DNA from: Actinomycetota bacterium | Lineage (GTDB): Bacteria; Actinomycetota; CADDZG01; JAHWKV01; JAOPZY01 | NCBI GenBank assembly: GCA_035765775.1 | Contig: DASTWV010000059.1 | Coordinates: 353,555-417,554, forward strand | Reading direction: 5' to 3' | Length of the DNA stretch: 64,000 bases | In this document: positions 1-64,000 of the stretch, one piece after another | Numbering within the stretch: the stretch's first letter is position 1 | Layout: each line of letters opens with the position of its first letter | Program-made: the position numbers and the translations under genes | The notes under the pieces: generated by a model | The model's database searches: none | The model's input: the letters and a program-made list of their open reading frames with translations, nothing else | Told to the model about the DNA's origin: nothing

Positions 1-107
1 ACTCTGGCAGGGCGAGGGATCCACCGGAAGGGAGCATGGCCGCCAACTTGGCAGGGGCGTGTCGCAGGGTTTCGTACAGGGGGCGCCTCAGGTCCTGGGT
101 GCTCATG
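1..107 (-). CDS. Possible 5' part of a gene running off the window (N-terminus MSTQDLRRPLYETLRHAPAKLAAM...)
   Basis: Minus-strand ATG near position 107 with a GAGGAG-like RBS 8 nt upstream; the open frame continues to the window edge. Only about 35 codons are visible and I recognise no homology. Confidence 0.25.
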
Positions 108-619
108 TGCGCTCCTCGTCTCGTCGTGGGAACAAGTCTTCCGGTTGTAGTGTCGGATTCACGCGGAGCGTCGCCAAGGGCTCACCGGCCTATCTTCCTC
201 TCGTCCCTAGCGCGTACCGTGGCGGGACTCAAATGAAGTAGGCGGCAGGGCCGAACGGCCCGTGCCGACCGGGGCCCCGTGGCCCCCAAGCCGCTGCGCG
301 CGGTCCAATTGAACCGCACAAAGTTGGAGCGAATGCGTCATGCAGGGACTCCAACGTCATGACGAAACTCTTAGTGCAATCAGCGACAACCATCGAGGGC
401 CACGAAGGTTCGTAGCAGAGGGTTCGTTGCTAGAGGGCTTCTAACCGCACCAAGCCGAGGGGCGCACCGTGCAATGCGGCACCCCGAGGCGCAGCACGAG
501 GAGCTTCCGCTTGGGCCCCCCGATAAAGGCAAACCCAGGGCGACCTGGGGACGCAAAGTCATGGATCTCCCCTTCGTCTTATTCGAGAGGAGATCGCCAG
601 ACCGCCGAAGGAGAGCGCC

Positions 620-1549
620 GTGAAGACTCTGACCATCCGTGCCCTGGTAGCCGCCGGCACACTGAGCACGATCGTTCTTGCGGGTGTCGCTCCCGCTTCT
701 GCCAGCCCCTCGGAGGAATCGTGCTTCTTCGCAGCGATCAACTCCGAGCGCACCGCCGCCGGGCTGAGTGCAGTGACCAACAGCGGAGCGCTGGCGACCA
801 TGGCCGAGGCCTGGTCAGGCCAGCTGGCCGCGGCCGGCTCGCTGTCGCACAATCCCAGCCTCACCAACCAGGCCCCGTCCGACTGGCAGTACCTCGGCGA
901 GAACGTCGGAGAGGGCCCGGACTGCTCTTCACTCGTCACCGCCTTCTTCAACTCGCCCGAACACAAGGCCAACATCTTGCAGGTCCACTACACCGAGGTT
1001 GGCATCGGCGTGGTTGACGGGGCAGGCGGAACCATCTGGGTGACCGAGGACTTCATGGGCACGAGCGCACCAGCGCCCGCTCAGCCCGCGCCAGCCGCGG
1101 TCGGCAGCCCGGCGCCCTCGACCCCGGTCCGCACGGCTGCGGACGCCCCGGCGCCCTCGACCCCGGCGCCCTCGACGCCGGTGCGCACGCCTGCGGCAGC
1201 CCCGGCGCCCTCGACCCCGGCGGCCTCGACCCCGGCGCAGGGCCCGGTCCACACGCCTGCGCCCGCCCGGGCCGCCATCCATGGCAAGGCTGCCGCCCCG
1301 GTGCCGGCCACCGATCCCGGCCCCGCCGCGACGGCCCCGGCTCCCGCCGCCAGCACCCCCGCCCCGGTGGTCACCCCCGCCCCGACGGCCACGCCCGTCG
1401 TCGACCCTGAGCCCTCGACGGTTGCCACGATGCCCACCGTTGCGCCACACGCCCTTCGCGGCTTGTCGACCAGCTACCGGCCGGGCAGGAAGAACGCCAT
1501 TCAGAGGGCGGCCGCGATTGCCACCACCCTTCTCCGCCACCTCTTCTAA
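620..1549 (+). CDS. Secreted CAP/SCP/PR-1-domain protein with a Pro/Ala/Thr-rich repetitive C-terminal tail
   Basis: N-terminal signal peptide (MKTLTIRALVAAGTLSTIVLAGVAPASA). CAP-domain motifs (GH..QLAAAGSLSHNP; YLGENVGEG; HKANIL; TEVGIGVV; WVTEDF). The tail is made of APSTP/VRTPAAAP repeats. Confidence 0.8.
   Translation: MKTLTIRALVAAGTLSTIVLAGVAPASASPSEESCFFAAINSERTAAGLSAVTNSGALATMAEAWSGQLAAAGSLSHNPSLTNQAPSDWQYLGENVGEGPDCSSLVTAFFNSPEHKANILQVHYTEVGIGVVDGAGGTIWVTEDFMGTSAPAPAQPAPAAVGSPAPSTPVRTAADAPAPSTPAPSTPVRTPAAAPAPSTPAASTPAQGPVHTPAPARAAIHGKAAAPVPATDPGPAATAPAPAASTPAPVVTPAPTATPVVDPEPSTVATMPTVAPHALRGLSTSYRPGRKNAIQRAAAIATTLLRHLF
1110..1250 (+). repeat. Tandem ~18-19-bp repeats (ccggcgccctcgaccccgg, about 5 copies) encoding the APSTP-repeat linker of the CAP protein
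   Basis: Direct tandem repetition visible in the sequence around 1100-1250. It encodes ...APSTPVRTAADAPAPSTPAPSTPVRTPAAAPAPSTPAASTP... Confidence 0.7.
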
Positions 1550-1653
1550 CTCCATCTGGCGCCGAGCAGGGTCCGCGGCGGCGGTGGTCACGCTCCGCTC
1601 GCCGGCAAACCGCATTGATCCCGGTCCACGGTGCCCTCTGAGGGGACCAAGCG

Positions 1654-3290
1654 GCTTAGCCTGGATCCACCGATAGCCTGACCCCACGGCGGCAGGTGCC
1701 ACCGTTGGGAGGCGAGGTGATGATCTGGGCCCCGGTCGCCGAGTTGGACCGGCGTCACGTCGACGTTTGGGGTGACCTGAAGGCCCACAACTGAGCCAAT
1801 TTCATGCCCAGGGCACGGCTGTGGCCCGGAACCTGTCCGGTGGGGCGGGTTGCACCTGCGGTGATCCGGCTCAGGCGAGCAGGGCAATGCCCCGCAGGCG
1901 GTCGAGGCCGGCGGAGAACTCCTCGGCCCAGGGCCAGCCCGACGGCAGGTGCAGGTGCCATCGCCGTGACGAGCGGGTAAGGCGTCCCGGCAGGGTGAGG
2001 AAGCGCCGGCGGATGCTCTGGGCGACCACGGGGCCGACGTGGCCCAGGCCGAGCGAGGCGACCCAGCGGATCAGGTTGTGGGCCAGGGAGGTGATCACCA
2101 GCCAGGCCGAATTGGCCGAGAAGTTGCCCGAGGGGCAGTGGCTGAGCCCCGATCCCTCCTTGAGGTCCCGGATGGCGAGCTCGACGACGGCGTGGCCCCG
2201 GTGCTCGACGCCCAGGGCGACGGCCTCCCCCGGGCGGTTGGTGACGAAGGCGTGGTGGCGCCAGTCAGGCCACAGCTCGGCCTGGTCGCCGATCAGCCGG
2301 GTGCCGCGCACGATCAGGCGGTCACCCTTGTAGCTGGTCTCGGCCAGCTGCGCCTCGCCCATGGCGGTGTAGTCGATGCTCACCCACGATTCCTCGGGGA
2401 TCGTGGCGCTGGCAGCCTGACCGCGGAGTTGGACGGCACCGTGATCGAGTAGCCGATGCGGTGGCGGCGGCACGCCTTGACGAACCTCTCGGACCAGAAC
2501 GCCGAGTCCGCCCGTAGCCGGAGCTCCCCGCTGGAGCCCGCCCGCCGTGCTCGGGCGACGGTCTCGTCCGGGAAGCGCACGCAGCCCCGGGCGCTGGCGG
2601 CCGAGCCTTTGCGCTGGCGCACGTGCAGCACCTCACCGGTCTCGGCCCGGGTGGCCAGTAGCGGGTGGTAGCCGAGCCGGCGGGTGTAGCCGTAGGCGGC
2701 ACCTTGCTTGTGGTAGCCGTGCACCTCGCAGATGGTGGAGTCGAAGTCCAGCATCAGCACCTCCCCGCCCGGTCCCGCCCCCGCCGCCCAGGCCCGGGCA
2801 AGCAGCTTCCCGGTCACCTTGTCGAGCTGGCGAACGTGTCCGAAGCTGAGAGCGCAGGAAGGTGCCGAGCGTCGAGGGGGCCATCACCCGGTGCCCGAGC
2901 ACCGAGGCCGTCGAGGCGCAGCGCAGCACGTCGGCGTCGTCGATCGAGTCGCCACCGGCCAGCATCGAGTGCACCAGGGTGAGCACCTTGCGCCCCGGCA
3001 GGGCAGCCCCGGGGCGATCCCCAAGCTCAACGGTGGCATGCACCAGCTCTTCGATGCCCAGGTGCTGGGCCAAGGTGGCGGGCAGGACCAGCCCGGCGTT
3101 GGCCACCGCGTGGTCGTCGTCGAAGATCACCGACGCTCGGTCGAGGCTGTGGGAAGATGTCACCTGAAAAGTGCCTTTCTGAGTAGGGCGGATGTCGTTT
3201 TCGCAGACACCATTCTCCCTGGTCAGAGGGCATTTTTCGCGTCTATCCGGGCCTCAGATCGGCCGGTTCATCGTGGATCCAGGCTTAGGT
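1654..3290 (-). mobile_element. Degenerate IS1380-family insertion sequence (~1.63 kb) with imperfect terminal inverted repeats
   Basis: Terminal inverted repeats GTGGATCCAGGCT(T/A)AG at ~3274-3290 and its reverse complement at ~1654-1670 (13/13 identical, then partial). They bracket a transposase reading frame that is split into three pieces. Confidence 0.7.
1871..3163 (-). pseudogene. IS1380-family DDE transposase, disrupted by two frameshifts (three consecutive ORF fragments in different frames)
   Basis: ORF 2633..3163 is the N-terminal part (MTSSHSLDRASVIFDDDHAVANAGLVLPATLAQHLG...). ORF 2380..2817 is the core (MLDFDSTICEVHGYHKQGAAYGYTRRLGYHPLLATRAETGEVLHVRQRKGSA, an IS1380-like DDE signature). 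ORF 1871..2473 is the C-terminal part. The three fragments overlap and are in different frames. Confidence 0.75.
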
Positions 3291-3745
3291 CCCGGCAGCA
3301 TGCACTGGTAGGAACCTCCCAGCTGGGCGCATGGGGCACTCCGCGGCCAGCCCGCCGGCTCCACAAGCCATCACCGGCGCACCGCGCGGTGCCCGGTCCT
3401 CCAGAAGCCTCCGCTACCGCTTCTGTGCATCTTCTTCTGCTGGCCGACCCCTAGTCCGGGCGAACGATCCGGGCCTACTGCATTCGCGCCGTCCGGCGTG
3501 GCCCCAAATGGCTCCCCGCGTCCGCCTTCATGTACCAGATTTATTGGTCACTGTGCGGCTGTTCAGACGATCCCATGAGCCCGATATTTGAAGTAGGAAA
3601 CAAGCACCGCCAAAGGCAAACCCTCGGAAACGAGGCGACGCAAAGCTATAGGGCCGTCGATCACAGCGATCACGGCAGCCAGCTACCGGATGCCCGAGAA
3701 ATCCCTCGAGAGTCCGTCCATGTCGCCTCAAGAAAGGAGACGACG

Positions 3746-4603
3746 ATGCGAAGGACCCAGGGCATTCTCACCTCTCTGATTGGTGCTGGATTTGCCATGA
3801 CCCTCACCTTCGGTGCCGCGCCAGCCCTGGCGGCCGGCGCCCCGGCCTCCACCCCCGCTCCGGACGCCGCCAGCACCAACTTCGCCTGGGTCAACTCGCT
3901 CCGGGCGGCCGGCGGTCTGGCGGCGCTGCAGAACCAGCCTTGGGCGCAGCAGGTTGCCCAGGCCCACTCGGACGACATGGCCAACCAGGACCAGCTGTAC
4001 CACAACATGACCGGGTACATGGACGTGGCGCACAGCGCCCTGCACGCTTCGTACCTGGGCGAGAACGTCGGCGAGGGCACAACTCTCGACTTTGTCCAGT
4101 CGCTGCTGAAGGCCAGCCCGGAGCACTACGCCAACATCATGAACCCCCGCTTCAACTATCTGGGCGTCGCTGTCACCATCGATGAAAACGGCCAGGTATG
4201 GGTCACTGAAGACTTCTCCGAGATTGATGGCGGCTCCCCCGCCCCGGCCCCGGCCGCCCGCCCGGCTGCAGCCATCAAGCCGGCAGTGGCACCAGCCCCC
4301 AAGCCGGTGGCGCCCCCTGCCCCCAAGCCGGTCGTCGCCCCTGCCCCTGTCATTGCCCCGGCTCCGGTGTTCCCGGTCCCCACCGTCGCAGCACCGACCC
4401 CGCCCCCGGCTGCCCCGGCTTCTGAGCACGCGGGGGTCACCACGATGACCATTGCCCACCATGGCCAAGCGGATGCCGCCGCCAGCCGCACCGGCGCAAG
4501 TAACCCCCAGGGTGGCCTCCTGTACGCCGGGCTCCTGGCCGCCGGCTGCCTGATGGCCCTGGGCGGGGGCTTCAAGATCTTCACCGTGTTCTCCCGCAGG
4601 TAG
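3746..4603 (+). CDS. Secreted CAP/SCP/PR-1-domain protein (paralog) with a Pro/Ala-rich linker and a C-terminal hydrophobic anchor
   Basis: ATG at 3746 preceded by AAGGAGA. Signal peptide MRRTQGILTSLIGAGFAMTLTFGAAPALAAG. CAP motifs (SDDMANQDQLYHN; YLGENVGEG; PEHYANIM; YLGVAVT; WVTEDF). PAPKPV repeats, then ...NPQGGLLYAGLLAAGCLMALGGGFKIFTVFSRR. Confidence 0.8.
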   Translation: MRRTQGILTSLIGAGFAMTLTFGAAPALAAGAPASTPAPDAASTNFAWVNSLRAAGGLAALQNQPWAQQVAQAHSDDMANQDQLYHNMTGYMDVAHSALHASYLGENVGEGTTLDFVQSLLKASPEHYANIMNPRFNYLGVAVTIDENGQVWVTEDFSEIDGGSPAPAPAARPAAAIKPAVAPAPKPVAPPAPKPVVAPAPVIAPAPVFPVPTVAAPTPPPAAPASEHAGVTTMTIAHHGQADAAASRTGASNPQGGLLYAGLLAAGCLMALGGGFKIFTVFSRR

Positions 4604-4779
4604 CGGGACCAGCCTCCCCGATGCTTGGTCGATAAAACGCTCCGGAGCCTCGGGCCCTAGGGTCCGGGGCTCCGGTAATTTTGTCCCCAACCGCCCTAGG
4701 GAAAACAGGGGTTACCCCACCACCTACGTGCTCGGGTCAGGAGAGCACGTAGATGCGAAAGAGGGACCCGGCTGCGGAA

Positions 4780-5466
4780 TTATCGGTGCCGCTTTCTCAT
4801 GACCTTCGGCCCGTCCTCAGTCATCTGCAAAATGCCTTGGCGCACGGCGATCGCCGCCGCCTCGAGTTTCGAGTGGGCCTCCAGCTTCGTCAAGATGGCT
4901 TGGACATGTTTGCGTACGGTGTTGACGCTCAAGAACAATGCCTCAGCAATTGCCGCGTTGTGCAAGCCTCGGGCCATGAGTTCCAGCACCTCGAGTTCCC
5001 GGTCGGTCAAGCCGTATGACACTTGCTGATGCTCCCGGCGCAGCCGGGGGAGGAGCCGCATGAGCAGCTCGGGCGGGATGAGGGTCTCCCCCACCGCGGC
5101 AGCCCGGACGGCGGAGAGGGCGTCCTCCACCAAACCCACCTTGGAGATGAAGCCGGAGCACCCGACCTCGATGGCATGGACCAACGCGTTGTCGTCGGCG
5201 TACGCGGTCAGGATGACCACTTTTGTCGCCGGGCACTCGGCCCTGATGTCGGCCGCGGCATCGATGCCGGCGCCATCGGGCAGCTGGTTGTCCATTAGCA
5301 CCACATCGGGGTGGAACCGGGCGGCCATATGTCGGGCGTCCGCCGCGGTAGCCGCAGCGCCGACGACCTCGAGATCGCTCTGGTCCCGGAAGACCCGGAT
5401 GAGGGTCTGCGCGAACATCTGGTGGTCGTCAACAACGAGCACCTTGATTACGCCCTGCTCGCTCAT
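4780..5466 (-). CDS. NarL/LuxR-family two-component response regulator (REC + HTH_LuxR)
   Basis: VLVVDDHQMF...VVLMDNQLPDGAG...ILTAYADD...FISK (REC domain); LTDRELEVLELMARGLHNAAIAEALFLSVNTVRKHV (LuxR HTH). Likely start is MSEQG at 5466; the ORF-track N-terminal extension is probably not translated. Confidence 0.85.
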   Translation of the reverse strand: MSEQGVIKVLVVDDHQMFAQTLIRVFRDQSDLEVVGAAATAADARHMAARFHPDVVLMDNQLPDGAGIDAAADIRAECPATKVVILTAYADDNALVHAIEVGCSGFISKVGLVEDALSAVRAAAVGETLIPPELLMRLLPRLRREHQQVSYGLTDRELEVLELMARGLHNAAIAEALFLSVNTVRKHVQAILTKLEAHSKLEAAAIAVRQGILQMTEDGPKVMRKRHR

Positions 5467-6433
5467 CAATCGATCCCCTCCGTTCGTCGCATTCTGGTGC
5501 ATCCCCGCTCGCCGGCGGTACTCCATGGCGCATGGGCGACGGCGACCGTCACGGCAGACCAGCGGTCAGCGGAGGCCCTGTAGCAGGCGCATCCCCCATC
5601 CAGGGTTCCTTCTCGCGCAAGCACCGGCTGCGCATATCCGGACATAGTAGACTACCTAGCCGCAAGCACGACGGATCCAGCTGCGGTAGTCCCACCTCAG
5701 GGCGACGCCGCCCGGCGGCGGACACGAGGGCGGGGGTTCCCCCCCATGGCGCAGGAGCGGATCTCCCTCCCGGAGGGAGCCGGGCACGTACCTGCGATCC
5801 GCCCTGAGTACTGGTGGCGCACCAGATGGGCAAAGGTGTCATCGAACGCCACCGGCGTTTCGGGATCGGTGGCTGCACAGGAATAGAACGGGGCGATCCA
5901 CAGCAGCACACCCTGGGCGGTCATGTTGCTGGATATAGACCTCTTCAACCCGACGATTGGGTCGATGGAACATTCATGTGCCTGGACGTACCTGTGAGGA
6001 TGACCTGGCATGATGAGTTCAGCATATTATCAGGTCATCAACCAGTTTGAGCGCAGCGCCGAGGACGTCCGCCAGCACCTCCCTGACCGGCCGGCGTCGG
6101 ATCGGAGGCCATGGTCCCCCGCCAGGACGGCAACGCCGACCGGGACCGCACTGAACGCCGAGGGAGCGACAGCACGTAGCGAAGCCAGAACGCCGCCAGC
6201 ACGGCGTCCACGGACGCCACGTCGGACACCGCGCAGACTGCGCCCCAGGCTGCCTAGAATGCGGGCCGGAGCTGGTGCCGGGCCGGATGCCGGGCCCCAC
6301 CACCAGACAGGGGGACGCGAGCCCGGTCTGTAGGCCCGGGCTCGGCATCCACAGCGCCAGGTCCCAGAACGTCGAGCGCGTCCGCCTCGGCGTGGCCGCC
6401 CTCGCCGCATCATGGCCCCCGCCTGCCGCCCGG

Positions 6434-8659
6434 CTACCCCGGCCCGCCCATCCAGAGGGGTTGGCCGAGGGACGGGGCGGCCGGTGCAGATGGTCGGTGC
6501 TGGACCACCAGTTCGGTCACGTCTTGGAAGACGCCGGTCAGGGCCGGCGTGGCACCGGGGTTCGCGTCCAGCTCCACCCGGCACGAGAGCCGCCGTTGAG
6601 TGCCGTCGGGCCGGACGAAGCGGCAGGCGAAGTCGACCACCCCGCCCCGGGCGGCGCTATCAATGGCGCTGACCACCGCCGGGAGGTCATCGGGGTGGAC
6701 GATGCTCAAGAAGTCATCGAAGGACGCGGCTGTACCCACGGGAAATCCGGCGATCCGGCGCAGCTCGTCGGAGAACCAGCCAGCGCCCCGCTCCGGTTCC
6801 CAGCGGCAGCTCCCGGCGTGGGTCATCGCCTCGGTCAAGTCTAGGTGCCGGGTCCGCTCCCGGTACGCTGCCTCGACGCGTTGGCGGTCCAGCACCCGGG
6901 CCAGCTCGCTGGCAAAGCCGTCCAGCACCACCAGCAATGACTCGTCGGGCATCTCAGACTGCATCGAGAAAAACTCAAGCACGCCGAGAGTCCGGCCCTC
7001 GAAGGCGAGCGGGATCCCAAAACCGGCCTGCAGGCCCGCCGCCACCGCCTGCGCTGAGCGGGCGAGCCGGGGGTCGAGTTCCAGATTGGCCATCAGCACG
7101 CGTTCCCCCGCCTCCAGCGTCCTGCCCGGCAAGCCCACCCCGGGGCCGAAACGCAGCCCGGTCGACGCCCTTCGGAAGGCGTCGAACTGCGCCCCGGCGG
7201 CCAGGTGCCAGATTGCGGTGCTGACCAGCTCTCCGTCGCCACGCGCGTCGCCACCCGTGTCCCCACCTGCTGGGCCGACCGCTGGCTCACCGGTGAGCAG
7301 GCAGGCGTGGCCCACGGGCCAGCCGGTGTAGAAGCAGATGCGCTCCAGCGCCAGGTGCAGGGCCGCCTCGACGCTGCCCGCCGAACCCGCTTCGATGGCG
7401 GTTCGCAGGAGCGCGATCTGGGTGTTCTTCTCGCCTAGCCCGACCAGCGGAGGGCCCAGATCCCCCCCTCCGGGAGCTCCGACATAGCGGGGGTACATCC
7501 CGCTGGGCGGCGGCGGCGCCGGTCGGCCCAGAAGGTAGCCCTGGCCCCAGATGACACCCAGGGTACGCAGGGCGCCGGCCTGGGCGAGGGTCTCGATACC
7601 CTCGGCCACGAGGGTTGCCCGGGTCTCGCCGGCAAACGAGATCAGCGCGGCGGCCAGCGCCCGGGCCTTCTCATCCACGGTGACCCGCTGGACGATGCTG
7701 ATGTCCAGCTTGATGATGTCCGGCTGCAGGCGCAGGATGTGCCGGAAGCTGGCGTAGCCCGCCCCGGCGTCGTCCACCGCCACCCGCGCACCCCGCGCCC
7801 GGAGTGGCCGCAGCGCCGCCATCAGCTCGTCGTAGTCCTCGATGGGGTCGTGCTCGGTGACCTCGATCACGAGGCGCTCGGGCGCGATCTCGTCCAGCAG
7901 CGTTCGGGTCCGGGGCTCCAGGATGGCCCCGGGGGATATATTAACCGAGATGAACAGTTCGGGAGACAGTGCATGGGCGGAGACCACCGCCAGCGACACC
8001 GCGGCGCGCTCGAAGGCCTCCCCCAAGCCCACCGACGCCGCCTCGGCCAGCCAGACGTCTGGGCCCCGGCGGGGCTCCCCCTCCACCCGAAGCAGGGCTT
8101 CCGCGCCCACTGCCCAGCCAGCACGCAGGTCCACGATCGGCTGGAGCTGGACCCTCGACCAGCCCTCCTGCAGCGCCTTGGTGACCCGCCCGATCTGCTG
8201 TGACCGTCGTTCCGTTTCGATTGTCTGGGCCTGGGGCATCCCGGCCAGTGACTCGATGAGGACCTCGGCGACCTCGGCGGACACCGACCCCTGGTGCCGA
8301 GCACCCCGGTGGATGGCCGCCAGGATCTGCTCGGCACTGGCACCCTTCACCAGGTAGCTCCGGGCGCCAGCGCCCAGCATCGCCAGGATGGTGCGCCGGT
8401 CCGCGTAGGCGGTCAGAGCGATGATGTGGGTACTGGGGCACAGGCGGGAGATCTGTGCCCCCGCCTGCACCCCCCCGCCCGGCATCCGGACGTCCAGCAA
8501 CGCTACGTCGGGCTGATGGAGCAGGGCCAGATCGACCGCCTCCGTGGCGTTGACCGCGGTGGCCACCAGAACCAGGCTCAGGTCGCTTGCCAGCACCGCC
8601 CTGAGGGCAGCGAGCACGATCGGATCGTCATCGGCGACGAGGACCCGGATGGCACTCAC
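6434..8659 (-). CDS. Multidomain c-di-GMP phosphodiesterase: REC - EAL - GAF - PAS
   Basis: GTG start at 8659 (VSAIRVLVADDDP...) overlaps the upstream gene's stop (GTGA). REC: DVALLDVRMPGGG...IIALTAYADR. EAL: QPIVDLRAG...EVTEHD...DDAGAGYASF...KLDISIV...AEGIETLAQ...GQGYLLGRP, with catalytic residues present. GAF: LGVLEFFSMQ. PAS: FLSIVHPDD...FACRFVRPDGTQRRL...FQDVTE. Confidence 0.85.
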   Translation of the reverse strand: MSAIRVLVADDDPIVLAALRAVLASDLSLVLVATAVNATEAVDLALLHQPDVALLDVRMPGGGVQAGAQISRLCPSTHIIALTAYADRRTILAMLGAGARSYLVKGASAEQILAAIHRGARHQGSVSAEVAEVLIESLAGMPQAQTIETERRSQQIGRVTKALQEGWSRVQLQPIVDLRAGWAVGAEALLRVEGEPRRGPDVWLAEAASVGLGEAFERAAVSLAVVSAHALSPELFISVNISPGAILEPRTRTLLDEIAPERLVIEVTEHDPIEDYDELMAALRPLRARGARVAVDDAGAGYASFRHILRLQPDIIKLDISIVQRVTVDEKARALAAALISFAGETRATLVAEGIETLAQAGALRTLGVIWGQGYLLGRPAPPPPSGMYPRYVGAPGGGDLGPPLVGLGEKNTQIALLRTAIEAGSAGSVEAALHLALERICFYTGWPVGHACLLTGEPAVGPAGGDTGGDARGDGELVSTAIWHLAAGAQFDAFRRASTGLRFGPGVGLPGRTLEAGERVLMANLELDPRLARSAQAVAAGLQAGFGIPLAFEGRTLGVLEFFSMQSEMPDESLLVVLDGFASELARVLDRQRVEAAYRERTRHLDLTEAMTHAGSCRWEPERGAGWFSDELRRIAGFPVGTAASFDDFLSIVHPDDLPAVVSAIDSAARGGVVDFACRFVRPDGTQRRLSCRVELDANPGATPALTGVFQDVTELVVQHRPSAPAAPSLGQPLWMGGPG

Positions 8660-9834
8660 GCCGGGGCAGCGCGGGGAATTCGGGTGGGAACCCAGCAGGC
8701 GACCGTGGTTCCCGCCCCGGGTGAGGAAGTGATTTCCAGGCGCCCCCCACACACCTCGGCCCGATCCCGCATGGAAGTGAACCCGTAGTGGCCCGGCGAT
8801 TCCGGCGCGGCTTCCGCCTCGAAGCCGGTGCCGTCATCGGCGATGACCAGCCCGAGGCCCTGTCCCTGCTCGCGCAGGCCGATGGTCACGTGGCGCGCCC
8901 GGGCGTGCTTAGCGACGTTGACCAGGGCCTCCTGGGCCACCCGGTAGAGGACGACCAGGATCTCAGGCGGCGGGGCGGTGCCCACCTCGATGGCCACCGT
9001 CGCGGCAAAGTCGGCCTCGCGGCCCAGGATGGCGCCCAGCTCCTCCAGGCTGCCGGCCAGGCCGTCGAGATCCGGAGGGGCGGGGCGCAGCACGAACAGC
9101 ATCCGGCGGAGCCGCCGGATGGCAGTCTGCACGGCGGCCTGAAGCTCGTCCAACTCCTGGAGCTGGTCCTGCCCGTTAAGGGTCATCCGCAGCACACCCA
9201 GCCGCAGCGCCACCGCCGCCATCACCTGGACCGAGTCGTCATGGATGTCGGCGGCGACACGCCGCGACTCCTCCTCCTGGGCCGAGACCAGCCGGCGGAC
9301 CAGCTCGGCCCGCTGGGCCTCCACTGCCCGCAGCTCACGTGCCAAATCCTGGCGGGCGCTGTCCATGGCCTCGGCGTCCGCTCCCCGGTCCAGGGCTTTG
9401 GCGTTCAGGAGGGCCACGGGCTCCTGGTGGTAGTCGTCCGGGTCCCCTCCTTGGGTCGGCAGAGGCCCGCGGCGCAGGGCGGCCTCCACGGACTGCAGGA
9501 TTTCCATGGGGCCGGTGGCCTTGGTGAGAATGCCCGAATAGCTGAGATTTCCGGCTAGCCGAGCCACCTCCTCCGTGGAGTCGGTCGCGGAGTAGAACAG
9601 GAATGGGGTGGCGGCGGTCTCGGCCCGCGCCCGCAGGGCGCGCAGGAGGCCGTAGCCGTCGAGTGTCGGCATGAGGATGTCGCTGATCACGAGGTCAGGG
9701 GCCTCGGCGGCCACCCGTTCGAGCGCTTCGGCGCCGTCGGTGGCCCAGACCACCAAGTGCCCAGCCGACGGCAGGATGCTGCCCAGCAGGGCCCGGACTT
9801 GCCGGGTATCGTCCACCACCAGGATGGTCCCCAC
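8656..9834 (-). CDS. Hybrid histidine kinase with no sensor domain: N-terminal REC + HisKA_3 + HATPase_c
   Basis: Likely GTG start at 9834 (VGTILVVDDTRQ...ISDILMPTLDGYGL...FLFYSA, REC domain). HisKA_3 H-box: EESRRVAADIHDDSVQ. HATPase: LYRVAQEALVNVAKHA...ADDGTGF...GFTSMRDRAE...GAGTTV. The ORF-track N-terminal extension (to 10395) is GC-frame noise. Confidence 0.8.
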   Translation of the reverse strand: MGTILVVDDTRQVRALLGSILPSAGHLVVWATDGAEALERVAAEAPDLVISDILMPTLDGYGLLRALRARAETAATPFLFYSATDSTEEVARLAGNLSYSGILTKATGPMEILQSVEAALRRGPLPTQGGDPDDYHQEPVALLNAKALDRGADAEAMDSARQDLARELRAVEAQRAELVRRLVSAQEEESRRVAADIHDDSVQVMAAVALRLGVLRMTLNGQDQLQELDELQAAVQTAIRRLRRMLFVLRPAPPDLDGLAGSLEELGAILGREADFAATVAIEVGTAPPPEILVVLYRVAQEALVNVAKHARARHVTIGLREQGQGLGLVIADDGTGFEAEAAPESPGHYGFTSMRDRAEVCGGRLEITSSPGAGTTVACWVPTRIPRAAPA

Positions 9835-9839
9835 GCCCG

Positions 9840-10454
9840 CTACTGGCCGGCGAGTTCGGTGTGTGCCGGGGCGGAGGCGAAGATGCCGGGCACATGCCCG
9901 TCCTGGTCCTTGAAGACGTCGACATGTAGGGAAACCAAGCGCTCCTGGCCCTGGCGGGTGCCCAGGATCGACTCGTCGTTGGTCATCCCCCTGCTCCAGC
10001 GTGAGCCGGACCCCGCGCCGGGGGCGCCTGGGGTCGGTGAATTGGGAGGGCGAAACGGCGACCCGGTCACCCCGTCCCGGGTGTAGCCGGACACGCGGCG
10101 CATCGTCTTGTTCACATCGCTGATGGCCAGCGGGGAGTCCACCGTGATCAGCCCGTGTAGGGAGGCCTCGATCAGCCCTCGGTTGCAGGACTCCGACTCG
10201 CGCCGCTGCTGCTCGCTCAGCGAGCGCGTGCAGTACTGCGTGGCCTTCAACGCCTCGGTGAGGCGCACCTCCTCGAAGATGTCCCGCGAGATGAGCAGGG
10301 ACCCCATGGGGTTCGCCGAAGGGTCGCGGTGGGGGGCCTTGACCTCCGCCTCGGCTGGGTCGTATCCATACAGCCGGCGGGCGCCCTCGTTCCACCGGAG
10401 GTTCTGGGCCTCAAGATCGCTGGCGCTCATGGCGTAGGGGGCCTTGATCGCCAA
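9840..10454 (-). CDS. Stand-alone PAS-domain sensor protein (two PAS-like segments, no output domain)
   Basis: LRWNEGARRLYGYDPAEA...; SLHGLITVDSPLAISDVNKTMRRVSGYTRDGVTG...FKDQDGHVPGIFA, typical of PAS. The stop (TAG) lies 6 nt upstream of the GTG of the REC-kinase gene. Confidence 0.6.
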   Translation of the reverse strand: MAIKAPYAMSASDLEAQNLRWNEGARRLYGYDPAEAEVKAPHRDPSANPMGSLLISRDIFEEVRLTEALKATQYCTRSLSEQQRRESESCNRGLIEASLHGLITVDSPLAISDVNKTMRRVSGYTRDGVTGSPFRPPNSPTPGAPGAGSGSRWSRGMTNDESILGTRQGQERLVSLHVDVFKDQDGHVPGIFASAPAHTELAGQ

Positions 10455-10602
10455 CAGGCAATGCCGCCCAGCGGCGTCGGGAACGCCCGCAGAGGTCCGG
10501 TGGGCGAGGGATCCAGACGAATAGTTAGGTGAGCCACGGGCGCTCCGGTGCCGTCATTTTGCTTTAGGAAGTGATAGTGACACATGGTCGTCTTGCCGTC
10601 GA

Positions 10603-11472
10603 GTGCGAAACGGGCGACGGGTTGCGCAGCTGCTCCGGGAGCGGGACAATCCTCCAGGGGAGAACCGGCGCCTGGGCAGGCGCACCGTTGGCGCACTGGA
10701 GCAAGGCGTGGCCTGCGTGCTTGTTGTGGAGGATGACCCGGCCAGCGCGGAATTGGTCGGCTACCTCATACGGGGCGCCGGGCACCGGCTGTCGGTGTGC
10801 ACCAGGGGCTCGGATATGGCCGGGGCACTTCGGACTGACCCGCCGGATCTCATCCTGGTGGACCAGCACCTGCCCGACATGGACGGCGTGCAGGCCCTCA
10901 CCTTGCTGCGCTCGAACCCGGCAACCCCGGACGTGCCGGTCGTGGCCCTCACTGCCGCTGCCCAACCGGAGGACCGGGCACGGCTACTGGCGGCGGGATT
11001 CGACGACTACCTCGCCAAGCCTATCGAGCCCACCAGCTTCATGCGTTCCTTGGACCCCTACCTCGCGCGGTCCGGCCGGCGGCCCGAAGGCTTGACGGCG
11101 GACGGCGGCGGGCCCGGCGCACCGGTGCGGGACGCGGAATCCGCGGCCGTGCCGGCCTACCTGATAGGGGTCTGGTGGGAGAGCCTGGAGGCCATCCTGA
11201 GCCGCCTCGGCCGGTTGAAGGCCGCCTCCACGGCAGCGTCCGAGGGGCGCATCTCGCCGCCCCAGCGCAGCGAAGCGGAAGCGGAAGCGCACAAACTGGC
11301 CGGGGTGCTGGGGACCTTCGGTCTCGGGCACGGGAGCCACCTGGCACGGGATCTCGAAGGGCTCCTGGGCGGGGTCAGCCCCTTGGAGGGAGAGGCGGCC
11401 AGCCACATGCGCACGCTGGTGGAGGAGCTGGAGGCCGAAATCCGCCGCGGGCCCCGAGCCAGAGCGGAATGA
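10603..11472 (+). CDS. Response-regulator receiver fused to a histidine phosphotransfer (HPt) domain
   Basis: REC: VLVVEDDPASAELVGYLI...LILVDQHLPDMDGVQ...VVALTA...DDYLAKP. HPt-like C-terminus: EAEAEAHKLAGVLGTFGLGHGSHLARDLEG. An alternative GTG start near 10699 is possible. Confidence 0.7.
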   Translation: MRNGRRVAQLLRERDNPPGENRRLGRRTVGALEQGVACVLVVEDDPASAELVGYLIRGAGHRLSVCTRGSDMAGALRTDPPDLILVDQHLPDMDGVQALTLLRSNPATPDVPVVALTAAAQPEDRARLLAAGFDDYLAKPIEPTSFMRSLDPYLARSGRRPEGLTADGGGPGAPVRDAESAAVPAYLIGVWWESLEAILSRLGRLKAASTAASEGRISPPQRSEAEAEAHKLAGVLGTFGLGHGSHLARDLEGLLGGVSPLEGEAASHMRTLVEELEAEIRRGPRARAE

Positions 11473-11681
11473 TCCACCACCGGCGGGTCCTGCGGTGGCA
11501 GCTGGGCTGCCGGGGAAAGTGGAGTGCCCGGGGCGCCGAGGCGACGGCCGCGCAGGGACAGGCCCGGCGTCGGGCGCCGGAGGTTCGGGACGGCGGACCA
11601 AACCAGCTCGCGAACCGCCCGCACCCCGAGGCCCGGGAGTGCTGCGGCCGGCGTGGGGGAACGGGGTGGCATGGTGACCCA

Positions 11682-12233
11682 TCAGGTGACCGGTTCGGTT
11701 GCCGGGCTCGGGCCGAGAGGACTGTGCTCCCGGGACCCGACTGCCCGCCTGCCGGTTGCAGGGGCTCGTGCTGCATTCGATGACTCCGCCGGTGCATGCT
11801 CGCGGGAGGCCTGTGCCGGGATCACCACCACCGGGCAGCCGGCGTGATGCAGCACGCCCTTGCTGACCGACCCGAGCACCAGGCCGGCAACTGCCCCGAG
11901 CCCGCGGGTGCCGACCACCAGCAGCTCCGCACCCCGCGCGGCCTCCAGCAGCGCCTGGACCGGCGGGTCCTGAATCAGTACCTGCTCCACCTCGACGCCG
12001 GGTTCTGTCACCCATTCCCGGCTCCGGTCAAGGGTTTGCCGGGCCACACCCTCCACGAAGGACCAATCGACCGCTTCCCCCACCGCATCGGCCAGCCCCA
12101 AGGCCGCCGGAAGGTGCCAGGCGTGCACCAGGACGAGGCGGTCACCGCGCAGCGCGGCCTCATGGGCAGCCCATTGCACGGCTCCGAACGACTCTGGCGA
12201 CCCGTCAACGCCCACTACGATCCTGCCCATCAC
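11682..12233 (-). CDS. Universal stress protein (UspA family)
   Basis: MMGRIVVGVDGSPESFGAVQWAAHEAALRGDRLVLVHAW...LLVVGTRGLGAVAGLVLGSVSKGVLHHAGCPVVVIP. Confidence 0.85.
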   Translation of the reverse strand: MMGRIVVGVDGSPESFGAVQWAAHEAALRGDRLVLVHAWHLPAALGLADAVGEAVDWSFVEGVARQTLDRSREWVTEPGVEVEQVLIQDPPVQALLEAARGAELLVVGTRGLGAVAGLVLGSVSKGVLHHAGCPVVVIPAQASREHAPAESSNAARAPATGRRAVGSREHSPLGPSPATEPVT

Positions 12234-12510
12234 ATGTCCTTTCGCGCGTCCTGTGTCCTCGTTTTCATCGTCCCTTCCTTGCTCTAGTCCTTACTCTGGC
12301 CCTCCTCGTGCCGCGGTCTGGCACTTTCCGGCGGCCCGCCAACCATCATCAGCTGGAGACCTCCAACCCGATACGGCAGTTCGGCCTCCTTTGCGGAGGC
12401 CACCTGTCCTAAAAGTTCGGGCCGACCAGCCCTGGTGGTCGTCCCTGCGCTGGGCGCACACTCCCAGAAGGAACAGCTGCCACCGCCAGACCACGAAAGG
12501 AACCCAGACG

Positions 12511-13032
12511 ATGGACACACCCGACGACCTCCACCTGGCCCTCCACCACCCGGCCCTCGGCCCCGGATCGCTGGCCTGGTCGGACGACCACGATGAGCGC
12601 CAGTGGTGGCACATGCACACCAGCGGCATCCCGGGGAGCACACCGCCGATCCGCCGGCCTCGCGTTCTCCTGGAGATGCCCGGAGTGGCCCTGCCGGCTA
12701 CGGTGGCCACGGTCCTGCGTGACCAGGGCTACGACGTCACGGTCTGCGGGGGCCCGGCGGATACCGCCTTCGGCTGCCCCCTCATGAAGGGCCTGCGCTG
12801 CCCGATGGCGGATCAGGCAGACGTGATCATCGACGACCTCGGACTGACAACCATCGAAGGGCGGGCCGTGTGGCAGGGCCACGAGGCCACCCACCCGGGC
12901 ACGCCCCGGATGCTCCTGCGGGGCATCGGCGACCCGCCGATCAGGATCCGACCGGGGCGGGAGATGCTGTTCGGGCCTCTGACCCGCGAGACGCTGCTGG
13001 AGGCCGTCGGGCGGTTGGCCAACGCCGGCTGA
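12511..13032 (+). CDS. Hypothetical protein
   Basis: ATG at 12511 preceded by GAAAGGAAC. The sequence has coding-like composition (MDTPDDLHLALHHP...VLLEMPGVALPATVATVLRDQGYDVTVCGG...). I recognise no family. Confidence 0.4.
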   Translation: MDTPDDLHLALHHPALGPGSLAWSDDHDERQWWHMHTSGIPGSTPPIRRPRVLLEMPGVALPATVATVLRDQGYDVTVCGGPADTAFGCPLMKGLRCPMADQADVIIDDLGLTTIEGRAVWQGHEATHPGTPRMLLRGIGDPPIRIRPGREMLFGPLTRETLLEAVGRLANAG

Positions 13033-13035
13033 GCC

Positions 13036-14148
13036 TCAGGCCAGGACGGCGGCTACGGCCCGGGCGATCTCGAGATCCTCACGGGCGGCGACCACGAGAG
13101 TGCGGACGGCGATGCCGGGCGGCGCGACATCTCGGTCCCCGGTCCCACTCCGGTTGGCGGCAGGATCGACGGCTACGCCCAGAAACCCGAGGCCGGCCGC
13201 TGTCTGCTCCCGCACAACGGCGGAATTCTCCCCGACGCCTCCGGTGAAGACGAGGGCGTCCAGGCCCCCGAGACTGGCTACCATCGCCGCGATCGAGCCT
13301 CGGAGGCGGTGCAGGTAGACCTCCAGCGCCGCACGCTCACGGCCGGAGCCAAGACGCGCCCGCTCGACGATCCGGGCCATGTCGGCGGTGCCGGCCAACG
13401 CCTGGAGGCCGGAACGGCGCTCCAGGGCGTCGGTGAGGTCCGCCGCGGACAGCCCGCCGTTGGTTTGCAACCACAGGAGCAGCCCCGGGTCGACCGTGCC
13501 CGCGCGGGTCGCCATCACCAAGCCCTCGAGGGGGGTGAAGCCCATCGTGGTGTCGACGGAGCGTCCCCCTGCCACCGCGGCCAGCGACGCGCCTGCCCCC
13601 AGATGGCAGGTGACGATCCGCAGTCCGGCCAGTGGCCGGGCCATGATCTCGGCGCTCCTGCGGGCGGCGTAGGCGTGCGACAGACCGTGGAACCCGTACC
13701 GCCTGATCCCCCAGCGCTCCCGCCAGGCATCCGGGAGGGCATAGGTGGCGGCCGCCGGGGAGAGGGTGGCGTGGAAGGCGGTGTCGAAGCACGCCACCGA
13801 AGGGCACTCTGGCAACCCGGCGCGCAGGGCGTCGATCGCCGCCAGGGCCGGTGGCTGGTGCAGCGGGGCGAGGGCAACCAGGTTCCCAAGTTGCGCCCGG
13901 ACCCTGTCATCAACGCGCACGGGCTTCGTGAATTCCGGGCCACCGTGCACGACGCGGTGCCCGATCGCCTCGGGCGACGCCGATGCAGCCCACCGGACGA
14001 GCTCGGCACTCTCGGCAGCCGCGGGAGCGAGATCGGTCCGGCCCGCCACGCGAGCGCCGTCGAGGATCCGCAGCTTGAGGCTGCTAGATCCGGCATTCAC
14101 CACCAGGACCCGCACCGCCGCGCGTTGCCTTACCCAGGCCAGACCCAC
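13036..14148 (-). CDS. ackA: Acetate kinase
   Basis: [12 protein letters not shown]; HRVVHGG; CFDTAFH; RYGFHGLSH; [11 protein letters not shown]. The start overlaps the 3' end of the phosphoketolase gene. Confidence 0.9.
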
Positions 14149-16547
14149 TCGCGGATGTCGGGCGGATCTTCGCCCTCCCGGTGAGCGTAGGCGCGGGCGA
14201 GTGCCCGGGCATCGACCATGCGCTGGCGGACATCGCCGGCCCGGGAGTTGAGTCCCGGCACCCGGTCGATCACATCCATGACGAGGTGGAAGCGGTCCAT
14301 GTCGTTCAGCATCACCATGTCAAACGGCGTCGTGGTGGTGCCCTCCTCCTTGTAGCCCCGCACATGCAGGCCGAGGTGGTTTTCCCGCCGGTAAGCCAGG
14401 CGATGGATGAGCCAGGGGTAACCGTGGTAGGCGAAGATCACCGGGCGGTCGGGGGTGAACACCGACGTGAACTCCACGTCGGTCATGCCATGCGAGTGCT
14501 CGGTTGGCGGTTCCAGGCGCATGAGGTCCACGACGTTCACGACCCGCACTTTGAGTTCGGGCAGTTCCCGGCGAAGGAGGTCGACTGCGGCCAGGGTCTC
14601 CAGGGTGGGGATGTCGCCGCAGCAGGCCATCACCACATCGGGATCCTGGACACCGCGGCTGGCCCACTCCCAGATCCCAATGCCGCGGGCGCAGTGCAGG
14701 ACGGCGTCGGGCATCGACAGCCAGTTGAGCGAGGGCTGCTTGCCGGCGACGACCACGTTCACGTAGTCCCGGCTCCGCAGGCAGTGGTCAGCCACCGACA
14801 GGAGGCAGTTGGTGTCGGGCGGGAGATAGACGCGGATGACGCCCGCCTTCTTGTTCACGACGTGATCGATGAACCCCGGGTCCTGGTGGGAGAACCCGTT
14901 GTGGTCCTGGCGCCACACATGCGAACTGAGCAGGTAGGTGAGGGAAGCGATCGGGCGCCGCCAGCCCAACCCGGCGGACACCTTCAGCCACTTGGCATGT
15001 TGGTTGAACATCGACTCGACGATGTGTATGAAGGCCTCATAGGAATTCAGCAGGCCGTGGCGCCCGGTCAGGAGGTAGCCCTCCAACCACCCCTCGCACA
15101 GGTGCTCGGACAGGACCTCCATCACGCGCCCGTCCGGGGCGAGATGGTCGTCTCCTGGCTCGATCCGGCCATCGAAGGCCCGGTCGGTGGCCTCGAACAG
15201 CGCGGTCAGGCGGTTGGACGCCGTCTCGTCGGGCCCGAAGACCCGGAAGCGGTCCCGGTTGGCGGACACCACGTCGCGCAACCACTGCCCCAGCACCCGG
15301 GTCGGTTCGCTGGTTGAGGCACCGGGGGCGGTGACCTTCACCCCGTAGGACCGGAAATCAGGCAGGCTGAGATCATGGAGGAGCAGCCCGCCGTTGGCGT
15401 GGGGATTGGCCCCCATCCGGCTGCTTCCCGACGGGGCGAGGGCCGCCAGCTCGGGGCGGAGGGCGCCGGCGGCGTCAAACAGCTCGTCCGGGCGGTAACT
15501 GTGCATCCAGGCCTCCAGGGCCGCCAGCTGGACGGGGTTGCTCCGAACGTCGGCCAGGGGGACCTGGTGCGCCCGGGAGGTGCCTTCCATCGGCTCACCG
15601 TCCACGGTTTTGGGGCCGGTCCAGCCCTTTGGCGTGCGGAGGATGATCAAGGGCCAGCGCGGCCGGTGCCGGTCACCGTCCCGGGCCGCCTGCTGGATGG
15701 CCCCGATGTCATCCAGGGCGGCGTCGAGGACCGCAGCCAGGTCGCGGTGTACCTGAAATGGGTCGCTGCCCCCCACCACAAGCGGCCGGTACCCGTATCC
15801 CGTGAAAAGGGCGTCCAGCTCCGAGTCCGGGATGCGGGCCAGCACGGCAGGATTGGCGATCTTGTAGCCGTTGAGGTGCAGGATGGGCAGCACCGCGCCG
15901 TCGTGGGCTGCGTCGAGGAACTTGTTGCTGTGCCAGCTCGCCGCTAGGGGACCGGTCTCGGCCTCACCGTCGCCCACGACGCAACAGGCGATGAGGTCGG
16001 GGTTGTCGAGGACTGCCCCGTAGGCATGCGCCAGGCTGTAACCCAGCTCGCCCCCCTCATGGATCGATCCCGGTGTCTCGGCGGCGACGTGGCTGGGGAC
16101 CCCTCCGGGGAAGGAGAACTGGCGGAAGAGCCGTGCGAGCCCAGCCAGGTCGCGGCTCACACCCGGGTAGATCTCCGAGTAGGTCCCCTCCAGGTAGACA
16201 TTGGCGACCATCGCCGGGCCGCCGTGGCCCGGCCCGGCGATGTAGATCATGTTGAGCCCCCGGGCGCGGATCACCCGGTTGAGGTGGGCGTAGATCAGAT
16301 TCAGGCCCGGTGTTGTCCCCCAGTGCCCGAGCAGCCGGGGCTTGATATGCGCGGGCTGGAGCGGTTCCCGGAGCAACGGATTGGCGAGCAGGTAGATCTG
16401 GCCGACAGCGAGGTAGTTGGCCGCCCGCCAGTACGCATCCAGCAGCCGCAGATCCGTACCGGCCAAGGCGTCGTCGACGGATGGAGACCCCGAGCGACGC
16501 TGGCCGGGGTCGTCGCGACCGTGAGTCATTCCTGCATCCTGACGCAT
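14130..16547 (-). CDS. xfp: Xylulose-5-phosphate/fructose-6-phosphate phosphoketolase
   Basis: [24 protein letters not shown]...[10 protein letters not shown]...GPGHGGPA...[15 protein letters not shown]...[11 protein letters not shown]...[10 protein letters not shown]...[11 protein letters not shown]...[16 protein letters not shown], about 805 aa. Start at M(RQDAG)MTHGRDD, ~16547 or 16529. The 1020-aa ORF-track extension is spurious. Confidence 0.9.
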
Positions 16548-16676
16548 ATCGGCTCTGGGCGCGAATGGGTCCGGGGGGCCCGGGGAAAGGGGCCGTTCGG
16601 CCCCTGACTCGCACATGGGGGAGGAGTAGCTTCCGGTGGCGCAAGAACTATCGCCCGGCAATGAAAGGGGAGTGCC

Positions 16677-17255
16677 ATGCAACGCCAGAAGATTGACCGC
16701 ATCGTCTCGTGGATCGGCGTCCTGATGACCGCTGCCCTGGTGGGTTCCAGCGCGCTGCTGCTGTGGGGAGCCGCCTTCGTGGACCACCAGATCCATAATC
16801 AGCTGGCGACGCAAGAGATCTTCTTCCCGGCTGCAGGCAGCGCCGCCCTGGCACCCAAGACGATCGGGCCCTACCTGGACCGCTACGCCGGCCAGCAATT
16901 GGTGAACGGGGCCCAGGCTGAGGCCTACGCAGACCACTTTATCGCCGTGCACCTGAGCGAGGTGGCCAAAGGCCAGACCTATGCCCAGGTGAGCGCGGCC
17001 GCGCAGGCGGACCCCACCAACACCACCTTGACCAATGAGGTCAACACCCTCTTCAAGGGGGAGACGCTCCGCGGCCTGCTGCTGAGCGCCTATGCGTGGT
17101 GGCGGGTGGGGCAGCTGGCTCTGATCGCAGGGCTGGTCGCCGGTGTCCTGGCCGTGGTGATGGCTGCCCTCTCCATCCTGGGGTTCTGGCACCGCCGGCA
17201 GGTCCTTGTCGAAGCCGTGGATGTCGCCGCCCGGCCTGTGGCCGCGGCGGTGTAG
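16677..17255 (+). CDS. Hypothetical membrane protein (N- and C-terminal transmembrane segments)
   Basis: Hydrophobic segments [26 protein letters not shown] and [25 protein letters not shown] flank a soluble loop. No homology recognised. Confidence 0.45.
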
Positions 17256-17273
17256 ATCCGGGCCTGGTGCCGG

Positions 17274-17990
17274 CTATGCCTTGATGAGCGCCGCCCCGGC
17301 CACGGCCGAGCGCAACCGGCGCTCCAGGTGGTACTCGGCGTAGGAGCGGGCCAGCCGGGTGGCGGCGGTCACGACCTCGGGGTCGGTCTTCATCCAGGCC
17401 CCCTCGGTCACCAGGTCGTGCAGCAGCTTCAGGACGCCGGGCGGCACATGGCTGGCGGCCAGGTCGCGGCACCCGCCGCATACCGCCCCGCCCTGCCCGG
17501 GCGAGAACCACGTCGCCCGCGCACCGCACTCGGTGCAGGCGTCCAGCGAAGGGGCGAAGCCGGCCACTCCGGAGAGCTTGAGCAGGAACCACGCCAGCAC
17601 CAGCGGTGAGTTGCTGGCGCTGAGCCCCTTGAGGGCATCCAGCAGCAGGCCGAGGACCCGGGACGCCGGCTCCTTCTCCTGCACCACCCGGTCGACCGCC
17701 TCCAGCATCACCTGGCCGAGGGCGAAGCGGTCGAGATCCTCTCGCACCTCCCGGAAGGCGTCGATGGGGTCGGCCTGGTTGACGATGTCCAAGTCGGAGC
17801 GGCCCCGCCACAGGACGAGGGAGACGTGGGTGAAGGGCTCCAGGCGGCCCCCGAACCGGCTTTTGGTCTTGCGGACGCCCTTGGCGACTGCCCGGATCTT
17901 GCCCTGCCCCCGCCCGACGAAGGTGATGATGCGGTCCGCCTCGCCGAGGCGCATCGTCTTGAGGACCACGGCCTCGTCCTTGTAGAGCAC
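17274..17990 (-). CDS. recO: DNA repair protein RecO
   Basis: MLYKDEAVVLKTMRLGEADRIITFVGRGQGKIRAVAKG...CTECGARATWFSPGQGGAVCGGC (RecO zinc-finger region). Sits downstream of era as in other bacteria. Confidence 0.9.
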   Translation of the reverse strand: MLYKDEAVVLKTMRLGEADRIITFVGRGQGKIRAVAKGVRKTKSRFGGRLEPFTHVSLVLWRGRSDLDIVNQADPIDAFREVREDLDRFALGQVMLEAVDRVVQEKEPASRVLGLLLDALKGLSASNSPLVLAWFLLKLSGVAGFAPSLDACTECGARATWFSPGQGGAVCGGCRDLAASHVPPGVLKLLHDLVTEGAWMKTDPEVVTAATRLARSYAEYHLERRLRSAVAGAALIKA

Positions 17991-18063
17991 CGCACAAGTG
18001 TAGGAGCAGGGTAGGACATGGCCCCGGATTGCAGCCCGGGTGGGGCGGCACGCAGGCCCGGCG

Positions 18064-18948
18064 TCAGTACCCGAACCGCTCCAGGCGGTCCTCCCGGCGG
18101 GGCCAGTTGGGCGACACCCGCACCCGCAGGTCCAAGAACACGGGGGCGCCGAGCAGCTCCTCGAGGTCGGGCCGGGCCCGGGTACCGATCTCCTTCAGCG
18201 TCCGGCCTCCTTTGCCGATCAGGATCCCCTTCTGGGAGTCCCGCTCGACGTAGACCGAGGCCGAGACCACGAGGACGCCGGGGGTGTCCCCCGGGGCGAT
18301 CTCGTCCACCACCACCGCCACCGAGTGGGGCACCTCCTCGGCCAGCAGGGCGAGCGCCTTCTCGCGGATCAGCTCGGCGGCGGCCCGGGTGGTGGGCTGG
18401 TCGCTCACCTCATCGGGCGGGTAGTAGGGCGGCCCCTCGGGCAGCCCGGCAACCAGGGCCGTGACCAGGTCCCCGAACCCGGTGCCCCGCGGGGACGAGG
18501 TGGTGAGCACATCCACCCACGACCCCAGCCCCCGGGCGGCCTCAATCTGGGCCAGCAGCTTGGGCGGGAGGACCAGGTCGGCCTTGGTGATGACGCACAG
18601 CACCGGCACGTCCACTGACCCCAGGGCCCGGGCGATGAAGCGGTCCCCCTCGCCGATCCGGGCGGCGGCGTCGAGGACGAAGACCACTTCGTCGACGTCG
18701 CCCAGGGCCTCCCGGGCCACCTCGTTCAGCCGGCGGCCCAGGGCGTTGGCCGGCTTGTGGAGGCCCGGCGTGTCCACGAACACGATCTGGGCCTCGGGCA
18801 GCGTGAGGATGCCCCGCACCGCGTGCCGGGTGGTCGAGGGCTTGTCGGAGACGATGGCCACCTTGGCGTCCACCAGGCGGTTCAGCAGGCTGGACTTGCC
18901 GGCGTTCGGCCTGCCGACGAGAGCGACGAAGCCGGAGCGGTGCGTCAC
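18064..18948 (-). CDS. era: GTPase Era
   Basis: [18 protein letters not shown]...DTPGLHKP...ITKADL (G motifs), then a KH domain. GTG start at 18948 overlaps the upstream gene's stop (GTGA). Confidence 0.9.
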
Positions 18949-20270
18949 TCCGGGGGGTCGCCGGGCGTGTTGGCCTCGGGCTCTTTGCCGTTGTCCTTGG
19001 TGTGCTCCCGGTGGCGGCGCACCAGGATCGACGCCACCCGGCGCCCGTTCATGCGATCCACCTGCAGGTCGACGCCCTCCAGGTGGATCTCGTCGCCCTG
19101 GGTCGGCACCCGGCCGAGCGTTCCGGCCACCAGGCCCCCGACCGAGTCCCACTCCGCGTCGGGGAGGTCGGCGCCCACCAGCTCGGACAGCTCGTCGACG
19201 CCGAGGCGGGCGATGACCCGGTAGGTGTCGTCGTCCACCCGGACCACCGGCGGCTCGTCGGAGTCGAACTCGTCGGCGATCTCCCCCACGATCTCTTCCA
19301 GGAGGTCCTCCATGGTCACCAGCCCGGCGGTGCCGCCGTATTCGTCGACCACGATGGCCATGTGGGTCTTGGAGGCCTGCAGCTCGCCCAGGAGCTCGGC
19401 GACCTTCTTGGACTCGGGCACGAAGTACGCCTCCCGCACCACCTCGCCGATGCGGCGGGGGGCATGGCGTTGGTCGCCGCCGTTGGCCCGCAGCCGGCGC
19501 ATCACGTCCCGGGCGTGGGCGACGCCGACGAGGTCGTCGATGTCGGCGCCGATCACCGGTACCCGGGTAAAGCCCTGGTCCAGCATGAGGTCGAGCACCA
19601 GGGCCAGCTCGGCCTCCGCCTGGACGCAGACCATGTCCGGCCGGGGGACCATGACCTCCCGCACGACGGTGTCGCCGAACTCGAAGATCGAGGAGATCAT
19701 CTGGCGCTCCTGCGTCTCGATGACGTCCTCGGATTCGGCGACCTCCAGCATGGACATGATCTCCTCCTCGGAGGCCACCGGGCCGCGGGGCACGCCCCGC
19801 CCGGGCAGTACCAGCAGAAACAGCCGGTTGATGCCGATGAGCGCCGCCACGAGCGGGCGCAGCACCGAGCCCAGGAACCACACCGGGCGGGCGGAGAGCA
19901 GGCTGACCTGGTCGGGCCGCTCCAGGACCCACGCCCGCGGGGCGATCTCGGCGAACTGGAAGGCGACGAAGGTCATCACCGCAATGGCCACGGCGGCCGC
20001 CGCCGGCACCCCTTCCCGGAGCAGGACGTCGGCCACCAGCACGGTGGCGGTCACCCGGGCCAGCAGCATCACGAGCAGTGCCGACGCCAGGTAGGGGCGG
20101 GGGTTGGCCGCCAGGCGAACCAGCAGCTCGCCCCGGCGGGGGTCCTGCTCGGCCAGGCGGCGGGCCCGGGCGTGGGACAGGTGGCTCAGGGCATTGACCC
20201 AGGCCGAGGCCGAGAAGGCGACTGCGACGGCCACCGCCGCGATCGCGAGCTCCCAGCCCGACCACGTCAT
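18945..20270 (-). CDS. CNNM/CorC-HlyC family membrane protein (DUF21 + CBS pair + CorC_HlyC)
   Basis: Start [19 protein letters not shown] at ~20270. [14 protein letters not shown]...GFTRVPVIG...[30 protein letters not shown]. Conserved ybeY-corC-era neighbourhood. Confidence 0.85.
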
Positions 20271-20836
20271 GGTTTTCGGGGCTCCGGTGGGCTTGACTGC
20301 TCTGCCGGCGGCTCCGCTGCGGGCTCGTCTTCCGGCTCGTCCTCCGGCTCGTCTTCGGACGCCCGCGCCCCGGACCGCCCGCAGCCGGCCTCCTCGCGCG
20401 CCCGCATCGCCGCGGCGGCCTCCTCGGTGTCGTGGTCGTAGCCCAGCAGGTGCAGCGTCCCGTGGGTGACGAGCAGGTCCAGCTCCGACACCACGCCCCC
20501 GTCGCCCTCGGGGGCCTGGCCGGCGGCAATCGCCGGGCACAGCACGATCTCGCCGATGATCACCGGCGGACCCTTCTTGGGCGCCGTGGTGACCAGGCCG
20601 TCGATGGGGAAGGCCAGGACGTCGGTGGGGCCGTCGCCGCCCATGTACTGCTCGTTCAGGTCAGCGATGCGATCCTCGTCCACCAGGATGATGGAGATCT
20701 CGCCGTTCGCCCCCTCGGCGAGGGCCACCCGGGTGGCGACGTCGGCGAGGCGGTCGAGGTCGACCCACAGGTCGGGCTGCTGGTCATCGATGCTGACCGA
20801 GACCGAAGGGGTGAGCGCTACGTGGCCGCCGCTCAT
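20267..20836 (-). CDS. ybeY: Endoribonuclease YbeY (rRNA maturation factor)
   Basis: [20 protein letters not shown]...TDVLAFPID...[13 protein letters not shown] (H3xH5xH zinc motif). The ATG overlaps the phoH stop (ATGA). Acidic C-terminal tail. Confidence 0.9.
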
Positions 20837-21840
20837 CGGGCCGCCGCCCGGACGTCGGGGGCTGGCCCCCCGGCACGGTCCGGCCGCTCGGCCTCGTTGT
20901 AGCGGCGGTAGGCCTCGACGATCTGCTGGACGATCTTGTGCCGGACGACGTCGTGGGCATCGAGGTAGGCGAAGGCCACCCCGTCGATCCCCCCCAGGAT
21001 CTCCTGGACGCTCACCAGGCCCGACTGGCCCTCGGGCCGGTCGATCTGGGTGACGTCGCCGGTCACCACGGCCCGGGAGCCGAATCCCAGGCGGGTCAGG
21101 AACATCTTCATCTGCTCGGGCGAGGTGTTCTGGGCCTCGTCCAAGATGATGAACGAGTCGTTCAGCGTCCGGCCCCGCATGAAGGCGAGCGGGGCGACCT
21201 CGATCTCCCCCCGCTCGATCGCCCGGGCGTAGGCCTCGGGCTCGAGCATCTCGTAGAGGGCGTCGTAGAGCGGCTTGAGGTAGGGATCGACCTTGGCGGC
21301 GATGTCGCCCGGCAGGAAGCCCAGCTTCTCCCCGGCCTCGACCGCCGGCCGGGTCAGGATGATGCGCCGGACCTGCTTCTGGGCGAGGGCCTGGATGGCC
21401 GAGGCGACCGCCAGGTAGGTCTTGCCGGTGCCGGCCGGGCCGATGGCGAAGACGATGGTGTTGGTGCGCATGGCATCCACGTACTGCTTCTGGCCCACGG
21501 TCTTCGGGCGCACCGACTTGGTGCGGGACACCAGGAGGGCGTCGGAGAACACCTCCGAGGGCTTCACGGTGCCGGTCTTCACCATGTCGATCGAGCGAAC
21601 GACGGCGTCGGCGGTGAGCGGGTAGCCCCGGCCGATCAGCTCCATGAGCTCCTCGAAGAGGTAGGACACGAGCCCCACCTCGTGCGGCTCCCCGCTCAGG
21701 GTGATCTCGTTGCCGCGCACCAACACCGAGGCGTCGAAGCTCTGCTCCACGAGCTTGAGCAGCTCGTCCCGCGTCCCGAAGAGATTCACCAAGGGGAGAT
21801 CCCCGGGGACGAGAATCTTCACCTGCGTTGTGGCCTGCAA
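20833..21840 (-). CDS. phoH: PhoH-like ATPase
   Basis: [14 protein letters not shown] (Walker A); [19 protein letters not shown]; IILDEAQNT; [13 protein letters not shown] start. Confidence 0.9.
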
Positions 21841-21980
21841 GTCTGCCTACAGATGTCTTTTCTTTTTGATTTCCCAAGTTTGGGCTGCCCCGCGAGGATA
21901 CCAGCGTGCCGGGCGCGCGCCCCGGTACAGCCGGTCCACAGGCGAACCCGGGAAGTTCGGGCGGTATCCTCGGGGGCGTT

Positions 21981-23192
21981 GTGCGAGCGCGATCCGCCCG
22001 TGCCCACCTGGGGGCGGCCCTGACCGTGGTGGTGGCCCTGGTGGCGGCGGCCTGCGGAAGCGGCGCGCCCGCCAGCGTCTCGCCGACCTCCCCCACCCCC
22101 ACTGAGGCATCGACCCGGGCCGTCCGGGGCGCGACCCCCACGCCGTCGCCCTCGCCACTCCCACCGGTCAACCCCGTGGCCCCGGCCCTCCAAGTCCAGG
22201 ATCCCGCCGGCCTCTCGGCGGCCCAGGCCCAGGCGGTGCGGGGCATCTCCGGGGTGGTGGGCGTCGCCCGGGTGGTGCTGGCCTACGTCACCGCCCACAC
22301 CGCCGGGGGCCTCCGCCAGGTGTCGATCGCGGCGGTGGACCCGCTGGAGTTCCGCCCGCTCGCCCCGGCGGTCACGGCCCAGGCCGACTTCGTCTGGCAG
22401 GGGCTGCTGGCCGGCGACATCTACCTGGCGCACGAGGAGCAGCCGGTGCTCAACGTCGCCCTGGGCGCCGACCTCGCCACCACCGGGCCGGAGGCCACGG
22501 TGCCCCTGCGGGTGGGTGGGCTGGCGGCCAACGGGACCCCGAACATCGCCAGCGGGCTGATCTCGATGCAGGAGGCCGCCGACCTCGGGCTCCCGGGGCC
22601 GACCGAGATGCTCGTGTCGGTGGCCCAAGGGGTGGACATCGACCCGGTCACCAAGGCCATCGCCAAGGCGATCCCGCAGGCTGTGACGACGCCCCTGGTG
22701 GCGCTGGTGGACCACGCCCTCGTCTCGGGGAGCGCCGCCGAGAAGCTGTTGGGCTCCTTCAACTACAAGGCCAATCCCAACGGCTCCATCACCGAGGACT
22801 CCCGCTGGGTCAACGCCAACATCGTCACCCGGACGGTGCCGGTCCTGGGGTCGGTCACCTGCAACAAGCTCATGTTCCCGCAGCTGATCGGGGTGATGAC
22901 CGACCTCCAGCAAGAGGGCCTGGCGAACCTGATCAACGTCGCCGAGTACCACCAGCACGAGGGCAACTGCTGGCAGCCCCGCTTCGTCGACAGCGACCCG
23001 TCCCGGGGGATCTCGTACCACGCCTGGGGCATCGCCATCGACATCAACCGCACCGAGAACCCGGAGGGCGGCTCGAACCACCAGGACCCCCGCCTCATCG
23101 AGGCGTTCGAGCGGTGGGGCTACCGCTGGGGCGGGGTGTTCTACCCCCCCGACCCGATGCACTTCGAGCTGGCGGGCATCATGCAGCAGTGA
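21981..23192 (+). CDS. Lipoprotein with a C-terminal peptidase M15 (VanY / D-Ala-D-Ala carboxypeptidase-like) domain
   Basis: Signal/lipobox RARSARAHLGAALTVVVALVAAACGSG. C-terminus: SYHAWGIAIDIN...WGYRWGG...DPMHFEL (the H-x6-D...H zinc motif of the M15 family). The start is uncertain; the ORF track allows 21906, and I chose GTG ~21981 immediately before the signal peptide. Confidence 0.7.
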   Translation: MRARSARAHLGAALTVVVALVAAACGSGAPASVSPTSPTPTEASTRAVRGATPTPSPSPLPPVNPVAPALQVQDPAGLSAAQAQAVRGISGVVGVARVVLAYVTAHTAGGLRQVSIAAVDPLEFRPLAPAVTAQADFVWQGLLAGDIYLAHEEQPVLNVALGADLATTGPEATVPLRVGGLAANGTPNIASGLISMQEAADLGLPGPTEMLVSVAQGVDIDPVTKAIAKAIPQAVTTPLVALVDHALVSGSAAEKLLGSFNYKANPNGSITEDSRWVNANIVTRTVPVLGSVTCNKLMFPQLIGVMTDLQQEGLANLINVAEYHQHEGNCWQPRFVDSDPSRGISYHAWGIAIDINRTENPEGGSNHQDPRLIEAFERWGYRWGGVFYPPDPMHFELAGIMQQ

Positions 23193-24666
23193 GGGTCTCG
23201 GGAGGGCGGGCCAGCGCCGGGCGCAGGGGCGGCAGCCCGGCGCGGCGCACCTGCGCCACCGCCAGGCCGATCAGGGCCACCAGGGCCACGAGCTGGAACA
23301 CCGGGAAGGCGGTGGACAGCGGCACGCGCAGCACGGTCTTCAGCACCCCGGTCGAATTGGTCCAGGCGTCGGAGAGCAGCAACAGGACGGAGTAGGCGAG
23401 CCCCAGGGCCGCCAGGCGGGACCGCCACTGGAGGGCGAGCAGGGGGAGTAGCGCCGCCAGGTACCAGGGCTGGATGTACGAGGTGGCCAGCACGAAGCCC
23501 AGGGCGGTGGCCGCCATCCCGGAGGAGGGGCGGGAGTCGGCGCTGCCTGCCAGGCCGGCGACGGCCGCCACGACCGCCACCAGGGCGCTCCCGGCGTAGC
23601 GGGCATTGCCGGTCAGCCACAGCTTGGGGGCGGGCGGAATCAAAAGGCCGCCCAGCTGGCCCTGCGCCACCGGCGAGGGCGGGACCTTGTGGCCGAACCA
23701 GCCCCACAGCGACCAGTGGTCAACGAGCCGGGAGGCGTCCTGCACCGGGCCGAGGGCCGGAAGGCCGCCGACGAGCAGGTAGCCGACCACCACGATCCCG
23801 GCCACGATGCCCGCCACCCCGAGCGCCCGCCGGACGCCTTCCCGGCGCCACAACCACGCCACGAGGGCCGCCGCCGGCAGCACGGCCACCAGCTTCACCA
23901 GCGCGCCCAGACCGAGCAGCACCCCGGCCAGGACGGCGCCCGCGGACCGGGTGGGCCGCCCGCGGGAGAGGGCCAGGACGGCCGCCAGGGCGGCGATCCC
24001 CACCAGGGCGTCGTTGTGGGCGCCGTTCACCACGTTCACGGTCATGACCGGCGACAGCCCGAGGAACGCCAGCGCGCCGGCCTCGGCTCCCCGGCGGTAC
24101 AGGAGCACGACGGCGCCCAGGACCGCGGCGCCGGTGAGGAGCTGGAAGAACAGCCGGGCGGCGAGCGCCGATCCCCCGGCCCCGAGCATGCCTGCCGCCG
24201 ACAGCCCGGTGAAGACCGGGCCGTAGACCGTCTTGGTGTCCTGCCACCACACCGACACCCGCCAGAACCAGGGGTCGCCCGAGTACGCCATGGGCGAGGC
24301 GGCGTACGGGCTGGCGTGGTAGTGGGTCACCATGTGGCCGTACATCGCATACGACCAGACGTCCTGGGAGTCCCGGGGCGGGGCCAGCACGGCGGCGAGC
24401 ACCAGCCCGGCGCTCACCCACAGCACCACCCGGCGATCGAGCACCGGGGCCAGCACCTCCATGACGACCAGGAGGACGAACGCGGCCGACGCCACCAGCA
24501 GGAGGGGCAGGCCCCGGCTCTGGCGGGTCAGCAGTGCGCCCAGGGTGCCGGCCACCAGGACGCCGACGGTGACGTGCGCCCGGGTCCGGTTCCAGCGGGC
24601 GACGAAGGGCCGGGCGCGGGCCCGCTGGGCGATGCCCGCCAGGGACCCAGCCCGGAACAGGCTCAT
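23179..24666 (-). CDS. Polytopic GT-C-type membrane glycosyltransferase (DUF2029/GT87, PimE-like alpha-mannosyltransferase family)
   Basis: More than 10 predicted TM helices. Motifs resembling the DUF2029 family (SQDVWSYAMYGHMV; VMTVNVVNGAHNDALVG). 4-nt overlap with the upstream deacetylase gene. Confidence 0.55.
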   Translation of the reverse strand: MSLFRAGSLAGIAQRARARPFVARWNRTRAHVTVGVLVAGTLGALLTRQSRGLPLLLVASAAFVLLVVMEVLAPVLDRRVVLWVSAGLVLAAVLAPPRDSQDVWSYAMYGHMVTHYHASPYAASPMAYSGDPWFWRVSVWWQDTKTVYGPVFTGLSAAGMLGAGGSALAARLFFQLLTGAAVLGAVVLLYRRGAEAGALAFLGLSPVMTVNVVNGAHNDALVGIAALAAVLALSRGRPTRSAGAVLAGVLLGLGALVKLVAVLPAAALVAWLWRREGVRRALGVAGIVAGIVVVGYLLVGGLPALGPVQDASRLVDHWSLWGWFGHKVPPSPVAQGQLGGLLIPPAPKLWLTGNARYAGSALVAVVAAVAGLAGSADSRPSSGMAATALGFVLATSYIQPWYLAALLPLLALQWRSRLAALGLAYSVLLLLSDAWTNSTGVLKTVLRVPLSTAFPVFQLVALVALIGLAVAQVRRAGLPPLRPALARPPETLTAA

Positions 24667-25442
24667 CGCCGCCCTGTTGCCTCCCCCAGGGCGGCGCCCA
24701 CCGGGCCCGGCTCCAGCCCCTTGGAGCGCAGCTCGGCCACGATCGGCTCCAGGGCGCCCAGCGTGCGGCGCCAGGCGCCTGCCGACGAGTAGGCCTCGGC
24801 GTCGTGGAGCAGCAGCACGTCGCGGTCCCGGACCCCCTCCAGGAGGCGGCTGTGGATGAGGGCGGGCGTGGCGGTGGGCTCCCAGTCCTTGCCCCAGCGC
24901 GCCCAGAGGACCCGGTTCCAGCCCAGCCGGCCCGACGTCACCCAGGAGGCGGCACTGAAGACCCCGTAGGGCGGGCGGAAGTGGCGGACGAGGGCGCCGG
25001 TCTCCCCCTCGATGATGTCCCGGGCGTCCAGCAGATCCTTCACCGTGCCTGGCGGGGTGAGCCGGAGGTGGTTGAGGTGGCGGTAGCCGTGGCAGGCGAT
25101 CTCATGGCCCGCCTCGACGATCGCCCGGGCGGACTGCGGGCTGCGCCGGACCTGCTCGCCGACCAGGAAGAAGGTGGCGGTGACCTCGAGCTCGGCAAGG
25201 GCCGCCAGGAACGCCTCCACCGCCTGGGGCTCGGGGCCGTCGTCGAAGGTCAGGCCCACTTTCCCAGGCTGGTCCAGGTGGCGCACCGTGCGGAACACGG
25301 GCCGCCCGAGGGCGGTGACCGCCAGCGCCGGGGCAGCGTGCACCGTCGCCAGAGCGGCAGTGGTGAACAGGAGGCGGCGGACCGGGCGGCCCCGGGAATG
25401 ACCGTTGCGCCCGCTCGCGTGGTGGCCGTTGCCCCCCGTCAT
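24663..25442 (-). CDS. Polysaccharide deacetylase (CE4/NodB homology domain), secreted
   Basis: Signal peptide, then VGLTFDDGP...ATFFLVGEQV...HEIACHGYRH...LLLHD (the canonical NodB motifs). Confidence 0.85.
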   Translation of the reverse strand: MTGGNGHHASGRNGHSRGRPVRRLLFTTAALATVHAAPALAVTALGRPVFRTVRHLDQPGKVGLTFDDGPEPQAVEAFLAALAELEVTATFFLVGEQVRRSPQSARAIVEAGHEIACHGYRHLNHLRLTPPGTVKDLLDARDIIEGETGALVRHFRPPYGVFSAASWVTSGRLGWNRVLWARWGKDWEPTATPALIHSRLLEGVRDRDVLLLHDAEAYSSAGAWRRTLGALEPIVAELRSKGLEPGPVGAALGEATGRR

Positions 25443-27370
25443 GCCGGGAGGGCGGCGCCGGAGGCGCTGAGGTCCACCACGTGCAGGCCGTGGGACGCCG
25501 CCTCGGCGAGGAAGGCACCCAGCATCGCGCGGCCGCCCGCGGGCGTGGTGCGGGTCAGGTCCAGGACGACGACGTCGCCCGAGCGCAGGCGGTGGCTGGC
25601 CCAGCTGGCCCCACCGGAGTTGTGGATCCAGAGGCTGCCCACGACGCCCCGCAGGTGCGCCGCCCGGGCGGCCAGGTAGGCGGCCGGGGTCAGTGAGCCG
25701 TGTGCGGGCAGGTAGTAGATCGGGGCGTGCCCGGTGGCGCCGCGCACGTCCTCCGAGCCCTCGTCCACCTGGCGGCGCACCGCCGAAGGGGTGGACAGCC
25801 GGGACACCCCGCCCACCCCGCCGTTTTGGATCTCCCCGGCGGTGGCGTAGTCCGCCAGGAAGGCGCTCGCCCCGGCGGCGTCGCCCGCGGGGAGGAAGAA
25901 GGTCGCCTGCGCCCCGTGGTCGGCGAGGAGGGCGGGCAGGCCGTTGACCGATGCCGTGTCGGCCATCCGGATGCAGAGCACGACCGAGCCGGCCGGGACC
26001 GTGCCCGCCCGCTCCACGACGGGCAACCCGAGGTGGCCGCCGGCGAAGGACACCGAGGTCCCGCTGGTGAGCAGGACGAAGAGGGCCACCAGGGCGACCC
26101 CGGTGGCCGAGAGCCAGCGCAGCCGGTGCCGGCCGCCGGCCTTGCCCGCCCGTGACCCGGTCGGGGTGGTTGCATTCCGCCGGGCAGGGCCGGCCTGCTG
26201 GGGACGGCCGGAGGAGGCTGCCGGATCGGTTTCGGGGTGGAGGTGGTCGGGCAGCCCGACGGCCGCCCGGCTCCGGGCACCCGAGTGGAGGTCGACCAGC
26301 GCCGAGCCCGCCGAGGGCAGCTCGGCGAACCCCACGGCCAGGCGCTCGGCTCGGGCCCGCAGGCCGGGGTCGTCCCGGCAGGCGGCCACCGCGGCCGGCA
26401 GGTCGGCGACGTCGCGCACGTACCGGGCCACCCCCACCCGGTCCATCAGCTCGCCGTTGGCGACACCGTGGCCCGGGATGGCGTCGGTGATCAGCAGGGG
26501 GCAGCCCCGGCGCAGGGCCTCGAGCGAGGTGAGCCCGCCGGCGTTCTGCACCGCCAGGTCACAGGCGTCGATCAGGTCGGGCATGTTGGTGACGTACCCG
26601 CAGACGATGGTGCGGGGCGGCGGATCGGCGTCCAGCTTGGCCTTGAGGGACTCGTTCTTGCCGCAGACCACCAGGGTCCACACCCCGTCCACCGTGGCGA
26701 CGGCCCGGGCGGAGCGCTCGATGTTGCCCACGCCCCAGCCGCCGCCGATGACCATGGCCACGAAGGCGTCGTCGGGCACGCCGAGCTCGGCCCGGGCACT
26801 CGCCCGGCGCGACGGCCCCAGGAACCGGCGGGCCACCAGCGGGGCGACCACGGTGGTGGGCGAGGGCTCCATCATCGAGGCGACGGTCTCGACGGTGGAG
26901 ATGTGCATCACGTAGTTGTCGTCGAGGTCCGGGTACATCCACATCGGGTGCGGGGCGAAGTCGGTCACCAGGTTGGCGCACGGCATCGTGATCTTGCCCC
27001 GGCGCTTGAGCGACGCCAGCATCGCCGAGGTCAGTGGGTAGGTGGACAGGACGATGTCGGGCTGGGACGCCTCGATCAGGCGGTGGATCTTGCGGCAGCC
27101 GATGACCGCGCAGAGCCCCTTGTAGAAGTAGGTGACCTTCTTGGACTTGACGATCGACCAGTACAGCCACGAGTAGGACCACTGGGCCTTGTCCAGCTGG
27201 ATCTTGTAGCCGTCGATGACGAACTTCTCCCAGAAGGCGCCCACGACGGCGAGGCCGTTCTCCACCTGGACCTCGGCTGCGGGGTCCAGCTCCCGGATTT
27301 CATCGCTCACCGCCCGGGCGGCCGCGTTGTGGCCCTCCCCGACGCTGGCAGTCAAGATGAGTAGCTTCAT
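25439..27370 (-). CDS. Fusion protein: UgtP/MGDG-synthase-like GT28 diacylglycerol glycosyltransferase + TM segment + CE4-like deacetylase domain
   Basis: N-terminus MKLLILTASVGEGHNAAARAV...IVLSTYPL...NLVTDF...VIGGGWGVG...CGKN...NAGGLTSLEA matches B. subtilis UgtP/MGDG_synth. Mid-protein TM: WLSATGVALVALFVLLTSG. C-terminus ATFFLPAGDAAG... is NodB-like. Confidence 0.75.
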   Translation of the reverse strand: MKLLILTASVGEGHNAAARAVSDEIRELDPAAEVQVENGLAVVGAFWEKFVIDGYKIQLDKAQWSYSWLYWSIVKSKKVTYFYKGLCAVIGCRKIHRLIEASQPDIVLSTYPLTSAMLASLKRRGKITMPCANLVTDFAPHPMWMYPDLDDNYVMHISTVETVASMMEPSPTTVVAPLVARRFLGPSRRASARAELGVPDDAFVAMVIGGGWGVGNIERSARAVATVDGVWTLVVCGKNESLKAKLDADPPPRTIVCGYVTNMPDLIDACDLAVQNAGGLTSLEALRRGCPLLITDAIPGHGVANGELMDRVGVARYVRDVADLPAAVAACRDDPGLRARAERLAVGFAELPSAGSALVDLHSGARSRAAVGLPDHLHPETDPAASSGRPQQAGPARRNATTPTGSRAGKAGGRHRLRWLSATGVALVALFVLLTSGTSVSFAGGHLGLPVVERAGTVPAGSVVLCIRMADTASVNGLPALLADHGAQATFFLPAGDAAGASAFLADYATAGEIQNGGVGGVSRLSTPSAVRRQVDEGSEDVRGATGHAPIYYLPAHGSLTPAAYLAARAAHLRGVVGSLWIHNSGGASWASHRLRSGDVVVLDLTRTTPAGGRAMLGAFLAEAASHGLHVVDLSASGAALPA

Positions 27371-27617
27371 TGGAACAACCTCTCCTGCCCGCGTCCAAGC
27401 AGACCCTGCGGCGGGCTGGCCCCATCTTCCCGGATAGAGCGGGGCCGGGCAACCGTTTGCTCAGGAATGGCTGGCCGGCTCGGTGCCCATCCTCCCGGGG
27501 ATGTCAGGCTCCCGAGCACAGCCCGTTCAATCACGGTGATGGCGAGCGCCGAGGCACATCGCAGATCCGAGCCAGGCTCGATGGCCTGGATCCGATGCCC
27601 GATCCCGGGCGCGAACC

Positions 27618-28088
27618 TCAGACCACCGTCAGGCCGAGGTCCCCCAGCGTGGTCAGCAGGGCGTCGGGAGAGGCGCCCAGGGCGCTGGCGAGGGCCCACA
27701 GGTCGTCGGAACGGATGGTGAGCACCCGGCCGTTGAAGTCGCCCCGCTGCGCCTGCACGACGCCGACGTAGCGCTGCAGGACCACGCACTCCGGGGCCTC
27801 GGTCTCCCGCAGCCGGACGAGGTCGATGCAGACCCTGCCCGCCGCCGGGCTGGCCGGGGAGGCGTCCCCGCCGGCGTCCCGGGGCAGGAGGTGGTCCACC
27901 GGGACGCCGTAGAAGCGGGCCAGGCGCTGGAGCCTCGGCACCGAGATGCTCCGCTCGCCCCGCTCATAGGCACCCAGCACTGAGGACTTGAACTCTTCCC
28001 GGGAACTGTGCTCGACCTCATGCAGGGAGAGACCCTTCTGCAAACGGACGTTGCGAAGGCGCTCACCAACGGACTGGGCGTAGGTCAT
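27618..28088 (-). CDS. XRE-family helix-turn-helix transcriptional regulator
   Basis: GERLRNVRLQKGLSLHEVEHSS...VLGAYERGERSISVPRLQRLARFYGV (HTH_XRE domain), followed by an uncharacterised C-terminal domain. Confidence 0.75.
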   Translation of the reverse strand: MTYAQSVGERLRNVRLQKGLSLHEVEHSSREEFKSSVLGAYERGERSISVPRLQRLARFYGVPVDHLLPRDAGGDASPASPAAGRVCIDLVRLRETEAPECVVLQRYVGVVQAQRGDFNGRVLTIRSDDLWALASALGASPDALLTTLGDLGLTVV

Positions 28089-28172
28089 CGCTCCCCCCGA
28101 AGACGACGATCAATCGCTTGCGACGCTACCACATCGCCGTAGTTCACCCCGTCGACCAAAACCTTCCACTTT

Positions 28173-28934
28173 TTATGGCAAATATCGTTCGAATCTAGCG
28201 AAGTGGTACAGCAGGATGCTAGCCAGGACTATCGGCGCCGTTTCCGCCCGCAGAATCTGGGCACCCAAGGTGGCGGGCACGGCGTCCGCCTCCCGGAGGA
28301 GCCCGACCTCGGCCTCGGTGAGCCCCCCCTCTGGCCCGGCCACCACCCAGACGCCTGCCGGGTCCACCGGCCACCCAGCCAGCACCGCGCTCAGCGCGCT
28401 CGGGGCGCCGGGATCGGCCACCAAGCCGGCCCCCTGGGAGGCGGCCCGCTCCGCCGCCGTGCCCAGGGGCAGGGGGCCCTCGAGCTCCGGCAACCACGCC
28501 CGGTGGGACTGCTGGGCGGCGGCCTGGGCGATGCCCTCCCACCGCCGCCGGGCGGCTCCGGCCTGGCCGGCGTCCCACCGGACGACACTGCGGGTCGCCG
28601 GGAAGAGGGTGACTGCGTCCACCCCCAGCTCGACCAGCTGGCGGATGGCACTGTCCACCTTGGGGGTCTTCGCCAGGCCGAGAAGGACCTCGATCCGGGG
28701 CCGGGGACGCTCGACGGTGCGCCGGTCGACCAGCGCCAGAGTCACGGACCCCCGCCCGGTAGACGCAATGCGGGCCTCGGCGACGGACCCGTGGCCGTCG
28801 GACAGGGTGACCTCGTCGCCCGGGGCCGCCCGGCGGACCGTCAGGAGGTGGCGGGCCTCCGGGCCTTCGAGCTTGACGGTGTCGTCAGCGAGCCGCCCGG
28901 GCTCGACGAAGAAGTAGGGCGGGTGCCCGCTCAC
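28173..28934 (-). CDS. rsmE: 16S rRNA (uracil1498-N3)-methyltransferase
   Basis: PYFFVEPGRL...RHLLTVRRAAPGDEV...VLLGLAKTPKVD...GPEGGLTEAE...LGAQILRAETAPIV. Conserved position downstream of dnaJ. Confidence 0.85.
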   Translation of the reverse strand: MSGHPPYFFVEPGRLADDTVKLEGPEARHLLTVRRAAPGDEVTLSDGHGSVAEARIASTGRGSVTLALVDRRTVERPRPRIEVLLGLAKTPKVDSAIRQLVELGVDAVTLFPATRSVVRWDAGQAGAARRRWEGIAQAAAQQSHRAWLPELEGPLPLGTAAERAASQGAGLVADPGAPSALSAVLAGWPVDPAGVWVVAGPEGGLTEAEVGLLREADAVPATLGAQILRAETAPIVLASILLYHFARFERYLP

Positions 28935-28974
28935 GAGCGTCCGGCGGGCCCTATGGGTCCGGTGGGTCGTGCGG

Positions 28975-30069
28975 TCAGGAGCCGTGCAGGGCGCTGCGCA
29001 GCTTGCCGAGGAGCCCGTGGTCCTCGTTGACCTCCTCGCCCCGCAGGGCGGCGAAGCGCCGCAGCGTCTTGGATTCCTCGTCGCCCAGATGAGTGGGGAT
29101 GCGCACGCCGATCTCGACGAGCAGGTCCCCCCGCCCCGACCGGCCCAGGTGCGGGACGCCCTTGCCCTTCAGCCGGGTGATAGTCCCGGGCTGGGTGCCG
29201 GGGGCCACCGCCAGGGTCACCGGGCCGTCGAAGGTCTCCACCTCAGCGCTGCCCCCGAGCGCGGCCTGGGTCATCTCCACGTCCAGCCGGGTGACCAGGT
29301 CGTAGCCCGAGCGCCGGAAGCGCTCGTCGGGCGCCACCCGGATGGCGACGTACAGGTCGCCCACGCCACCCCCGCGCCGCCCGGCCTCGCCCCGGCCCGA
29401 GATCCGGATCTGGACCCCGTCGTCGGCCCCCGCCGGGACCGTGACCGCCACCTCGTCCACCCGCTCCATCCGGCCGTCGCCGTTGCACTGCGGGCAGGGG
29501 GAGGCGATCTCCTCGCCCGAGCCGTGGCATTGCGGGCACGTATAGGAGGTCATGACGTTGCCGAAGATGCTCCGCCCCACCTGGCGCACCGCCCCAGTCC
29601 CGGAGCAGCGCGAGCAGCGCACCGGCGAGGTGCCCGGCTTGCAGCCCGAGCCCGAGCAGGTGGCGCACGGCGTGAGGTTGCGCAGGGTGACCGACTTCGT
29701 GGCCCCCTTGACGACATCCTCCAGGGTCACCTCGAGCTCGAGGGCAAGGTCGTTACCCCGCCGGCTCTCGCCCCGGCGGGCGTAGGAGCCGAAGGGGTCC
29801 CCGCCGAAGAAGGAGGCGAACAAATCGAAGGGGTCGAAGCCCTGGGCGGGCATCTTGGCGTGGCCGAACATGTCGTAGTCCCGGCGGCGTCCCGCGTCGC
29901 CCAGCACGCCGTAGGCCTCGGCGATCTCCTTGAACTTCTCCTCGGCCTCCGGGTCCTCCTGGTTGGCATCCGGGTGGTACTGGCGGGCGAGGCGCCGGTA
30001 GGCCTTCTTGATGTCCTCCTCGGCCGCCTGGCGGTCCACACCGAGGACCTCGTAGTAGTCGCGGGGCAT
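28975..30069 (-). CDS. dnaJ: Chaperone DnaJ
   Basis: DYYEVLGV...[12 protein letters not shown] (J domain); G/F region; four CxxCxGxG zinc-finger repeats ([32 protein letters not shown]). Confidence 0.95.
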
Positions 30070-31151
30070 CAGCTGGCCAGTTCGTCGAGGAGGCCCGACA
30101 GCGAGCGGACCACCAGGTTCACCGCCGAGATCGTGTAGGGGTAATCCATCCGGGTGGGGCCGATGACCGCCACCATGCCCCGGTGCGCCGGCCCTTCACC
30201 GGGAACGTTCGAGCCGTAGGGGGCCAAGATGGTGGCGCATACCTGCATCTGCTGGATGGGGTTCTCCTGGCCGATCAGCACCACCAGGGTGCCCGACCCC
30301 GGTCGGGACTCCCGAGCCTCCGCCATGAGGGTGGCGAGCACCGGCGGGCGCTCGATGGCGCCCACGACGCCGTGGGCGGTTTCCAGGTCGGAAAACTTCT
30401 CCCGCGAAAGGATGTTCGCCGTCCCGCCCCGGTAAATCCGTTCCCACACCGACCCGCTCACGACCCGGCCCACCTCGGCGGCGATGCGCGGCACCACCCC
30501 GGTGGGGCCGGTGTGCTCGGCGATGGCGGCCAGGCGAGCGGGGACCACCTCGAGGGCCTCACCGCTCAGGCGCGCCGTCAGGTGGGCGCCCAGGTCGGCC
30601 AGCTGCTGGTCGGAGAGCGGCTCCGGGACATCGATCAGACCCTGCTCGACCAGGCCGGTGTCGGCGATCAGCAGGAGGCCCACCCGCCCATCGGAGCGGG
30701 CGAGCAGCTCCAGGCGGCGGAGGCGGTTCTCCCGGGCCGGGGGGGCGGCGACCACCGCCACGGACTCGGTGACCTCGGAGAGGAGCTGGGAGGTGGCGTT
30801 CAGCGCCTCCTCCAGGGCGTGGAAACCGCTCTGGAAGGCGTCTTCGATGACCCGCTGCTGGCCGGGCGGCAGCTCGGGCCATGCGGGGCCGGGCCAGTTG
30901 TCGATGAACCAGCGGTAGCCCAGATCGGTGGGGACGCCGCCCGCCGAGGAGTGGGGCCGGCTGATGTAGCCGAGCTCCTCGAGGAGGGCCATGTCGTTGC
31001 GCACGGTGGCGGCGGAGACACCCAGGCCGATGGTCTCGGTAAGGGCCTTGGACCCCACCGCCTGGCCCGCGCGGACGTACTCACGGACGATGGCCCGCAG
31101 GATGGCCCCCTTGCGCGAGTCAAGCACAGCAGTCCTTCCGGTGATCGTCAA
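30069..31151 (-). CDS. hrcA: Heat-inducible transcription repressor HrcA
   Basis: [25 protein letters not shown]...[31 protein letters not shown]; conserved hrcA-dnaJ order; CIRCE operator upstream. Confidence 0.9.
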
Positions 31152-31205
31152 CGGCGAATCCCCAGTCCCTACGGGATATCGGCCTGCCCGGCGGCATCCT
31201 CAAAT

Positions 31206-31232
31206 CTAGCACTTGAGGAAGCCGACTGCTAA
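31206..31232. promoter_or_regulatory. CIRCE operator (HrcA binding site) upstream of hrcA
   Basis: CTAGCACTT-N9-GACTGCTAA against the consensus TTAGCACTC-N9-GAGTGCTAA (9-bp inverted arms, 9-nt spacer, 3 mismatches), located ~55 nt upstream of the hrcA start codon. Confidence 0.8.
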
Positions 31233-31268
31233 TTTTTCCCGCTCTGGGGGGCCCCAGCCGCCGGTCCG

Positions 31269-31865
31269 CTACTGCGGCGAGGGTGGCGGCGGGTACTGCG
31301 GAGGCGGCGGGTACTGGGGCGGCGGGGGGTAGCCCTGCGGTGGCGGGTACCCGGCCGGCGGCTGCTGCGGGTAGCCCTGGGGTGGGTAGCCGGGCTGCTG
31401 GGGATAGCCCGGAGGGGGGTATCCGGGCGGCGGGTAGCCGTAACCGGGCGGCGGGTAGCCGCCCGGCGGCAGGCCCTCGGCGGCGGGGCCGCGGTAGGTG
31501 GCGCTGCCGAAAGCGAGGATGGCAGCGAAGATCGGCCCAAGAAGGATCAGGCCAACTGCGAAGCCCGTGCCCTTACCGAACGATTTCGCCAGGTCGATTG
31601 CCACGATGATCGCCATGATGAGCGAGACGAAGGGGATGAGGAACAGGATGATCCACCATGCTGGTCGCCCGATGATCTTGAGCAGGATGTAGAGGTTGTA
31701 TATGGGGATGATCGCTGCCCACCCGGGCTGACCGGCCTTGGTGAAGATCTTCCAACCAACTGCGATGAAGAAGATAATAAGGACCAGATAGATCAGAAAA
31801 ATCGCTCCGACTGCCCCACCGCTGGCCGTATTGGATGTCGTTTGTGCCAAGAACATGGTGACCAC
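31269..31865 (-). CDS. Small polytopic membrane protein (DUF5684-like core) with a C-terminal (G)YPPPGY/PQGYPP proline-rich repeat tail
   Basis: Hydrophobic core WAAIIPIYNLYILLKIIGRPAWWIILFLIPFVSL. Tail PPGGYPPPGYGYPPPGYPPPGYPQQPGYPPQGYPQQPPAGYPPPQGYPPPPQYPPPPQYPPPPSPQ. Confidence 0.6.
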   Translation of the reverse strand: MVTMFLAQTTSNTASGGAVGAIFLIYLVLIIFFIAVGWKIFTKAGQPGWAAIIPIYNLYILLKIIGRPAWWIILFLIPFVSLIMAIIVAIDLAKSFGKGTGFAVGLILLGPIFAAILAFGSATYRGPAAEGLPPGGYPPPGYGYPPPGYPPPGYPQQPGYPPQGYPQQPPAGYPPPQGYPPPPQYPPPPQYPPPPSPQ

Positions 31866-31962
31866 CCCCCGTCGCCCGCTAGCGGTTCCCCCCGCCAGTG
31901 GGGGATTCTCCCAGAAGCCCCCGCCTGGGGCAAGCTTCGCTTTTTCGCGGGCGCTGGTGCCG

Positions 31963-33108
31963 TCAGGCGGCGAGCAGGGAGCGGGCGACGTGGCCCCAGA
32001 GGAACACGCCCCGGGCGGTGAGGAGGACCTTCTCCTCGGTCACCCGGACCAGGCCGAGATCGACCGCCTGGGCCAGCTCGGGCGCCCAGCGGAGAGCCGG
32101 GTCGGCGCCGTAGCGGTGCTCGAAGCGGGCCCGGATGACGCCCCCGGCCAGGCGGAGCCCGAGCATCATGGCCTCGGCGGAGCGCTCGTCGGGGAGCAGG
32201 GTCTCCTCGCCTTCGAGGACGTCCGGCGACCGCTGGGCATAGGTCCGGGGGGAGCGCAGGTTCCACCAGCGCCGGTGGTCCCGGAAGGAGTGCGCCCCGG
32301 CGCCGAACCCGAGGTAGTCGGTGCCCGTCCAGTACCCGATGTTGTGGCGCGACCAGCAGCCCGGGCGGGCCCAGTTGGACACCTCGTAGCGCAGCAGCCC
32401 CGCCACCGGCAGCAAGTCGTTGCTGACCTCGTCCCGGTCGGCCTGGTCGTCGTCGTCCGGGGCGTCCCGCAGGCCCCGCTGCACCCAGGTGTGCAGGGGG
32501 GTGCGCTCCTCGACCGTGAGGGCGTAGGTCGAGACATGGTCGACCCCGGTGGCGATGACCCCGGTCAGGCTGGACCGCCAGTCATCGAGGGTCTCCACCG
32601 GGGTCCCGAACATCAGGTCGGCGTTGACGTGGGCGAAGCCCGCCGCCCGGGCGTCCCGGAGGGCGGCGACGGCCTGCTCCGGGCTGTGCGCCCGCCCCAG
32701 CCACGCCAGCACATGCGGGGCGAGGGACTGCACCCCCAGGCTGACCCGGGTGAAGCCGGCCTCGAGCAGGGCGTCGAACGCCGCCATGTCAATGGACTCC
32801 GGGTTGGCCTCCAGCGAGATCTCGGCGTTGCGCCGGACGGCGAAGGACTCCCGGATGGTGGTGAGGATGCTCGCCAGGTCGGCGGGCGCCAGCTCCGTCG
32901 GCGTGCCCCCGCCGAAGGCGACGGTGTCCACCGGCTCGCCATCGGCCGCCGCCTCGATCTCGCGGCGGAGGGCCTCGACGTAGGGCGCCTTCAGGTCGTC
33001 CATGCCGGCGTAGGCGTTGAAGTCGCAGTACGGGCAGTGGACCAGGCAGAAGGGGATGTGGACGTAGACCCCCCGGCCGCTGAGGGCGGGCGCCGCCGGC
33101 AGGTTCAC
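31963..33108 (-). CDS. hemW: Radical SAM heme chaperone HemW (HemN-like, oxygen-independent coproporphyrinogen oxidase family)
   Basis: VYVHIPFCLVHCPYCDF (radical-SAM CxxxCxxC); AFGGGTP; conserved position next to lepA. Confidence 0.85.
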   Translation of the reverse strand: MNLPAAPALSGRGVYVHIPFCLVHCPYCDFNAYAGMDDLKAPYVEALRREIEAAADGEPVDTVAFGGGTPTELAPADLASILTTIRESFAVRRNAEISLEANPESIDMAAFDALLEAGFTRVSLGVQSLAPHVLAWLGRAHSPEQAVAALRDARAAGFAHVNADLMFGTPVETLDDWRSSLTGVIATGVDHVSTYALTVEERTPLHTWVQRGLRDAPDDDDQADRDEVSNDLLPVAGLLRYEVSNWARPGCWSRHNIGYWTGTDYLGFGAGAHSFRDHRRWWNLRSPRTYAQRSPDVLEGEETLLPDERSAEAMMLGLRLAGGVIRARFEHRYGADPALRWAPELAQAVDLGLVRVTEEKVLLTARGVFLWGHVARSLLAA

Positions 33109-33118
33109 TGCTCCCCGT

Positions 33119-34954
33119 TCATTTCTTGTCGTCTAAACGGAGCGCGGCCATGAACGCCTCCTGGGGGATCTCGACCGACCCCACCTGCTTCATGCGGCGC
33201 TTACCGGCTTTCTGTTTTTCCAGGAGCTTGCGCTTGCGGGTGATGTCGCCGCCGTAGCACTTGGCCAGCACGTCCTTGCGGCGTGCCCGGATCGTCTCCC
33301 GGGCGATGACCCGTGAGCCGATGGCTGCCTGGACCGCCACGTCGAACATCTGCCGGGGGACCAGCTCCCGGAGCTTCTCGGCCATGCGCCGGCCGTAGCT
33401 CACCGCCCGCTCCCGGTGGACGATGGCGCTGAAGGCGTCCACCGGCTCGCCGTGCAACAGGATGTCCACCTTGACCAGGTCCTCCGCCCGGTAGCCCACC
33501 GCCTCGTAGTCCAACGATCCGTAGCCCCGGGTGCGGCTCTTCAGCTGGTCGAAGAAGTCCACGATCATCTCGGCCAACGGCAGGTGGTAGCGGAGTTCTA
33601 CCCGGTCCTCGGAGAGGTAGTGCATCTCTTTCATTTCCCCCCTGCGCTCCTGGCAGAGCTCCATAAGGGCGCCGAGGAACTCGGTGGGCGTGATGATCAT
33701 CGCCGCGGCCAGGGGCTCGCGGATCTCCTCGATGGCGACGGCGTCGGGCATCTCGGCGGGGTTGTGGACCGAAAGGATCTCCCCGCCCCGCTTGAGCACC
33801 TCGTAGGCGACGCTGGGCACGGTGATGAGCAGGTCGAGGTCGAATTCGCGCTCCAGGCGCTCCCGCACGATCTCCATGTGCAGCAGGCCCAGGAACCCGC
33901 ACCGGAAACCGAAGCCGAGGGCCTGGGAGGTCTCGGGCTCATAGACGAAAGCGGCGTCGTTTAGGCGCAGCTTGTCGAGGGCGTCGCGCAGGTCGGCGTA
34001 CTGGTCGCCGTCGGTGGGGTACAGGCCGGCCCACACCATCGGCCTGGGCTCCCGGTAGCCGGGCAGCGCGTGGTCCGCCGGGTGGCTGGCGTCGGTGATG
34101 GTGTCGCCGACCTTGGCCTCGCGCACGTTCTTCACCCCCGGGATGGCGTAGCCGACGTCGCCGGTGCCCAGGCCCTTGGTGGCCATCATGGAGGGGGCGA
34201 AGGCACCGACCTCCTCCAGCTCGCACACCGTGCCGGTGGCCATCATGCGCACCTTCTGGCGGGGCTCGAGGGTGCCGTCGATCACCCGCACGAAGGTGAC
34301 CACGCCCCGGTAGTTGTCGTACTCCGAGTCGAAGATGAGGGCCCGGGTGGGGGCGTCGGGGTTGCCCTGGGGCGGGGGTACCCGGCGGATGACCTCCTCG
34401 ATCAGCTCGGGCACGCCGGCGCCAGTCTTGCCCGAGACCCGGAGCACCGACTCGGCCGGCACGCCGATGAGGTTGCCGAGCTCGGCGCAGACCCGGTCGG
34501 GGTCGGCGGCGGGGAGATCGATCTTGTTGACGGCCGCGATGATCTCCAGGCCGGCCTCGACGGCGAGGTACAGGTTGGCGAGCGTCTGCGCCTCGACCCC
34601 CTGGGCGGCGTCCACCAGGAGGATCACGCCGTCGCACGCCGCCAGTGACCGGGACACCTCGTAGTTGAAGTCCACGTGGCCCGGGGTGTCGATGAGGTTC
34701 AGCTCGTAGATCTGCCCGTCGGCGGCCGGGTAGGCGAGGCGCACCGCCTGGGCCTTGATCGTGATCCCCCGCTCCCGCTCGATGTCCATGCGGTCCAGGT
34801 ACTGCTCGCGCATCTCCCGGTCCGGGACAGCCTTGCACAGCTGCAGGATGCGGTCTGCCAGGGTGGACTTGCCGTGGTCAACGTGGGCGATCAGGCTGAA
34901 GGCGCGCACCCGCGCCCGCCGGTTCGCTTGGTCTGCTCCCGGGTCATCAGTCAC
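33119..34954 (-). CDS. lepA: Elongation factor 4 (LepA)
   Basis: [21 protein letters not shown]...DTPGHVDF...NKID (G motifs) and the LepA-specific C-terminus. Likely GTG start ~34954; the ORF-track N-terminal extension is spurious. Confidence 0.9.
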
Positions 34955-35042
34955 GCTGCCGAGGGTACCGCAGCTGGTGCTAGACTCCGGCGTTCCCTCA
35001 TCCGGTTCACCTGTCGGTATCCTTCCGCTACTCTGGAGTCCC

Positions 35043-35315
35043 ATGGCCAACATCAAGTCGCAGATCAAGCGCATCCGCACCAACGAGGCTGCCCGCCAGT
35101 CCAACCGCAGCGTACGGTCCTCGCTCCGCACCTACATGAAGCGGGTGCAGACCGCCATCGACGCCGGCGACCTCGACGAGGCGGAAACCGCCCTGCGCAA
35201 GGCGGGCCGGGAGATCGACCGGGCGGCCGCCAAGGGCGTGATCCACGCCAACAGCGCAGCGAACAAGAAGTCGTCGCTGGCGAAGCGGGTCCACGCAGCG
35301 CGCACGCCCTCGTAG
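35043..35315 (+). CDS. rpsT: 30S ribosomal protein S20
   Basis: [35 protein letters not shown]...[25 protein letters not shown] (90 aa), divergent from lepA as in other actinobacteria. Confidence 0.9.
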
Positions 35316-35438
35316 GGCGTTTCGGGTTCGGGCCTCAGCGGCCCCCTCGGCTGAAGTCGGGGACATTCGTCCCGGACAGTGGGGCAAATGTCCCCCGGTA
35401 TTGTCTGCAGCCGTACGCCTCGGTCGGCATGGCCGACC

Positions 35439-36371
35439 TCAGCGCCCCCGCAGCGTCGTCACTGCGATCACGGCCCGCTCCAGGGCAAGTTCGTCGCTGT
35501 CCTGGCCGGACTTCAGGCGGTGGTCGGCCTCGGCGATCGCCCGGTAGGCCCTCGCCAGCGCCGGGGGCGGGTAGCCCGCCGCCTGCTTCACCAGCTTCTC
35601 GGCCCGGAACGGGTGCATGCCCACCTCTTTCACCACCTCGGCCGGGGTCCGGTCGGTGACCTCCATCATCGAGCGCACGTGGCGGCTCAGGGCGCCGAAG
35701 AGGGCCTGGGGAGCCTCGCCCTGGTCGATGAGGACCCGCATCGCCTGCAGGGCCGTCCCGGTCTGCCCGGTGGCGGCGGCGTCCAGGAAGGCGAACGTGG
35801 TCGCCTGGCTGCGCCCCCGGAACTGGCGGGCGATGTCGTCTGGCGTCACCCGGGCGTCCCGGCCGAGCGCCAGCGAGAGCTCCTCGAGGGCGTGGGCGAG
35901 CGCCATCCGCTCCTCCCCCACCGCCTCGATGAGCGCCCCCATGGCGTCGCCCGACGGCCGCAGGCCCAGAGCTTTGGCCTTCTCTCGCAGCCACATGAAG
36001 AGGTCGTTGCGCTTGCCCTTCCCGGCCGTCACCACATGGCCCACCTTGCGGACTGCCTCGGCGAGGCTGGGTATCGCCTTGGCGGTGGTCAGCACCAGGA
36101 GGCAGTCGGGGTTGGGATCCTTCAGGTAGGCGACGAACGCCCGCTGGGCGTCGGCCCCGGCTTCGTCGACCCCCCGCACCACCACTGCCCGCCGGCCGCC
36201 GAACAGCGAGGTGCTGTCCAGGGCGGGGAGGACCCGCTCCTTGTCGTCGGCTGCCTTCAGATCCTCGACCGACAGGGGATCGATGCCGGCCAGGGCCTTG
36301 GCCACCGCTTCGGCAACAAGGTACGGGTCGTCACCGACGATGAGCGTGGCGGGGACAGCCTTCGGGGTCAT
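35439..36371 (-). CDS. holA: DNA polymerase III delta subunit
   Basis: IVGDDPYLVAEAV...LFGGRRAVVVRG...LLVLTTAK... delta-subunit fold. Conserved rpsT/holA neighbourhood. Confidence 0.8.
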   Translation of the reverse strand: MTPKAVPATLIVGDDPYLVAEAVAKALAGIDPLSVEDLKAADDKERVLPALDSTSLFGGRRAVVVRGVDEAGADAQRAFVAYLKDPNPDCLLVLTTAKAIPSLAEAVRKVGHVVTAGKGKRNDLFMWLREKAKALGLRPSGDAMGALIEAVGEERMALAHALEELSLALGRDARVTPDDIARQFRGRSQATTFAFLDAAATGQTGTALQAMRVLIDQGEAPQALFGALSRHVRSMMEVTDRTPAEVVKEVGMHPFRAEKLVKQAAGYPPPALARAYRAIAEADHRLKSGQDSDELALERAVIAVTTLRGR

Positions 36372-36531
36372 GGAGGTGATGATGCCTCAGAGTTGCCGCT
36401 CCGGTGGTGAGGCTCCGATTATTGGATGAAAATCACGCGAGGCGCGTGATTTTGATCCAAAAATGCTCACCGGCACAGCAACGGGGCATTGGCCGCCCCC
36501 AACAACGCTCAGACTCGCGCCTGAGCGCTCT

Positions 36532-36884
36532 TGGAGGCGCCGGGACTTGAACCCGGGTCGACACGGCTCCCACTTGGGGCATCTACGGGCGTAGCCAACT
36601 TTTTTGTCTCAGCCCGGCAGGTGCTGCTGGCTGGCTTGCCGGTGCCCAGCCCGGTTGGATTGTCCCCCGGCGCTCACCGGACGGGGGCGCTCAGGGTCAG
36701 CCTGCTGCACGACGCCCCATCCCGGGCCGCAGGCCCTCCCGGGTGGAACGCCCGCCGATATAACGGCGGGTTATCGCTTAGGCAGCGACGTTTCGGTTTA
36801 GTGTTCCAGGCAGTTTTACGAGGTACCCGGACCTCGGCCCGCTTCCACCAAACGCGATACCGGCCTCGAAACCAATTCGCCCCC
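36532..36884 (-). ncRNA. ssrA: tmRNA (ssrA), ~353 nt, immediately downstream of smpB
   Basis: The minus-strand transcript begins GGGGGCGAAUUGGUUUCGAGGCCGG...CCGAGGUCCGGGUACCUCGUAAAACUGCC and ends with the tRNA-Ala-like T-arm/acceptor GGUUCAAGUCCCGGCGCCUCCA. The acceptor stem has a G3:U wobble. The internal tag reading frame ends ...GUCGCUGCCUAA (V-A-A-stop). Confidence 0.85.
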
Positions 36885-36899
36885 TCTCTGGGAGTCAGT

Positions 36900-37376
36900 T
36901 TACCGCCGGCGGCTGAGGGCCCGGTCGATCTGCATCTTGGCGTCCCGCTCCTTCAGCGACTCCCGCCGGTCGTAGGTCTTCTTGCCCCGGGCGAGGCCGA
37001 GCTCGAGCTTGGCGAGGCCGTGGGTGAAGTACACCTTCAGCGGCACCAAGGTGAGGCCCCGCTCGGCGGTCTTGCCCACCAGGCGCTCGATCTGGTCCTT
37101 GTGCAGGAGCAGCTTGCGGTTGTGCACGGGCTCGTGCTGGGCGTAGCCCGCCTGGGGATAGGGGGCGATGTGCATGCCGATCAGCAGCGGCGCGCCGTCC
37201 CGGATGACGGCGAAGGACTCCCGGAGCGACGCTCCCCCGGCCCGCAGCGACTTGACCTCGCTGCCGGTCAGCACCATCCCGGCCTCCATCGACTCGAGGA
37301 TCTCGAAGTCGTGGCGGGCCTTGGGGTTGATGACCACCGTCCCGGCCGGCTTCGTCTTGGATTTCTTCTTGGCCAT
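36900..37376 (-). CDS. smpB: SsrA-binding protein SmpB
   Basis: MAKKKSKTKPAGTVVINPKARHDFEILESMEAGMVLTGSEVKSLR...LVPLKVYFTHGLAKLELGLARGKK. Confidence 0.9.
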   Translation of the reverse strand: MAKKKSKTKPAGTVVINPKARHDFEILESMEAGMVLTGSEVKSLRAGGASLRESFAVIRDGAPLLIGMHIAPYPQAGYAQHEPVHNRKLLLHKDQIERLVGKTAERGLTLVPLKVYFTHGLAKLELGLARGKKTYDRRESLKERDAKMQIDRALSRRR

Positions 37377-37398
37377 CCGCCTATTGTGGCGGACGCAC

Positions 37399-38643
37399 CT
37401 ACGGCATGAAGCCCAGCGGCTGCACCGGCGTGCCACCCACCCGGGTCTCGAAGTGCAGGTGGGGGCCGGTGCACAGCCCGGTGCAGCCGACTGCGCCGAT
37501 CTGCTGGCCCTGCTTCACCGTCTGGCCCAGGTGCACCCCGATCACCGACATGTGGGCGTACAGGGTGGCGAGCGCCCCGCCGTCGTCCAGGATCACCACG
37601 TTGCCGTAGCCCTGCATGACCCCGGCGTACATGACCTGCCCGGGGGCGGCGGCCAGGATGGGCACGCCCATGTCGACGGCGATGTCGATGCCGGTGTGGA
37701 ACTCGTTGTTGCCGAAGATCGGGTTGATGCGGGGCCCGAAGGGCGACGAGATGGCGCCGTGCACCGGCCAGATCAGCTTCTTGCCCTGCCAGGTGTACGC
37801 CTGGTTGGCCTGGCGGGCACGGACCATGGCGGTGATGGACGAGGACTCGCCCGCCAGGGTGGCCATGTCCTGCAGGTAGATCGCCTTCTGGGCCTGGATC
37901 TGGTCCAGCTCGGGCTTCTGGGCGGCGATCTGGCTGGTCAGGGTGGCGCTCGCCTGGCTGACGCTGGCCCGCAGGGCGGTGATCTTGGCACCCTCGGCCT
38001 GGACGGCGGCCTGCTCGGCGGCGATCTGCGCCTTGCGCTGGTTCGCCTGGGTCTTCTGGGCGTCCAGCTGGTCGTTGAGCGTCTTCAGGGCGTCGATCTT
38101 GCCCTTGTCGGAGCCCACCACGCTGCCGACGTAGTTCAGCCGGTTGATGAAGTCGTTCATGCTGGTCGCCCCGAGGATCAGCCCGAGATACGACGCCGGC
38201 CCGGCTTTGTACAGGCTCACGAAGCGCTGCTGCACCTGCTGCTGGGCGTCGCTGACCTGGGCGGTGGTGGTGGCGATGCTTGCCTCCAGGCTGGCAAGCT
38301 GGGCGTCGGTGGCGGTGAGCTGCACTGTGTCGGCCGCCTGCTGCGCCTGGGCGGCGGCGATCTGCGAGGTGTAGCTGGCGATCTGGCCCTTCAGCTGGTT
38401 CTGCTGCTTGGTCTCCTGGGTGATCTTGGCCTGCAGGGCCGTCGCCTGGAGCTGCGCGGTCCGGAACCCGTTCCAGAACGTTGCCATCTGGTCGGCGGTC
38501 TGCGAGGAACCCGAGCCCGACGTCGTCCCACTCCCCCCGGATGCCGCAGGCACGGCACGAGGGGTGGACGCCGCGCCCGGCGTCCCGAAGGCGAGAAGCG
38601 CCAGGACGCAGGCGGCGGCGGATAACCTCAGAAGACGACTCAT
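37399..38643 (-). CDS. Secreted coiled-coil M23/LytM-family peptidoglycan endopeptidase (EnvC/PcsB/RipC-like)
   Basis: Signal peptide MSRLLRLSAAACVLALLAFG. Long Q/A-rich coiled coil. C-terminal M23 domain HTGIDIA...GYGNVVILDD...LYAHMS...GCTGLCTGPHLHFE. Confidence 0.85.
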   Translation of the reverse strand: MSRLLRLSAAACVLALLAFGTPGAASTPRAVPAASGGSGTTSGSGSSQTADQMATFWNGFRTAQLQATALQAKITQETKQQNQLKGQIASYTSQIAAAQAQQAADTVQLTATDAQLASLEASIATTTAQVSDAQQQVQQRFVSLYKAGPASYLGLILGATSMNDFINRLNYVGSVVGSDKGKIDALKTLNDQLDAQKTQANQRKAQIAAEQAAVQAEGAKITALRASVSQASATLTSQIAAQKPELDQIQAQKAIYLQDMATLAGESSSITAMVRARQANQAYTWQGKKLIWPVHGAISSPFGPRINPIFGNNEFHTGIDIAVDMGVPILAAAPGQVMYAGVMQGYGNVVILDDGGALATLYAHMSVIGVHLGQTVKQGQQIGAVGCTGLCTGPHLHFETRVGGTPVQPLGFMP

Positions 38644-38788
38644 GGAATCAGAACTTGCATTCGGCTCACAGAGCATAACGCCTGTTACGAGCCGGAGATC
38701 GGGAAATATGCCTAATTACAGGAGAGTAATTCCTTTATGATTCACCGACGTAATTACGTGGGTGAAATTACGGCTGGGGAAGGCGGGC

Positions 38789-39670
38789 TCAGACTTCGAG
38801 GAAGCGGCGCAGTGCCAGCGTGGAACCGAGCGTCCCGACGGTCATGCCCACCGCCACCAGCACGATGAGCATCCACACCACGGTGCTGCCGGTCACGCCG
38901 ATCGGCAGGATGACCAGGGCCTTGGACAGGCGGTTCAGCCAGAGCACCTTGGCAATCCCGATGACCGCGGCCGCGACGAGCGCCCCGGTCACCGCCTCGA
39001 CGACGCCCTCAAAGATGAAGGGCACCCGGATGAACCAGTTGGTGGCGCCCACCAGCTTCATGACCCCGATCTCCCGCCGGCGGGAGTAGATGGCCAGGCG
39101 GATGGTGTTGGCGATGAGCACCGTGGCGGCGGCCAGCAGCAGGATGGTCATGACCAGGCTGACGGTGCGCAGCAGCGAGTTGATGCGCAGCAGGCTCTTC
39201 ACCGCCTGGCCGCCGTCGTTGACATCGGAGATTCCCGCCCGGCCCACCAGCTGGTTCTTGACCGCGGACACCTGGTTGGGGTCCTTCAGGCGGATCTCGA
39301 ACGAGGCCGGGAGGGCGTCGGGGGACACGTCCTTGGTGATGTCGGGATTGCTGGCGAACATGTCCTTGTAGTCCTTGTACGCCTGGTCCTTGGACACGAA
39401 GATCACCTGGGCGACATCGGGCATCGACTGGATCGAGGTCTTCAGGTCGGCCTGGGCCTGCGACGTGATGCTGTCGTCCAGGAAAACGTTGATCTGCACC
39501 TTCTGGCCGAAGTCGCCGACGACGTTGCCCACGATGTGGCCGAAGATGATCACGCCGCCCAGCAGGAAAAGGCTCACCGAGACGGTGGACACCGCGGCGA
39601 CCGTCATGAAGAGGTTCCTCTTCAGGTTGACGACCGCTTCGCCAGCGAAGTACTTCAGGCGGAGCCCCAC
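38789..39670 (-). CDS. ftsX: Cell-division ABC transporter permease-like protein FtsX
   Basis: NLKRNLFMTVAAVSTVSVSLFLLGG...REIGVMKLVGATNWFIRVPFIFEG. Follows ftsE. Confidence 0.9.
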   Translation of the reverse strand: MGLRLKYFAGEAVVNLKRNLFMTVAAVSTVSVSLFLLGGVIIFGHIVGNVVGDFGQKVQINVFLDDSITSQAQADLKTSIQSMPDVAQVIFVSKDQAYKDYKDMFASNPDITKDVSPDALPASFEIRLKDPNQVSAVKNQLVGRAGISDVNDGGQAVKSLLRINSLLRTVSLVMTILLLAAATVLIANTIRLAIYSRRREIGVMKLVGATNWFIRVPFIFEGVVEAVTGALVAAAVIGIAKVLWLNRLSKALVILPIGVTGSTVVWMLIVLVAVGMTVGTLGSTLALRRFLEV

Positions 39671-39675
39671 GAGCG

Positions 39676-40365
39676 CTACTTGCCCCCCAGCCCGTAGACG
39701 CCCCGCACCTGGTCGCGGGCCACCTTGCCGTTCTCCAGCTCGATCACCCGCTTGCGGAACTGGTTGACGATGGCGTGGTCGTGGGTGGCCATCAACACGG
39801 TGGTCTCCGCCGCATTGATGCGCAGGAGCAGCTTCATGATGTCGGCCGAGGTGGCGGGGTCCAGGTTGCCGGTGGGCTCGTCGGCCAGCAGGATGGCCGG
39901 TCGGTTGACCATCGCCCGGGCCACGGAGACCCGCTGCTGCTCGCCGCCGGAGAGCTCATCGGGACGGTTGGTGAGCCGGTCGCTGAGCCCGACGAGGTCA
40001 AGGATCTCGGGCACCCGCTCCCGGATGTCGTGGCGGGGCTTGCCGATGACCTCCAGGGCGAACGCCACGTTCTCGTACACCGTCTTGTTGGGCAGCAGCT
40101 TGTAGTCCTGGAAGACGCAGCCGATCATCCGGCGCAGGTAGGGCACCCGCCACCGGGGCAGCATGCTGAGGTCCTTGCCGGCGACGTAGATGCGGCCCTC
40201 GCTGGGGTCCTCCTCCCGGAGGAGCATCTTGATCAGCGTGGTCTTGCCCGATCCCGTGGTGCCGACGAGGAAGACGAACTCGCCCTTGGCGATGTCCACC
40301 GAGACGTCGCGCAGCGCAACGACGGATTCCTTGTAGACCTTGCTTACGTTCTCGAGCCGGATCAT
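39676..40365 (-). CDS. ftsE: Cell-division ATP-binding protein FtsE
   Basis: GTTGSGKTT (Walker A); [15 protein letters not shown] (ABC signature); [12 protein letters not shown] (Walker B). Confidence 0.95.
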
Positions 40366-40534
40366 CTGTCCATCCGAAGCTCTCCCCCAGACCGGGTAAG
40401 GCGGGCACGCCTAGGCGACCGATCCTACCAGATGGGTCTCGGAATCCCGAAAATTTGTGCCTGTTTTGTCGTGATTTACCGGTACCTTAAGCGATCCTCA
40501 GGAAACTGTCAGAGGGTCCGATTCTCGGCTCGAT

Positions 40535-41651
40535 CTAGTTGCTGGCTCCGGGTTTCGAGGCACGCCTGCGCAACTCGGCAGTGATGAGCCCATCGATGTA
40601 GCCGTCGAGCACAGCCTCGACGTTGCCCACCTCCACCCCGGTGCGGTGGTCCTTCACCAGCTGGTAGGGGGCCAGGACGTAGGAGCGGATCTGGGAACCG
40701 AAGGTGTTCTCCATCTGCTCGCCCCGGATCTCGTCCAGCTCCTTCATCCGCTCCTCGGCGGCGCGCTGGGCGAGCCGTGCCCCCAGGATCTTCATAGCGA
40801 CGGCCCGGTTCTGGATCTGCGAGCGCTCGTTCTGCACCGACACCACGATGCCGGTAGGCAGGTGGGTGATGCGCACCGCCGAATCGGTCACATTGACGTG
40901 CTGGCCGCCGGCCCCGGACGAGTGGTACGTGTCGATCCGCAGTTCCTTGGGATCGATCTCGACCTCGTCCTCGTCGGCCAGGGCGGGCACCACATCCACA
41001 CTGGCGAAGGAGGTGTGCCGGCGCTTCGAGGCGTCGAACGGCGAGATCCGCACCAGGCGGTGGACACCCTTCTCGGCCGACATCAGGCCGTATGCTGAGC
41101 GCCCCTCCAGGGTGAACGTGGCCCGCTTGATGCCGGCCTCCTCCCCCTCGGCCACCTCGACCAGCTCTACCTTGAAGGCATGGTGCTCGGCCCAGCGCAG
41201 GTACATGCGCAGGAGCATCTCGGCCCAGTCGCACGACTCGGTGCCGCCCGCCCCGGCGTGCACGCTGACGATGGCCGCCGCCTCGTCATGCTCGCCCGAC
41301 AGGAGCGTACGCACCTCCAGCGCCTCGAGCTCCGCCTCGACTGCGTCGAGGGCGGCGACCGCCTCCACCTGGGTGGCCTCGTCGGCCTCCTCGAGCGCCA
41401 GGGCGTGCAGCACGCCGGCTTCCTCGAGGCACTCGGCCAGGCGGTCGTAGGACTTCAGGTCGTCGTCGAGGCGGGCCAGTTCGGCCATCTGGCGGGTGGC
41501 CGCCGCCTGGTCGTCCCAGAACCCGGGCTGGGCGGCGAGATCGTGCAGGGCCGCCGCCCGGGTGCGCTTGGCCGGGACGTCAAAGGTACTCCTTTACGTG
41601 GGCGAGCTTCCCCTCGGCGTCTGCGAGGCGGGGCTGCAGGTCATCGGTCAC
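40535..41651 (-). CDS. prfB: Peptide chain release factor 2, with the programmed +1 ribosomal frameshift
   Basis: Frame 0: GTG ~41651, VTDDLQPRLADAEGKLAHVKEYL, then in-frame TGA inside AAGGAG-TAC-CTT-TGA-C. After the +1 shift the frame continues DVPAKRTRAAALHDLAAQPGFWDD...MAELARLDDDL...SGAGGQHVN (GGQ motif)... Confidence 0.9.
41579..41585 (-). promoter_or_regulatory. prfB autoregulatory frameshift site CUU UGA C
   Basis: Canonical RF2 shifty site (Leu codon CUU followed by UGA C). An internal SD-like AGGAG sits 3 nt upstream, the same architecture as E. coli prfB. Confidence 0.85.
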
Positions 41652-41658
41652 CCCCCGA

Positions 41659-43164
41659 CTATATCGGCGCCTCTGCCGGCCTCCGCAGGAACGCCGCCCA
41701 GGTCACCACGGCGAACACCACGTACGCCCCCAGGAAGACCCACAGGGCGGGGACCGACCAGTTGGCGTGGGCGACGGCGACGGTGAGCTTGGCGGCGGGT
41801 GTGGTGGCGGCCTTGACGAGGGCCGAGACGTGGAGGCTGGCCTGCCGGAACACCACCTGGACCAGCACCCCGCCAAAGGCACCGATGGCCCCGGCGATGC
41901 CGATCACCGCCGCGGCCTGGCGCTTGAAGCCGCCGGCCACCGACTGGGGCGGGATCCCGGCATCGGCGGCATGCCGGCGCCCGTAGGCGGCGAAGACCGA
42001 CGGGATCATCTTGTAGATCGACCCGTTGCCCAGGCCGCTCAGCAGGAACACCACCATGTAGGAGCCGAAGAAGAGGCCGAAGCTGCGGTGCTGGACCCCG
42101 ATGGCGGCGGCCGCAGTGGCGACCGCCATGGCGGCGAACACGGCCAGGGTCACCTTGGCGCCGCCCACCCGGTCGGACAGCCCACCCCCCAGCGGCCGGG
42201 CGAGGGAACCGATCAACGCGCCCATGAACCCGAGCCCCCCGAGGTAGGTGGCGATGAAGGGGTGGTGGCCGAGAAACTCGGGGAAGGTGTTCTTGATCAC
42301 CAGGGGAAGGGCGAACGAGAAGCCGATGAACGAGCCGAAGGTGCCGACGTAGAGGAAGGACAGCAGCCAGGTGGCCGGATTGCGCACCGCCATCGCGTAG
42401 GCCCGCCCGTCCGAGCGGGCCTCCCGCAGGCTGTCCATCAGCCACCACGCCCCCGCCGCCGCCAGAGCGATCAGCGGGACGAAGACCCAGCCGGCGTAGG
42501 CCATGTGCACGGGGTGCTTCGGCAGGGCGACCAGCTGGGAGGAGACCCCGATGATGATGACGAGGGGCACGAAGAGCTGGGATACCGCCACGCCCAGGTT
42601 CCCGCCGGCGGCGTTGAGCCCGAGGGCGAAACCTTTCTCCTGCTCGGGATAGAAGAACGAGATGTTGGCCATCGAGGAGGCGAAGATGCCGCCGCCCAGC
42701 CCGGCGGTCGCCGCGCAGGCGAAGAGGACCCAGAACTGGGCGCCGGGCGCCTGGTGGGCCAGCCACCCGCCCGGCACCACCACGGCGAGCAGGAGCGCGG
42801 GCAGGAGGAGCACGCCGGCGCTGAAGGTGGTCCACCTCCGCCCACCGAACCTGGGCAGGGCGAAGGTGTAGGGGATCCGCAGGGCCGAGCCGACGAGGTT
42901 GGGGATCAGCGTCAGCAGGAACTGCTGGGAGAGCGTGAGGACGATGCCCATGTTGGCCAGGTTGATGACCACGCTGGTCCACACGACGAAGATGCAGAAG
43001 CCGAGGTGGTCGGTGAAGATCGACAGCGCGAGGTTCTTGCGGGCGATCCGCTTGCCCTCGGCCTGCCAGAAGGTCTCGTCCTCGGGGTCCCAGTGCTCGA
43101 TCCAACCCCTGCCCCGCCGCCCGGCGGCCGGCCCCCGGGGTGCCAGTTCCCGCTCTTTGAGCAT
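41659..43164 (-). CDS. narK: MFS nitrate/nitrite transporter (NarK/NasA family)
   Basis: WDPEDETFWQAEGKRIARKNLALSI...RIPYTFALPRFGGRRWTTFS...FASSMANISFFYPEQEKGFALGLN...GTFGSFIGFS...GGLSDRVGGAKVT. Strong collinearity with E. coli NarK. Start MLKEREL at 43164 with a GGAAGGAAGG RBS. Confidence 0.85.
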   Translation of the reverse strand: MLKERELAPRGPAAGRRGRGWIEHWDPEDETFWQAEGKRIARKNLALSIFTDHLGFCIFVVWTSVVINLANMGIVLTLSQQFLLTLIPNLVGSALRIPYTFALPRFGGRRWTTFSAGVLLLPALLLAVVVPGGWLAHQAPGAQFWVLFACAATAGLGGGIFASSMANISFFYPEQEKGFALGLNAAGGNLGVAVSQLFVPLVIIIGVSSQLVALPKHPVHMAYAGWVFVPLIALAAAGAWWLMDSLREARSDGRAYAMAVRNPATWLLSFLYVGTFGSFIGFSFALPLVIKNTFPEFLGHHPFIATYLGGLGFMGALIGSLARPLGGGLSDRVGGAKVTLAVFAAMAVATAAAAIGVQHRSFGLFFGSYMVVFLLSGLGNGSIYKMIPSVFAAYGRRHAADAGIPPQSVAGGFKRQAAAVIGIAGAIGAFGGVLVQVVFRQASLHVSALVKAATTPAAKLTVAVAHANWSVPALWVFLGAYVVFAVVTWAAFLRRPAEAPI

Positions 43165-43389
43165 CCGCCCTTCCTTCCGCTCGATACCTGCTCGATGCAC
43201 TCAACCCACAACGGGCGCAGCATGGTCGGTGCACGTTTCCGGGCGGTGTCGGAAGGGTTTCGGCGAGGTTGAGATTCGGGGGCGATCGCGTTACAGCACG
43301 GCTGTGGCCCCGGGCTGTCGGGTGCGCGTGGACGCAGCGCGGGACGACGGTTTTTGCGGACCTTCAGGAGTCGTGAGTCTCGGCGCCGC

Positions 43390-46323
<2,934 letters not shown>

Positions 46324-46454
46324 CGTCGGATACTCATTCTCCGGGTTATGGTCATTGTCGCGGGGTCAAGTATGACCGCAACCAGGCTGGCCCCCGCGCG
46401 ATCCAGGCGGTCAATCCGGTCGCCTACCCTTCAGGTATCGGCGCCCGGGCGGCC

Positions 46455-47177
46455 CTACTTGATATCGAGAAGGCGCTCCCGCACGGCGTAGACGACCGCC
46501 TCCATGCGGGAGTGGAGGTGCAGCTTCTCCAGGATGTTGCGGACATGGTTCTTCACGGTGTTCTCGGAGATGTAGAGCTCCTTGGCGATGTCCCGGTTGT
46601 TGTGGCCCCGGGCCACCAGCTTGAGGACCTGCAGCTCACGCTCGGTGAGGCGGGGGGCGGGCACCCCGGAGCGCTCGTCGGAGCGCTTCACCATCGAGGC
46701 GAACTCGTTCAGCAGCTTGGAGGCCATCGAGGGTGAGATCAGCGACTGGCCGGCGTTGACCGCCCGCACCGCATTGGCCACCTCCTCGATGGAGATCTCC
46801 TTGAGCAGGTAGCCCGACGCCCCGGCCTTGATCGCCTCGTAGAGGTCCGCTTCCTCATCGGAGATGGTGAGCATCAGGATCTTGGTGTTGGGCAACGTCT
46901 CCTTGATGGCCCGGGTGGCCTCCAGCCCGGAGCGCTTGGGCATGCGGACGTCCATCAGGACGACGTCGGGGACGGTCTCCTCGGCCTTGGCCACGGCGTC
47001 GGTGCCGTCGCCGGCCTCGCCGACCACCTCGATGTCCTTCTCTACCTCGAGGACCATCTGCAGGCCACGGCGGAAGAGGGCGTGGTCATCGACGATGATC
47101 ACGCGGATGGGCTCGCTCAAGGGATCGGCCCCCAGCGCGGCGACGTCCTCGACTTCTTCCGGCTCTTCGCTCACCAC
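46455..47177 (-). CDS. NarL/LuxR-family response regulator (orphan; REC + HTH_LuxR)
   Basis: IRVIIVDDHALFRRGL...VVLMDVRMPKRSG...ILMLTISDEE; LTERELQVLKLVARGHNNRDIAKELYISENTVKNHV. Sits between hpf and secA. Confidence 0.85.
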   Translation of the reverse strand: MVSEEPEEVEDVAALGADPLSEPIRVIIVDDHALFRRGLQMVLEVEKDIEVVGEAGDGTDAVAKAEETVPDVVLMDVRMPKRSGLEATRAIKETLPNTKILMLTISDEEADLYEAIKAGASGYLLKEISIEEVANAVRAVNAGQSLISPSMASKLLNEFASMVKRSDERSGVPAPRLTERELQVLKLVARGHNNRDIAKELYISENTVKNHVRNILEKLHLHSRMEAVVYAVRERLLDIK

Positions 47178-47298
47178 AAGTCCTTGTAGGGGCCGCTCCG
47201 CCTCAGGCCACGCGTGTCCCGACGCTCCGCCGAGGCTACGGCATACCCCGACGCTCCGCCGAGGCTACGCTGTCTATCGGCCCGTTCTTATGTGCACA

Positions 47299-47682
47299 TT
47301 AGCCTGACTCGGGGCCCGAGTCGAGAATTCCCTCCTCACCTGTTGGCACCTGGGCCACCGGGAGGGCTCTCCCGGCCGGCTTGGCGTGCAGCGGGCGGCC
47401 TGAGCGCATCCGCTTGAACTCCTTGAGACGCCGGGAGAGGCGCTCCACGGCGACGTCGATCCCCGACATCGGGTCCTCGGCCACCACCCGGGAGCGGAAC
47501 ACCGGACCGGTGGTCGCCACCGCCACCCGGATGAGGTAGGAACTGTGCCCGTCCTTGTCCACCTCGAGGTCGATCTTGGCGATGGTGGACAGGTATTTGG
47601 TCAACACCTCCATCTTGGAGGCGGCCAAGGCCTGCAGAGACTCAGGCAGATGCCCGTGCTGGCTGTGGACTGTGATCTCCAT
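47299..47682 (-). CDS. hpf: Ribosome hibernation-promoting factor (HPF/RaiA, S30AE family)
   Basis: MEITVHSQHGHLPESLQALAASKMEVLTKYLSTIAKIDLEV...RVAVATTGPVFRSRVVAEDPMSGIDVAVERLSRRLKEFK. Confidence 0.8.
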   Translation of the reverse strand: MEITVHSQHGHLPESLQALAASKMEVLTKYLSTIAKIDLEVDKDGHSSYLIRVAVATTGPVFRSRVVAEDPMSGIDVAVERLSRRLKEFKRMRSGRPLHAKPAGRALPVAQVPTGEEGILDSGPESG

Positions 47683-47766
47683 AAGTGGCGCCACCCTCCT
47701 TCCGCTGAACTGTCGCCCGACCCGAGCAGGAGATTACGGCAACGGTGGGGCGGACAGCAGAGCCCC

Positions 47767-47850
47767 AGGCGGAGCGCCGGATGAACAGCGCAGCCACAGG
47801 CGGAGCGCCAGATGAACAGCGCAGCCACAGGCGGAGCGCCAGATGAAGGG
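47767..47850. repeat. Intergenic 31-bp tandem direct repeat, ~2.7 copies
   Basis: AGGCGGAGCGCC(G/A)GATGAACAGCGCAGCCAC x2, plus a partial third copy, between hpf and the ahcY leader. Confidence 0.8.
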
Positions 47851-48245
47851 GTCGCCCGGCTGACCTGGTCTTTGGCCCCACATTCGCCTGCTGGCCGGCC
47901 CCGGGTCCATCCCGGGCGCCCGGCAGGACTTACACCTAAACCGCACCATGCTCAGCACCCCCCTCAGCGAGGAGACGCCTTACGTGGGTCCTTTCGCCTG
48001 CGGCTGGCCTGGACTGAGGACCGGCGGTGTTGGGACACCGCCCGCCCCGCAACCACAGCCCGGACGACCCTTTCGGGTCCAGTATATGGCGAGGGGGCCA
48101 CAGAGTTTATGGGCTTCAAGACCTTCGGGGCTCCCGGGACCTCCTACAACCTTCCGGTACGGGCCAGCCCGGATCAGGCCCGCCGGTATGCTGACTTCGT
48201 TCGTCCGCCCGCCCGTCGTGGGCCCAACGAAAGGGTGAGCGCCCT

Positions 48246-49667
<1,422 letters not shown>

Positions 49668-49679
<12 letters not shown>

Positions 49680-49700
49680 CCGGTACTGACTGGTACTGAC
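49668..49700 (+). repeat. Three tandem copies of a 10-bp unit (C[CT]GGTACTGA) spanning the ahcY stop codon
   Basis: ccggtactga-ccggtactga-ctggtactga: the ahcY terminal ...RY* sequence is triplicated, giving three in-phase-shifted TGA triplets. Confidence 0.7.
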
Positions 49701-49703
49701 CCT

Positions 49704-50012
49704 GTGGGCGCCGGCCGCCTGGACGACGCGGTCTCGGCGCTACGCGCCGCCATCCTGGGCGCCCCAGGAGTGCTCGAGCCGGGCGTCCGGCAGGCGATCG
49801 CCGACCGGATGCCCGCCGACCCCCGCCTCGATGGCTACGTAGCATCGGTTGCCGGAGGCGGCAGCACGCTGACCGCGCGGCACACCTCCGACCTGCTCGC
49901 GGCCGGATGCTCGGAGGACGAGATCTTCGAGGCGACGCTGTCGGCGGCGCTCGGGGCGGCCGACCGGGTGCGCGCCGGCGGGCTCGGTGCCCTGCGCCCA
50001 TCACCGGGGTGA
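49704..50012 (+). CDS. Carboxymuconolactone decarboxylase (CMD/AhpD-like) family protein, small
   Basis: GTG start. AhpD-like helical region (...VRQAIADRMPADPRLDGYVASVAGGGSTLTARHTSDLLAAGCSEDEIFEATLSAALGAA). No CxxC motif. The stop overlaps the next gene's GTG (GTGA). Confidence 0.5.
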   Translation: MGAGRLDDAVSALRAAILGAPGVLEPGVRQAIADRMPADPRLDGYVASVAGGGSTLTARHTSDLLAAGCSEDEIFEATLSAALGAADRVRAGGLGALRPSPG

Positions 50013-50617
50013 CGCTCCGACTCGCCGTCCTGGAGCACGGCCAGTCCCGGCGGGCCCGGGTGCTGTTCGCCGCCTCCCGGCGCCTCGGCAAGGCGGAGAT
50101 GGACCCGGTGGTCAAGATCTCGCTGTACCGGCCCGAGGTATTCGGCCGGCAGTGGCTGCCCTTCGTGCGGTCGGTGATGCGCGGCCCCTCGCCCTGGTCG
50201 CCCGCCGAGCGGGAGCTGCTCGCCGCCTTCGTGTCGCACCTGAACCGGTGCCCGTTCTGCGCCACCGTCCACGGCGAGATCGCCGGTCTGCGGTCCGGCC
50301 AGCCGGTCACCATCGGCCAGCTGGAGGACTGGGAGCACGCCGGGTTCAGCGATCGCGTCGCCGCCACGATGGCCTTCCTGGCCACCGCCGTCCGGGATCC
50401 CGGGAGCGTTGCGCCCGCGGCCGCGGAGGCGGCCCGGCAGCGGGGCGTGTCGGACGAGGACCTCGCCGCCGCGCTCGACATCGCCTTCGTGTTCTGCCTG
50501 ATCAACCGCCTCGCCAACGCCTTCGGCTTCGAGTGGGCCTCCCCGGAGGACGCCGTGAAGGGCGCCCGGATGCTGAACCGGATCGCCTACCGTTTCCCGC
50601 TGTGGCTGGTGGCCTGA
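50009..50617 (+). CDS. Carboxymuconolactone decarboxylase / AhpD-like peroxidase-related protein with a CxxCxxxH motif
   Basis: ...SPAERELLAAFVSHLNRCPFCATVHGEIAG... (the AhpD/CMD-family active-site signature CxxCxxxH); ...DIAFVFCLINRLANAF. GTG start (VTLRLAVLEHG) coupled to the upstream gene. Confidence 0.65.
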   Translation: MTLRLAVLEHGQSRRARVLFAASRRLGKAEMDPVVKISLYRPEVFGRQWLPFVRSVMRGPSPWSPAERELLAAFVSHLNRCPFCATVHGEIAGLRSGQPVTIGQLEDWEHAGFSDRVAATMAFLATAVRDPGSVAPAAAEAARQRGVSDEDLAAALDIAFVFCLINRLANAFGFEWASPEDAVKGARMLNRIAYRFPLWLVA

Positions 50618-50621
50618 GCCA

Positions 50622-51356
50622 CTACGCCAGCGTCGCCGCCACGCCCTCCAGGAGGTCGCCCACCAGCGTCGAGCACGCCCCGGCCGCCTCCAGCACGGAC
50701 CCGGCGGTCGCTCCCTCGCCCGCCCGGTTGGTGACCACGCTGACCGCCAGCACCCGCATGCCCAGCCGGCGGGCCATGAGCACCTCGGGCACGGTGGACA
50801 TGCCGACCGTGTCCGCCCCGAGCATGCGCAGCATCCGTACCTCGGCGGGGGTCTCGAAGGCCGGCCCGGCCACTGCGGCGTAGACCACCTCGGGCACGGC
50901 GGTCGCCCGAAGCTCTCGGGCCACCTGCTGGGCGGAGCGGCGGAGCTGGGCATCGTAGGCGGCGGACAGGTCGAGGAACTCGGCGCCCCCGCGCAGCGGC
51001 GAGTCGGGCATCAGGTTGATGTGGTCCCGGATGAGGGTCACCGCCCCGCCGGCGATCTCGGTCCGGAGCGAGCCGGCGGCGTTGGTCAGCAGCAGGACCT
51101 CGGCCCCCCAGGCGTGGGCGTCCCGGACAGGCTGGACCACCTCGGCCATCGAGTAGCCCTGGTAGTAGTGCAGCCGCCCGCCGAAGCCGAGGGCGGGCAC
51201 CCCGCCGAGCAGCCCTTCGGTCACCTCCATCCGGTGGCCGGGCGCCGGGGGCCGGTCCTCCGGCGGCATCCAGGGGCGGGCGGTGCCGCCGAGGCGGGCC
51301 ATGACCGGTGCCAGGCCCGAGCCGGCGATCAGCGCGATCCGGGTTCCCACCGCCAT
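50622..51356 (-). CDS. punA: Purine nucleoside phosphorylase (PunA/MTAP family, PNP_UDP_1 fold)
   Basis: RIALIAGSGL...HYYQGY...VLLLTNAAGSLR...IRDHINL...GPAFETPAEVRMLRMLGADTVGMSTVPEV...VSVVTN, collinear with M. tuberculosis PunA. Start MAVGTRIAL at ~51356; the ORF-track extension is spurious. Confidence 0.85.
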   Translation of the reverse strand: MAVGTRIALIAGSGLAPVMARLGGTARPWMPPEDRPPAPGHRMEVTEGLLGGVPALGFGGRLHYYQGYSMAEVVQPVRDAHAWGAEVLLLTNAAGSLRTEIAGGAVTLIRDHINLMPDSPLRGGAEFLDLSAAYDAQLRRSAQQVARELRATAVPEVVYAAVAGPAFETPAEVRMLRMLGADTVGMSTVPEVLMARRLGMRVLAVSVVTNRAGEGATAGSVLEAAGACSTLVGDLLEGVAATLA

Positions 51357-51372
51357 GCCCCAGCAGCCGCCG

Positions 51373-52440
51373 TCAGGCCCCGAGGGCCGCCTTGAGCCGG
51401 ACGATGGCCTCGATGGGGGCGGGGTCGATGCCCTGGAGGATCCCCAGGTAGGTGGAGACGAGGTCGCCCACGCACACCAGGTCCAGCAGGCGGGCGGCCT
51501 CGGACGAGCCCCGGGCATGCACCTCCTCGATGAAGGCGACCGACGGGCCGACCAGCTCGGTGGTCGCCTCGATCCGGCGGGCGGTCCGGGGTGGCTCCCC
51601 GTCATGGCGCAGCACCACGACGCCGATGGGCTCGCGGCCCTCCGCCCGGCCGTAGAGGCCGACGACCTCATTGTGGTTCAGCTCCGGGAAGACGGCCCAA
51701 GCGGCGAACCCCTTGGCGTTCTCGTTGATCTGGCAGCGCCAGCGGTAGGCGGCAGCCCCGGCGATCCCCTCGGTCCCCCAGATCAGGGGCAGGACCCCGG
51801 CCAGGCGGCTGGCCAGCTGCTTGGCGAGGTTGCCCCCGGCCGGCACCGTCCGCCGGCACTCGGCCATCCGCTGCCCGACCACCGCAACCGCCTCGGCGAG
51901 GTCCCCGGCCAGCCCGGGGGCGAGGCCCATGCGGTCGGCCACCACCAGTGCGGGCATCCCGACGTAGCCCAGGGCCGCCCGGGGCATCAGGCCTCCGGGC
52001 ACCGAGACCACGGTGTGGCCCCCCGCCCGGGCCCGGGCGGCCAGCGTCCCGCCCGAGGTGATCGCCACGATGCGGGCCCCCCGGGCCTGGGCGGTGTCGA
52101 AGCCGGCGAGGGTCTCCTCGGTGTCGCCCGAGTAGGAGACCGCGAAGACCAGGGTGCCGGGTCCCACCCATGCCGGCAGGGCGTAGTCCCGGATGGTGGC
52201 CACCGGGACCCGGGCCCGGGCGGCGAGCAGGGTGCGGCAGAGTTCACCGGAGATGCCCGAGCCCCCCATCCCGAGGACGGCGATCGAGGACACCCCGTCG
52301 GCGCCCGGCAGGGGCCCGGCTGCCGAGGCGATGGCGATGGCCTCGGCGAGCTGGCCGGGCAGGCCCTCGACCGTGGCGAGGAAGTCGGTCGGGTCGGCTT
52401 CGGTGTACGCCTCCGGGGCGTCGAGGCGGGCGGCCGTCAA
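51373..52440 (-). CDS. Bifunctional phosphoglucose/phosphomannose isomerase (SIS-domain PGI/PMI family)
   Basis: Two SIS-type segments (IAVLGMGGSGISGEL...VFAVSYSGDTEETL...IVAITSGGTLA) plus the C-terminal PGI/PMI region (INENAKGFAAWAVFPELNHNE). Start uncertain; possible TTG at 52440 overlapping the Trm112-like stop. Confidence 0.7.
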   Translation of the reverse strand: MTAARLDAPEAYTEADPTDFLATVEGLPGQLAEAIAIASAAGPLPGADGVSSIAVLGMGGSGISGELCRTLLAARARVPVATIRDYALPAWVGPGTLVFAVSYSGDTEETLAGFDTAQARGARIVAITSGGTLAARARAGGHTVVSVPGGLMPRAALGYVGMPALVVADRMGLAPGLAGDLAEAVAVVGQRMAECRRTVPAGGNLAKQLASRLAGVLPLIWGTEGIAGAAAYRWRCQINENAKGFAAWAVFPELNHNEVVGLYGRAEGREPIGVVVLRHDGEPPRTARRIEATTELVGPSVAFIEEVHARGSSEAARLLDLVCVGDLVSTYLGILQGIDPAPIEAIVRLKAALGA

Positions 52441-52604
52441 GGCTTGCGGGCTTCGTCGACCAGCATGTGCGGGATGCCGTCGACCACCGGGTACTCGTAC
52501 CGGCACTCCCCGACGCACGCGATGACGGAGTCGGCCTCCCGGTACTCGATCTGGCCGTGGCAGTTCGGGCAGATCAGAATCTTCAACAGTTCCTGGTCAA
52601 CCAT
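52437..52604 (-). CDS. Trm112-like small protein (DUF343 family), ~55 aa; not in the ORF track because it is under 60 aa
   Basis: Minus-strand translation: MVDQELLKILICPNCHGQIEYREADSVIACVGECRYEYPVVDGIPHMLVDEARKP*. The CPxC...C..C zinc ribbon plus the DGIP.ML.DEAR C-terminus are diagnostic of the Trm112/YcaR family. Confidence 0.7.
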   Translation of the reverse strand: MVDQELLKILICPNCHGQIEYREADSVIACVGECRYEYPVVDGIPHMLVDEARKP

Positions 52605-52649
52605 CGTCAGGGCTCCAATCGGATCCGGTCGGGGTTCGGTGTGCGCCGG

Positions 52650-53180
52650 TCAGGATACGTCAGGGAGCGTGGCCGGCTCGGTCATGGCGAAGGTGAACAT
52701 CTTGGCGGCGTCGATGCGCCAGTAGGCGGCATTGACGGCCGCCCAGTCCTCCCAGCCGGTGCCGTACCGGGGCCCGTAGATACCGAGCAGGCAGGCCCGG
52801 AACCCGGACTGGCCGGGGTCCCGGAAGTCGATGGGTACCGCCCGGCCGTGCACGGTGACCGAGAAGCTCTCCTCGGGCAGGTGGGTGGCGCTCACCTGCG
52901 GGCGGCGGGCGATGTGGCGCAGACGCACGGAGTCGGGCGAGGAGCTGAAGTACCACGACCCCCGGTAGAAGATGCCGTCCACCGGGCCGGCGAGCGGGCG
53001 GCCGTCGGCGGTGACCGTCGCCAGTACCAGCAGGCACATGCCGGTCAGCCGCCGGCAGAGCGCCTCGGCCCCCACCCGCCGATCGGCGGTGATGATGCTC
53101 CGCAGGTGCGGCCCACCGGCGGCCCAGCTGGCGTCGAGCAGGGCCTGGAGCGCCGCGAGATCGTCGGGGGTTTCCTGCAC
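52650..53180 (-). CDS. Pyridoxamine 5'-phosphate oxidase-like FMN-binding (PPOX class / F420-dependent family) protein
   Basis: ...LCRRLTGMCLLVLATVTADGRPLAGPVDGIFYRGSWYFSSSPDSVRLRHIARRPQVSATHL... (split-barrel fold signature). Confidence 0.6.
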   Translation of the reverse strand: MQETPDDLAALQALLDASWAAGGPHLRSIITADRRVGAEALCRRLTGMCLLVLATVTADGRPLAGPVDGIFYRGSWYFSSSPDSVRLRHIARRPQVSATHLPEESFSVTVHGRAVPIDFRDPGQSGFRACLLGIYGPRYGTGWEDWAAVNAAYWRIDAAKMFTFAMTEPATLPDVS

Positions 53181-53210
53181 GGGCCGACGCCGCCAGAGCG
53201 CTACGCCGAG

Positions 53211-54554
53211 CTACGCCGAGATGCGGGCGAGCAGCTCGGCGGTGCGGGCCTCGCCGTCCTCGGCGCTGGACGCCTCCACGTTCAGGCGCAGCAGCGGCTC
53301 GGTGTTCGAGGGCCGGGCGTTGAACCACCAGTCGTGATAGTTGACCGTGAGGCCGTCCATCCAGTCCACGGTGCCATCGGCATGCGCCTGCTCCAGCTCC
53401 TTCATCTTGGCCACCGGATCGGCCACCTCGGTGTTGCGCTCGCCCGAGTCCCAGTACTTGCGGTAGGGGGCCAGCACCTCGGACAGCGGCTGGTCCCCGG
53501 CTGAGAGCGCCTCGAGGACGAACATCGAGCAGATCATGCCGGAGTCGGCCCGGAAGTTGTCCCGGAAGTAGTAGTGGCCGGAGTGCTCCCCGCCGAAGGC
53601 GGCGCCCGACTCGGCCATCACCTGCTTGATGAACGAGTGCCCGACCCGGGAGCGGATCGGGGTGCCGCCGTGGGCCGCGATGGTCTCCGGGACGATCCGG
53701 GAGCAGATCAGGTTGTGCACGATGGACGCCCCCGGGTTACGGGCGAGCACCCGGGTGGCCACCAGGGCGGTGGTCAGGCTGCCGGACACCAGCTCCGCCT
53801 TTTCATCGACCAGGAAGACCCGGTCGGCGTCCCCGTCGAAGGCGAGGCCGAGATCGGCCCCCTCCCGGAGCACCGCTGCCTGCAGGTCCTTGAGGTTGGC
53901 GGCTTGAATGGGGTCGGCGGGATGGTTGGGGAACGAGCCGTCCAACTCGAAGTACAGCGGGACCAGCCGGACGGGCAGGTGGGCGAACAGGGGCGGGATC
54001 ATCTTGCCCGCCATGCCGTTGCCGGCGTCCACCGCCACGGTGAGCGGGCGCAGCCGGCCGGCGTCCACGAATGAGGTCACGTGGCGGGCGAAGTCCTCGA
54101 CCACGTCCTTCGTTGTGAGCGCGCCGGCGCCGTTGCCGGCGGGCAGATCGGCCTCGGCCCCCTCCCGTACCTCGGCCAGCCCGGTGTCCTGGCCCACCGG
54201 TGCGGCACCTGCCTTGCACATCTTGATGCCGTTGTAGCGGGCGGGGTTGTGCGAGGCGGTGAACATCGCCCCGGGGGCATCGAGCACGCCCGAGGCGTAG
54301 TAGAGGGCGTCGGAGGACACCTCGCCGATGTCGACGACGTCCACGCCGCGGCCCCGGGCACCCTCGATGAAGGCGGCGGCGAGAGCGGGGGACGACAGGC
54401 GCATGTCCCGCCCGACGACGATCGAAGGCGCGCCGGAGAACTCGGCGAACCCGGCGCCCACCCGGCGGGCAATGTCCTCGTTCAGGTCGTCGGGGTACAC
54501 CCCGCGTACGTCATAGGCCTTGAAAATCCCGGAGAGGTCGCTGGTTGGGCTCAT
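53211..54554 (-). CDS. manB: Phosphomannomutase / phosphoglucomutase
   Basis: IFKAYDVRG...TASHNPARYNGIK (active-site Ser loop)...FDGDADRV (metal-binding loop)...GGEHSGHYYF (sugar-binding). Conserved next to the PGI/PMI gene. Confidence 0.9.
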   Translation of the reverse strand: MSPTSDLSGIFKAYDVRGVYPDDLNEDIARRVGAGFAEFSGAPSIVVGRDMRLSSPALAAAFIEGARGRGVDVVDIGEVSSDALYYASGVLDAPGAMFTASHNPARYNGIKMCKAGAAPVGQDTGLAEVREGAEADLPAGNGAGALTTKDVVEDFARHVTSFVDAGRLRPLTVAVDAGNGMAGKMIPPLFAHLPVRLVPLYFELDGSFPNHPADPIQAANLKDLQAAVLREGADLGLAFDGDADRVFLVDEKAELVSGSLTTALVATRVLARNPGASIVHNLICSRIVPETIAAHGGTPIRSRVGHSFIKQVMAESGAAFGGEHSGHYYFRDNFRADSGMICSMFVLEALSAGDQPLSEVLAPYRKYWDSGERNTEVADPVAKMKELEQAHADGTVDWMDGLTVNYHDWWFNARPSNTEPLLRLNVEASSAEDGEARTAELLARISA

Positions 54555-54639
54555 GTGGGCACTCTACCCGCTGATGTGGGGGTGTTGACAGGGAGATTGT
54601 GGGCGCCGGATAATTGTTCTAAAGAAGAAGGGATTCTGG

Positions 54640-55200
54640 ATGAACGTCGTCGGCACCCACGACCTCCGGGACGACCTGCCCCAGGTCCTGCGGGCCCAGG
54701 GGCTCCGGGTGACGCCGCAGCGCCTGGCCGTCCTAGCGGCGCTGCATGCCAGCACCGACCATATGAGCGCCGAGGAGGTGTACGACGAGGTCCGCCGGGA
54801 AATGCCAAGTGTTTCGCTGGCCACGGTTTACAATACGCTTGGCGAACTGAGAAGGCTTGGTCAGCTTCGTGATCTTCCGGTATCCGGGAAGGTCCGCTAC
54901 GATCTGGTGGCCCGGGGCACCCACCACCACCTCGTATGCGAGAGCTGCCACCGGGTGGTGGACCTCGACGAGAGCGAGTTGCCCAGCCCGCACCTGCCGC
55001 CGGGGAAGGCAAAGGGCTTCAAAATTTTGACTGCGGAGATAATTTTCAGGAGTATCTGCCCGGAGTGTTGTGCAGGCGGCGTCGGCGTAGCCGGAGCGTC
55101 GGCAACAGATCGTGACAAAGCGGGAACCACCAGCGGGGCCGCTGCGTCGAATATGGAGTATCAGCAGTCCCACCCGACACCACCGCAGGAGATGAAGTGA
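54640..55200 (+). CDS. Fur-family metalloregulator with a ~45-aa C-terminal extension
   Basis: GLRVTPQRLAVLAAL...HMSAEEVYDEV...SLATVYNTLGEL...HHHLVCESCHRVVD (the Fur DNA-binding and metal-site motifs). The stop overlaps the whiB GTG (GTGA). Confidence 0.8.
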   Translation: MNVVGTHDLRDDLPQVLRAQGLRVTPQRLAVLAALHASTDHMSAEEVYDEVRREMPSVSLATVYNTLGELRRLGQLRDLPVSGKVRYDLVARGTHHHLVCESCHRVVDLDESELPSPHLPPGKAKGFKILTAEIIFRSICPECCAGGVGVAGASATDRDKAGTTSGAAASNMEYQQSHPTPPQEMK

Positions 55201-55523
55201 CCACCGAAGAGCATCCCTCCAGGAAGACTACGAAGACCACCAAGGCGCTCGCCTCCAAGCTGGCGTCTCTGGAGCTGGAGGCGCGCTGGCAGGATCTCGC
55301 CGAGTGCAAGGGCATGGACCCCACGCTGTTCTTCGGGCCGGAGCACGCCGAGACCGTGAAGGAGAAGCGGGACCGGGAGGACGCCGCCAAGGCGGTGTGC
55401 AACCGCTGCCCCGTGCGGGCGGAGTGCCTGGAGTACGCCCTCGACGCCCGGGAGGCCTACGGGATCTGGGGCGGCATGACCGAGCTGGAGCGCCGGGCAC
55501 TCCTGCGTCGGCGGGCCAGCTGA
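55197..55523 (+). CDS. whiB: WhiB-family Fe-S transcription factor (WhiB2/WblB-like)
   Basis: ARWQDLAECKGMDPTLFFGPE...AAKAVCNRCPVRAECLEYALDAREAYGIWGGMTELERR (four conserved Cys plus the GIWGG turn). Confidence 0.9.
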   Translation: MTTEEHPSRKTTKTTKALASKLASLELEARWQDLAECKGMDPTLFFGPEHAETVKEKRDREDAAKAVCNRCPVRAECLEYALDAREAYGIWGGMTELERRALLRRRAS

Positions 55524-55628
55524 CCTGCTGACCCGGTAGACCGGCTCACCCCGTAGACCTGCTGTCCCCGTCGGGCCCCGTAACTTCGGGTCCGGCCCCG
55601 TAATTTCGGGTCCGGGTAGTCTGTCCCG

Positions 55629-57035
55629 GTGCGCTTCTACGACACCCTGGCGCGCGCGGTGCGGGACCTCGTCCCCCTCGAGCCCGGCCGGGTCACGATG
55701 TACACCTGCGGGCCGACCGTCTACCGCCCCGTCCACCTCGGCAACCTGCGCACGTTCCTGGCCGCCGACCTGGTCCGTCGGGCCCTGGCTCTGGAGGGGC
55801 TGGCCGTCCGCCAGGTGATGAACATCACCGACGTCGGGCACATGGCCGATGACTCCCAGGAGGGGCCGGGTGCCGACAAGATGCTCCTCGCCGCCGAGGA
55901 CGAGGGCCTGGCGCCCGCCGAGATCGCCGCCAAGTACACGGCCGCCTTCCGGGCGGACGCCGAAGCGCTGCACCTGCTGCCGGCCGACGCCTATCCCCGG
56001 GCAACGGAGCACGTCGAGGCCATGGTGGCGCTGACCGCCGACCTGGTCCGGCGGGGCCATGCCTACGAAGCCGGCGGGATGGTGTACTACGACGTTGCCT
56101 CATTCCCGGGCTACGGGGCGCTCTCGCACAACACGGTGGACCGGCTCCACGCCGGGCACCGCACCGAGGGCGTCGATGCCCGGAAACACCACCACTACGA
56201 CTTCACGCTCTGGCGGGCGGCCGGGCCCCGGCGCACCGTGCACTGGCCCAGCCCGTGGGGGCCGGGGTTCCCCGGCTGGCACATCGAGTGCTCAGCGATG
56301 AGCCTGCACCTGCTGGGCGACTGCTTCGACCTGCACACCGGCGGGGCCGATCTGGTCTTCCCCCACCACGAGTGCGAGATCGCCCAGTCCGAAGGAGCGG
56401 TGGGCCACCGGGTGGTGGGGGGCTGGTCACACGCCGCCCACCTGCTGGCGGACGGCCGGAAGATGGCGAAGTCGGCCGGCAACGTGGTGGGCCTGGGCGA
56501 CGTGGTCGCCCGGGGGGCGGACCCGCTGGCGTTCCGCTACCTGTGCCTGCAGTCGCGCTACCGGGAGCCGGCCAACTTCACGTGGGAGGCGCTGGAGGGG
56601 GCCGACCGGGGGCTGCAGCGCTACCGGCGCCAGGTGGCCGAGTGGCGGGCGGCGGGCGGGGCGGAGTCGGCGGGCGCTGGTCTGTCCCCTGCCGGGCGGG
56701 ACCTCGACACCCATTTCCGGGCCGCCATCGCCGACGACCTCAACACCCCGAGGGCGCTGACCGCGCTGGCCGGGCTGGCGGGCGCCCCGGTGGTTCCGGC
56801 CGAGCGGGCCCGGCTGGCGGCGGGCTGGGATGCGGTGCTGGGACTCGATCTGGACCGGGATGCGGTGCCGGGGGGCGACCTGCCGCCCGGGGCGGCCGAG
56901 CGCATCGCCGAGCGGGAGCAGGCCCGGGCAGGCAGGGACTTCGCCCGGGCGGACCGCCTGCGCCAGGAGCTGGCCAGCCTGGGGGTGGAGGTGACGGATA
57001 CGCCCGAGGGCACCCGCTGGGCGGTGAGCCGCTAG
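55629..57035 (+). CDS. cysS: Cysteine--tRNA ligase (CysS/MshC superfamily), with atypical class-I signature motifs
   Basis: Collinear with M. tuberculosis CysS1 (RFYDTLARAVRDLVPLEPGRVTMYTCGPTVY...NITDV...FTLW...WPSPWGPGFPGWHIECSAM...FPHHE...DDLNTP...GVEVTDTPEGTRWAV). It reads HLGN where HIGH is expected, and KMAKS where KMSKS is expected. Confidence 0.8.
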   Translation: MRFYDTLARAVRDLVPLEPGRVTMYTCGPTVYRPVHLGNLRTFLAADLVRRALALEGLAVRQVMNITDVGHMADDSQEGPGADKMLLAAEDEGLAPAEIAAKYTAAFRADAEALHLLPADAYPRATEHVEAMVALTADLVRRGHAYEAGGMVYYDVASFPGYGALSHNTVDRLHAGHRTEGVDARKHHHYDFTLWRAAGPRRTVHWPSPWGPGFPGWHIECSAMSLHLLGDCFDLHTGGADLVFPHHECEIAQSEGAVGHRVVGGWSHAAHLLADGRKMAKSAGNVVGLGDVVARGADPLAFRYLCLQSRYREPANFTWEALEGADRGLQRYRRQVAEWRAAGGAESAGAGLSPAGRDLDTHFRAAIADDLNTPRALTALAGLAGAPVVPAERARLAAGWDAVLGLDLDRDAVPGGDLPPGAAERIAEREQARAGRDFARADRLRQELASLGVEVTDTPEGTRWAVSR

Positions 57036-57065
57036 GCCGGCCGAGGGCCGACGGCCGCGCGGACA

Positions 57066-57112
57066 GTCTGTGAGTGCTAGGGGGTGCTATATACGGGACT
57101 GAGCACTCACAG
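57066..57112. other. Perfect 12-bp inverted repeat (TCTGTGAGTGCT / AGCACTCACAGA) with a 23-nt spacer, 30 nt downstream of cysS
   Basis: Seen directly in the sequence. No following T-tract, so it is not a canonical intrinsic terminator. Confidence 0.6.
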
Positions 57113-57207
57113 ATTGCCTCGGGGTGGCGAGAAGCTGCCTAGGGCGGACAATTCGGCGCGCGCCGCGGTCAGTCGCTGAACTTGGGCTTGGGCTTAAACC
57201 TCTACCC

Positions 57208-57507
57208 TCACTGACCCTTGCTGTCTGGCAGTTCCTTGCCGATGTAGCGGGTCCGGACCCGGCCATCCTCGCGCCAGTAGGCGTACCAGTAGGGGCCGTG
57301 CGGGCAGCGGGTGCAGCCCGCCTTGCCGCACTTCACGGTCTGGCTGCGGAATCCCACCCGGCCCGGCCCTCGCCCGATGACCTCCTCGGGGCCGAGCGGG
57401 AGGTCGCCCCGCTGCACGAGCAGCCCGCGCACGAAGATCATGAGGCGGCGGAGGTCGTACTCGTCGAGGGCGCGGACCTGCTTGATGAGGCCCCGCTCGA
57501 GCGTCAT
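57208..57507 (-). CDS. Small conserved hypothetical protein with a C-terminal Cys-rich segment (CGKAGCTRCPHGPYWYAYW)
   Basis: 99-aa ORF with coding-like composition, directly downstream of the DUF3499 gene on the same strand. Confidence 0.4.
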   Translation of the reverse strand: MTLERGLIKQVRALDEYDLRRLMIFVRGLLVQRGDLPLGPEEVIGRGPGRVGFRSQTVKCGKAGCTRCPHGPYWYAYWREDGRVRTRYIGKELPDSKGQ

Positions 57508-57523
57508 GCGGGCGTACCGGGGG

Positions 57524-57793
57524 CTAGACGGCGTCGGCCCGGAAGATGTCCTCTCCGACGGCTTCCTGGGTGGAGGCCCGGCGGTCTTCCACCACCCACC
57601 CCCGGGGCGGGCGGAACCGGGAGACGTGCGGCGAGCACAGGTCGTAGCTGGCCGGGTCCGGAGGGTCGGGGAGGTCGTGGAGCCAGACCTGGCGGGTCTT
57701 GTAGTCGAACGCCAGGGTGGCGCAGGCGGGGCTGGTGCAGCCCGCGTGCGAACACAGGCGTAGCTGCGGCTCCTCCCGGAGAAAGAGATCCAT
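57524..57793 (-). CDS. DUF3499-family protein (actinobacteria-specific)
   Basis: ...CSHAGCTSPACATLAFDYKTRQVWLHDLPDPPDPASYDLCSPHVSRFRPPRGWVVEDRR resembles the DUF3499 signature (CxxxGC...ATL.F.Y........L.......YDLC..H......PRGW). Confidence 0.6.
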   Translation of the reverse strand: MDLFLREEPQLRLCSHAGCTSPACATLAFDYKTRQVWLHDLPDPPDPASYDLCSPHVSRFRPPRGWVVEDRRASTQEAVGEDIFRADAV

Positions 57794-58386
57794 CGATCAA
57801 GAACATAAATTACCGGGCTGTCAGTTTCAACGATTGGGTCCGAGCGGCCCGTCGGATCGCCATCTTACTCACCAGAACGTTGCCTAAGCCAATTTTGTAA
57901 CTCGCCGGGGAGGACGGCTCCCGGGCAAAACAAGAGGGGCCACCTCGAGAGGCGCCCCTAATCGCTCCGACCTATTCACCTGGAAATAGAAGTGTTCCGC
58001 AGTAACCCTTGGGTCGCCCCTCGGATTTCTGCGGAACTTCACCATGGTATCCCCGGCCAGGCACCAATGTCAAGGGCCCGCCCGCATTTTCTTGGATTTT
58101 TCTTGCCCCGAGAATCGGCCAGGCGGAGGTGGGGGACAAAAGCCGCTCGCAGCACGGCTTTTGTTGCTTGCTTAGACGTCTAAGGGTCGAGCGGGGCCGC
58201 TTCCAGACCGACCGCCCACCGGGTTCGCATGCGGGGCCCTCGCCGGCCGGCTCCGGGTGGTCGGTGATGTCGTCGAGCCGGTCGGGGCGATTCGGTGGGA
58301 GTGCCGACCCGGAGCGGGTAGGGCGGTCCGGTTTGATAGCGTTCGCCCCCGGGCTGGGGGGGCCGATCGTAAGGAGGGTGGTCGCG

Positions 58387-59142
58387 ATGTACGAAGGCAT
58401 GATCGCCGAGACCGTGCGCATCACCGGCACCGGGGGCGATCTCATCGACGCCTACCTGGCCCGGCCGCTGGGGCCCGGGCCGGTGCCCGGGGTCATCGTC
58501 ATCCACCACGCCCCGGGCTGGGACCAGGCCAGCAGGGAGATGACCCGCAAGTTCGCCGCCCACGGGTACGCCGCGGTCTGCCCGCACCTCTACCACCGGG
58601 AGGGGGCCGGGATGAGCCCGGAGGACGCGGCGGCCGCCGGTCGGGCCGCCGGCGGGGTACCCGACGAGCGCCTGCTGGGCGACGTCGGCGGGGCGCTGGC
58701 CCACCTCCGGGCCCTCCCCTATGCCAGCGGCAAGGTAGGGGTGATCGGGTTCTGTTCGGGCGGGCGGCAGACCTTCCTCACCGCCTGCACCCTGCCGGTG
58801 GACGCCGCCGTGGACTGCTACGGGGCCTGCGTGCTCAAACCACCTCCGCCCACCCTCCCGCTCAAGATGACGCCCTGCATCGACCGGGCGCCGGGGCTGT
58901 CCTGCCCCCTGCTCGGCCTCTTCGGCGAGGAGGACACGATGCCGTCGCCCGAGGAGACCGCCGCCATCGCCGCGGTGCTGGAGCGGGAGGGCAAGACGTT
59001 CGAGTTCCACACCTACCCGAACGCCGGGCACGGGTTCTTCGCCGTGGACCGGCCGATGTACCGCCAGGCGGCGGCCACCGACGGGTGGGCGAAGGTGTTC
59101 GGGTTCTTCGAGCGCTACCTGACGCGCAGCGAGGGAGCCTGA
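58387..59142 (+). CDS. Dienelactone hydrolase family protein
   Basis: ...GVIVIHHAPGWDQ...VGVIGFCSGGRQ (nucleophile elbow GxCxG)...HTYPNAGHGFF. Start MYEGMIAE at 58387. Confidence 0.8.
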   Translation: MYEGMIAETVRITGTGGDLIDAYLARPLGPGPVPGVIVIHHAPGWDQASREMTRKFAAHGYAAVCPHLYHREGAGMSPEDAAAAGRAAGGVPDERLLGDVGGALAHLRALPYASGKVGVIGFCSGGRQTFLTACTLPVDAAVDCYGACVLKPPPPTLPLKMTPCIDRAPGLSCPLLGLFGEEDTMPSPEETAAIAAVLEREGKTFEFHTYPNAGHGFFAVDRPMYRQAAATDGWAKVFGFFERYLTRSEGA

Positions 59143-59143
59143 C

Positions 59144-59407
59144 ATGTGCACCTACCTCACCGACACACTGGCCGTCTCGGGCAGCGCCAAGGGCACCGAG
59201 GGCTGGTCGCCCCTCTCGCAGGCCGTCGTCTACTTCGACCATCCGGTCCATGCCCCGCACGAGCACACCCTCAACATCGACCTCACCGCCCCAGAGGGCG
59301 GCGCCCGCCGGGTGGCCGTGGAGTTGAGCGCCCGGTCGGCTCGGGCGCTGGCCGAGACGATCCTGGCGATGCTGGAGAGCCCGGAGGTGCGCCAGCTGGA
59401 GCGGTAG
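59144..59407 (+). CDS. Small hypothetical protein (87 aa), translationally coupled to the dienelactone hydrolase gene
   Basis: The ATG overlaps the upstream stop (TGACATG). Coding-like composition. Confidence 0.4.
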   Translation: MCTYLTDTLAVSGSAKGTEGWSPLSQAVVYFDHPVHAPHEHTLNIDLTAPEGGARRVAVELSARSARALAETILAMLESPEVRQLER

Positions 59408-60232
59408 CTACAGCCGGCCGGGCGGGTCGTTCAGGCTCAGCATCGGGGTGGGCGGCGGGATGGTGTGGCCGCCTTCGGAGGGGATGACCCCGGTGCCGAC
59501 GGCGAAGAACTCGATCACGTGGCTGCCCCATCCGTGGCTCTTCTCCTGCAGCTGCACCCCGACGATCCCCTGGGCCTGGATGGACTGGGCCTCGGCCTGC
59601 ATGCGCTCCATCGCCAACTCCCGGGCCTCGTAGAGGGCCTGGGTGAAGTTGGGCATCTCCACGTTGCGCCCGGTCTGCTTCATCGTCTGCATCATCGACT
59701 GGTGCGCCACGTGGTAGACGCACGACCCCATCACCATGCCCACCGGCCGGTACCCGGTGTTCAGCAGCGTCCAGAAGTCCTGGCCGGACAGGTCGCTGGT
59801 GAACGGGCGCCCGTTCGGGGCCCGGTGCAGCACGCCCTCCCGGTGCTTCACAGCGGTGCCGATGGCGATGAACTCGGCCATGTGCTCGCCCCACTCGTAG
59901 CGCCCGATGTCGAGGCGCACCCCGACGATGCCGTCGGCCCCCAGCTGGTCGGCCTCCTCTTCCATCCGGGTCATCGCCAGCTCCCGGGCGCCGTACATCG
60001 CCTGGGAGAGCACGGTCAGCTCCTGGCTGGTCTTGTAGCCGGCGACCTGGATGCCGATGTGGTAGATCGAGCTACCCACGACCAGGCCGAGCGGATCGAA
60101 GCCCGCCTGGCGCACGAGCAGGAACTCGTTGACCGTGAGGTCGCTGGTGAACAGGCCCCCCCGGATCTGCTGGATGCGGGTGCGGGCCTCGGCGGGGACC
60201 CCTTCCAGGGACTGCGGGTCGTAGGTGCTCAT
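59408..60232 (-). CDS. Protein with two tandem YbjQ/DUF74 (UPF0145, putative heavy-metal-binding) domains
   Basis: Repeat 1: LFTSDLTVNEFLLVRQAGFDPLGLVVGSSIYHIG...ADGIVGVRLD...FIAIGTAV. Repeat 2: FTSDLSGQDFWTLLNTGYRPVGMVMGSCVYHVA...AQGIVGVQLQ...FFAVGTGV. Confidence 0.75.
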   Translation of the reverse strand: MSTYDPQSLEGVPAEARTRIQQIRGGLFTSDLTVNEFLLVRQAGFDPLGLVVGSSIYHIGIQVAGYKTSQELTVLSQAMYGARELAMTRMEEEADQLGADGIVGVRLDIGRYEWGEHMAEFIAIGTAVKHREGVLHRAPNGRPFTSDLSGQDFWTLLNTGYRPVGMVMGSCVYHVAHQSMMQTMKQTGRNVEMPNFTQALYEARELAMERMQAEAQSIQAQGIVGVQLQEKSHGWGSHVIEFFAVGTGVIPSEGGHTIPPPTPMLSLNDPPGRL

Positions 60233-60253
60233 GCGTGGCTCCTTTGATGGGAA

Positions 60254-61237
60254 CTAGACGGAGAGGTCGAGGTTCGTCTTGACGGGCAGTGCCCCGGCGG
60301 CGCCGGAGGTCTCGATGATGGCGGTGCCCAGCACGTGCAGTTGGACGATGAGGTCGATGCGCTTGCTGCCGTTCTGGTCGATCTCCCGGGTGTGGACGTC
60401 CTGGCGGATCGACACCCCGACCACCCCGTGCGCCCCGAGTCGACGGGCCTGCTCGCCGAGGTGCCCGAAGGCCACTTCCCGGGCGGTGTAGAGGGCCTGG
60501 GTGAAGTCCGGGAGCTCGGCGTTGGCCGACCAGCTCCCCCAGCCCGAGGTCAGGTTCTGCGTGGCCCACTGCGGGACGACGTAGAACACCGTGGTGGCGC
60601 CCACCACCCCGACCGGGCGGAAGCCGGCGCTGAGGAGGTTGTAGACCTCCTGGCCGGAGAGGTCGGTCAGCACCGGTGACGGGCTGGGCTCAGCCGATCC
60701 GGTGCGCACCGCCGTGCCCACCGCCACCATCTCCACCGAGTTGGGGGCGAAGTCGTGGGCGCCCCAGGTGATGCGCACGCCGACGACGGCGTCGGCCCCG
60801 GCGTGCAGCGCCTCCTGCTGGAGGCGGGAGAGAGCCAGCCCGCGGGCCTGATTCCAGGCGTCGGAGAGCATCGTCAGCTCGTAGGCGCCCCGGCCGACGC
60901 CGAAGTACGAGCCGGGCATGCCCTGCCAGCCCACGTGGTACACGGAGCTGCCCATCACCTGCGAGACCGGGCGGAGGCCCACCCGAGCCAGGAGGGCGAA
61001 CTCGGCCACCGACAGGTCGGAGGTGAAGAGGGTCTGGTTCCCCTGGCGCAGCTCGGCGAGGCGGGCCTGGGCTTTGGGCGGGATGCCGCCCTGCTCGAGG
61101 GCGGCGATGGCCGCCTGCACCTCGGCGGCGGCCACGGCGGGATCGACGGGCGGGAGGGACGGGGGCGCCGGGCGGGAGTCGGCGGCGTTCGGGCCGTCGT
61201 CGGCGCCACTGGACCCCCGGCGGTGGAAGAAACTCAT
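60254..61237 (-). CDS. Paralogous protein with two tandem YbjQ/DUF74 domains and a Pro/Ala-rich N-terminal extension
   Basis: Repeat 1: LFTSDLSVAEFALLARVGLRPVSQVMGSSVYHVG...ADAVVGVRIT...MVAVGTAV. Repeat 2: VLTDLSGQEVYNLLSAGFRPVGVVGATTVFYV...AHGVVGVSIR...LHVLGTAI. Confidence 0.75.
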   Translation of the reverse strand: MSFFHRRGSSGADDGPNAADSRPAPPSLPPVDPAVAAAEVQAAIAALEQGGIPPKAQARLAELRQGNQTLFTSDLSVAEFALLARVGLRPVSQVMGSSVYHVGWQGMPGSYFGVGRGAYELTMLSDAWNQARGLALSRLQQEALHAGADAVVGVRITWGAHDFAPNSVEMVAVGTAVRTGSAEPSPSPVLTDLSGQEVYNLLSAGFRPVGVVGATTVFYVVPQWATQNLTSGWGSWSANAELPDFTQALYTAREVAFGHLGEQARRLGAHGVVGVSIRQDVHTREIDQNGSKRIDLIVQLHVLGTAIIETSGAAGALPVKTNLDLSV

Positions 61238-61271
61238 GGGCGGCTCCTTGGGATGGGTGGGCGGAGCGGGA

Positions 61272-61661
61272 TCAGGTCAGGAGGCGCTGCAGGGCGATCC
61301 GGGCCTCCTCGCTGGTGGCGGCCTGCGCCGCCATGTCCTGGGCGAGGGCGGTGACCCAGTCAGCCAGCGCCAGGCGGTCATTCTTCAGCACGATCCCCCG
61401 GACCGCCTTGGCCCGGGTGCAGTCCACGGTCCCGGACCCGTCGGAGTCGAGGGTGTAACGGCAGTCCCCCAGGGCGATGGCGATGCGGCGGACCACCTTG
61501 TCGTGCGAGAGCAGCTTGCGGGCGTGGCGCTCCACCTGCACATGGCCCGGCAGAGCGCCCTCGAGCTTGGTGGCCAGGGCCTCGACGTAGGTGTGGGTGT
61601 CGGCGTCATCGGCCCGCAAGGATGCCGCCACCATTTCGAAGTCGTCGGGCTGCCCGTCCAT
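61272..61661 (-). CDS. Hypothetical protein (129 aa)
   Basis: Coding-like ORF directly upstream of the YbjQ-domain pair. No recognisable family. Confidence 0.4.
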   Translation of the reverse strand: MDGQPDDFEMVAASLRADDADTHTYVEALATKLEGALPGHVQVERHARKLLSHDKVVRRIAIALGDCRYTLDSDGSGTVDCTRAKAVRGIVLKNDRLALADWVTALAQDMAAQAATSEEARIALQRLLT

Positions 61662-61722
61662 CGTCGCTCCTCTGGCTCCGTCGGCCCGACCAGTGTCCCA
61701 GACACCGGCAGTGCCCGCCGGG

Positions 61723-63132
61723 CTACGACCCCTTGAACACCGAGTCCGGGCAGAAGACGGTGCCCACCGGACCGTAGGGGTTGAGCGGGCCGGAGCAGTG
61801 GGCGCTCTTGGCGAAGCCGCTGGTCAGGGCGTCCTGGATGGCCAGGGATCCCTCGACGAACATCTGCGCGGCAAACAGGACCACGCACAGCCCGATCACC
61901 GCCCGGGCCCGCCCCCGCCCCCGCTGGCCGGCGAGCCACCGGGCGAGGGCGGCGAGGGCGACGGCGTCGGTGACGAAGAACACGGGCAGCCAGTCGGCGA
62001 AGTACCGGAAGGTCTCGCCCGGGAACATCATGAACAGGGCCAGAGCGCCGAGCGCCCCCACGAGCAGCACAGCGGCGGCCTCGAGAGCCGGGTCGGGCCC
62101 CCGCGCCCGCCGCCAGGTACGCGCCCTCCGGGCGATCATCACGAGAGCGATCACCAGCAGGAGGAAGCACAGTGGCAGGGCGTCCTCGACGCTGGTGGTG
62201 GGCTCCCAGACCGTTTCGCCGCGCCGGGCGGGCCAGAGCCGGAGGGGATGGTCCTGGGCCAGCCCGACGTAGGGCGAGCTGGAGTACAGCCGGAGGGCGT
62301 TGGGCTGCAGGTCCGACACCACCTTGGTGGGCAGAAGGGCCGGGTTCAAGCCGGCGAAGTGCTCGAAGGTGGCGATGCGTTTCGGGTTGCCTCCCAGCAG
62401 CAGCTGGTGGGCGTAGGGCGGCGACGTGTGACCGAATTTGGCGACATCCACCACCGATGGGGTGACCAGTGCCACCAGGGCACCCGCGAGGACGAGCACG
62501 CCCCAGGCCCGCCGGGAACGCAGGAAGAGCCAGGCACCCACCACCACCGTGGCGAAGAGGGCGGATGCACCTGAGGTGGGGCGGGCGTTCGTGGCCAGGA
62601 TGTCGGCCGCCACGAGGACCACGATCGTTGCCGCCCGGGGCCGGGAGCGCAGGGCGATCGCCGCCCCCATGGCCACCGAGGCGAACGCCGCCCCCCAAAG
62701 GATGGCCTCCTCGTAGACCAGCGGCCGGGCAACCAACCAGAGCAGCGGGGAGGCCCCCAGGGCGGGGGCCGAGGCCGTGATGCCGACGACCCAGTTCGCC
62801 CGCCGGCTGAGTCCGGGGGCCCACAGCGCCACCAGCTGGCGGGAGATCCACCAGCCGCCGGCTGCCAGCACCAGGAAGCCGAGGTTGAAGTACAGGGATT
62901 CCCAACGCAGCCCTTTGGCGTGGGACCCCAGCAGGGCCACCACCGGCAGGCGCAGCAGGGTGGGCGTGATACCGAAATACCCGTAGCACTTGTGCCCCCG
63001 CATGAAGCACTCGAAGGTGAGGCTGCTGTAGGGCACGTCGAGGTGGCCGTGGAGCAACGAGATGGCCGCCACCGTGTAGTAGTGCTCCCGGTGGCCGATC
63101 CGGCTGGCCAGCGGGAACCCACCGTGGCCCAC
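61723..63132 (-). CDS. Polytopic integral membrane protein, possibly a GT-C-type (ArnT/PMT-like) glycosyltransferase
   Basis: At least 10 hydrophobic helices. Overall architecture resembles lipid-carrier-dependent glycosyltransferases. No strong motif identified. Confidence 0.45.
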   Translation of the reverse strand: MGHGGFPLASRIGHREHYYTVAAISLLHGHLDVPYSSLTFECFMRGHKCYGYFGITPTLLRLPVVALLGSHAKGLRWESLYFNLGFLVLAAGGWWISRQLVALWAPGLSRRANWVVGITASAPALGASPLLWLVARPLVYEEAILWGAAFASVAMGAAIALRSRPRAATIVVLVAADILATNARPTSGASALFATVVVGAWLFLRSRRAWGVLVLAGALVALVTPSVVDVAKFGHTSPPYAHQLLLGGNPKRIATFEHFAGLNPALLPTKVVSDLQPNALRLYSSSPYVGLAQDHPLRLWPARRGETVWEPTTSVEDALPLCFLLLVIALVMIARRARTWRRARGPDPALEAAAVLLVGALGALALFMMFPGETFRYFADWLPVFFVTDAVALAALARWLAGQRGRGRARAVIGLCVVLFAAQMFVEGSLAIQDALTSGFAKSAHCSGPLNPYGPVGTVFCPDSVFKGS

Positions 63133-63335
63133 CCAGGCGTACAGGAGCCAGGAGGCCGCCGCCGTGAGGAGGAAGGCGGTGTCGAAGGGGTGGGCCGCGG
63201 CCCATGCCCGCAGGCCGATGCGCCCGGCGAGGCCCTCCCGGGGCGCGGTGGCCTCGGGATGGCTGCGCAGCGTGTCGATCGACCCCTCCGTTCCTCAGGC
63301 TTCGGACCGCCCGAGGCTACAACGTCGGCCCGCCC

Positions 63336-64000
63336 CTACAGGGTGCGCGGGTTCGGGCGCTCGGTGTCGATGCCGTAGCGCTCGATAGCCTCGGCCACCG
63401 TCTCGGGCTTCACGTCGCCGGCCTCCGCCAGGGCCGAGAGGGTGGCGACGACGATGTGTTCGGCATCGATCTCGAAGTGGCGGCGGAGGTTCTCCCGGGT
63501 GTCGCTGCGCCCGAAGCCGTCCGTGCCCAGGACCTCGTAGCGGCCAGGGATGAAGCGGGCGATCATGTCGGGCACTGCCTTGACCCAGTCACTGGCGGCG
63601 ATGACCGGCCCCTCCGTCCCCTCGAGTGCCTGGGTGACGAAGGGGACCCGGCGGGCCTCGCCCGGGTGGAGCCGGTTCCAGCGCTCCGCTTCGAGAGCCT
63701 CCTCCCGGAGCAACTTGTAGCTGGTGACGCTCCAGACGTCGGCGGCGACGTCGTGGTCGGCGGCCAGCATCTGCTGCGCCCGCAGCACCTGGGTGGCCAG
63801 GATCGACCCGGAGCCCAGGAGCTGGGCCCGGTGCGTGCGCCCGCCTGCGGCGGGTGCCACCAGGTGGATCCCGGCCAGGATGCCCTCGTCGCTGCCCGCC
63901 GGCTTGGGCGGCATCACGTAGTTCTCGTTGTAGAGCGTCAGGTAGAAGAAGACGTCCTCCACCGGCTGGCCCGAGCCGAGCATCCGGCGCAGCCCATCCC
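63336..64000 (-). CDS. aceE: Pyruvate dehydrogenase E1 component (homodimeric AceE type), C-terminal part; the gene continues beyond the window
   Basis: ...FFYLTLYNENYVMP...LLGSGSILATQVLRAQQMLAADHDVAADVWSVTSYKLLREEA...LGTDGFGRSDTRENLRRHFEIDAEHIVVATL matches the AceE C-terminus. The frame is open to the window edge. Confidence 0.8.
   Translation of the reverse strand, partial: DGLRRMLGSGQPVEDVFFYLTLYNENYVMPPKPAGSDEGILAGIHLVAPAAGGRTHRAQLLGSGSILATQVLRAQQMLAADHDVAADVWSVTSYKLLREEALEAERWNRLHPGEARRVPFVTQALEGTEGPVIAASDWVKAVPDMIARFIPGRYEVLGTDGFGRSDTRENLRRHFEIDAEHIVVATLSALAEAGDVKPETVAEAIERYGIDTERPNPRTL

Follow-up and report, generated by a model that had tools for sequence, protein, structure and literature searches.

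Putative c-di-GMP-I riboswitches precede two paralogous CAP-domain genes of an uncultured soil actinobacterium

In Firmicutes, c-di-GMP riboswitches control surface proteins such as the adhesins and pili of C. difficile and a collagen adhesin of B. thuringiensis, and the proteins so controlled are LPXTG or pilin proteins that are handled by sortases or the pilus machinery. The c-di-GMP-I riboswitches (RF01051, clan CL00126), including Vc2 of V. cholerae and Cd1 of C. difficile, have two hairpins (one of them GNRA-capped), nucleotides G20 and A47, and a position in the 5' leader of the regulated gene, on the strand of that gene. The two aptamers described here share these features and match at full length, above the gathering score, but differ from the known examples in being found in uncultured Actinomycetota before genes for CAP-domain proteins, and in that control apparently relies on the Shine-Dalgarno (SD) sequence and is translational rather than terminator-based, with two platform designs adjacent to each other. 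As in the Firmicutes systems, a second-messenger riboswitch would directly gate an exported, envelope-attached protein; unlike the Firmicutes proteins, however, those encoded here combine a CAP domain with a Pro-rich spacer that ends in a transmembrane (TM) or an amphipathic helix.

The DNA analysed was a 64-kb window from an uncultured soil actinobacterium (Actinomycetota lineage), and all coordinates are window positions (Table 1). We put at roughly three in four the probability that the locus consists of two old, paralogous genes for extracytoplasmic proteins of the CAP/PR-1 fold, which form independent units with a c-di-GMP-I (GEMM-I) riboswitch each. The two open reading frames of the preliminary description, both on the + strand with an IS1380 element in between, were present as given there, and its CAP assignment was confirmed by PF00188 matches in both. 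Its shared YLGENVGEG and WVTEDF motifs agree with CAP cores that are 39% identical over 119 aa, its tandem DNA repeats in the Pro-rich stalks with arrays reported by Tandem Repeats Finder (TRF) in both genes, and its signal peptides with N-terminal hydrophobic segments that fit the Sec type by hydropathy and inspection. Its view of a duplicated surface-protein locus stands only in part. That is, there are two CAP paralogues, but at this identity they represent old, distinct subfamilies with their own orthologues and leader classes, and none of the orthologous loci with sufficient flanking sequence (L083, L106, L107, L109, and L110) has an adjoining second CAP gene.

Table 1. Features of the CAP locus and its surroundings (window positions; aa, amino acids)
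Feature	Position	Strand	Remarks
PAS-GGDEF-EAL gene, N-terminal 5' end	1-106	-	c-di-GMP turnover enzyme, divergently transcribed; remainder left of window
Aptamer 1, c-di-GMP-I clan (GEMM-I)	519-610	+	Gene 1 5' leader; RF03167
Expression platform 1	563-619	+	Anti-SD in 5' strand of aptamer 1 second hairpin
CAP gene 1	620-1549	+	309 aa, GTG start; PF00188 50.0 bits (cutoff 21.1)
Gene 1 signal peptide (putative)	620-703 (aa 1-28)	+	Hydropathy/inspection; hydrophobic segment ends ASA/S
Gene 1 CAP domain	731-1057 (~aa 38-146)	+	Conserved Cys35/Cys102 pair
Gene 1 Pro/Ala/Thr/Ser-rich linker	1058-1489 (~aa 147-290)	+
Gene 1 linker-coding tandem repeats	1108-1397	+	APSTP-type; TRF
Gene 1 conserved C-terminal amphipathic helix	1490-1546 (aa 291-309)	+
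IS1380-family insertion sequence	1655-3288	-	Including target duplications; element proper 1660-3283 (1624 bp)
Gene 2 promoter-proximal region (putative)	3500-3604	+	Conserved in orthologues: ..ACCAG..TGCGGCTGT..CCCGATAT..
Aptamer 2, c-di-GMP-I (GEMM-I)	3605-3691	+	Gene 2 5' leader; RF01051
Expression platform 2	3692-3745	+	Small conserved hairpin, then anti-SD segment X' GUCGCCUC (3722-3729)
CAP gene 2	3746-4603	+	285 aa, ATG start; PF00188 48.5 bits (cutoff 21.1)
Gene 2 signal peptide (putative)	3746-3832 (aa 1-29)	+	Hydropathy/inspection; hydrophobic segment ends ALA/A
Gene 2 CAP domain	3890-4216 (~aa 49-157)	+
Gene 2 Pro/Ala-rich linker	4217-4501 (~aa 158-252)	+
Gene 2 linker-coding tandem repeats	4236-4347	+	PAPKPV-type; TRF
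Gene 2 NPQGG	4502-4516 (aa 253-257)	+
Gene 2 TM helix (predicted)	4517-4591 (aa 258-282)	+	LLYAGLLAAGCLMALGGGFKIFTVF, then SRR end; hydropathy and homology only
Terminator-like GC-rich hairpin	4642-4675	+	15-bp stem, T-rich tail TAATTTTGTC
Signalling genes right of CAP pair	4780-8752	-
Response regulator (RR) with GerE/LuxR HTH	4780-5526	-
RR-EAL-GAF-PAS	6434-8752	-	c-di-GMP phosphodiesterase-type

Aptamer 1 is best described by the c-di-GMP-I-GGC model (RF03167; 68.1 bits with a gathering threshold of 59; E 5e-15; aligned over the full model), as are the gene-1-type leaders of relatives (60-63 bits), and shows a GCGA tetraloop hairpin and the G 5' of the P1a GC pair (G20). Aptamer 2 scores 64.5 bits on RF01051 (gathering score 35) and 57.4 bits on RF03167, with a GAAA tetraloop hairpin, G20, and A47; the orthologous leaders L083 and L004 reach 80 bits. 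The consensus of RF03167 differs from that of RF01051 at position 47 (GCGAAG vs. GCAAAG by cmscan; numbering C46 A47 A48 A49 G50 as in PMC7288161), where aptamer 1 reads GC-AAA-G, i.e., A47, unlike the G47 of the RF03167 consensus. Because position 47 is A, not G, in every aptamer found here, both aptamers would be classed as canonical c-di-GMP-I rather than GGC variants by this criterion. A counterpoint to the c-di-GMP reading is that aptamer 1 scores best on the GGC-variant model, yet has A at the variant-defining position. The riboswitch before each gene, the most informative feature of the locus, was absent from the preliminary description.

Two partners are available to the anti-SD of platform 1 (AUCUCCCCUUCG, 565-576), namely the 3' strand of its own hairpin (589-595) and the SD region (CGAAGGAGAG, 606-615) that holds the SD of gene 1 (AAGGAG, 608-613), 6 nt ahead of the GTG; the anti-SD:SD duplex has an energy of -12.0 kcal/mol vs. 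-14.4 kcal/mol for pairing within the hairpin. The orthologous leaders L035, L066, L077, and L079 follow the same plan, their anti-SD and SD being perfectly complementary over 8-9 bp. Platform 2 is built differently: X' matches the reverse complement of aptamer 2 nucleotides GAGGCGAC (3632-3639) exactly and has the SD region GGAGACGAC as its alternative partner, the SD of gene 2 being AAAGGAG (3732-3738) before the ATG at 3746. In orthologues, both strands have changed and the 8-bp X:X' complementarity is nonetheless preserved (GGAGCGAC/GUCGCUCC and GGGGCGAC/GUCGUCCC); when each platform was shuffled 2000 times, the observed duplex energy was reached by 0 to 115 of the shuffles. Upstream of aptamer 2, the segment conserved in a MAFFT alignment of the 200 nt preceding the aptamer (window, L106, L107, L109, and L110) follows the IS end at a distance of over 200 nt and may represent the promoter region of gene 2; a scan for a consensus sigma-70 promoter gave no match.

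Since both SD sequences take part in alternative pairings with aptamer nucleotides, and since terminators are absent from the two leaders, control of both genes would be translational. Ligand binding to leader 1 would free the SD and, because the anti-SD belongs to an aptamer helix, we slightly favor gene 1 being ON with ligand; OFF is also a possible reading, as the closing helix of the aptamer overlaps the first SD nucleotides. In leader 2, where the anti-SD pairs with either aptamer nucleotides or the SD, ligand would leave the anti-SD on the SD, and we give even odds to gene 2 being OFF with ligand. Hence, the two genes are possibly under opposite ligand logic. Forcing the aptamer:anti-SD helix of leader 2 in ViennaRNA gave a structure 4-9 kcal/mol less stable than the SD-hairpin fold and, therefore, OFF logic would need kinetic control, or may be wrong.

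Among 80 related loci from metagenomes, a c-di-GMP-I-clan aptamer was found in 54, in each case upstream of the gene and in its orientation; from the end of the aptamer to the estimated gene start, the median distance is about 85 nt (54 aptamers). The aptamer-bearing loci include 34 of the DPVxxAFDYL-tail subfamily, 7 TM-anchored, and 5-6 with an amphipathic tail, and gene-2-type leaders fetched separately had the aptamer in seven of seven cases. Only 9 of the 26 loci without an aptamer are short of upstream sequence; it was not found in the 17 with enough of it, among them the whole 'WRQAA'-tail subfamily, or in Streptomyces and Kitasatospora homologues, and thus the predicted aptamer-CAP link is clade- and subfamily-specific. 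Elsewhere in these loci (about 330 kb) and in the remainder of the 64-kb window, the search gave no further c-di-GMP aptamer hit. While the components were already known, the link between them appears to be new, and no paper describing it was found in the literature searched.

Enzymes that make or degrade c-di-GMP are also encoded on both sides of the CAP pair. On the left, the PAS-GGDEF-EAL gene continues beyond the window in Logan contig L002, which carries it as a gene for 681 aa (L002 2-2044, - strand); it ends at window position 106 and has Pfam PAS, GGDEF (145.8 bits), and EAL (155.4 bits) domains. Beyond the RR-EAL-GAF-PAS gene on the right lie, among others, genes for a hybrid kinase and an RR-Hpt protein. 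In L106, the orthologous locus closest to this one, CAP, GerE-RR, and kinase-RR genes come in an identical order and are followed by an RR-HD_5 (HD-GYP-type) gene.

The AF2 model of the gene 2 product has pLDDT values of 75-83 in the CAP core and below 50 in the linker, with C-terminal helices at 254-271 and 274-284. Its top Foldseek matches were 4IFA, 4D53 (TM 0.69, target-length normalised), 4H0A, GAPR-1, and P14a; that is, the alpha-beta-alpha CAP fold is shared with a B. anthracis SCP-domain protein (4IFA; profile E-value 3e-8) and with eukaryotic GAPR-1 and PR-1 P14a, and 4IFA, Borrelia BB0689 (4D53), and S. aureus SAV1118 (4H0A) matched with probability 1.0. The CAP motifs HN.., GEN, and (S)P.H are conserved, but the solved structures are only 13-20% identical to the window proteins and have no Pro/Ala spacer or C-terminal anchor modules.

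The linker of gene 1 is encoded by arrays at 1108-1235 (period 54, 2.4 copies, 90% matches), 1146-1238 (period 15), 1307-1366, and 1354-1397, and its tail, ..G(v/i)l..vl.aI.s.fsHL(F/L) with a hydrophobic moment of about 1.6, is common to orthologues P0023, P0033-P0045, and L035/L044/L077/L079. Hydropathy revealed no C-terminal hydrophobic or TM segment in this protein, which would be exported via its Sec signal peptide and, with its longer spacer and amphipathic helix end, may be released or peripherally attached. The arrays of gene 2 are at 4236-4255 (period 6) and 4295-4347 (period 24, 2.2 copies, 90% matches). Its MRRT start is kept in orthologues; the GenBank model (P0001) begins at M18 and therefore misses the signal peptide. 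The terminator-like hairpin sits between gene 2 and the convergent GerE response-regulator gene.

It is unlikely, in our view, that the aptamers are real GEMM-I folds for another ligand, be it 3',3'-cGAMP or whatever the 'GGC' variant class binds. Several relatives score best on RF03167 as aptamer 1 does, and of 54 aptamers compared at the G20 equivalent (the two of the window plus 52 of related loci), 15 have A, a change that in Vc2 admits cGAMP (the G20A mutant; PMC7288161), but both window aptamers carry the canonical c-di-GMP contacts G20 and A47, aptamer 2 scores well on the canonical model, and the flanking enzymes are of GGDEF/EAL types. Still less probable is a decaying locus without present function, in which IS insertion and polar effects silenced one or both genes. 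The IS1380 remnant reported between the CAP genes is indeed there, 106 nt past the gene 1 stop codon and 316 nt ahead of aptamer 2, as a single copy in the window, and side-by-side CAP genes were not seen in other loci. It resembles its family in a DDE transposase (PF13701, DDE_Tnp_1_4), CC-starting inverted repeats that are intact (11 bp, CCTGGATCCAC, 1660-1670 and 3273-3283), and a target duplication of 5 bp in direct orientation (CTTAG at 1655-1659 and 3284-3288). The degraded part, however, is the IS itself: minus-strand ORFs 2633-3163, 2380-2817, and 1871-2473 cover positions 3-98, 114-244, and 247-419 of NF033539, a model for IS1380 transposases, and represent one transposase split by two frameshifts (frames 2->0->2 in three-frame translation), and because of these two interruptions there is, unlike in the family, no full-length transposase as assembled. 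Logan contigs L001 and L002 both end within the element. Neither CAP ORF is truncated, and the N- and C-termini of both are conserved; the two aptamers and their platforms are likewise intact, and the conserved region ahead of aptamer 2 is on the downstream side of the IS. The element would thus have landed between the gene 1 stop codon and the gene 2 promoter region, duplicating 5 bp, and later gained its frameshifts, leaving both CAP units apparently intact.

Turning from regulation to the proteins, the gene 2 product ends as previously described, in NPQGG-LLYAGLLAAGCLMALGGGFKIFTVF-SRR, but the sortase-like sorting signal proposed for this end did not hold up, and we consider it hardly credible that gene 2, perhaps with gene 1, encodes a substrate that a class B/E-like sortase links covalently to peptidoglycan through a non-canonical NPQGG. 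With a short motif, some 25 hydrophobic aa, and a basic end, the gene 2 product does have the three-part appearance of a sorting signal; in orthologues, the helix is often preceded by a small residue (G/A), and the sequence is AANTG in one of them and QESTG in another. NPQGG, however, has no Thr, which is required for the acyl-enzyme step, and in 10 gene 2 orthologues its position is occupied by ANPGA, ANTGA, ANQGA, ANKGA, STGAT, GRMAT, DKTAT, KPAAA, SRTGL, and SAGAF, without a conserved pentapeptide or Thr. NCBIfam sorting-signal models gave no match to the CAP tails even at E<=10, the sortase signature TLxTC is absent from all frames of the window, and gene 1 has no hydrophobic tail. What is conserved is the TM helix with its basic end (..LGLGy.lTRLlPGR), which would be unusual for a segment that is cleaved off and, for this reason, we regard membrane anchoring in type I topology as most likely for the gene 2 product. 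That is, it would be exported by its Sec signal peptide and kept in the membrane by the C-terminal helix, with the CAP domain held off the membrane, through the wall, by a Pro/Ala spacer that would be disordered and about 95 residues long. A more serious alternative, though one we find doubtful, concerns function only and is compatible with riboswitch regulation: the CAP proteins could be peptidoglycan-associated scaffolds of growth or division rather than adhesins or matrix proteins, with c-di-GMP tuning wall remodelling. The model for such a role is DalA (RSP_1200) of Rhodobacter sphaeroides, a septum-localised, CAP-related lipoprotein of the divisome whose binding to peptidoglycan is non-covalent (PMC10470522). 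Gene 2 matches the DalA model (NF052539) weakly, at 33 bits, a relative (P0048) has CAP fused to a PG_binding_1 domain, and the spacers are long enough to span a Gram-positive wall. Nevertheless, the match is far under the cutoff of 200, the neighbourhood holds no division or wall-synthesis genes, and DalA is a Gram-negative outer-membrane lipoprotein, whereas the window proteins come from another phylum, lack a lipobox, and differ in anchoring mode.

Returning to two riboswitch-controlled CAP units, the proteins would most likely help to remodel the cell surface or wall in a c-di-GMP-dependent manner, through adhesion/matrix formation or as peptidoglycan-associated scaffolding. The riboswitch link would connect the poorly understood CAP proteins to a lifestyle signal, c-di-GMP.

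Both CAP genes in this stretch are headed, on the gene strand, by an aptamer that the preliminary description had overlooked. In the Rfam scan of the window, these two members of clan CL00126 aligned to their covariance models from position 1 to the end, with the aptamer of the first gene (aptamer 1, gene 1) ending 9 nt before the start codon and that of the second gene (aptamer 2, gene 2) ending 55 nt before it. Under the numbering defined by the contact nucleotides C46 A47 A48 A49 G50 (PMC7288161), both aptamers carry G20, located 5' of the closing GC pair of the first hairpin, and A47 (they read AAAG-GC and GC-AAA-G). Model score, contact nucleotides and the cis position in a 5' leader with an expression platform all fit, and the two elements are predicted c-di-GMP riboswitches.

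Features of the CAP locus and RNA elements of the window
Feature	Positions	Strand	Details
PAS-GGDEF-EAL gene	1-106	-	divergent from gene 1; continued at 2-2044 of the Logan contig L002
Imperfect direct repeat	407-437	+	GGTTCGTAGCAGAGG / GTTCGTTGCTAGAGG; TRF period 14, 2.1 copies
Aptamer 1	519-610	+	RF03167, 68.1 bits (gathering score 59)
CAP gene 1	620-1549	+	309 aa; PF00188, 50.0 bits (gathering cutoff 21.1)
Target duplication	1655-1659 and 3284-3288		CTTAG, perfect 5-bp direct repeat flanking the IS
IS1380 element	1660-3283		11-bp terminal inverted repeats CCTGGATCCAC / GTGGATCCAGG
Ms_IGR-7 match	3166-3282	+	RF02469, 53.9 bits (gathering score 45)
Conserved upstream sequence of gene 2	about 3500-3604		
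Aptamer 2	3605-3690	+	RF01051, 64.5 bits (gathering score 35)
Aptamer 2 strand complementary to platform	3632-3639		GAGGCGAC
Leader 2 platform segment	3722-3729		GUCGCCUC
CAP gene 2	3746-4603	+	285 aa; PF00188, 48.5 bits (gathering cutoff 21.1)
RR-EAL-GAF-PAS gene	6434-8752		
tmRNA gene	36531-36884	-	RF00023, 112 bits
raiA RNA motif	47851-48068	-	RF03072, 113.6 bits (gathering score 101.3)

Alternatively, the aptamers might belong to the 'GGC' variants, whose defining feature and ligand we deduced from the Rfam consensus and the numbering of PMC7288161. The core difference noted between the RF03167 and RF01051 consensus sequences (cmscan) is G vs. A at position 47, and since every aptamer found has A at this position, the aptamers look canonical rather than GGC variants, whichever model scores best. 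Rfam models were used for aptamer scoring throughout; a MAFFT aptamer alignment had put two sequences out of register in their 3' halves. Fifteen of the 54 aptamers examined have A at the counterpart of G20 (caaGA-GCaca in place of caaAG-GCaca), namely those of the related loci L019, L020, L023, L037, L042, L046, L048, L049, L057, L060-L062, L064, L066 and L068. The G20A change allows the Vc2 aptamer to bind 3',3'-cGAMP (PMC7288161), and some of the CAP genes behind the A20 aptamers may accordingly answer to other dinucleotides or to a wider range of them.

The association of predicted c-di-GMP riboswitches with CAP genes is conserved in uncultured soil Actinomycetota. We took 80 related loci from metagenome contigs using an alignment of 27 homologues and scanned them against Rfam at gathering thresholds, and 54 were found to carry a c-di-GMP-I-clan aptamer. 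All 54 aptamers are upstream of the CAP match and share its strand, the median distance from aptamer end to estimated start being about 85 nt, and Rfam detected no c-di-GMP aptamer anywhere else in the 80 loci; among the 26 aptamer-negative loci, nine have <250 nt of sequence upstream of the estimated start. By C-terminal type, aptamers accompany 34 loci with the DPVxxAFDYL tail (three loci are without, all short of upstream sequence), seven TM-anchored ones (one without), 5-6 with an amphipathic tail (none without) and none of the 'WRQAA' type with TM plus cytoplasmic tail (about 11 without). Seven more gene-2-type leaders, fetched separately (L083, L003, L106, L107, L109, L110/L111), all have the aptamer. 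It is absent from Streptomyces and Kitasatospora homologues, and a genome search with a narrower alignment returned only one close genome (L083), the others being distant (Streptomyces and the like) and without aptamer. Our searches of the available literature returned nothing linking c-di-GMP riboswitches to CAP, YkwD or SCP genes and no description of c-di-GMP riboswitches in Actinobacteria. The components are all of known kinds; what is new, as far as could be checked, is the riboswitch-CAP association, together with the possibly reciprocal control discussed below.

The subfamilies behind these counts have distinctive ends. In the biggest riboswitch-linked one (34 loci; L010, L015-L020, L022-L026, L030, L032, L033, L037, L038 and others), the conserved tail reads ..DPVAxAFDYLxxVTxL and the platform is about 90 nt long, highly conserved, and closed by a terminal hairpin CCGGCG...CGCCGG-AGG that half-buries the ribosome-binding sequence (SD). 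The 'WRQAA' subfamily (L005-L009, L011-L014, L024, L027) has a TM segment followed by a cytoplasmic tail that is longer, basic and rich in Ser and finishes in ..SPSWRQAA, and is without c-di-GMP aptamer although its upstream sequence is ample. In the CAP homologues of L080, L081 and L072 (two with aptamers), C-terminal repeats of the type GYRFVAADGGVFxFGdAxFYGS replace the Pro-rich spacer and anchor.

The genomic setting also involves c-di-GMP: with the PAS-GGDEF-EAL gene on one side and the RR-EAL-GAF-PAS gene, 1.8 kb past gene 2, on the other, the CAP pair is bracketed by c-di-GMP turnover genes, and in the orthologous locus closest to this one, the equivalent position is taken by an RR-HD_5 (HD-GYP-type) gene. 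A consensus scan found no sigma-70-like promoter, as expected of high-GC Actinomycetota (base composition across the region is 63-82% G+C). Upstream of gene-2-type aptamers (this window, L106, L107, L109 and L110), the conserved motifs are GTGCAT..ACCAG, TGCGGCTGT and, some 30 nt 5' of the aptamer, CCCGATAT; they probably serve as sites for a promoter and/or a regulator. In the window and in L106, an adjoining gene encodes a GerE-type response regulator. The imperfect direct repeat, about 80 nt 5' of aptamer 1 in the 412-nt gap that separates the riboswitch from the GGDEF-EAL gene, may be a binding site for a regulator.

Both leaders contain alternative pairings that involve the SD and are kept in orthologues, and in neither of them does a terminator-like hairpin intervene between aptamer and start codon; from these observations we infer translational control. 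The designs differ. The SD of leader 1 and of its orthologues adjoins the 3' end of the aptamer, and the anti-SD is within the 5' strand of the second aptamer hairpin. The two pairings open to the anti-SD are of similar strength, in the window -12.0 kcal/mol with the real SD vs. -14.4 kcal/mol with its own partner (-18.8 vs. -20.2 in the related locus L035, where GGACCUCC/GGAGGUCC form a perfect 8-mer). Ligand-stabilised folding of the aptamer would then sequester the anti-SD and leave the SD accessible, making leader 1 an ON switch; the closing helix of the aptamer overlaps the first bases of the SD, so the switch may instead be OFF. In leader 2 and its orthologues, the 8-nt platform segment is the exact complement of a strand inside the aptamer and can alternatively pair with the SD region GGAGACGAC. 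This complementarity is kept in orthologues despite changes on both sides (GGAGCGAC/GUCGCUCC; GGGGCGAC/GUCGUCCC), and the observed duplex energy was attained by 0 to 115 of 2000 shuffles per leader-2-type platform. Ligand binding would here keep the aptamer strand from pairing with the anti-SD, which would stay on the SD, i.e., an OFF switch, a direction that is tentative because the forced aptamer:anti-SD helix is 4-9 kcal/mol worse than the MFE, the SD-hairpin fold (ViennaRNA).

Combining the ON reading of leader 1 with the OFF reading of leader 2 gives opposite logic, in which rising c-di-GMP would turn gene 1, encoding a released or peripheral protein, on and gene 2, encoding a membrane-anchored one, off; on a wider view, uncultured soil Actinomycetota would have a dedicated CAP regulon defined by c-di-GMP-I riboswitches. 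We hold this combined reading to be doubtful as it stands, at a rough probability of one in four.

The proteins under this putative control are much as the preliminary description had them. The two open reading frames are present, the Pfam scan it had proposed places both in the CAP family with PF00188 matches well over threshold, they are 39% identical across the CAP core, and Tandem Repeats Finder confirms DNA-level repeats within the Pro-rich segments of both. The CAP fold is supported for gene 2 by a profile match and by Foldseek of its AlphaFold2 model. A PDB search with gene 2 as single query (phmmer) gave zero matches and a profile from 27 homologues was required, which matches 4IFA (E 3e-8), GAPR-1 and BB0689. 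The model is an alpha-beta-alpha sandwich (helices 39-55, 65-81, 89-99 and 114-131; strands 101-111, 136-145 and 151-160; pLDDT 75-83), whose best Foldseek matches are all CAP structures (4IFA, 4D53, 4H0A, GAPR-1 and P14a; TM-score 0.69 to 4D53, normalised by target length). Both proteins have the H(N), G-E-N and P-E-H motifs, corresponding in gene 2 to H86, E106, E126 and H127, candidate counterparts of the His/Glu cavity residues of the eukaryotic CAP tetrad; in the family alignment H86, H127 and E106 are invariant or near-invariant, and E126 gives way to Pro or Leu in most orthologues of gene 2.

Regarding closer affiliation, the two proteins score 45.7 and 41.4 bits against the YkwD model TIGR02909 (cutoff 171) and gene 2 scores 33.1 bits against the DalA model NF052539 (cutoff 200), values so far under the cutoffs that the window proteins are relatives, not members, of these families; no lipoprotein Cys follows the gene 2 signal peptide. 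Despite this score, DalA is a useful functional analogue: this envelope protein, a divisome-associated lipoprotein related to CAP, binds to peptidoglycan without a covalent link (PMC10470522). As envelope proteins whose synthesis would follow c-di-GMP, the window proteins may take part in remodelling the surface or wall. Gene models need care at the 5' end: orthologue comparison gives MRRT, with the SD AAAGGAG 7 nt upstream, as the conserved start of gene 2, while the GenBank model (protein record P0001, 268 aa) begins at Met18 and so lacks the signal peptide. For the orthologue P0005, the JGI model starts 16 codons too early (L107 1936 vs. about 1984), running into the platform just 3' of the aptamer.

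The ends of the two proteins bear on how they are displayed. Gene 2 ends in NPQGG, 25 hydrophobic residues (aa 258-282) and SRR, which had been likened to a sortase sorting signal. A hydrophobic segment with a basic tail, one feature of sorting signals, is indeed present in gene 2 (gene 1 is without it), but it is also common to ordinary C-terminal TM anchors. LPXTG-type signals, NPQTN and LAXTG variants included, further have a pentapeptide with Thr in fourth place, right in front of the hydrophobic segment. Across 10 orthologues of gene 2 (44-55% identity), neither the pentapeptide nor a Thr is conserved at the NPQGG site (ANPGA, ANTGA, ANQGA, STGAT, GRMAT, DKTAT and others), while the helix and basic end are strongly conserved (consensus LLYxxLGLLGAVFALGLGFxxTRLLPGR); none of the NCBIfam sorting-signal models matched any of five tails even at E<=10, and the TLxTC sortase signature is absent from all six frames of the window. 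On the orthologue tail alignment, the tail HMM scan and the sortase motif scan of the window, a sorting signal at NPQGG is rejected. In the AlphaFold2 model a disordered linker leads into a C-terminal helix, and gene 2 is most simply read as having an N-terminal signal peptide that is cleaved off, together with a TM anchor at the C-terminus. The C-terminus of gene 1 is not hydrophobic; its last 19 residues make up an amphipathic helix (hydrophobic moment about 1.6), which the orthologues of gene 1 share (..GVLxxVLxAIxSxFSHLF).

Recent tandem duplication of the CAP pair is ruled out by the 39% identity, by the different subfamilies and leader classes (the genes differ in C-terminal modules as well as leaders), and by adjacency that is not conserved, the two CAP genes not being neighbours in orthologous loci with enough flank. 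Between them is the IS1380 remnant already described, which has transposase fragments, inverted repeats and the CTTAG duplication. The transposase is spread over three overlapping minus-strand ORFs covering positions 3-98, 114-244 and 247-419 of NF033539 (model of 419; 44.5, 119.6 and 100.9 bits), with PF13701 at 72 and 54 bits (cutoff 34.7); as assembled, the frame changes 2->0->2, i.e., two frameshifts and no intact ORF. The inverted repeats with CTTAG on both sides indicate a simple insertion into the intergenic spacer of the CAP genes, 106 nt 3' of the gene 1 stop codon and 316 nt 5' of aptamer 2. The upstream sequence of gene 2 that is kept in orthologues sits 3' of the IS, so the gene 2 control region looks undisturbed. 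There is no second copy of the element within the window; the Logan short-read contigs carrying gene 1 and gene 2 both stop inside it, as expected of a repeated element. An Rfam match to the actinobacterial sRNA Ms_IGR-7 falls wholly inside the IS, adjoining the right inverted repeat, and is best read as the leader/end of the IS, not a free-standing sRNA gene.

In conclusion, the paralogues and the IS insertion of the earlier interpretation hold, unlike its sortase signal. Both the sortase aspect and the IS aspect are ordinary, and the point of interest is the riboswitch-CAP association, with two leaders of different design next to each other. To our knowledge, bacterial CAP/SCP proteins are widespread and almost none has a known role. 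The association would wire several CAP subfamilies directly to c-di-GMP via predicted riboswitches (54/80 related loci), which would place these proteins in the usual territory of this messenger, i.e., surface, matrix and developmental transitions, and it makes a prediction that is simple to test, that reporter fusions should be c-di-GMP-responsive. A further implication is that riboswitches may act as c-di-GMP effectors in Actinomycetota, a phylum whose described effectors are, as far as we know, proteins; if true, this would be the first riboswitch-type c-di-GMP effector described in the phylum, as far as we know. The neighbouring paralogues with different leaders would be a convenient natural pair for comparing ON vs. 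OFF translational control within one aptamer class. Should the opposite-logic reading be true, one messenger would swap which CAP protein the cell surface displays, and the conserved C-terminal tails (..SHLF, DPVxxAFDYL) could be new localisation signals. Finally, the riboswitch link would, if true, provide a first physiological handle on bacterial CAP proteins.

Follow-up and report, generated by a model that had tools for sequence, protein, structure and literature searches.

A REC-HisKA_3 kinase and REC-EAL phosphodiesterase gene pair in a signaling locus of an uncultured actinobacterium

The conserved unit of the signaling locus described here is a pair of genes, encoding a REC-HisKA_3 kinase and a REC-EAL-GAF-PAS phosphodiesterase, that recurs in the closest relatives. 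The locus lies in a 64-kb stretch of DNA from an uncultured actinobacterium, which was analyzed as a whole and is called the window below. We lean slightly toward reading the locus as a two-component core of the HisKA_3/NarL class with a receiver-gated kinase. The kinase lacks a sensor and would take its own receiver as input, and the genes would therefore form a kinase cascade and not a single linear relay. Every phosphotransfer step in that reading is one that we infer from the domains, catalytic residues, receiver classes and gene conservation set out below.

Four genes encoding receiver (REC) domains lie within 6.7 kb, against one more in the other ~57 kb of the window, and the clustering of signaling genes is therefore not due to chance. 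A Pfam domain search, called for in an earlier note on this DNA, returned REC-GerE, REC-EAL-GAF-PAS, REC-HisKA_3-HATPase, REC-HPt and universal stress protein (USP) at the positions which that note had assigned to them (Table 1). The note spoke of seven signaling genes, but its own list had six. It was right that the codons of the minus-strand operon overlap or abut. The start codon of the phosphodiesterase gene overlaps the kinase stop codon by 4 nt, the GTGA being read in the sequence at 8659 to 8656, and 5 nt separate the stop of the PAS open reading frame (ORF) from the kinase start. The LuxR/NarL-type regulator gene, whose strand the note did not give, also reads on the minus strand. It lies 970 nt downstream of the phosphodiesterase gene, and at that distance it cannot be counted with confidence as part of the operon. 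The REC-HPt gene is transcribed divergently from the operon, and the USP gene is convergent with it, as previously described.

A promoter scan gave no sigma-70-like sites, and an Rfam scan of positions 4400 to 13100 gave only a chance miRNA match (E = 0.1), with no riboswitch in the 970-nt gap. No inverted repeats were found in common among the regions upstream of the operon and the REC-HPt gene, of the LuxR gene and of the USP gene. Phosphoketolase and acetate kinase genes adjoin the signaling cluster, and a transposase fragment lies at 1871-2473.

Table 1. Features of the signaling locus, with positions in the window
Feature	Position	Strand	Evidence
LuxR/NarL-type response regulator	4780-5466	(-)	Pfam Response_reg 81.5 bits, GerE 63.1 bits
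REC-EAL-GAF-PAS phosphodiesterase	6434-8659	(-)	Pfam Response_reg 71.8, EAL 155, GAF_2 39.4, PAS_3 33.1 bits
REC-HisKA_3-HATPase kinase	8656-9834	(-)	Pfam Response_reg 70.5, HisKA_3 37.7, HATPase_c 44.9 bits
PAS relic ORF	9840-10454	(-)	PAS_4 26 bits only; no single stretch passes
20-codon out-of-frame segment of second PAS	9988-10047	(-)	Profile of 44 homologous PAS units against all frames
REC-HPt protein	10708-11472 (alternative starts 10603, 10717)	(+)	Pfam Response_reg 82.8, Hpt 30.7 bits
Universal stress protein	11682-12233	(-)	Pfam Usp 102.9 bits

The kinase and phosphodiesterase gene pair

The kinase is a soluble protein of 392 amino acids with no membrane segment. It has no sensor of its own, as the earlier note had stated; only a receiver, HisKA_3 and HATPase were found. 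The receiver is N-terminal (residues 4 to 116, acceptor Asp52), and Pfam placed neither a REC nor an HPt domain at the C terminus. By the same search the core is of the HisKA_3 type and not the HWE type. It contains the DHp histidine His198 within the motif HDDSVQ (residues 198 to 203), the N-box EALVNVAKHA and the G-boxes. The kinase thus carries the H-[DE]-x-x-x-Q motif of HisKA_3 proteins, and its neighbor is a partner with a NarL-class receiver. An alignment with the two closest relatives showed His198, N306 and the G-box residues of the core to be invariant, along with D8/D9, D52 and K105 of the receiver. The REC-HisKA_3-HATPase architecture is common to ~17 full-length relatives. Among solved proteins, the core matched DesK best, with VraS also matched, and the best matches of the receiver were PhoP, RssB and CheY.

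The phosphodiesterase retains the EAL catalytic residues that had been reported for it. EALLR, N240, EVTE, DDAG, K317, EGIE and QGY are all present, and six full-length relatives of 43 to 55% identity show no variation at EALLR, N240, E266/E269, D296/D297, K317, E353 or Q373. Residues 3 to 383, comprising the REC and EAL domains, align with RocR, and the enzyme also aligns with TBD1265, YahA and VraR. The EAL domain looks to be of the active type and is predicted to be catalytically competent.

Among 79 REC-EAL loci from species-representative genomes, all from uncultured Actinomycetota, Dormibacterota and Chloroflexota, 39 encode a HisKA_3 kinase core directly upstream of the REC-EAL gene, and 9 of those 39 kinases carry an in-frame N-terminal receiver. 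The 4-nt overlap of the two genes recurs in the related loci L002, L004, L089, L085/86, L087 and L088. An IS4 transposase lies upstream of the kinase in L004. The earlier note had made its proposal depend on conservation of the cluster as a unit; the whole cluster is not conserved, but its kinase-EAL core is.

Receiver classes and outputs of the kinase

The receivers of the EAL enzyme (acceptor Asp56) and the LuxR regulator (Asp59) belong to the NarL class, with matches to VraR, DevR, DesR, NarL and RocR; that of the EAL enzyme also matches Rv1626. The receivers of the kinase and the REC-HPt protein belong instead to the PhoP/CheY/PleD class, matching PhoP, CheY, RssB, PleD, DivK and the receivers of hybrid kinases. 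Pairwise scores were 174 and 133 within the classes and 75 to 82 between them, the score of 174 being that of the LuxR receiver with the EAL receiver. The LuxR regulator joins its receiver to a GerE helix-turn-helix (HTH) domain, and its best solved matches are VraR, DevR, DesR and NarL.

NarL-class receivers are the usual direct partners of HisKA_3 kinases. On the strength of these class assignments and the gene pairing, it is likely that the kinase phosphorylates the REC-EAL enzyme directly. The kinase would autophosphorylate on His198 and hand the phosphoryl group straight to its cognate partner, the translationally coupled EAL enzyme. Phosphorylation of the NarL-class receiver of that enzyme would modulate c-di-GMP hydrolysis. 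The LuxR regulator is a probable second output, taking the phosphoryl group into a transcriptional branch. Adjacent genes in L004, L089, L085/86 and L088 encode similar regulators. The membership of the LuxR regulator in the system is nonetheless uncertain, because only 5 of 46 kinase-EAL pairs come with a full NarL-type regulator and because of the 970-nt gap here.

This part of the scheme resembles DesK-DesR, VraS-VraR, DevS-DevR and NarX-NarL, in that the core of the kinase matches DesK and VraS and the LuxR and EAL receivers match the corresponding partner class. Membrane, GAF or PAS domains do the sensing in the classical kinases, whereas the only input domain of the kinase described here is a receiver. 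Likewise, the adjacent cognate partner is a transcription factor in the classical systems and an enzyme in the window.

Candidate inputs and the REC-HPt protein

Related loci suggest what the N-terminal receiver may be for. Upstream of the REC-kinase gene, L022, L041 and L087 encode PAS-HisKA-HATPase-REC kinases (two in L087), and L088 encodes a PAS-HisKA kinase and two single receivers. A similar kinase is encoded just downstream in L034. An OmpR-type regulator takes the place of the upstream kinase in five related loci, so the upstream partner is variable. The hybrid kinases suggest an input role for the N-terminal receiver, like the one shown by experiment for ExsG of the BphP1 pathway of Rhizobium NT-26 and Agrobacterium. 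In that pathway BphP1 phosphorylates the ExsG receiver, which inhibits the kinase, and ExsG phosphorylates ExsF and not its own receiver (PMC3899027). In each protein a kinase core follows an N-terminal receiver, whose acceptor Asp is intact in the kinase of the window, and the relatives of the kinase share with ExsG a sensor kinase encoded just upstream. They differ in that ExsG is hexameric, with an HWE core and a single-domain regulator as output, whereas the kinase here has a HisKA_3 core and an EAL enzyme as output, and its upstream kinase is replaced by a relic. We consider it reasonably probable that the N-terminal receiver acts as the input. Asp52 would be phosphorylated by an upstream donor and would gate kinase activity, the donor in the relatives being the PAS-HisKA (hybrid) sensor kinase.

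In the window, the position of that sensor kinase is occupied only by the PAS relic, and no HisKA-type kinase is encoded within the 64 kb. The earlier note took this ORF for a PAS-only sensor. It is instead what is left of a multi-PAS sensor gene, damaged by a deletion of ~50 residues and by two compensating frameshifts, and with a linker that is chimeric. Its best homologues are PAS arrays, one of which (P0362) ends in HisKA-HATPase, and it was compared with P0362, P0364, P0366 and P0419. The first PAS lacks ~50 core residues, with a junction near 10343, and the chimeric linker between the PAS units has its junction near 10223. For the second PAS, the ORF frame matches profile positions 1 to 51 and 72 to 115, and another frame matches positions 52 to 71. 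The twenty codons concerned (SQFTDPRRPRRGVRLTLEQG) are correct only in the kinase's frame. One of the two compensating frameshifts lies on either side of them, and the downstream frameshift coincides with a G5 run. The ORF contains no complete in-frame PAS fold, its Pfam PAS matches being weak.

Over 10.6 kb that include the frameshift region, the sequence is identical to that of an independent Logan assembly. Assembly error is disfavored as the source of the frameshifts by that identity, bearing in mind that the two assemblies may share reads, and by the neighboring genes, in which no frameshifts were seen. No stop codon interrupts the kinase frame as far back as 10395. A single frameshifted gene comprising the PAS ORF and the kinase was rejected, given that the ~17 relatives are the same PAS-less REC-kinase starting at the receiver and that the sequence from the end of the in-frame PAS to the receiver does not resemble a PAS when read in the kinase frame.

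The relic raises the prospect of decay across the entire locus, in which the loss of the upstream sensor kinase would have left the remaining genes heading for loss themselves or no longer regulated by phosphorylation. The deletion, chimeric junction and two frameshifts would agree with this, as would the transposase sequences in the window and in L004. However, the genes for the kinase, the EAL enzyme, the LuxR regulator and the REC-HPt protein all encode full-length products from which no catalytic or acceptor residue is missing, and no frameshifts were seen in the neighboring genes. We regard general decay as very improbable.

The REC-HPt protein has a receiver with acceptor Asp52 and an HPt domain with His195 in the motif AHKLAG. 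The HPt assignment of the earlier note was upheld by Pfam, the score exceeding the cut-off of 24.6 bits. Four REC-REC-HPt proteins aligned with it all share His195, and an AF2 model shows a REC fold followed by four helices. A fold search with the HPt part of the model gave no significant match (best E = 1.4), with HPt and CheA P1 domains ranking near the top; receiver domains dominated the search with the full model, which was uninformative for the HPt domain. There is no close full-length homologue among 5.8 billion proteins, and the REC-HPt protein appears confined to this lineage. When all stop-to-stop ORFs of 89 related loci were searched, HPt matches were confined to the window and its duplicate, L001, although the profile was built from only five HPt sequences and is of limited sensitivity, so that distant HPt domains could be missed. 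By this small profile, HPt is not co-conserved as a neighbor of the kinase-EAL pair. Any role of the REC-HPt protein here is putative, because it lacks a close full-length homologue and was found in 0 of the 89 related loci, and its adjacency to the operon could be coincidental. It is, all the same, a candidate phosphodonor to the kinase receiver, being the only one nearby. A kinase elsewhere in the genome would feed it, and HPt His195 would then phosphorylate Asp52 of the kinase, a transfer that we put forward as possible but doubtful.

The earlier note placed the REC-HPt protein differently, in a linear His-Asp-His-Asp relay. There, a PAS-sensing HisKA_3 kinase would phosphorylate the REC-HPt receiver, and the phosphoryl group would go on from HPt His195 to both the REC-EAL enzyme and the LuxR regulator. 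The gene content of such a relay is present; all four module types are there with intact acceptor residues, and the genes are adjacent and divergently transcribed. HPt domains phosphorylate NarL-class receivers in the Bvg, Evg and Rcs systems, and HPt-to-NarL-class transfer is established in Roc-type systems, so the relay is chemically possible. Nevertheless, the wiring from kinase through REC-HPt to REC-EAL is not the best supported. The kinase lacks the C-terminal receiver that follows the transmitter in a hybrid kinase, and its N-terminal receiver would be left without a role. The sole other candidate, the REC-HPt receiver, is not of the NarL class and is thus the wrong class for a HisKA_3 kinase, whereas the matched kinases DesK and VraS pair with DesR and VraR. 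The EAL and LuxR receivers are of that NarL class. Furthermore, many genomes retain the translationally coupled kinase-EAL pair with no HPt found by the small profile, the supposed PAS sensor is damaged, and the REC-HPt protein has no co-conserved relatives. The linear relay is, in our judgment, quite unlikely.

A further alternative is that the REC-HPt protein, the USP and the PAS ORF are unrelated to a system made up of the kinase and REC-EAL enzyme, with or without the LuxR regulator. An unlinked kinase would then feed the kinase receiver, and the REC-HPt protein would serve another pathway. The kinase-EAL pair alone is conserved, and tblastn found neither the PAS ORF nor the USP near related pairs, apart from one weak USP match 5 kb away in L022. 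The absence of operator-like repeats shared by the three upstream regions points the same way, and a link of the USP to the signaling system is not supported. Against this, divergent genes that share a control region of ~250 nt are often coregulated, the REC-HPt and kinase receivers are of one class, which fits a single upstream pathway, and a kinase whose only input is a receiver needs a donor, for which the REC-HPt protein is the only candidate within 64 kb. We consider it unlikely that the REC-HPt protein is such a bystander.

Relation to known systems

The proposed receiver-gated kinase and its EAL partner are a variant of known systems, not a new kind of relay or a new class of signaling chemistry, as the logic of a relay to an EAL enzyme is known from the Roc and Pvr/Rcs systems. 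The earlier note knew of no named system with this architecture, but RocS1/RocA1/RocR and Pvr/Rcs are named analogues (PMC3083521, PMC2696094). In Pseudomonas aeruginosa, the unorthodox sensor RocS1, which has an HPt domain, interacts with the HTH regulator RocA1 and with the REC-EAL protein RocR, and the related PvrS-PvrR/RcsC-RcsB system follows the same logic (PMC3083521, PMC2696094). The likeness lies in an HPt module combined with outputs of both an HTH regulator and a c-di-GMP-lowering REC-EAL protein, although the relay step is conjectural here. The window has a REC-EAL regulator with an active-type EAL domain and a companion HTH response regulator (REC and GerE).

The differences are considerable. 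RocS1 is a membrane-bound, BvgS-like single chain of transmitter, receiver and HPt, whereas the kinase here is soluble, of the HisKA_3 type, and has its receiver at the N terminus. It is therefore not a BvgS-like unorthodox sensor (HisKA, REC and HPt), and the lack of HisKA-type kinases extends to the full 64 kb. The HPt domain is part of the RocS1 chain but belongs to a separate REC-HPt protein in the window. Unlike RocR, the EAL enzyme has additional C-terminal GAF and PAS domains, and its host is an uncultured actinobacterium.

A more elaborate form of the cascade, which we offer as speculative and on present evidence improbable, would have three tiers, with a relay that ends on a kinase and not on a regulator. 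The REC-HPt protein would be loaded by a sensor kinase that is not linked to the locus, or else by acetyl-phosphate, for which the adjacent phosphoketolase and acetate kinase genes would be the source. HPt His195 would then phosphorylate the N-terminal receiver of the HisKA_3 kinase, which would act on the REC-EAL-GAF-PAS enzyme and the NarL regulator. Taken more widely, the kinase-EAL pair would be an undescribed and widespread module of c-di-GMP control in uncultured Actinomycetota, Dormibacterota and Chloroflexota.

To our knowledge, control of a kinase by its receiver has been demonstrated biochemically for few REC-kinases so far, ExsG among them, and we know of almost no experimental signaling data from the phyla that carry the kinase-EAL pair. 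As a defined system that is soluble and easy to purify, the pair lends itself to two questions, namely how a HisKA_3 kinase is gated by a receiver and how an EAL enzyme is controlled by phosphorylation of its receiver. If the proposed wiring is right, c-di-GMP breakdown in these bacteria would be controlled through a kinase that is itself a target of phosphorylation, an arrangement that can invert, delay or integrate signals.

Genes of the cluster and its surroundings

Pfam agrees with the domain assignments of the earlier note, with weak signals in the PAS open reading frame (ORF). That note spoke of seven genes and listed six; the GTGA overlap of kinase stop and EAL start that it described is read in the sequence. 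The clustering of signaling genes is real, with four receiver genes in the cluster and only one elsewhere in the 64-kb window, and no histidine kinase besides the cluster kinase was detected in the window. The receiver gene outside the cluster encodes an orphan NarL/LuxR-type response regulator and is immediately upstream of secA. The G+C content of the window is about 70%; the cluster proteins are identical to those on a 547-kb contig of an NCBI Actinomycetota bacterium metagenome-assembled genome, and Logan contig SRR25158471 is identical to the cluster region.

Features of the cluster and neighboring DNA (window positions)
Feature	Position	Strand	Evidence
CAP/cysteine-rich secretory protein family domain protein	620-1549	+	
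Probable DDE transposase fragment	1871-2473	-	DDE_Tnp_1_4, profile positions 305-431 of 435
CAP/cysteine-rich secretory protein family domain protein	3530-4603	+	
LuxR regulator (REC+GerE)	4780-5466	-	Pfam
EAL/LuxR gap	5467-6433		
EAL enzyme (REC-EAL-GAF_2-PAS_3)	6434-8659	-	Pfam
Kinase (REC-HisKA_3-HATPase_c)	8656-9834	-	Pfam
PAS ORF	9840-10454	-	Weak PAS signals only in Pfam (PAS_4, 26 bits)
REC-HPt protein (REC+Hpt)	10603/10708-11472	+	Pfam (Hpt, 30.7 bits; cut-off, 24.6)
Universal stress protein (Usp)	11682-12233	-	Pfam
ORF, 173-259 aa	12253-13032	+	
Acetate kinase	13036-14148	-	
Phosphoketolase ORF	14130-17192	-	XFP_N/XFP/XFP_C
secA	43390-46323		
Orphan response regulator	46455-47177	-	

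The acidic pocket, acceptor Asp, Thr/Ser, and Lys are kept in all four receivers. The EAL catalytic residues are retained, as had been claimed: the full set (EALLR, N240, E266/E269, D296/D297, K317, E353, and Q373) is invariant in an alignment with six full-length relatives (43 to 55% identity). The enzyme also aligns with TBD1265 and YahA and, over the entire REC-EAL, with RocR. An alignment of the kinase with two relatives shows no variation at His198 (HDDSVQ), in the N-box, or in the G-boxes. His195 of the HPt domain (AHKLAG) corresponds in alignment to the phospho-His of four REC-REC-HPt proteins, and the AF2 model of the REC-HPt protein predicts a receiver fold together with four helices, the second of which bears His195; a fold search with the HPt part alone gave no significant match, HPt domains being at the top of the list.

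The phosphoketolase ORF, whose true start is probably about 230 codons in, and the acetate kinase gene immediately adjoin the cluster with its four receivers. Acetyl-phosphate, which these enzymes produce and use up, is a small molecule that can donate phosphate to receiver domains. The ORF between the Usp and acetate kinase genes, called as 12511-13032 in L001 (a duplicate of the window), had no Pfam match; it could encode a protein particular to the lineage or be a spurious ORF of high-GC DNA. The 970 nt between the EAL and LuxR genes gave no called gene, Pfam-positive ORF, or Rfam match; a conspicuous AT-richer patch there (∼5900 to 6050) is possibly the LuxR regulator's own promoter region. 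The transposase fragment, considered such because its match is limited to the C-terminal part, is flanked by the two CAP-domain proteins.

Receiver classes and partners of the kinase

The best solved matches of the LuxR regulator are VraR, DevR, DesR, and NarL, and the EAL receiver matches VraR, Rv1626, and RocR. For the kinase core, the matches are DesK and VraS, and for its receiver PhoP, RssB, and CheY; the receiver of the REC-HPt protein matches PleD, PhoB, DivK, and hybrid-kinase receivers. Pairwise receiver alignments scored 174 for EAL against LuxR and 133 for the kinase against the REC-HPt protein, with cross-group scores of 75 to 82. Since NarL-class receivers are the partners of HisKA_3 kinases (DesK-DesR, VraS-VraR), the EAL enzyme and the LuxR regulator, rather than the REC-HPt protein, are the most plausible direct partners of the kinase.

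The earlier note had proposed a linear route from the kinase through the REC-HPt protein to the EAL enzyme. Such a route is chemically possible, since HPt domains act on NarL-class receivers in Roc-type systems, but it leaves the kinase's own receiver without a role and draws no support from conservation. The best-supported reading is instead a receiver-gated HisKA_3 kinase whose cognate partner would be the translationally coupled REC-EAL-GAF-PAS phosphodiesterase; a second branch probably runs to the NarL-type regulator.

The earlier note knew of no named system of this kind; the logic is, however, known from RocS1/RocA1/RocR and Pvr/Rcs (PMC3083521, PMC2696094). In Pseudomonas aeruginosa, the unorthodox sensor RocS1, which has an HPt domain, interacts with RocA1 (HTH) and RocR (REC-EAL) (PMC3083521); Pvr/Rcs is built likewise, with PvrS depending on an external HPt (PMC2696094). 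The present cluster differs in that its HisKA_3 kinase is soluble and has the receiver N-terminally, the HPt is on a separate REC-HPt protein, GAF-PAS domains lie C-terminal to EAL, and the host is an actinobacterium.

Input to the kinase and the PAS ORF

The kinase has no sensor, an architecture shared by about 17 relatives. Just upstream of the REC-kinase, related loci carry PAS-HisKA-HATPase-REC hybrid kinases (L022, L041, and L087, with two in L087), a PAS-HisKA kinase and two single receivers (L088), or a divergent PAS-PAS gene (L090); in L034, a similar kinase lies just downstream. An OmpR-type regulator (REC + Trans_reg_C) is directly upstream of the REC-kinase/REC-EAL pair in L027, L031, L042, and L069 (∼7700 to 8700) and in L044 (2004-2726), called by Pfam in L069 and by translation, with common sequence motifs, in the other four; this is a different three-gene arrangement around the same core. 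Because of these upstream genes, the N-terminal receiver fits as the input of a kinase cascade. ExsG is an experimental precedent for a REC-kinase with its receiver as input: BphP1, a kinase acting upstream, phosphorylates this receiver and thereby inhibits ExsG, which then phosphorylates ExsF, not its own receiver (PMC3899027).

The PAS ORF, which occupies the position of an intact sensor kinase in relatives, looks like the remnant of one and not the PAS-only sensor described earlier. Its best matches among 1.84 billion representatives are repeat units of very long multi-PAS proteins, and one such homologue, P0362, ends in HisKA-HATPase. Compared with these proteins, about 50 core residues are missing from the first PAS, and the inter-PAS linker is a chimera of both linker types (…LTEALKATQYCTRS joined to LSEQQRRESESCNRGLIEAS…). 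Against a profile of 44 homologous units, the second PAS matches positions 1 to 51 and 72 to 115 in the ORF frame and positions 52 to 71 in the kinase's frame (SQFTDPRRPRRGVRLTLEQG, window 9988-10047), which implies two compensating frameshifts, one at a G5 run. The region is identical in an independent assembly, possibly made from the same reads, and no comparable damage was seen in neighboring genes.

In the best-supported reading, an upstream donor would pass phosphate to the kinase's receiver, and the original donor would have decayed in this genome. The REC-HPt protein is the only donor candidate within 64 kb; adjacency is what suggests this role, which we regard as tentative and rather unlikely.

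Conservation of the kinase/REC-EAL gene pair

A search of 5.8 billion clustered proteins yielded no close full-length homologue of the REC-HPt protein; the next-best matches cover the receiver only (≤38% identity). The kinase and EAL enzyme each have families of full-length relatives, and their genes travel as a pair. Of 79 loci from species-representative genomes, retrieved with the EAL alignment, 39 have a HisKA_3 kinase core immediately upstream of REC-EAL, and 9 of these 39 kinases carry an in-frame N-terminal receiver. The pair occurs in uncultured Actinomycetota, Gaiellales, Acidimicrobiales, Dormibacterota, and Chloroflexota, and the 4-nt overlap is seen again in L002, L004, L089, L085/86, L087, and L088. 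The neighborhood is thus conserved as regards the pair but not the HPt, Usp, or PAS genes, no homologue of which was found beside the pair in related loci save a weak Usp match 5 kb away in L022; the HPt profile, built from five sequences, covered 89 loci and may miss distant domains. As for the NarL-type regulator as second output, a complete REC-GerE regulator adjoins the pair in the closest relatives L004 and L089 and also in L085/86 and L088, but lies within 3.5 kb in only 5 of 46 pairs. The observation in the earlier note was essentially right, and its interpretation is supported in part only.

Several loci vary around the pair. In L002, the closest relative, a tyrosinase and a GAF-GerE regulator that lacks a receiver (4149-5084 and 5264-6352), downstream of the EAL gene, stand in place of the REC-GerE regulator; L004 has an intact IS4 transposase ∼600 nt upstream of the REC-kinase. 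The output enzyme is REC-REC-EAL in L088 (3887-5518) and REC-GGDEF-EAL in the proteins P0150 and P0185, whose contigs (4113 and 4372) have the same lengths as the contigs of REC-kinases P0248 and P0244, an indication that they are paired likewise.

Literature searches gave nothing specific on this gene pair. It is widespread and apparently undescribed, and it is the more interesting by-product of the analysis.

Follow-up and report, generated by a model that had tools for sequence, protein, structure and literature searches.

A GT28 glycosyltransferase fused to a pseudo-deacetylase and coupled to an active-type CE4 enzyme: a candidate aminoglycolipid module in an uncultured actinobacterium

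A tightly coupled operon of three minus-strand genes in an uncultured soil actinobacterium is probably responsible for making a membrane glycolipid or lipoglycan that contains an amino sugar, as judged from the sequences of its products and their relatives. In the reading that we prefer, to which we assign a probability of about 0.45, an N-acetylated hexosamine (HexNAc) lipid would be made inside the cell, de-N-acetylated outside and then further glycosylated, with a non-catalytic deacetylase-like domain tethering or presenting the substrate.

The operon comprises ORF1 (25439-27370, 643 aa), ORF2 (24663-25442, 259 aa) and ORF3 (23179-24666, 495 aa), and the reading frames, the common strand and the 4-nt overlaps are as the first-pass annotation had described them. 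The third-position GC of the three ORFs is 0.93-0.96, and the ORF1/ORF2 and ORF2/ORF3 junctions both consist of an ATGA overlap, which would fit co-translated partners; the overlaps are retained in relatives at 70% identity. The sequence of the 247-nt intergenic leader (27371..27617, minus strand) carries a Shine-Dalgarno-like GGAGAGG 8 nt ahead of the ORF1 ATG, and scans of this leader found no sigma-70-like promoter, no terminator and no match to the BldD box TNAC-N5-GTNA. Upstream on the same strand lies a gene for a regulator of 156 aa (27618..28088), taken earlier for an XRE regulator and more precisely BldD-like, with matches to Pfam HTH_3 (E 3.6e-11) and BldD-like_C (E 3.6e-19) and 154 bits against NCBIfam TransRegBldD, under its 250-bit cut-off. 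Its translation contains RGD-FNGRVLTI-RSDD, which we take to fit the RXD-X8-RXXD c-di-GMP motif of Streptomyces BldD, and its position is conserved in loci L001-L003. At the other end, a plus-strand gene convergent to ORF3, with 3' ends overlapping by 14 nt, encodes a member of the M15_4 (VanY-like) peptidases (21906..23192; Peptidase_M15_4, E 8.3e-14) that is probably a lipoprotein, with a lipobox-like LVAAAC in its translation. It holds the same position in loci L001 and L003 and is missing from distant loci that retain only the GT28 and CE4 pair, and whether it is part of the system is uncertain. The surroundings are housekeeping genes in conserved order (hrcA-dnaJ-rsmE ... phoH-ybeY-era).

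The N-terminal part of ORF1 (aa 1-370, 26261..27370, minus strand) is a GT28 domain of the GT-B fold and of the UgtP/MGDG-synthase kind, as had been proposed: it matches MGDG_synth PF06925 (E 2.5e-19) followed by a GT-B C-terminal domain, reaches 122 bits against the NCBIfam diglucosyl-DAG synthase model, under the cut-off, and finds UgtP (9wde, 1.2e-22) and MGD1 (4wyi, 1.1e-21) in PDB. With the family profile the matches are 1e-47 for UgtP, 1.4e-40 for MGD1 and merely 1.7e-5 for MurG, so that the domain is, to judge by its profile, far nearer to the diacylglycerol glycosyltransferases than to MurG. The catalytic His14 of G-x-G-H and the UDP-binding Glu284 of TSLEA are conserved. In 88/88 subfamily members 'G-H-G/A/I' stands in place of the 'G-Q-E' loop known from UgtP (glucose) and MGD1 (galactose), which fits a donor other than glucose or galactose.

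A low-complexity linker rich in Arg, Lys and Pro and a single transmembrane helix follow (aa 371-445, 26036..26260, minus strand, from hydropathy and AF2), the helix spanning about aa 417-445. The one hydropathy peak of ORF1 covers aa 425-443, with three Lys/Arg and no Asp/Glu on its N-flank, and the AF2 model of a fragment places the helix at fragment residues 4-24, that is, aa 415-435; the helix thus stands as first annotated. The positive-inside rule, together with the need of a GT-B enzyme for cytoplasmic nucleotide-sugar, predicts an N-in/C-out topology, with the glycosyltransferase domain in the cytoplasm. An assembly artefact as the origin of the fusion is ruled out, since different ENA, JGI, Logan and NCBI assemblies supply at least 14 homologues of full length (621-641 aa, 66-85% identity).

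The C-terminal domain of ORF1 (aa 446-643, 25442..26035, minus strand), presumably extracytoplasmic, scores below threshold against Pfam PF01522 (E 0.0014, 19 bits versus 23.1), and yet both its profile and its fold make the homology to CE4 clear. Its family profile matches PDB CE4 chains with E 6e-11 and aligns with the partner CE4s in hhalign over 205 columns (probability 98.7%, E 1.9e-16), while its AF2 model (pLDDT 86.3, pTM 0.81) finds in Foldseek the Bacillus anthracis CE4 pseudoenzyme BA3943 as the best match, and then active CE4s. None of the key residues is left, neither the catalytic nor the metal-binding Asp, neither of the two His, nor the Arg or the His of motif 5: TFDDG has become CIR-M, HxxxH GxxxG, RPPYG LPAHG and LLLHD VVLD-. 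These replacements are conserved in 25/25 aligned relatives, which makes the domain a conserved pseudo-deacetylase. The first-pass annotation had read it as a catalytic NodB-type deacetylase, joined with a glycosyltransferase in one polypeptide; since the NodB catalytic Asp and His are missing from the fusion, that proposal falls, and the enzyme must be sought in the separate ORF2. The domain is 49-56% identical among homologues of 67-71% full-length identity, occurs also in Thermoleophilia (hhalign 98.4%) and appears to be under selection; it is absent from the Streptomyces homologues, which nevertheless retain the CE4 neighbour. Its top structural matches, BA3943/BA0150 (PDB 7bkf/6hm9, 4m1b) and BA0330/BA0331 of B. 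anthracis, share the NodB fold and are extracytoplasmic pseudoenzymes with impaired or absent deacetylase activity and structural or unknown envelope roles (PMC4505593, PMC10967932). Those are free-standing proteins or lipoproteins retaining part of the motifs, whereas the domain of ORF1 keeps none of the five motif residues and is linked to a glycosyltransferase by a membrane helix.

ORF2 (minus strand) has the features of an exported or membrane-anchored active-type CE4 deacetylase; the first-pass annotation had called it a secreted one. It matches Polysacc_deac_1 PF01522 with E 1e-28, has an Arg-rich n-region ahead of a hydrophobic stretch (aa 24-42), and keeps TFDDGP, HE..CH...H, RPPYG, DW and LLLHDA intact and invariant across orthologues of 44-71% identity. 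By its retention of every CE4 motif it is likely the deacetylating enzyme of the operon. The substrates of CE4 enzymes also include peptidoglycan, chitin oligomers, PNAG and O-acetyl xylan, a breadth that counts against the aminoglycolipid reading.

ORF3 (minus strand) is a polytopic GT-C glycosyltransferase of the MptA/B-PimE (GT87) kind, which agrees with its first description as DUF2029/PimE-like. It scores 27.9 bits against GT87 PF09594, barely over the 25-bit cut-off; its homologues carry PF26314 MptA_B_family together with PF09594, and distant ones (26-29% identity) are named MptB at NCBI. Invariant in 54 sequences are D102 (SxDVWSY), Y148-G-P, H217-x-D219, K258 and W401, and the first-loop Asp is conserved. 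The AF2 model (pLDDT 92, pTM 0.91) has as best PDB fold matches PimE, then ALG3, PIG-U and GPI-MT-I, so that the modelled fold is nearest to mannosyltransferases dependent on polyprenyl-phosphate-mannose.

The association of these genes was surveyed in 80 species-level loci across Actinomycetota. The CE4 gene adjoins the GT28 gene in 71/80; the nine others include five contig ends and two fragmented CE4 genes. The pair recurs in an uncultured clade, Thermoleophilia, Streptomyces, Acidimicrobiales and a Mycobacteriales MAG, with unrelated flanks. A GT87-type GT-C gene accompanies it in 37/80 loci, in Solirubrobacterales in a different, divergent arrangement; being missing from many loci, ORF3 may be accessory and not a step of the same pathway. 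In variant operons an NDP-sugar 4,6-dehydratase/epimerase is fused to the GT28-pseudoCE4 core, with a PseC/LegC/DesI-like aminotransferase and a CE4 added, an apparent amino-sugar theme that we count in favour of the aminoglycolipid reading. The earlier idea of a deacetylated envelope glycolipid, with a GT-C enzyme at work on the outer side of the membrane, thus gains from both linkages and from the HexS/HexD precedent described below, and loses the fused domain, which is inactive.

That the GT28 and CE4 genes adjoin so strictly, with nothing else in common between the flanks, speaks for a single substrate chain used by both enzymes, and so against the unlikely alternative that the two enzymes serve different molecules. 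ORF1 would then make ordinary hexosyl-diacylglycerol as UgtP does, to serve as a membrane lipid or to anchor a lipoglycan or lipoteichoic acid that ORF3 would extend, and ORF2 would de-N-acetylate GlcNAc of a polymer chain or of peptidoglycan instead of a lipid headgroup. ORF1 does find its best matches, in NCBIfam and in PDB, among glucosyl- and galactosyl-DAG synthases, and the nearest NCBIfam models of ORF2 are PdaB, NodB and PgdA-type enzymes; however, these NCBIfam matches are all far under the cut-offs, and the donor-sugar loop is unlike that of the Glc/Gal enzymes in every subfamily member. The M15 peptidoglycan peptidase as conserved neighbour would also suit two molecules, but is not retained in distant loci, and the lipoteichoic acid of Streptomyces hygroscopicus bears GlcN and GlcNAc substituents, with a glycosyl-DAG anchor presumed (PMC3196553).

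It seems quite improbable that a processive ORF1 adds several GlcNAc residues to diacylglycerol as a short chain, which ORF2 would partly deacetylate outside into a lipid-anchored, PNAG- or chitosan-like oligosaccharide bound by the pseudo-CE4 domain. The first-pass annotation had offered such a lipid-primed oligosaccharide as its second option. UgtP-family enzymes can be processive (PDB 9wde bears the name 'processive diacylglycerol beta-glucosyltransferase'), the typical substrates of CE4 enzymes are oligo- or polysaccharides, ORF2 has NodB as one of its best NCBIfam matches, and non-catalytic CE4-fold pseudoenzymes are known (PMC4505593, PMC10967932); against this, polymer export machinery is absent, ORF1 carries no sequence sign of processivity, and in HexSD, the characterised pairing of GT28 with CE4, just one amino sugar is attached (PMC11898633).

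That three independent envelope enzymes merely share a housekeeping region of conserved gene order, the fused sub-threshold domain being a functionless decaying remnant, is very improbable, and the linkage statistics have by now largely refuted it. The pairing turns up again in genomic contexts quite unlike one another, the 4-nt overlaps persist in relatives, and a pseudo-domain that is retained in two classes and has its fold predicted with confidence does not look like one in decay.

The closest characterised system for the aminoglycolipid reading is HexSDF of Clostridioides difficile, likened by enzyme family, in which HexS (MGDG-synthase family) and HexD (polysaccharide deacetylase), encoded by adjacent genes as here, make aminohexosyl-hexosyl-diradylglycerol through an N-acetylated intermediate; in the published model HexNAc is transferred to a glycerolipid in the cytoplasm and de-N-acetylated thereafter, extracellularly by the authors' prediction (PMC10128005, PMC11898633). 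It is a better analogy than the PgaC/PgaB and chitin-oligosaccharide systems invoked at first. Unlike HexSDF, our synthase bears a membrane helix and a catalytically dead CE4 ectodomain, the operon is completed by an MptB/PimE-like (mannosyltransferase-like) GT-C gene, and the regulator is BldD-like instead of a two-component system. GpgSDF of Pseudomonas aeruginosa is alike in operon logic: GpgS and GpgD put GlcNAc onto a membrane lipid and deacetylate it to GlcN, giving GlcN-PG (glucosaminyl-phosphatidylglycerol), with phosphatidylglycerol as acceptor, a predicted flippase and no GT-C or pseudo-enzyme domain (PMC11483062). For ORF3 the parallel is MptB of Corynebacterium glutamicum, an MptA/B-family GT-C that draws on polyprenyl-phosphate-mannose for the mannose with which it extends the primer Man-GlcA-diacylglycerol into lipomannan LM-B outside the membrane (PMC2440535). 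ORF3 is just a distant relative of the proteins named MptB, and the LM-B primer, unlike the one proposed here, is GT4-made and holds glucuronic acid, not hexosamine, with no deacetylase involved. The chemistry order that we propose also matches the eukaryotic GPI core, in logic only and not as pathway homology: PIG-A, PIG-L and PIG-M put GlcNAc onto a glycerolipid, convert it to GlcN and mannosylate it by a GT-C with polyprenyl-phosphate-mannose as donor. GPI differs in using GT4 instead of GT28 and LmbE/PIG-L instead of CE4, phosphatidylinositol as acceptor, and cytoplasmic de-N-acetylation.

We thus picture the aminoglycolipid pathway as follows. The GT28 domain of ORF1 would transfer a HexNAc, probably from UDP-GlcNAc, to diacylglycerol or an existing glycolipid in the cytoplasm, and the product would move to the outer leaflet; no flippase gene, MprF-like as in HexSDF or other, was found in the locus or anywhere in the window, that is, the whole 64-kb stretch analysed. 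There exported ORF2 would strip the N-acetyl group to leave a free amine, while the pseudo-CE4 ectodomain, tethered to the synthase by one helix, would most likely hold either ORF2, its active paralogue, or the headgroup of the HexNAc lipid at the synthesis site. ORF3 would then add a sugar, for which mannose carried by a polyprenyl-phosphate donor is the likeliest choice, yielding a glycolipid or lipoglycan on a hexosamine-lipid anchor. The earlier statement that such a lipid has not been described in actinobacteria fits the literature searched, while the same logic is known in Firmicutes and Pseudomonas; the locus may tentatively be seen, with the same probability as the pathway itself, as a HexS/HexD-like aminoglycolipid module with two extra parts.

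The three genes lie on the minus strand at 25439-27370 (ORF1, 643 aa; HEU5004174.1), 24663-25442 (ORF2, 259 aa) and 23179-24666 (ORF3, 495 aa; HEU5004172.1), just where the first-pass annotation had placed them, on a 547 kb contig of an uncultured "Actinomycetota bacterium" MAG. Their third-position GC of 0.93-0.96, in a genome of 70-75% GC, marks all three as typical real genes. The ORF1/ORF2 and ORF2/ORF3 junctions both read ATGA, so that each start overlaps the stop of the preceding gene, and a Shine-Dalgarno-like GGAGAGG is found ahead of the ORF1 start; no promoters or terminators came out of scans of 21500-28500. A gene (21906-23192, plus strand) for a VanY-like peptidase of the M15_4 family, in which LVAAAC resembles a lipobox, converges on ORF3 with a 3' overlap of 14 nt; it is kept in the close relatives L001 and L003 and absent from the distant loci.

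Upstream of the operon lies a gene (27618-28088, minus strand) taken at first for an XRE regulator. The XRE-type HTH stands, and the product is more exactly described as BldD-like, with Pfam matches to HTH_3 and BldD-like_C. Its translation holds RGD-x8-RSDD, which fits RXD-X8-RXXD, presumably the c-di-GMP-binding signature of Streptomyces BldD, and it is possible that the envelope operon is under c-di-GMP control. Since the protein scores 154 bits against the NCBIfam equivalog cut-off of 250 for BldD, it is to be called BldD-like and not a certified orthologue. The BldD box TNAC-N5-GTNA has no match in the 247-nt leader between regulator and ORF1, and its window-wide count is under chance. 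The same window also encodes a REC-EAL-GAF-PAS protein, likely a c-di-GMP phosphodiesterase (6434-8752, minus strand), and further REC/Hpt/PAS signalling genes (4780-11472).

Several other features of the window were annotated in passing. Two overlapping ORFs at 1871-2817 (minus strand) match positions 138-253 and 305-431 of the DDE_Tnp_1_4 profile and are probably, on these partial matches, a frameshifted or decayed insertion-sequence transposase. Genes for phosphoketolase (XFP) and acetate kinase are adjacent at 13036-17192 (minus strand); the mechanical XFP ORF of 1020 aa starts about 245 codons ahead of the profile match, so its true start is probably further downstream. At 59408-61237 (minus strand), two tandem genes carry YbjQ_1 (putative heavy-metal-binding), their products being 274 and 327 aa long against a profile of 103 positions, and they are followed by two ORFs without any Pfam match (61272-61661 and 61723-63132).

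Residues 1 to about 370 of ORF1 form a GT-B enzyme of the UgtP/MGDG-synthase (GT28) kind, which bears out the initial reading of this half of the protein. PF06925 (MGDG_synth N-terminal) matches at E 2.5e-19 with 70.4 bits against a 25-bit cut-off and is accompanied by Glycos_transf_1 (the GT-B C-terminal domain), while the family profile finds UgtP (9wde, 1e-47) and Arabidopsis MGD1 (1.4e-40) among solved structures. MurG is matched at 1.7e-5, and a MurG-like role on polyprenyl-linked acceptors was rejected because this similarity falls about 35 orders of magnitude short of that to the DAG glycosyltransferases. In the alignment, His14 in GEGH corresponds to the His of UgtP GNGH and MGD1 GGGH, and Glu284 in TSLEA to the Glu of TLTEA and TIAEA in these enzymes; following the MGD1 and MurG literature, we take the His of the G-x-G-H loop to be catalytic and the Glu to belong to the nucleotide-binding helix, and the two residues are kept in 87/88 and 88/88 subfamily members, respectively. 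At the donor-loop site, UgtP reads PGQEKEN and MGD1 AGQEAGN, whereas ORF1 reads PGHGVANG, and G-H-(G/A/I) replaces G-Q-E in 88/88 GT28 proteins of the related loci. In related GT-B enzymes the G-Q-E loop presumably makes contact with the sugar of the donor, and the G-H-x loop would fit a distinct subfamily whose donor is neither Glc nor Gal, though the loop does not name it. On the NCBIfam diglucosyl-DAG synthase model, whose equivalog cut-off is 500, ORF1 reaches 122 bits, the score of a UgtP relative and not of an orthologue. The GT28 domain is followed by a basic low-complexity linker and a single hydrophobic helix (aa 425-443) with three Arg/Lys on its N-side. Because the GT-B domain needs cytoplasmic nucleotide-sugar, this domain would be cytoplasmic and the C-terminal 190 residues would lie outside the membrane.

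This C-terminal ectodomain had been read as a NodB-type deacetylase; its fold is kept, but the Asp/His motifs are all replaced, an outcome which the first-pass annotation had itself named as one that would refute its reading. PF01522 is sub-threshold on it (19 vs 23.1 bits), and a 13-member family profile finds CE4 enzymes of known structure at E 6e-11 and aligns with ORF2-type CE4s at an hhalign probability of 98.7% over 205 columns. In the AlphaFold2 model (pLDDT 86.3, pTM 0.81) the ectodomain has a NodB-homology fold, for which Foldseek gave more than 30 CE4 structures at E 2e-9 to 1e-5, ArnD among them, the best matches being the B. anthracis CE4 pseudoenzyme BA3943 (6hm9, 7bkf). Compared with the partner CE4, motif 1 changes from TFDDG to C-I-R-gap (consensus VLCIRA), by which the base Asp becomes Arg and the metal Asp is deleted; in motif 2 (H-x-x-x-H) both metal-binding His become Gly (EIQNGGVGG vs HEIACHGYRH); motif 3 reads LPAHG in place of RPPYG, and motif 5 VVLD- in place of LLLHD. 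These losses are identical in all 25/25 aligned relatives, down to 28% identity. Judged by its residues, the ectodomain is thus a conserved pseudo-deacetylase. We rejected ORF1 as a bifunctional synthase-deacetylase, since the fused domain has every catalytic residue replaced, and an annotation of the fusion as a bifunctional enzyme would be wrong. The fusion itself is real and no assembly artefact, as the same architecture recurs in many independent assemblies.

A single-sequence search with the pseudo-domain against 1.84 billion representatives returned only 21 matches, by which the domain seems rare at this level of sensitivity, but profile searches reveal it in more GT28 fusions. The C-terminal domains of Thermoleophilia proteins are homologous to the pseudo-CE4, a link seen only by way of its profile (hhalign 98.4%), whereas their direct comparison with active CE4 is weak (20.8% probability), which indicates that the fusion is old and that the domain has drifted further there. 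To our knowledge, no known CE4 pseudoenzyme is fused to a glycosyltransferase. B. anthracis, for its part, has CE4 pseudoenzymes (PMC4505593, PMC10967932).

The partner encoded by ORF2 is, by contrast with the fused domain, a bona fide CE4 as far as its sequence tells, with all five NodB motifs intact. PF01522 scores 100.3 bits against the 23.1 cut-off (E 1e-28), and TFDDGP, H118/H122, RPPYG, DW and LLLHDA are invariant in four orthologues at 44-71% identity. An Arg-rich n-region followed by a hydrophobic stretch (aa 24-42) predicts that the protein is exported or N-terminally anchored.

For ORF3, a polytopic GT-C enzyme, the original label of PimE/DUF2029-like is acceptable, and MptA/B-PimE-type polyprenyl-phosphate-sugar-dependent GT-C is more accurate. 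Its match to PF09594 (GT87) is marginal (27.9 vs a 25-bit cut-off), PF26314 MptA_B_family is precomputed for it and nearly all its homologues, and distant homologues bear MptB names. As phmmer against PDB sequences found no match even at E 10, fold comparison was needed: the AF2 model (pLDDT 92, pTM 0.91) is best matched by PimE (9dm7/9dm5, E ~3e-5), then by ALG3, PIG-U, GPI mannosyltransferase I, AglB and AftA, with modest TM-scores of 0.44-0.52. D102 in S-x-D-V-W-S-Y of the predicted first extracytoplasmic loop is invariant in 54 aligned sequences, MptB-named ones included, and so are Y148-G-P, H217-x-D219, K258 and W401. By analogy with other GT-C enzymes D102 would be catalytic, and family membership suggests polyprenyl-phosphate-mannose as the donor. 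About 27 kb from the operon (51373-54554, minus strand) lie a phosphomannomutase/phosphoglucomutase gene and a PGI/PMI-type SIS-domain gene, which would feed the supply of GDP-mannose and polyprenyl-phosphate-mannose; they make mannose activation plausible and no more, and the window showed no gene for a polyprenyl-phosphate-mannose synthase.

Close relatives at 70% identity show hrcA-dnaJ-rsmE-bldD, the GT28~pseudo-CE4 fusion, CE4 and GT-C in the same order, with the 4-nt overlaps also kept, and GT-C is followed by the convergent M15 peptidase and phoH-ybeY-corC-era. In distant relatives (about 30% identity), which have unrelated contexts, only the fusion and the CE4 gene after it are retained. 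To survey the module among relatives, one genome per species was taken, giving 80 loci, whose six-frame ORFs were screened with our own HMMs. An active-type CE4 gene stands beside the GT28 gene in 71/80 loci; of the other nine, five are cut off by a contig end, two have a CE4 gene in fragments and two belong to Pseudonocardia. The GT-C gene is present in 37/80 loci and is divergent upstream in Solirubrobacterales; Pfam confirmed GT87 for five of these GT-C genes, of which two score at or just under the 25-bit cut-off. Streptomyces versions of the GT28 protein (about 420-510 aa) are without the pseudo-domain, and the CE4 neighbour is still present.

The pseudo-domain also terminates 905-aa proteins which begin with an NDP-sugar 4,6-dehydratase/epimerase domain (P0030-P0053), arranged as dehydratase/epimerase~GT28-TM-pseudo-CE4. 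In one such locus (L088, 5227-9721), a CE4 gene and a PseC/LegC/DesI-like aminotransferase gene lie ahead, and the gene content of this variant operon suggests amino sugars, namely glycolipids with 4-amino-4,6-dideoxy sugars. Further fusions occur within this same GT28 subfamily (P0021/P0022 and P0029/P0056/P0065): one type, of 1064 aa, carries an N-terminal metallophosphoesterase and likewise ends in the pseudo-CE4, and a second, in Pseudonocardiaceae and Kutzneria, is fused to a wax-ester/triacylglycerol synthase (WS/DGAT) domain, which ties the GT28 enzyme to acylglycerol metabolism. In Streptomyces xylophagus (L025, 4204-5671), the GT28/CE4 pair adjoins genes for an M48 (BlaR1-like) peptidase and, in divergent orientation, a BlaI-type repressor, and in another MAG (L018, 3647-5041) it is beside a histidine kinase; these neighbours hint at control induced by envelope stress or antibiotics, like that of HexRK in C. 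difficile.

Among characterised systems HexSDF, the aminohexosyl-hexosyl-diacylglycerol operon of C. difficile, comes closest, a likeness drawn by gene families and not by sequence, as in both cases genes for an MGDG-synthase-family glycosyltransferase and a CE4 are adjacent. HexS is annotated as MGDG synthase, HexD as polysaccharide deacetylase and HexF as MprF-like flippase; the N-acetylated intermediate builds up without HexD, while HexF is dispensable for the product (PMC10128005), and the acceptor of HexS is monohexosyl-DAG from UgtA (PMC11898633). The GpgSDF operon of P. aeruginosa follows the same scheme with phosphatidylglycerol as its lipid (PMC11483062). Unlike HexSDF, the present operon has no MprF-like flippase gene, and it adds a GT-C gene and, on its synthase, a catalytically dead CE4 ectodomain. 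No LPG_synthase_TM / MprF-like flippase was found among 54 scanned ORFs of the window or in the annotated related loci, and no other lipid exporter turned up in the locus or the 64 kb, where the only transporter-like matches are an MFS protein (41659-43200) and FtsEX. The GT-C step recalls MptB, which extends Man-GlcA-DAG into lipomannan LM-B (PMC2440535), and the whole resembles in outline GPI-core assembly, from GlcNAc-lipid to GlcN-lipid to Man-GlcN-lipid. The PgaB/PgaC machinery of PNAG, first proposed as an analogue, was dropped for want of a GT2 synthase and a polymer export component. We found no description of the module in actinobacteria in the literature searched, an incomplete search whose silence is absence of evidence. 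The HexSD-like aminoglycolipid logic is known, and two features appear, from gene content, to be unreported: an ectodomain that is a conserved pseudo-deacetylase, and a GT-C of MptB/PimE type linked to the module.

The first-pass annotation had read the operon as making an amino-sugar glycolipid, a view upheld by the gene linkage and the CE4-competent ORF2 but not in its fused deacetylase. In the reading we prefer, at a probability of roughly 0.45, a HexNAc-lipid is made inside, deacetylated outside and then glycosylated, with the pseudo-CE4 as scaffold. The GT28 domain of ORF1 would put N-acetyl-hexosamine on diacylglycerol or a pre-existing glycolipid at the inner leaflet; the HexNAc-lipid would cross the membrane, with no flippase gene in the locus; ORF2 would de-N-acetylate it outside; and ORF3 would glycosylate the deacetylated lipid, for which polyprenyl-phosphate-linked mannose is the probable donor. 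Anchored at the synthase and translated together with ORF2, the pseudo-CE4 ectodomain would most likely dock ORF2 or present the headgroup. In all this the anatomy of the operon, the fate of the catalytic residues, the folds and the linkage are observed, and the sugar, the acceptor, the topology, the step order and the part played by the scaffold are inferred from sequence and context. An unlikely alternative is that ORF1 makes an ordinary hexosyl-DAG anchor and the CE4 acts on a polymer or on peptidoglycan, in favour of which Streptomyces LTA carries GlcN and GlcNAc (PMC3196553). Processive synthesis of a lipid-primed oligo-GlcNAc is distinctly improbable. That the genes are merely co-located we hold to be very improbable indeed, the three-way association in two gene arrangements across classes being good evidence for a common pathway.

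If the preferred reading of a HexNAc-lipid edited outside is true, the operon would make a new amino-sugar glycolipid or lipoglycan of the actinobacterial envelope, with a genetic handle via relatives in culture, Thermoleophilum album and several Streptomyces among them. A wider picture, which we put forward as rather doubtful, is that undescribed cationic HexN-DAG lipids occur in many Actinomycetota (the uncultured clade and Thermoleophilia, with Streptomyces in a reduced version), that where the GT-C gene is present they become GPI- or LM-B-like lipoglycan anchors in the order HexNAc-lipid, HexN-lipid, Man-HexN-lipid, and that the dead domain is a partner which the live deacetylase cannot do without, joining synthesis inside to editing outside. 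Such lipids might be behind some of the glucosamine-containing lipids that have long served in actinomycete chemotaxonomy. A dead CE4 fused across the membrane to a synthase and paired with its live paralogue would be a clean case of a pseudoenzyme as scaffold or presenter. Free-amine lipids lower surface charge, and the analogous lipid of C. difficile reportedly affects daptomycin and bacitracin resistance; the module could therefore matter, if the reading is true, for resistance in soil actinomycetes, themselves makers of such drugs.

Follow-up and report, generated by a model that had tools for sequence, protein, structure and literature searches.

The YbjQ family (UPF0145, DUF74, Pfam PF01906) is already annotated in the databases, and its described structures come from single-domain proteins. 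These proteins include YbjQ of Escherichia coli, S0862 of Shigella (1y2i), BC_1816/APC22750 of Bacillus cereus (2gtc, 1vr4) and PEPE_0654 of Pediococcus (3qkb). The single-domain crystal structures are homopentamers (PMC2954204, PMC4092069), and the PDB entries contain five chains each. A kinship in fold has been described with RcsF, with DUF1471 proteins (YhcN/BhsA) and with an archaeal Se-binding protein (PMC4092069). In our literature searches we found no functional study of YbjQ, UPF0145, DUF74 or PF01906.

For the two-domain form, some experimental data exist from Mycobacterium tuberculosis. The gene Rv1762c (789 bp, 262 aa) carries two DUF74 domains (PMC9846648), and its product was "consistently identified" together with Cfp29/DyP in nanocompartment preparations purified by ultracentrifugation (eLife e74358). 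A transposon mutant (Rv1762c::Tn) showed moderate sensitivity to H2O2 at pH 4.5, as described in the text of a preprint (10.1101/2020.08.31.276014). According to published annotation, which also provides the relation of Rv1762c to the gene termed A below, the adjacent Rv1761c belongs to DUF5073; it has been described as a membrane protein, and its NMR structure is available (2k3m).

The three-gene operon

The window analyzed here, i.e. the whole stretch of 64,000 nucleotides from an actinomycetotal genome, contains a feature that is best read as a minus-strand operon of three genes in the order C-B-A (Table 1). All three genes lie on one strand and both spacers carry a GGAG-type ribosome-binding site. 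No terminator-like site was found between positions 57000 and 64000, and the search for RNA elements or riboswitches in the region returned a single sub-threshold, chance-level match inside the hydrolase gene. The gene aceE is located directly 5' of C in the nearest relative (L005). A 469-aa membrane protein encoded upstream was considered as a further operon member and rejected, since it is missing from all related loci.

Table 1. Positions of the operon genes and their parts in the window.
Feature	Position	Strand	Description	Basis
Gene C	61272..61661	-	129 aa, soluble, first gene of operon	ORF list; GGAG ribosome-binding site before ATG
C-B spacer	61238..61271	-	34 nt, contains B ribosome-binding site CCAAGGAGCC	read from sequence
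Gene B	60254..61237	-	327-aa tandem-YbjQ, fast-evolving paralogue, Pro/Ala-rich N-terminal extension	
B first YbjQ domain	60698..61036	-	~aa 68-180, approximate	Pfam best stretch aa 121-178, alignment with A, half-vs-half BLAST
B second YbjQ domain	60284..60676	-	~aa 188-318, approximate; insertion HTREIDQNGSKRIDL relative to A	
B-A spacer	60233..60253	-	21 nt, contains A ribosome-binding site AAAGGAGCC	read from sequence
Gene A	59408..60232	-	274-aa tandem-YbjQ, slowly evolving core paralogue	
A first YbjQ domain	59840..60160	-	~aa 25-131, approximate	Pfam best stretch aa 72-129; AF2 elements
A second YbjQ domain	59477..59812	-	~aa 141-252, approximate; retains semi-conserved C171, H174, H233, H238	
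A C-terminal tail	59411..59476	-	conserved motif P-x-P-x-P-M-L-S-L-N-D	

The initial annotation had described two tandem-YbjQ genes flanked by open reading frames of 129 and 87 aa, and all of these are present in the ORF list, the YbjQ genes on the minus strand. Its grouping into a four-gene block did not hold. The 87-aa frame lies on the plus strand, convergent with A, and like the dienelactone hydrolase it is found in 0 of 84 loci related to the YbjQ operon. The 129-aa gene (C), treated there as a mere flank, turned out to be a widely conserved third partner of the YbjQ genes. The 87-aa product is a member of DUF6295 (PF19812; 116.7 bits, E = 5.5e-34, cut-off 25 bits), and its start follows the hydrolase stop as TGA-C-ATG, which makes the suggested translational coupling of the two plausible. 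Given its opposite strand and its absence from the related loci, the DUF6295 gene stands outside the YbjQ module, and with the hydrolase it forms a separate convergent operon.

Both A and B matched the profile PF01906 (YbjQ_1) in two separate stretches each, with 85.3 and 63.8 bits, respectively (cut-off 23 bits), in agreement with the earlier claim of two YbjQ domains per gene. The halves are homologous within each protein by BLAST (43% aa identity, E = 2e-29 in A; 34%, E = 3e-8 in B). A and B could be aligned end to end with 37% identity (E = 1e-54) and are rightly described as paralogous and diverged. Neither is a pseudogene: a 327-aa protein identical to B is present in NCBI (P0391), the homologues agree in length, and dN/dS calculated with the nearest orthologues was 0.16 in A and 0.30 in B, i.e. 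both genes are intact and under purifying selection at asymmetric evolutionary rates. A 552-aa protein (P0440) was considered as a B-A fusion and rejected, its Arg/Pro-rich linker resembling out-of-frame read-through.

Gene A has more than 8000 close homologues and 421 homologue clusters (50% identity, E <= 1e-30), and shares 70-89% identity across 80 Thermoleophilia species. We defined an A-type group by two YbjQ domains, a length of ~260-280 aa and an identity of 60% or more with the conserved protein of each cluster. A belongs to this group, with 73% identity to the A-type gene of a Chloroflexota MAG, 66% to that of L089 and 62% to that of a Streptomyces plasmid, and in the tree it groups with these genes. 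The B orthologues located 5' of A showed 33-66% identity (median 40%), and B-type lengths vary between 308 and 363 aa.

The AF2 model of A (pLDDT 82, pTM 0.82) consists of two domains with the elements H34-42, E45-58, H73-96, E101-110 and E118-130 in the first and H150-158, E161-175, H194-217, E222-233 and E238-251 in the second. The YbjQ matches of this model in Foldseek were single-domain structures only, with probabilities of 1.0 for 1y2i and 1vr4 and 0.98-0.99 for 3qkb; they were matched one domain at a time and point to a YbjQ-like alpha/beta fold. No solved structure of a tandem-domain member was among the Foldseek matches. A profile search of the PDB found 1y2i, 2gtc and 1vr4. The single-domain structures share with A the same domain by HMM as well as the same predicted fold (Foldseek probability 0.98-1.0). 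RcsF was also matched (probability 0.90-0.98) as a related alpha/beta fold. RcsF, DUF1471 proteins and the Se-binding protein are, however, without detectable sequence relation to A and B, and RcsF and the DUF1471 proteins are secreted stress sensors of the periplasm or outer membrane, whereas neither A nor B has a signal peptide and no transmembrane or hydrophobic segment was found in A, B or C.

Unlike the single-domain proteins, the A and B chains carry two domains, an N-terminal helix with the motif G-[IV]-P-x-x-A-x-x-R-[LI] and a conserved C-terminal tail, and in the window two diverged paralogues stand side by side with a dedicated small partner gene. The tail motif, with the pattern hydrophobic-x-hydrophobic-x-L-[D/S/N], is common to A-type, B-type and distant family members. 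Its pLDDT in the monomer model of A was below 55, as would be expected for a segment that becomes ordered only upon binding of a partner.

For gene C we found 225 homologues, all of them hypothetical proteins from Actinomycetota/Thermoleophilia MAGs. C itself scored 16.1 bits (E = 0.012) against Pfam DUF5073 (PF16817), below the gathering cut-off of 27 bits, and two of its orthologues (72-74% identical) came closer with 24.9 and 26.7 bits (E = 2e-5 and 6e-6). DUF5073 was matched at E <= 0.05 by 14 of 39 members of the C family and no other family recurred; a profile of C matched the Rv1761c structure 2k3m weakly (E = 0.086-0.65). C is therefore best called a distant relative of DUF5073/Rv1761c, judging from these profile scores, and not a member of the family. 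The AF2 model of C (pLDDT 88) predicts a compact alpha/beta protein with the order helix-helix-five strands-helix-helix, for which Foldseek found no match in the PDB. The gene evolves with a dN/dS of 0.25. The maximum Kyte-Doolittle mean over 19 residues was 0.86, i.e. C is without a hydrophobic segment.

Distribution and co-conservation of the cassette

We compared 80 species-level loci of Thermoleophilia, in which the gene order was C-B-A in 45, B-A in 24, C-A in ~10 and A alone in one. B is thus located directly upstream of A in ~69-71 of the 80 loci (~87%), and C is present in ~70% of the species. A occurs without B, as C-A or alone, in ~12% of the loci and without C in ~30%, which means that neither partner is obligatory. 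The genes flanking the cassette vary between loci. In one locus (L086) C and A are fused into a single gene (P0246). At least 507 species-representative genomes contain a relative, the best 80 loci being nearly all from Thermoleophilia.

Chloroflexota, a Streptomyces plasmid and two further lineages likewise have a C-like gene that adjoins one, two or three tandem-YbjQ paralogues. With an HMM of the C family, C-like genes adjoining tandem-YbjQ genes were detected in the five loci L091 to L095 (L091, L092, L093, L094 and L095; 51-162 bits). In the Chloroflexota MAG (L091) C is followed by tandem-YbjQ proteins of 260 and 274 aa, in L092 by three paralogues and in L095 (51% GC) by two, and in L093 (42% GC) the order is TelA, C and one tandem-YbjQ gene. 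The plasmid NZ_CP108443.1 of Streptomyces sp. NBC_01276 carries the same trio as the window (OG295_RS00440, RS00445 and RS00450), namely a divergent tandem-YbjQ protein, the A-type protein with its 62% identity to A, and a C-like protein (80 bits), in the order B-A-C as opposed to C-B-A. Each cluster holds one conserved A-type protein plus divergent, faster-evolving paralogues. The cassette of a DUF5073-like small protein and one to three tandem-YbjQ paralogues is thus widespread and co-conserved across phyla. A plasmid copy of the relative in Aulosira is apparently truncated.

The counterpart of this cassette in M. tuberculosis is Rv1761c-Rv1762c. There as here, a protein with two YbjQ domains adjoins a small protein of DUF5073 type; for the mycobacterium this neighbourhood is known from the literature. 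A single tandem-YbjQ gene is present in M. tuberculosis, with the small gene downstream, in contrast to two such genes with C first in the window. Rv1761c has been treated as a membrane protein, which C does not resemble in hydrophobicity, and the sequence relation of C to DUF5073 lies below the family cut-off. The statement of the initial annotation that no characterised example was known for the tandem arrangement holds only in part, the exception being the experimental data on Rv1762c.

Possible roles of the A, B and C proteins

With middling confidence we propose that A and B form a soluble hetero-oligomer based on pentamers, with C as an accessory, and that the role of this assembly may lie in stress and not in the binding of heavy metals. 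The YbjQ domains would oligomerise through their usual five-fold interface, and with two domains per chain A and B might co-assemble into a soluble complex of high molecular weight. The slowly evolving A-type chain would provide the functional core, and the fast-evolving B-type chain may serve as a partner with an adapted structure in which the semi-conserved Cys/His positions of A are lost. C would be a stoichiometric accessory acting as adaptor, cap or regulator, and the physiological role might be protection under oxidative or acid stress, as hinted at in M. tuberculosis. We infer the physical interaction of the three proteins, as well as the stress role and the large size of the particle. 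A hetero-oligomer fits the co-conservation of A and B and the pentameric habit of the YbjQ domain. The earlier suggestion that A and B act together gains weight from the position of B directly upstream of A and from the recurrence of paralogue pairs and triples in unrelated lineages.

An improbable extension of this proposal is that tandem-YbjQ proteins and their DUF5073-like partner build a large proteinaceous particle, in which each chain would bridge two five-fold rings, with A as the core, B as a variant subunit and C as cap or adaptor. It is geometrically possible, for example, to place 30 chains on the edges of a dodecahedral cage of 12 pentamers. Such a particle would explain the presence of Rv1762c in ultracentrifugation fractions of "nanocompartments".

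Alternatively, A and B might be sub-functionalised tandem duplicates that form independent homo-oligomers and whose adjacency is historical. The loci with A alone or as C-A, the fast evolution and variable length of the B-type genes and the differing number of paralogues between lineages (one to three) would suit this explanation. We nevertheless consider it unlikely, as the split into A-type and B-type is old, with the B-types of Chloroflexota and Thermoleophilia grouping together, as order and adjacency are kept in the great majority of the 80 species despite varying flanks, and as the genes overlap or are separated by spacers of 0-30 nt like those of co-translated operons.

That A and B are proteins of heavy-metal binding or metal homeostasis, which sequester or sense metal ions, appears quite improbable. 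The Pfam and NCBI family label reads "putative heavy-metal-binding", and the A-type proteins have semi-conserved residues (C171 in 80%, H58 in 76%, H174 in 71% and H233/H238 in 57%). To our knowledge, the label derives from structural comparison only and has no assay behind it. The family has no invariant Cys/His columns; the columns that do not vary hold Gly, Ala or Pro, along with Glu/Arg pairs located on the long helices, and A contains a single Cys and B none. The conservation pattern, as read from the alignments, thus does not support the label. A metal transport function has been speculated on for Rv1762c (PMC9846648), but no metal transporter, metal-sensing regulator or metallochaperone is encoded in the annotated neighbourhoods.

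It likewise seems quite improbable that A and B are cargo of an encapsulin nanocompartment, or associated with its shell, and that the C-terminal tail serves as a targeting peptide. The co-purification of Rv1762c with Cfp29/DyP nanocompartments could reflect cargo loading or contamination instead of a particle of its own, and is equally explained by such a particle. In favour of this reading, the tail is short, common to A, B and distant relatives and disordered in the monomer model of A, but its sequence P-x-P-M-L-S-L-N-D is unlike targeting peptides of the Gly/Ser-rich L-x-I-G-S-L type, and among the genes annotated around the cassette there was none for an encapsulin or DyP.

A mobile anti-phage defence or toxin system is highly improbable even though a pair in Alicyclobacillaceae adjoins an IS110 transposase, an integrase fragment and a DNA polymerase B exonuclease gene, relatives occur on three plasmids, two from Streptomyces and one from a cyanobacterium, and shufflon genes lie near the L093 cassette, since A, B and C (as well as the DUF6295 and membrane proteins) had no match in PADLOC-DB 2.0 at E <= 0.1, relatives were found in 0 of 50,697 phage records and 3 of 72,556 plasmids, and the concentration of the best loci in Thermoleophilia, among at least 507 species-representative genomes, together with the high identity and low dN/dS of A matches what is seen in housekeeping-like genes that are inherited vertically.

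YbjQ/UPF0145 is an old and widespread bacterial family with four crystal structures. In its two-domain form it is part of a conserved cassette that also encodes a dedicated small partner and, in many cases, a second, faster-evolving paralogue. The cassette ranges over Thermoleophilia, Streptomyces and Chloroflexota and, by published annotation, includes Rv1761c-Rv1762c of M. tuberculosis. A, B and C together represent a concrete unit for biochemistry that connects the orphan families DUF74 and DUF5073, and the cassette offers a testable explanation for the Rv1762c signal in mycobacterial nanocompartment preparations. If the cassette does build a large particle, it would represent a bacterial protein compartment or scaffold of a new class that is conserved across Actinomycetota and Chloroflexota.

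Gene layout and domain content of the locus

The tandem-YbjQ genes A and B and the small gene C lie on the minus strand in a region of 70% GC, head to tail behind a gene for a 469-aa membrane protein 61 nt upstream of C (see the table). C, B and A each have a GGAG-type ribosome-binding site upstream, the spacers are 34 nt (C-B) and 21 nt (B-A), and no terminator-like site was predicted around C-B-A or between A and the convergent DUF6295 gene.

Features of the locus and of the remaining window
Feature	Position	Strand	Basis or remark
c-di-GMP-I class riboswitch aptamer	519-610	+	68.1 bits
Actinobacteria sRNA Ms_IGR-7 match	3166-3282	+	53.9 bits
c-di-GMP-I class riboswitch aptamer	3605-3690	+	64.5 bits
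tmRNA (RF00023)	36531-36884	-	Rfam, 112 bits
raiA RNA motif (RF03072)	47851-48068	-	113.6 bits, above gathering score
Small gene between cysS and hydrolase	57208-57507	-	
Small gene between cysS and hydrolase	57524-57793	-	
Sigma-70-like promoter match	57830-57802		near the two small genes
Dienelactone hydrolase gene	about 58387 to 59142	+	PF01738, 154 bits; Pfam domain and plausible Met start
DUF6295 gene, 87 aa	59144-59407	+	PF19812, 116.7 bits; clear member
A, 274 aa	59408-60232	-	ORF, last of four head to tail
B, 327 aa	60254-61237	-	ORF, third
C, 129 aa	61272-61661	-	ORF, second
Membrane protein gene, 469 aa	61723-63132	-	ORF, first; seven hydrophobic segments

Pfam matched PF01906 (YbjQ_1) in two stretches of both A (85.3 bits) and B (63.8 bits); the NCBIfam matches, to single-domain YbjQ equivalogs, all fell below threshold. 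The two halves of A are homologous to each other (43% identity, E 2e-29), as are those of B (34%, E 3e-8), and A and B align collinearly over their full length at 37% identity, which bears out the pair of paralogous double-YbjQ genes proposed in the initial annotation. Against the nearest relative, locus L005, dN/dS was 0.16 for A, 0.30 for B and 0.25 for C. Given the domain matches, the homology between halves, the collinear alignment and these ratios, A, B and C are real, constrained genes; none of their products has a hydrophobic segment. The family of A and B is known and has been annotated before, and a sequence identical to B was already public.

The initial annotation, largely right in what it observed, had mis-drawn the gene block by including the 87-aa ORF. 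That DUF6295 gene pairs with the plus-strand hydrolase gene, and the two are probably translationally coupled, because only TGA-C-ATG, with one base between stop and start, separates them. The DUF6295 stop (59405-59407) directly abuts that of A (59408-59410) on the opposite strand, so that the hydrolase/DUF6295 and C-B-A sets are convergent. By tblastn, the DUF6295, hydrolase and 469-aa membrane protein genes were never found in 84 loci with a relative of A, and they are accidental neighbours of C-B-A. The membrane protein, with faint matches only to WsfD-like (glycan hexose transferase) and TgpA_N families, is also present on L085, another contig of the same organism, and in L005 aceE directly precedes C.

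Elsewhere in the window, the hydrolase ORF is longest when read from 58009, yet its domain, like a plausible Met start, appears only near 58387. The two small genes next to it encode a DUF3499 protein of 89 aa (58 bits) and a protein of 99 aa whose DUF6788 match stays below threshold. Both aptamers and the Ms_IGR-7 match fall within about 3 kb. Despite the Rfam tmRNA match, ARAGORN called neither a tRNA nor a tmRNA in the whole window.

Distribution of the cassette

In a scan of species-representative genomes, relatives of A numbered at least 507. The 80 best came nearly all from Thermoleophilia MAGs (Solirubrobacterales, Gaiellales), with two labelled Chloroflexota and one cultured carrier, Conexibacter sp. 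S30A1. Among these 80 loci the order C-B-A occurred in 45, B-A without C in 24 (one with C downstream), C-A without B in about 10 and A alone in one, and the flanking genes varied widely. Identity across the 80 species was 70-89% for A (median 75.5%), 33-66% for B (median 40%) and 35-66% for C (median 44%). In Thermoleophilia loci without C, the B-type gene (at about 4900-6000) was often longer, with extra inserted segments (360-363 aa in L041, L049 and L069; 315 aa in the Conexibacter locus L074); B-types of such loci carried the N-terminal motif [LI]-x-R-I-E-x-G-G-I-[PT]-x-x-A-x-x-R-L, as in the window's A and B.

Among close matches, the two-domain family forms more than 8000 clusters at 90% identity; at 50% identity (E<=1e-30) it forms 421. 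Further contigs carried a pair of paralogues (L087, Alicyclobacillaceae), a triple (L089), a small gene followed by a pair (L091, Chloroflexota MAG; L095, 51% GC) or a triple (L092), a pair followed by a small gene (L094, Streptomyces linear plasmid), and a small gene with a single tandem-YbjQ gene (L093, metagenomic, 42% GC). The small genes of L091, L092, L093, L095 and L094 scored 162, 101, 51, 70 and 80 bits against the C-family HMM. By BLAST and a distance tree, every cluster has a single conserved A-type protein besides one or two far more divergent paralogues; the A-type shares 62-73% identity with the window's A even when it comes from Streptomyces or Chloroflexota. A short motif in the C-terminal tail, hydrophobic-x-hydrophobic-x-L-[D/S/N], recurs in A-type, B-type and distant members alike. 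The 424-aa protein P0246 (L086 2169-3443), seen on one metagenomic contig only, joins an N-terminal C-like domain, which scores 45.8 bits with the C-family HMM, to an A-type tandem-YbjQ protein.

On L093 (3335-5747), TelA (toxic anion resistance, PF05816) precedes the C-like gene, which the tandem-YbjQ gene overlaps by 7 nt; Shufflon_N genes lie nearby, and TelA was the only stress-annotated neighbour among all contexts examined. The Alicyclobacillaceae pair (L087/L088) directly follows an IS110-family transposase, with no C-like gene and with an integrase fragment and a DNA polymerase B exonuclease gene nearby, a context which suggests that the cassette is occasionally mobile. Three proteins, each from a short single contig, may be assembly or gene-calling artefacts: P0001 (393 aa) and P0003 (386 aa), with apparently three YbjQ domains each, and P0440 (552 aa), in which B-like and A-like parts are joined by an Arg/Pro-rich stretch resembling out-of-frame read-through.

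Gene C and the Mycobacterium tuberculosis pair Rv1761c-Rv1762c

C had no Pfam match above threshold. The only recurrent Pfam match of its family was DUF5073 (14 of 39 members at E<=0.05), with 16.1 bits for the window's C and up to 26.7 for close orthologues against a cut-off of 27. Three C-family profiles matched a single PDB sequence, 2k3m (M. tuberculosis Rv1761c; E 0.086-0.65), and the motifs LPG, GDxRY and V-x-GIV align between the two. Together with the published annotation of Rv1762c, this weak match makes it very probable that Rv1761c-Rv1762c belongs to the cassette. As far as the searchable literature shows, this likely identity, the conserved cassette of a C-like gene with one to three tandem-YbjQ paralogues, and the split into A-type and divergent paralogues were undescribed.

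Possible assembly and function

In the AF2 model of A (pLDDT 82, pTM 0.82), two domains of helices and strands are followed by a C-terminal tail of low confidence. Foldseek matched it only to single-domain YbjQ structures (1y2i, 1vr4, 3qkb) and RcsF, whose fold is related, and found no tandem-domain YbjQ structure in the PDB. The C model (pLDDT 88) is compact, with two helices, five strands and two helices, and had no PDB match. Known single-domain YbjQ structures are homopentamers (PMC2954204, PMC4092069). The YbjQ domain forms pentamers, a slowly evolving paralogue is conserved alongside faster ones, and the A-type gene has its own small partner in close linkage, at times as a fusion; on these grounds the favoured, plausible reading is that the three products form a soluble hetero-oligomer on five-fold YbjQ rings, in which A would be the core, B an adapted partner and C an accessory.

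Preparations of encapsulin nanocompartments, purified by ultracentrifugation, consistently yielded Rv1762c (eLife 2021, e74358), and a rival reading is that A and B are encapsulin cargo; another is that the two paralogues act independently.

A further rival, the database label of metal-binding proteins, has little support. Across conservation columns from 42 diverse family members the invariant positions were Gly, Ala and Pro, and the near-invariant polar residues formed a Glu/Arg/Arg pattern that recurs in the long helix of both domains (E71, R83, R89; E192, R204, R210). No Cys or His column was invariant (C171 80%, H58 76%, H174 71%, H233 and H238 57% each); A has one Cys and B none, C171, H174 and H238 of A are replaced in B, and no metal-related gene recurred in the neighbourhoods examined. 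A mobile defence system is the least likely of the rivals: there were no PADLOC matches, relatives were absent from phage records, and just 3 of 72,556 plasmids carried one.

For the hetero-oligomer, the sedimentation of Rv1762c suggests that YbjQ-based assemblies can be very large. The moderate H2O2 sensitivity of an Rv1762c transposon mutant at pH 4.5 (preprint version, 10.1101/2020.08.31.276014) and the single TelA neighbour faintly hint that the cassette might have a role in stress protection.
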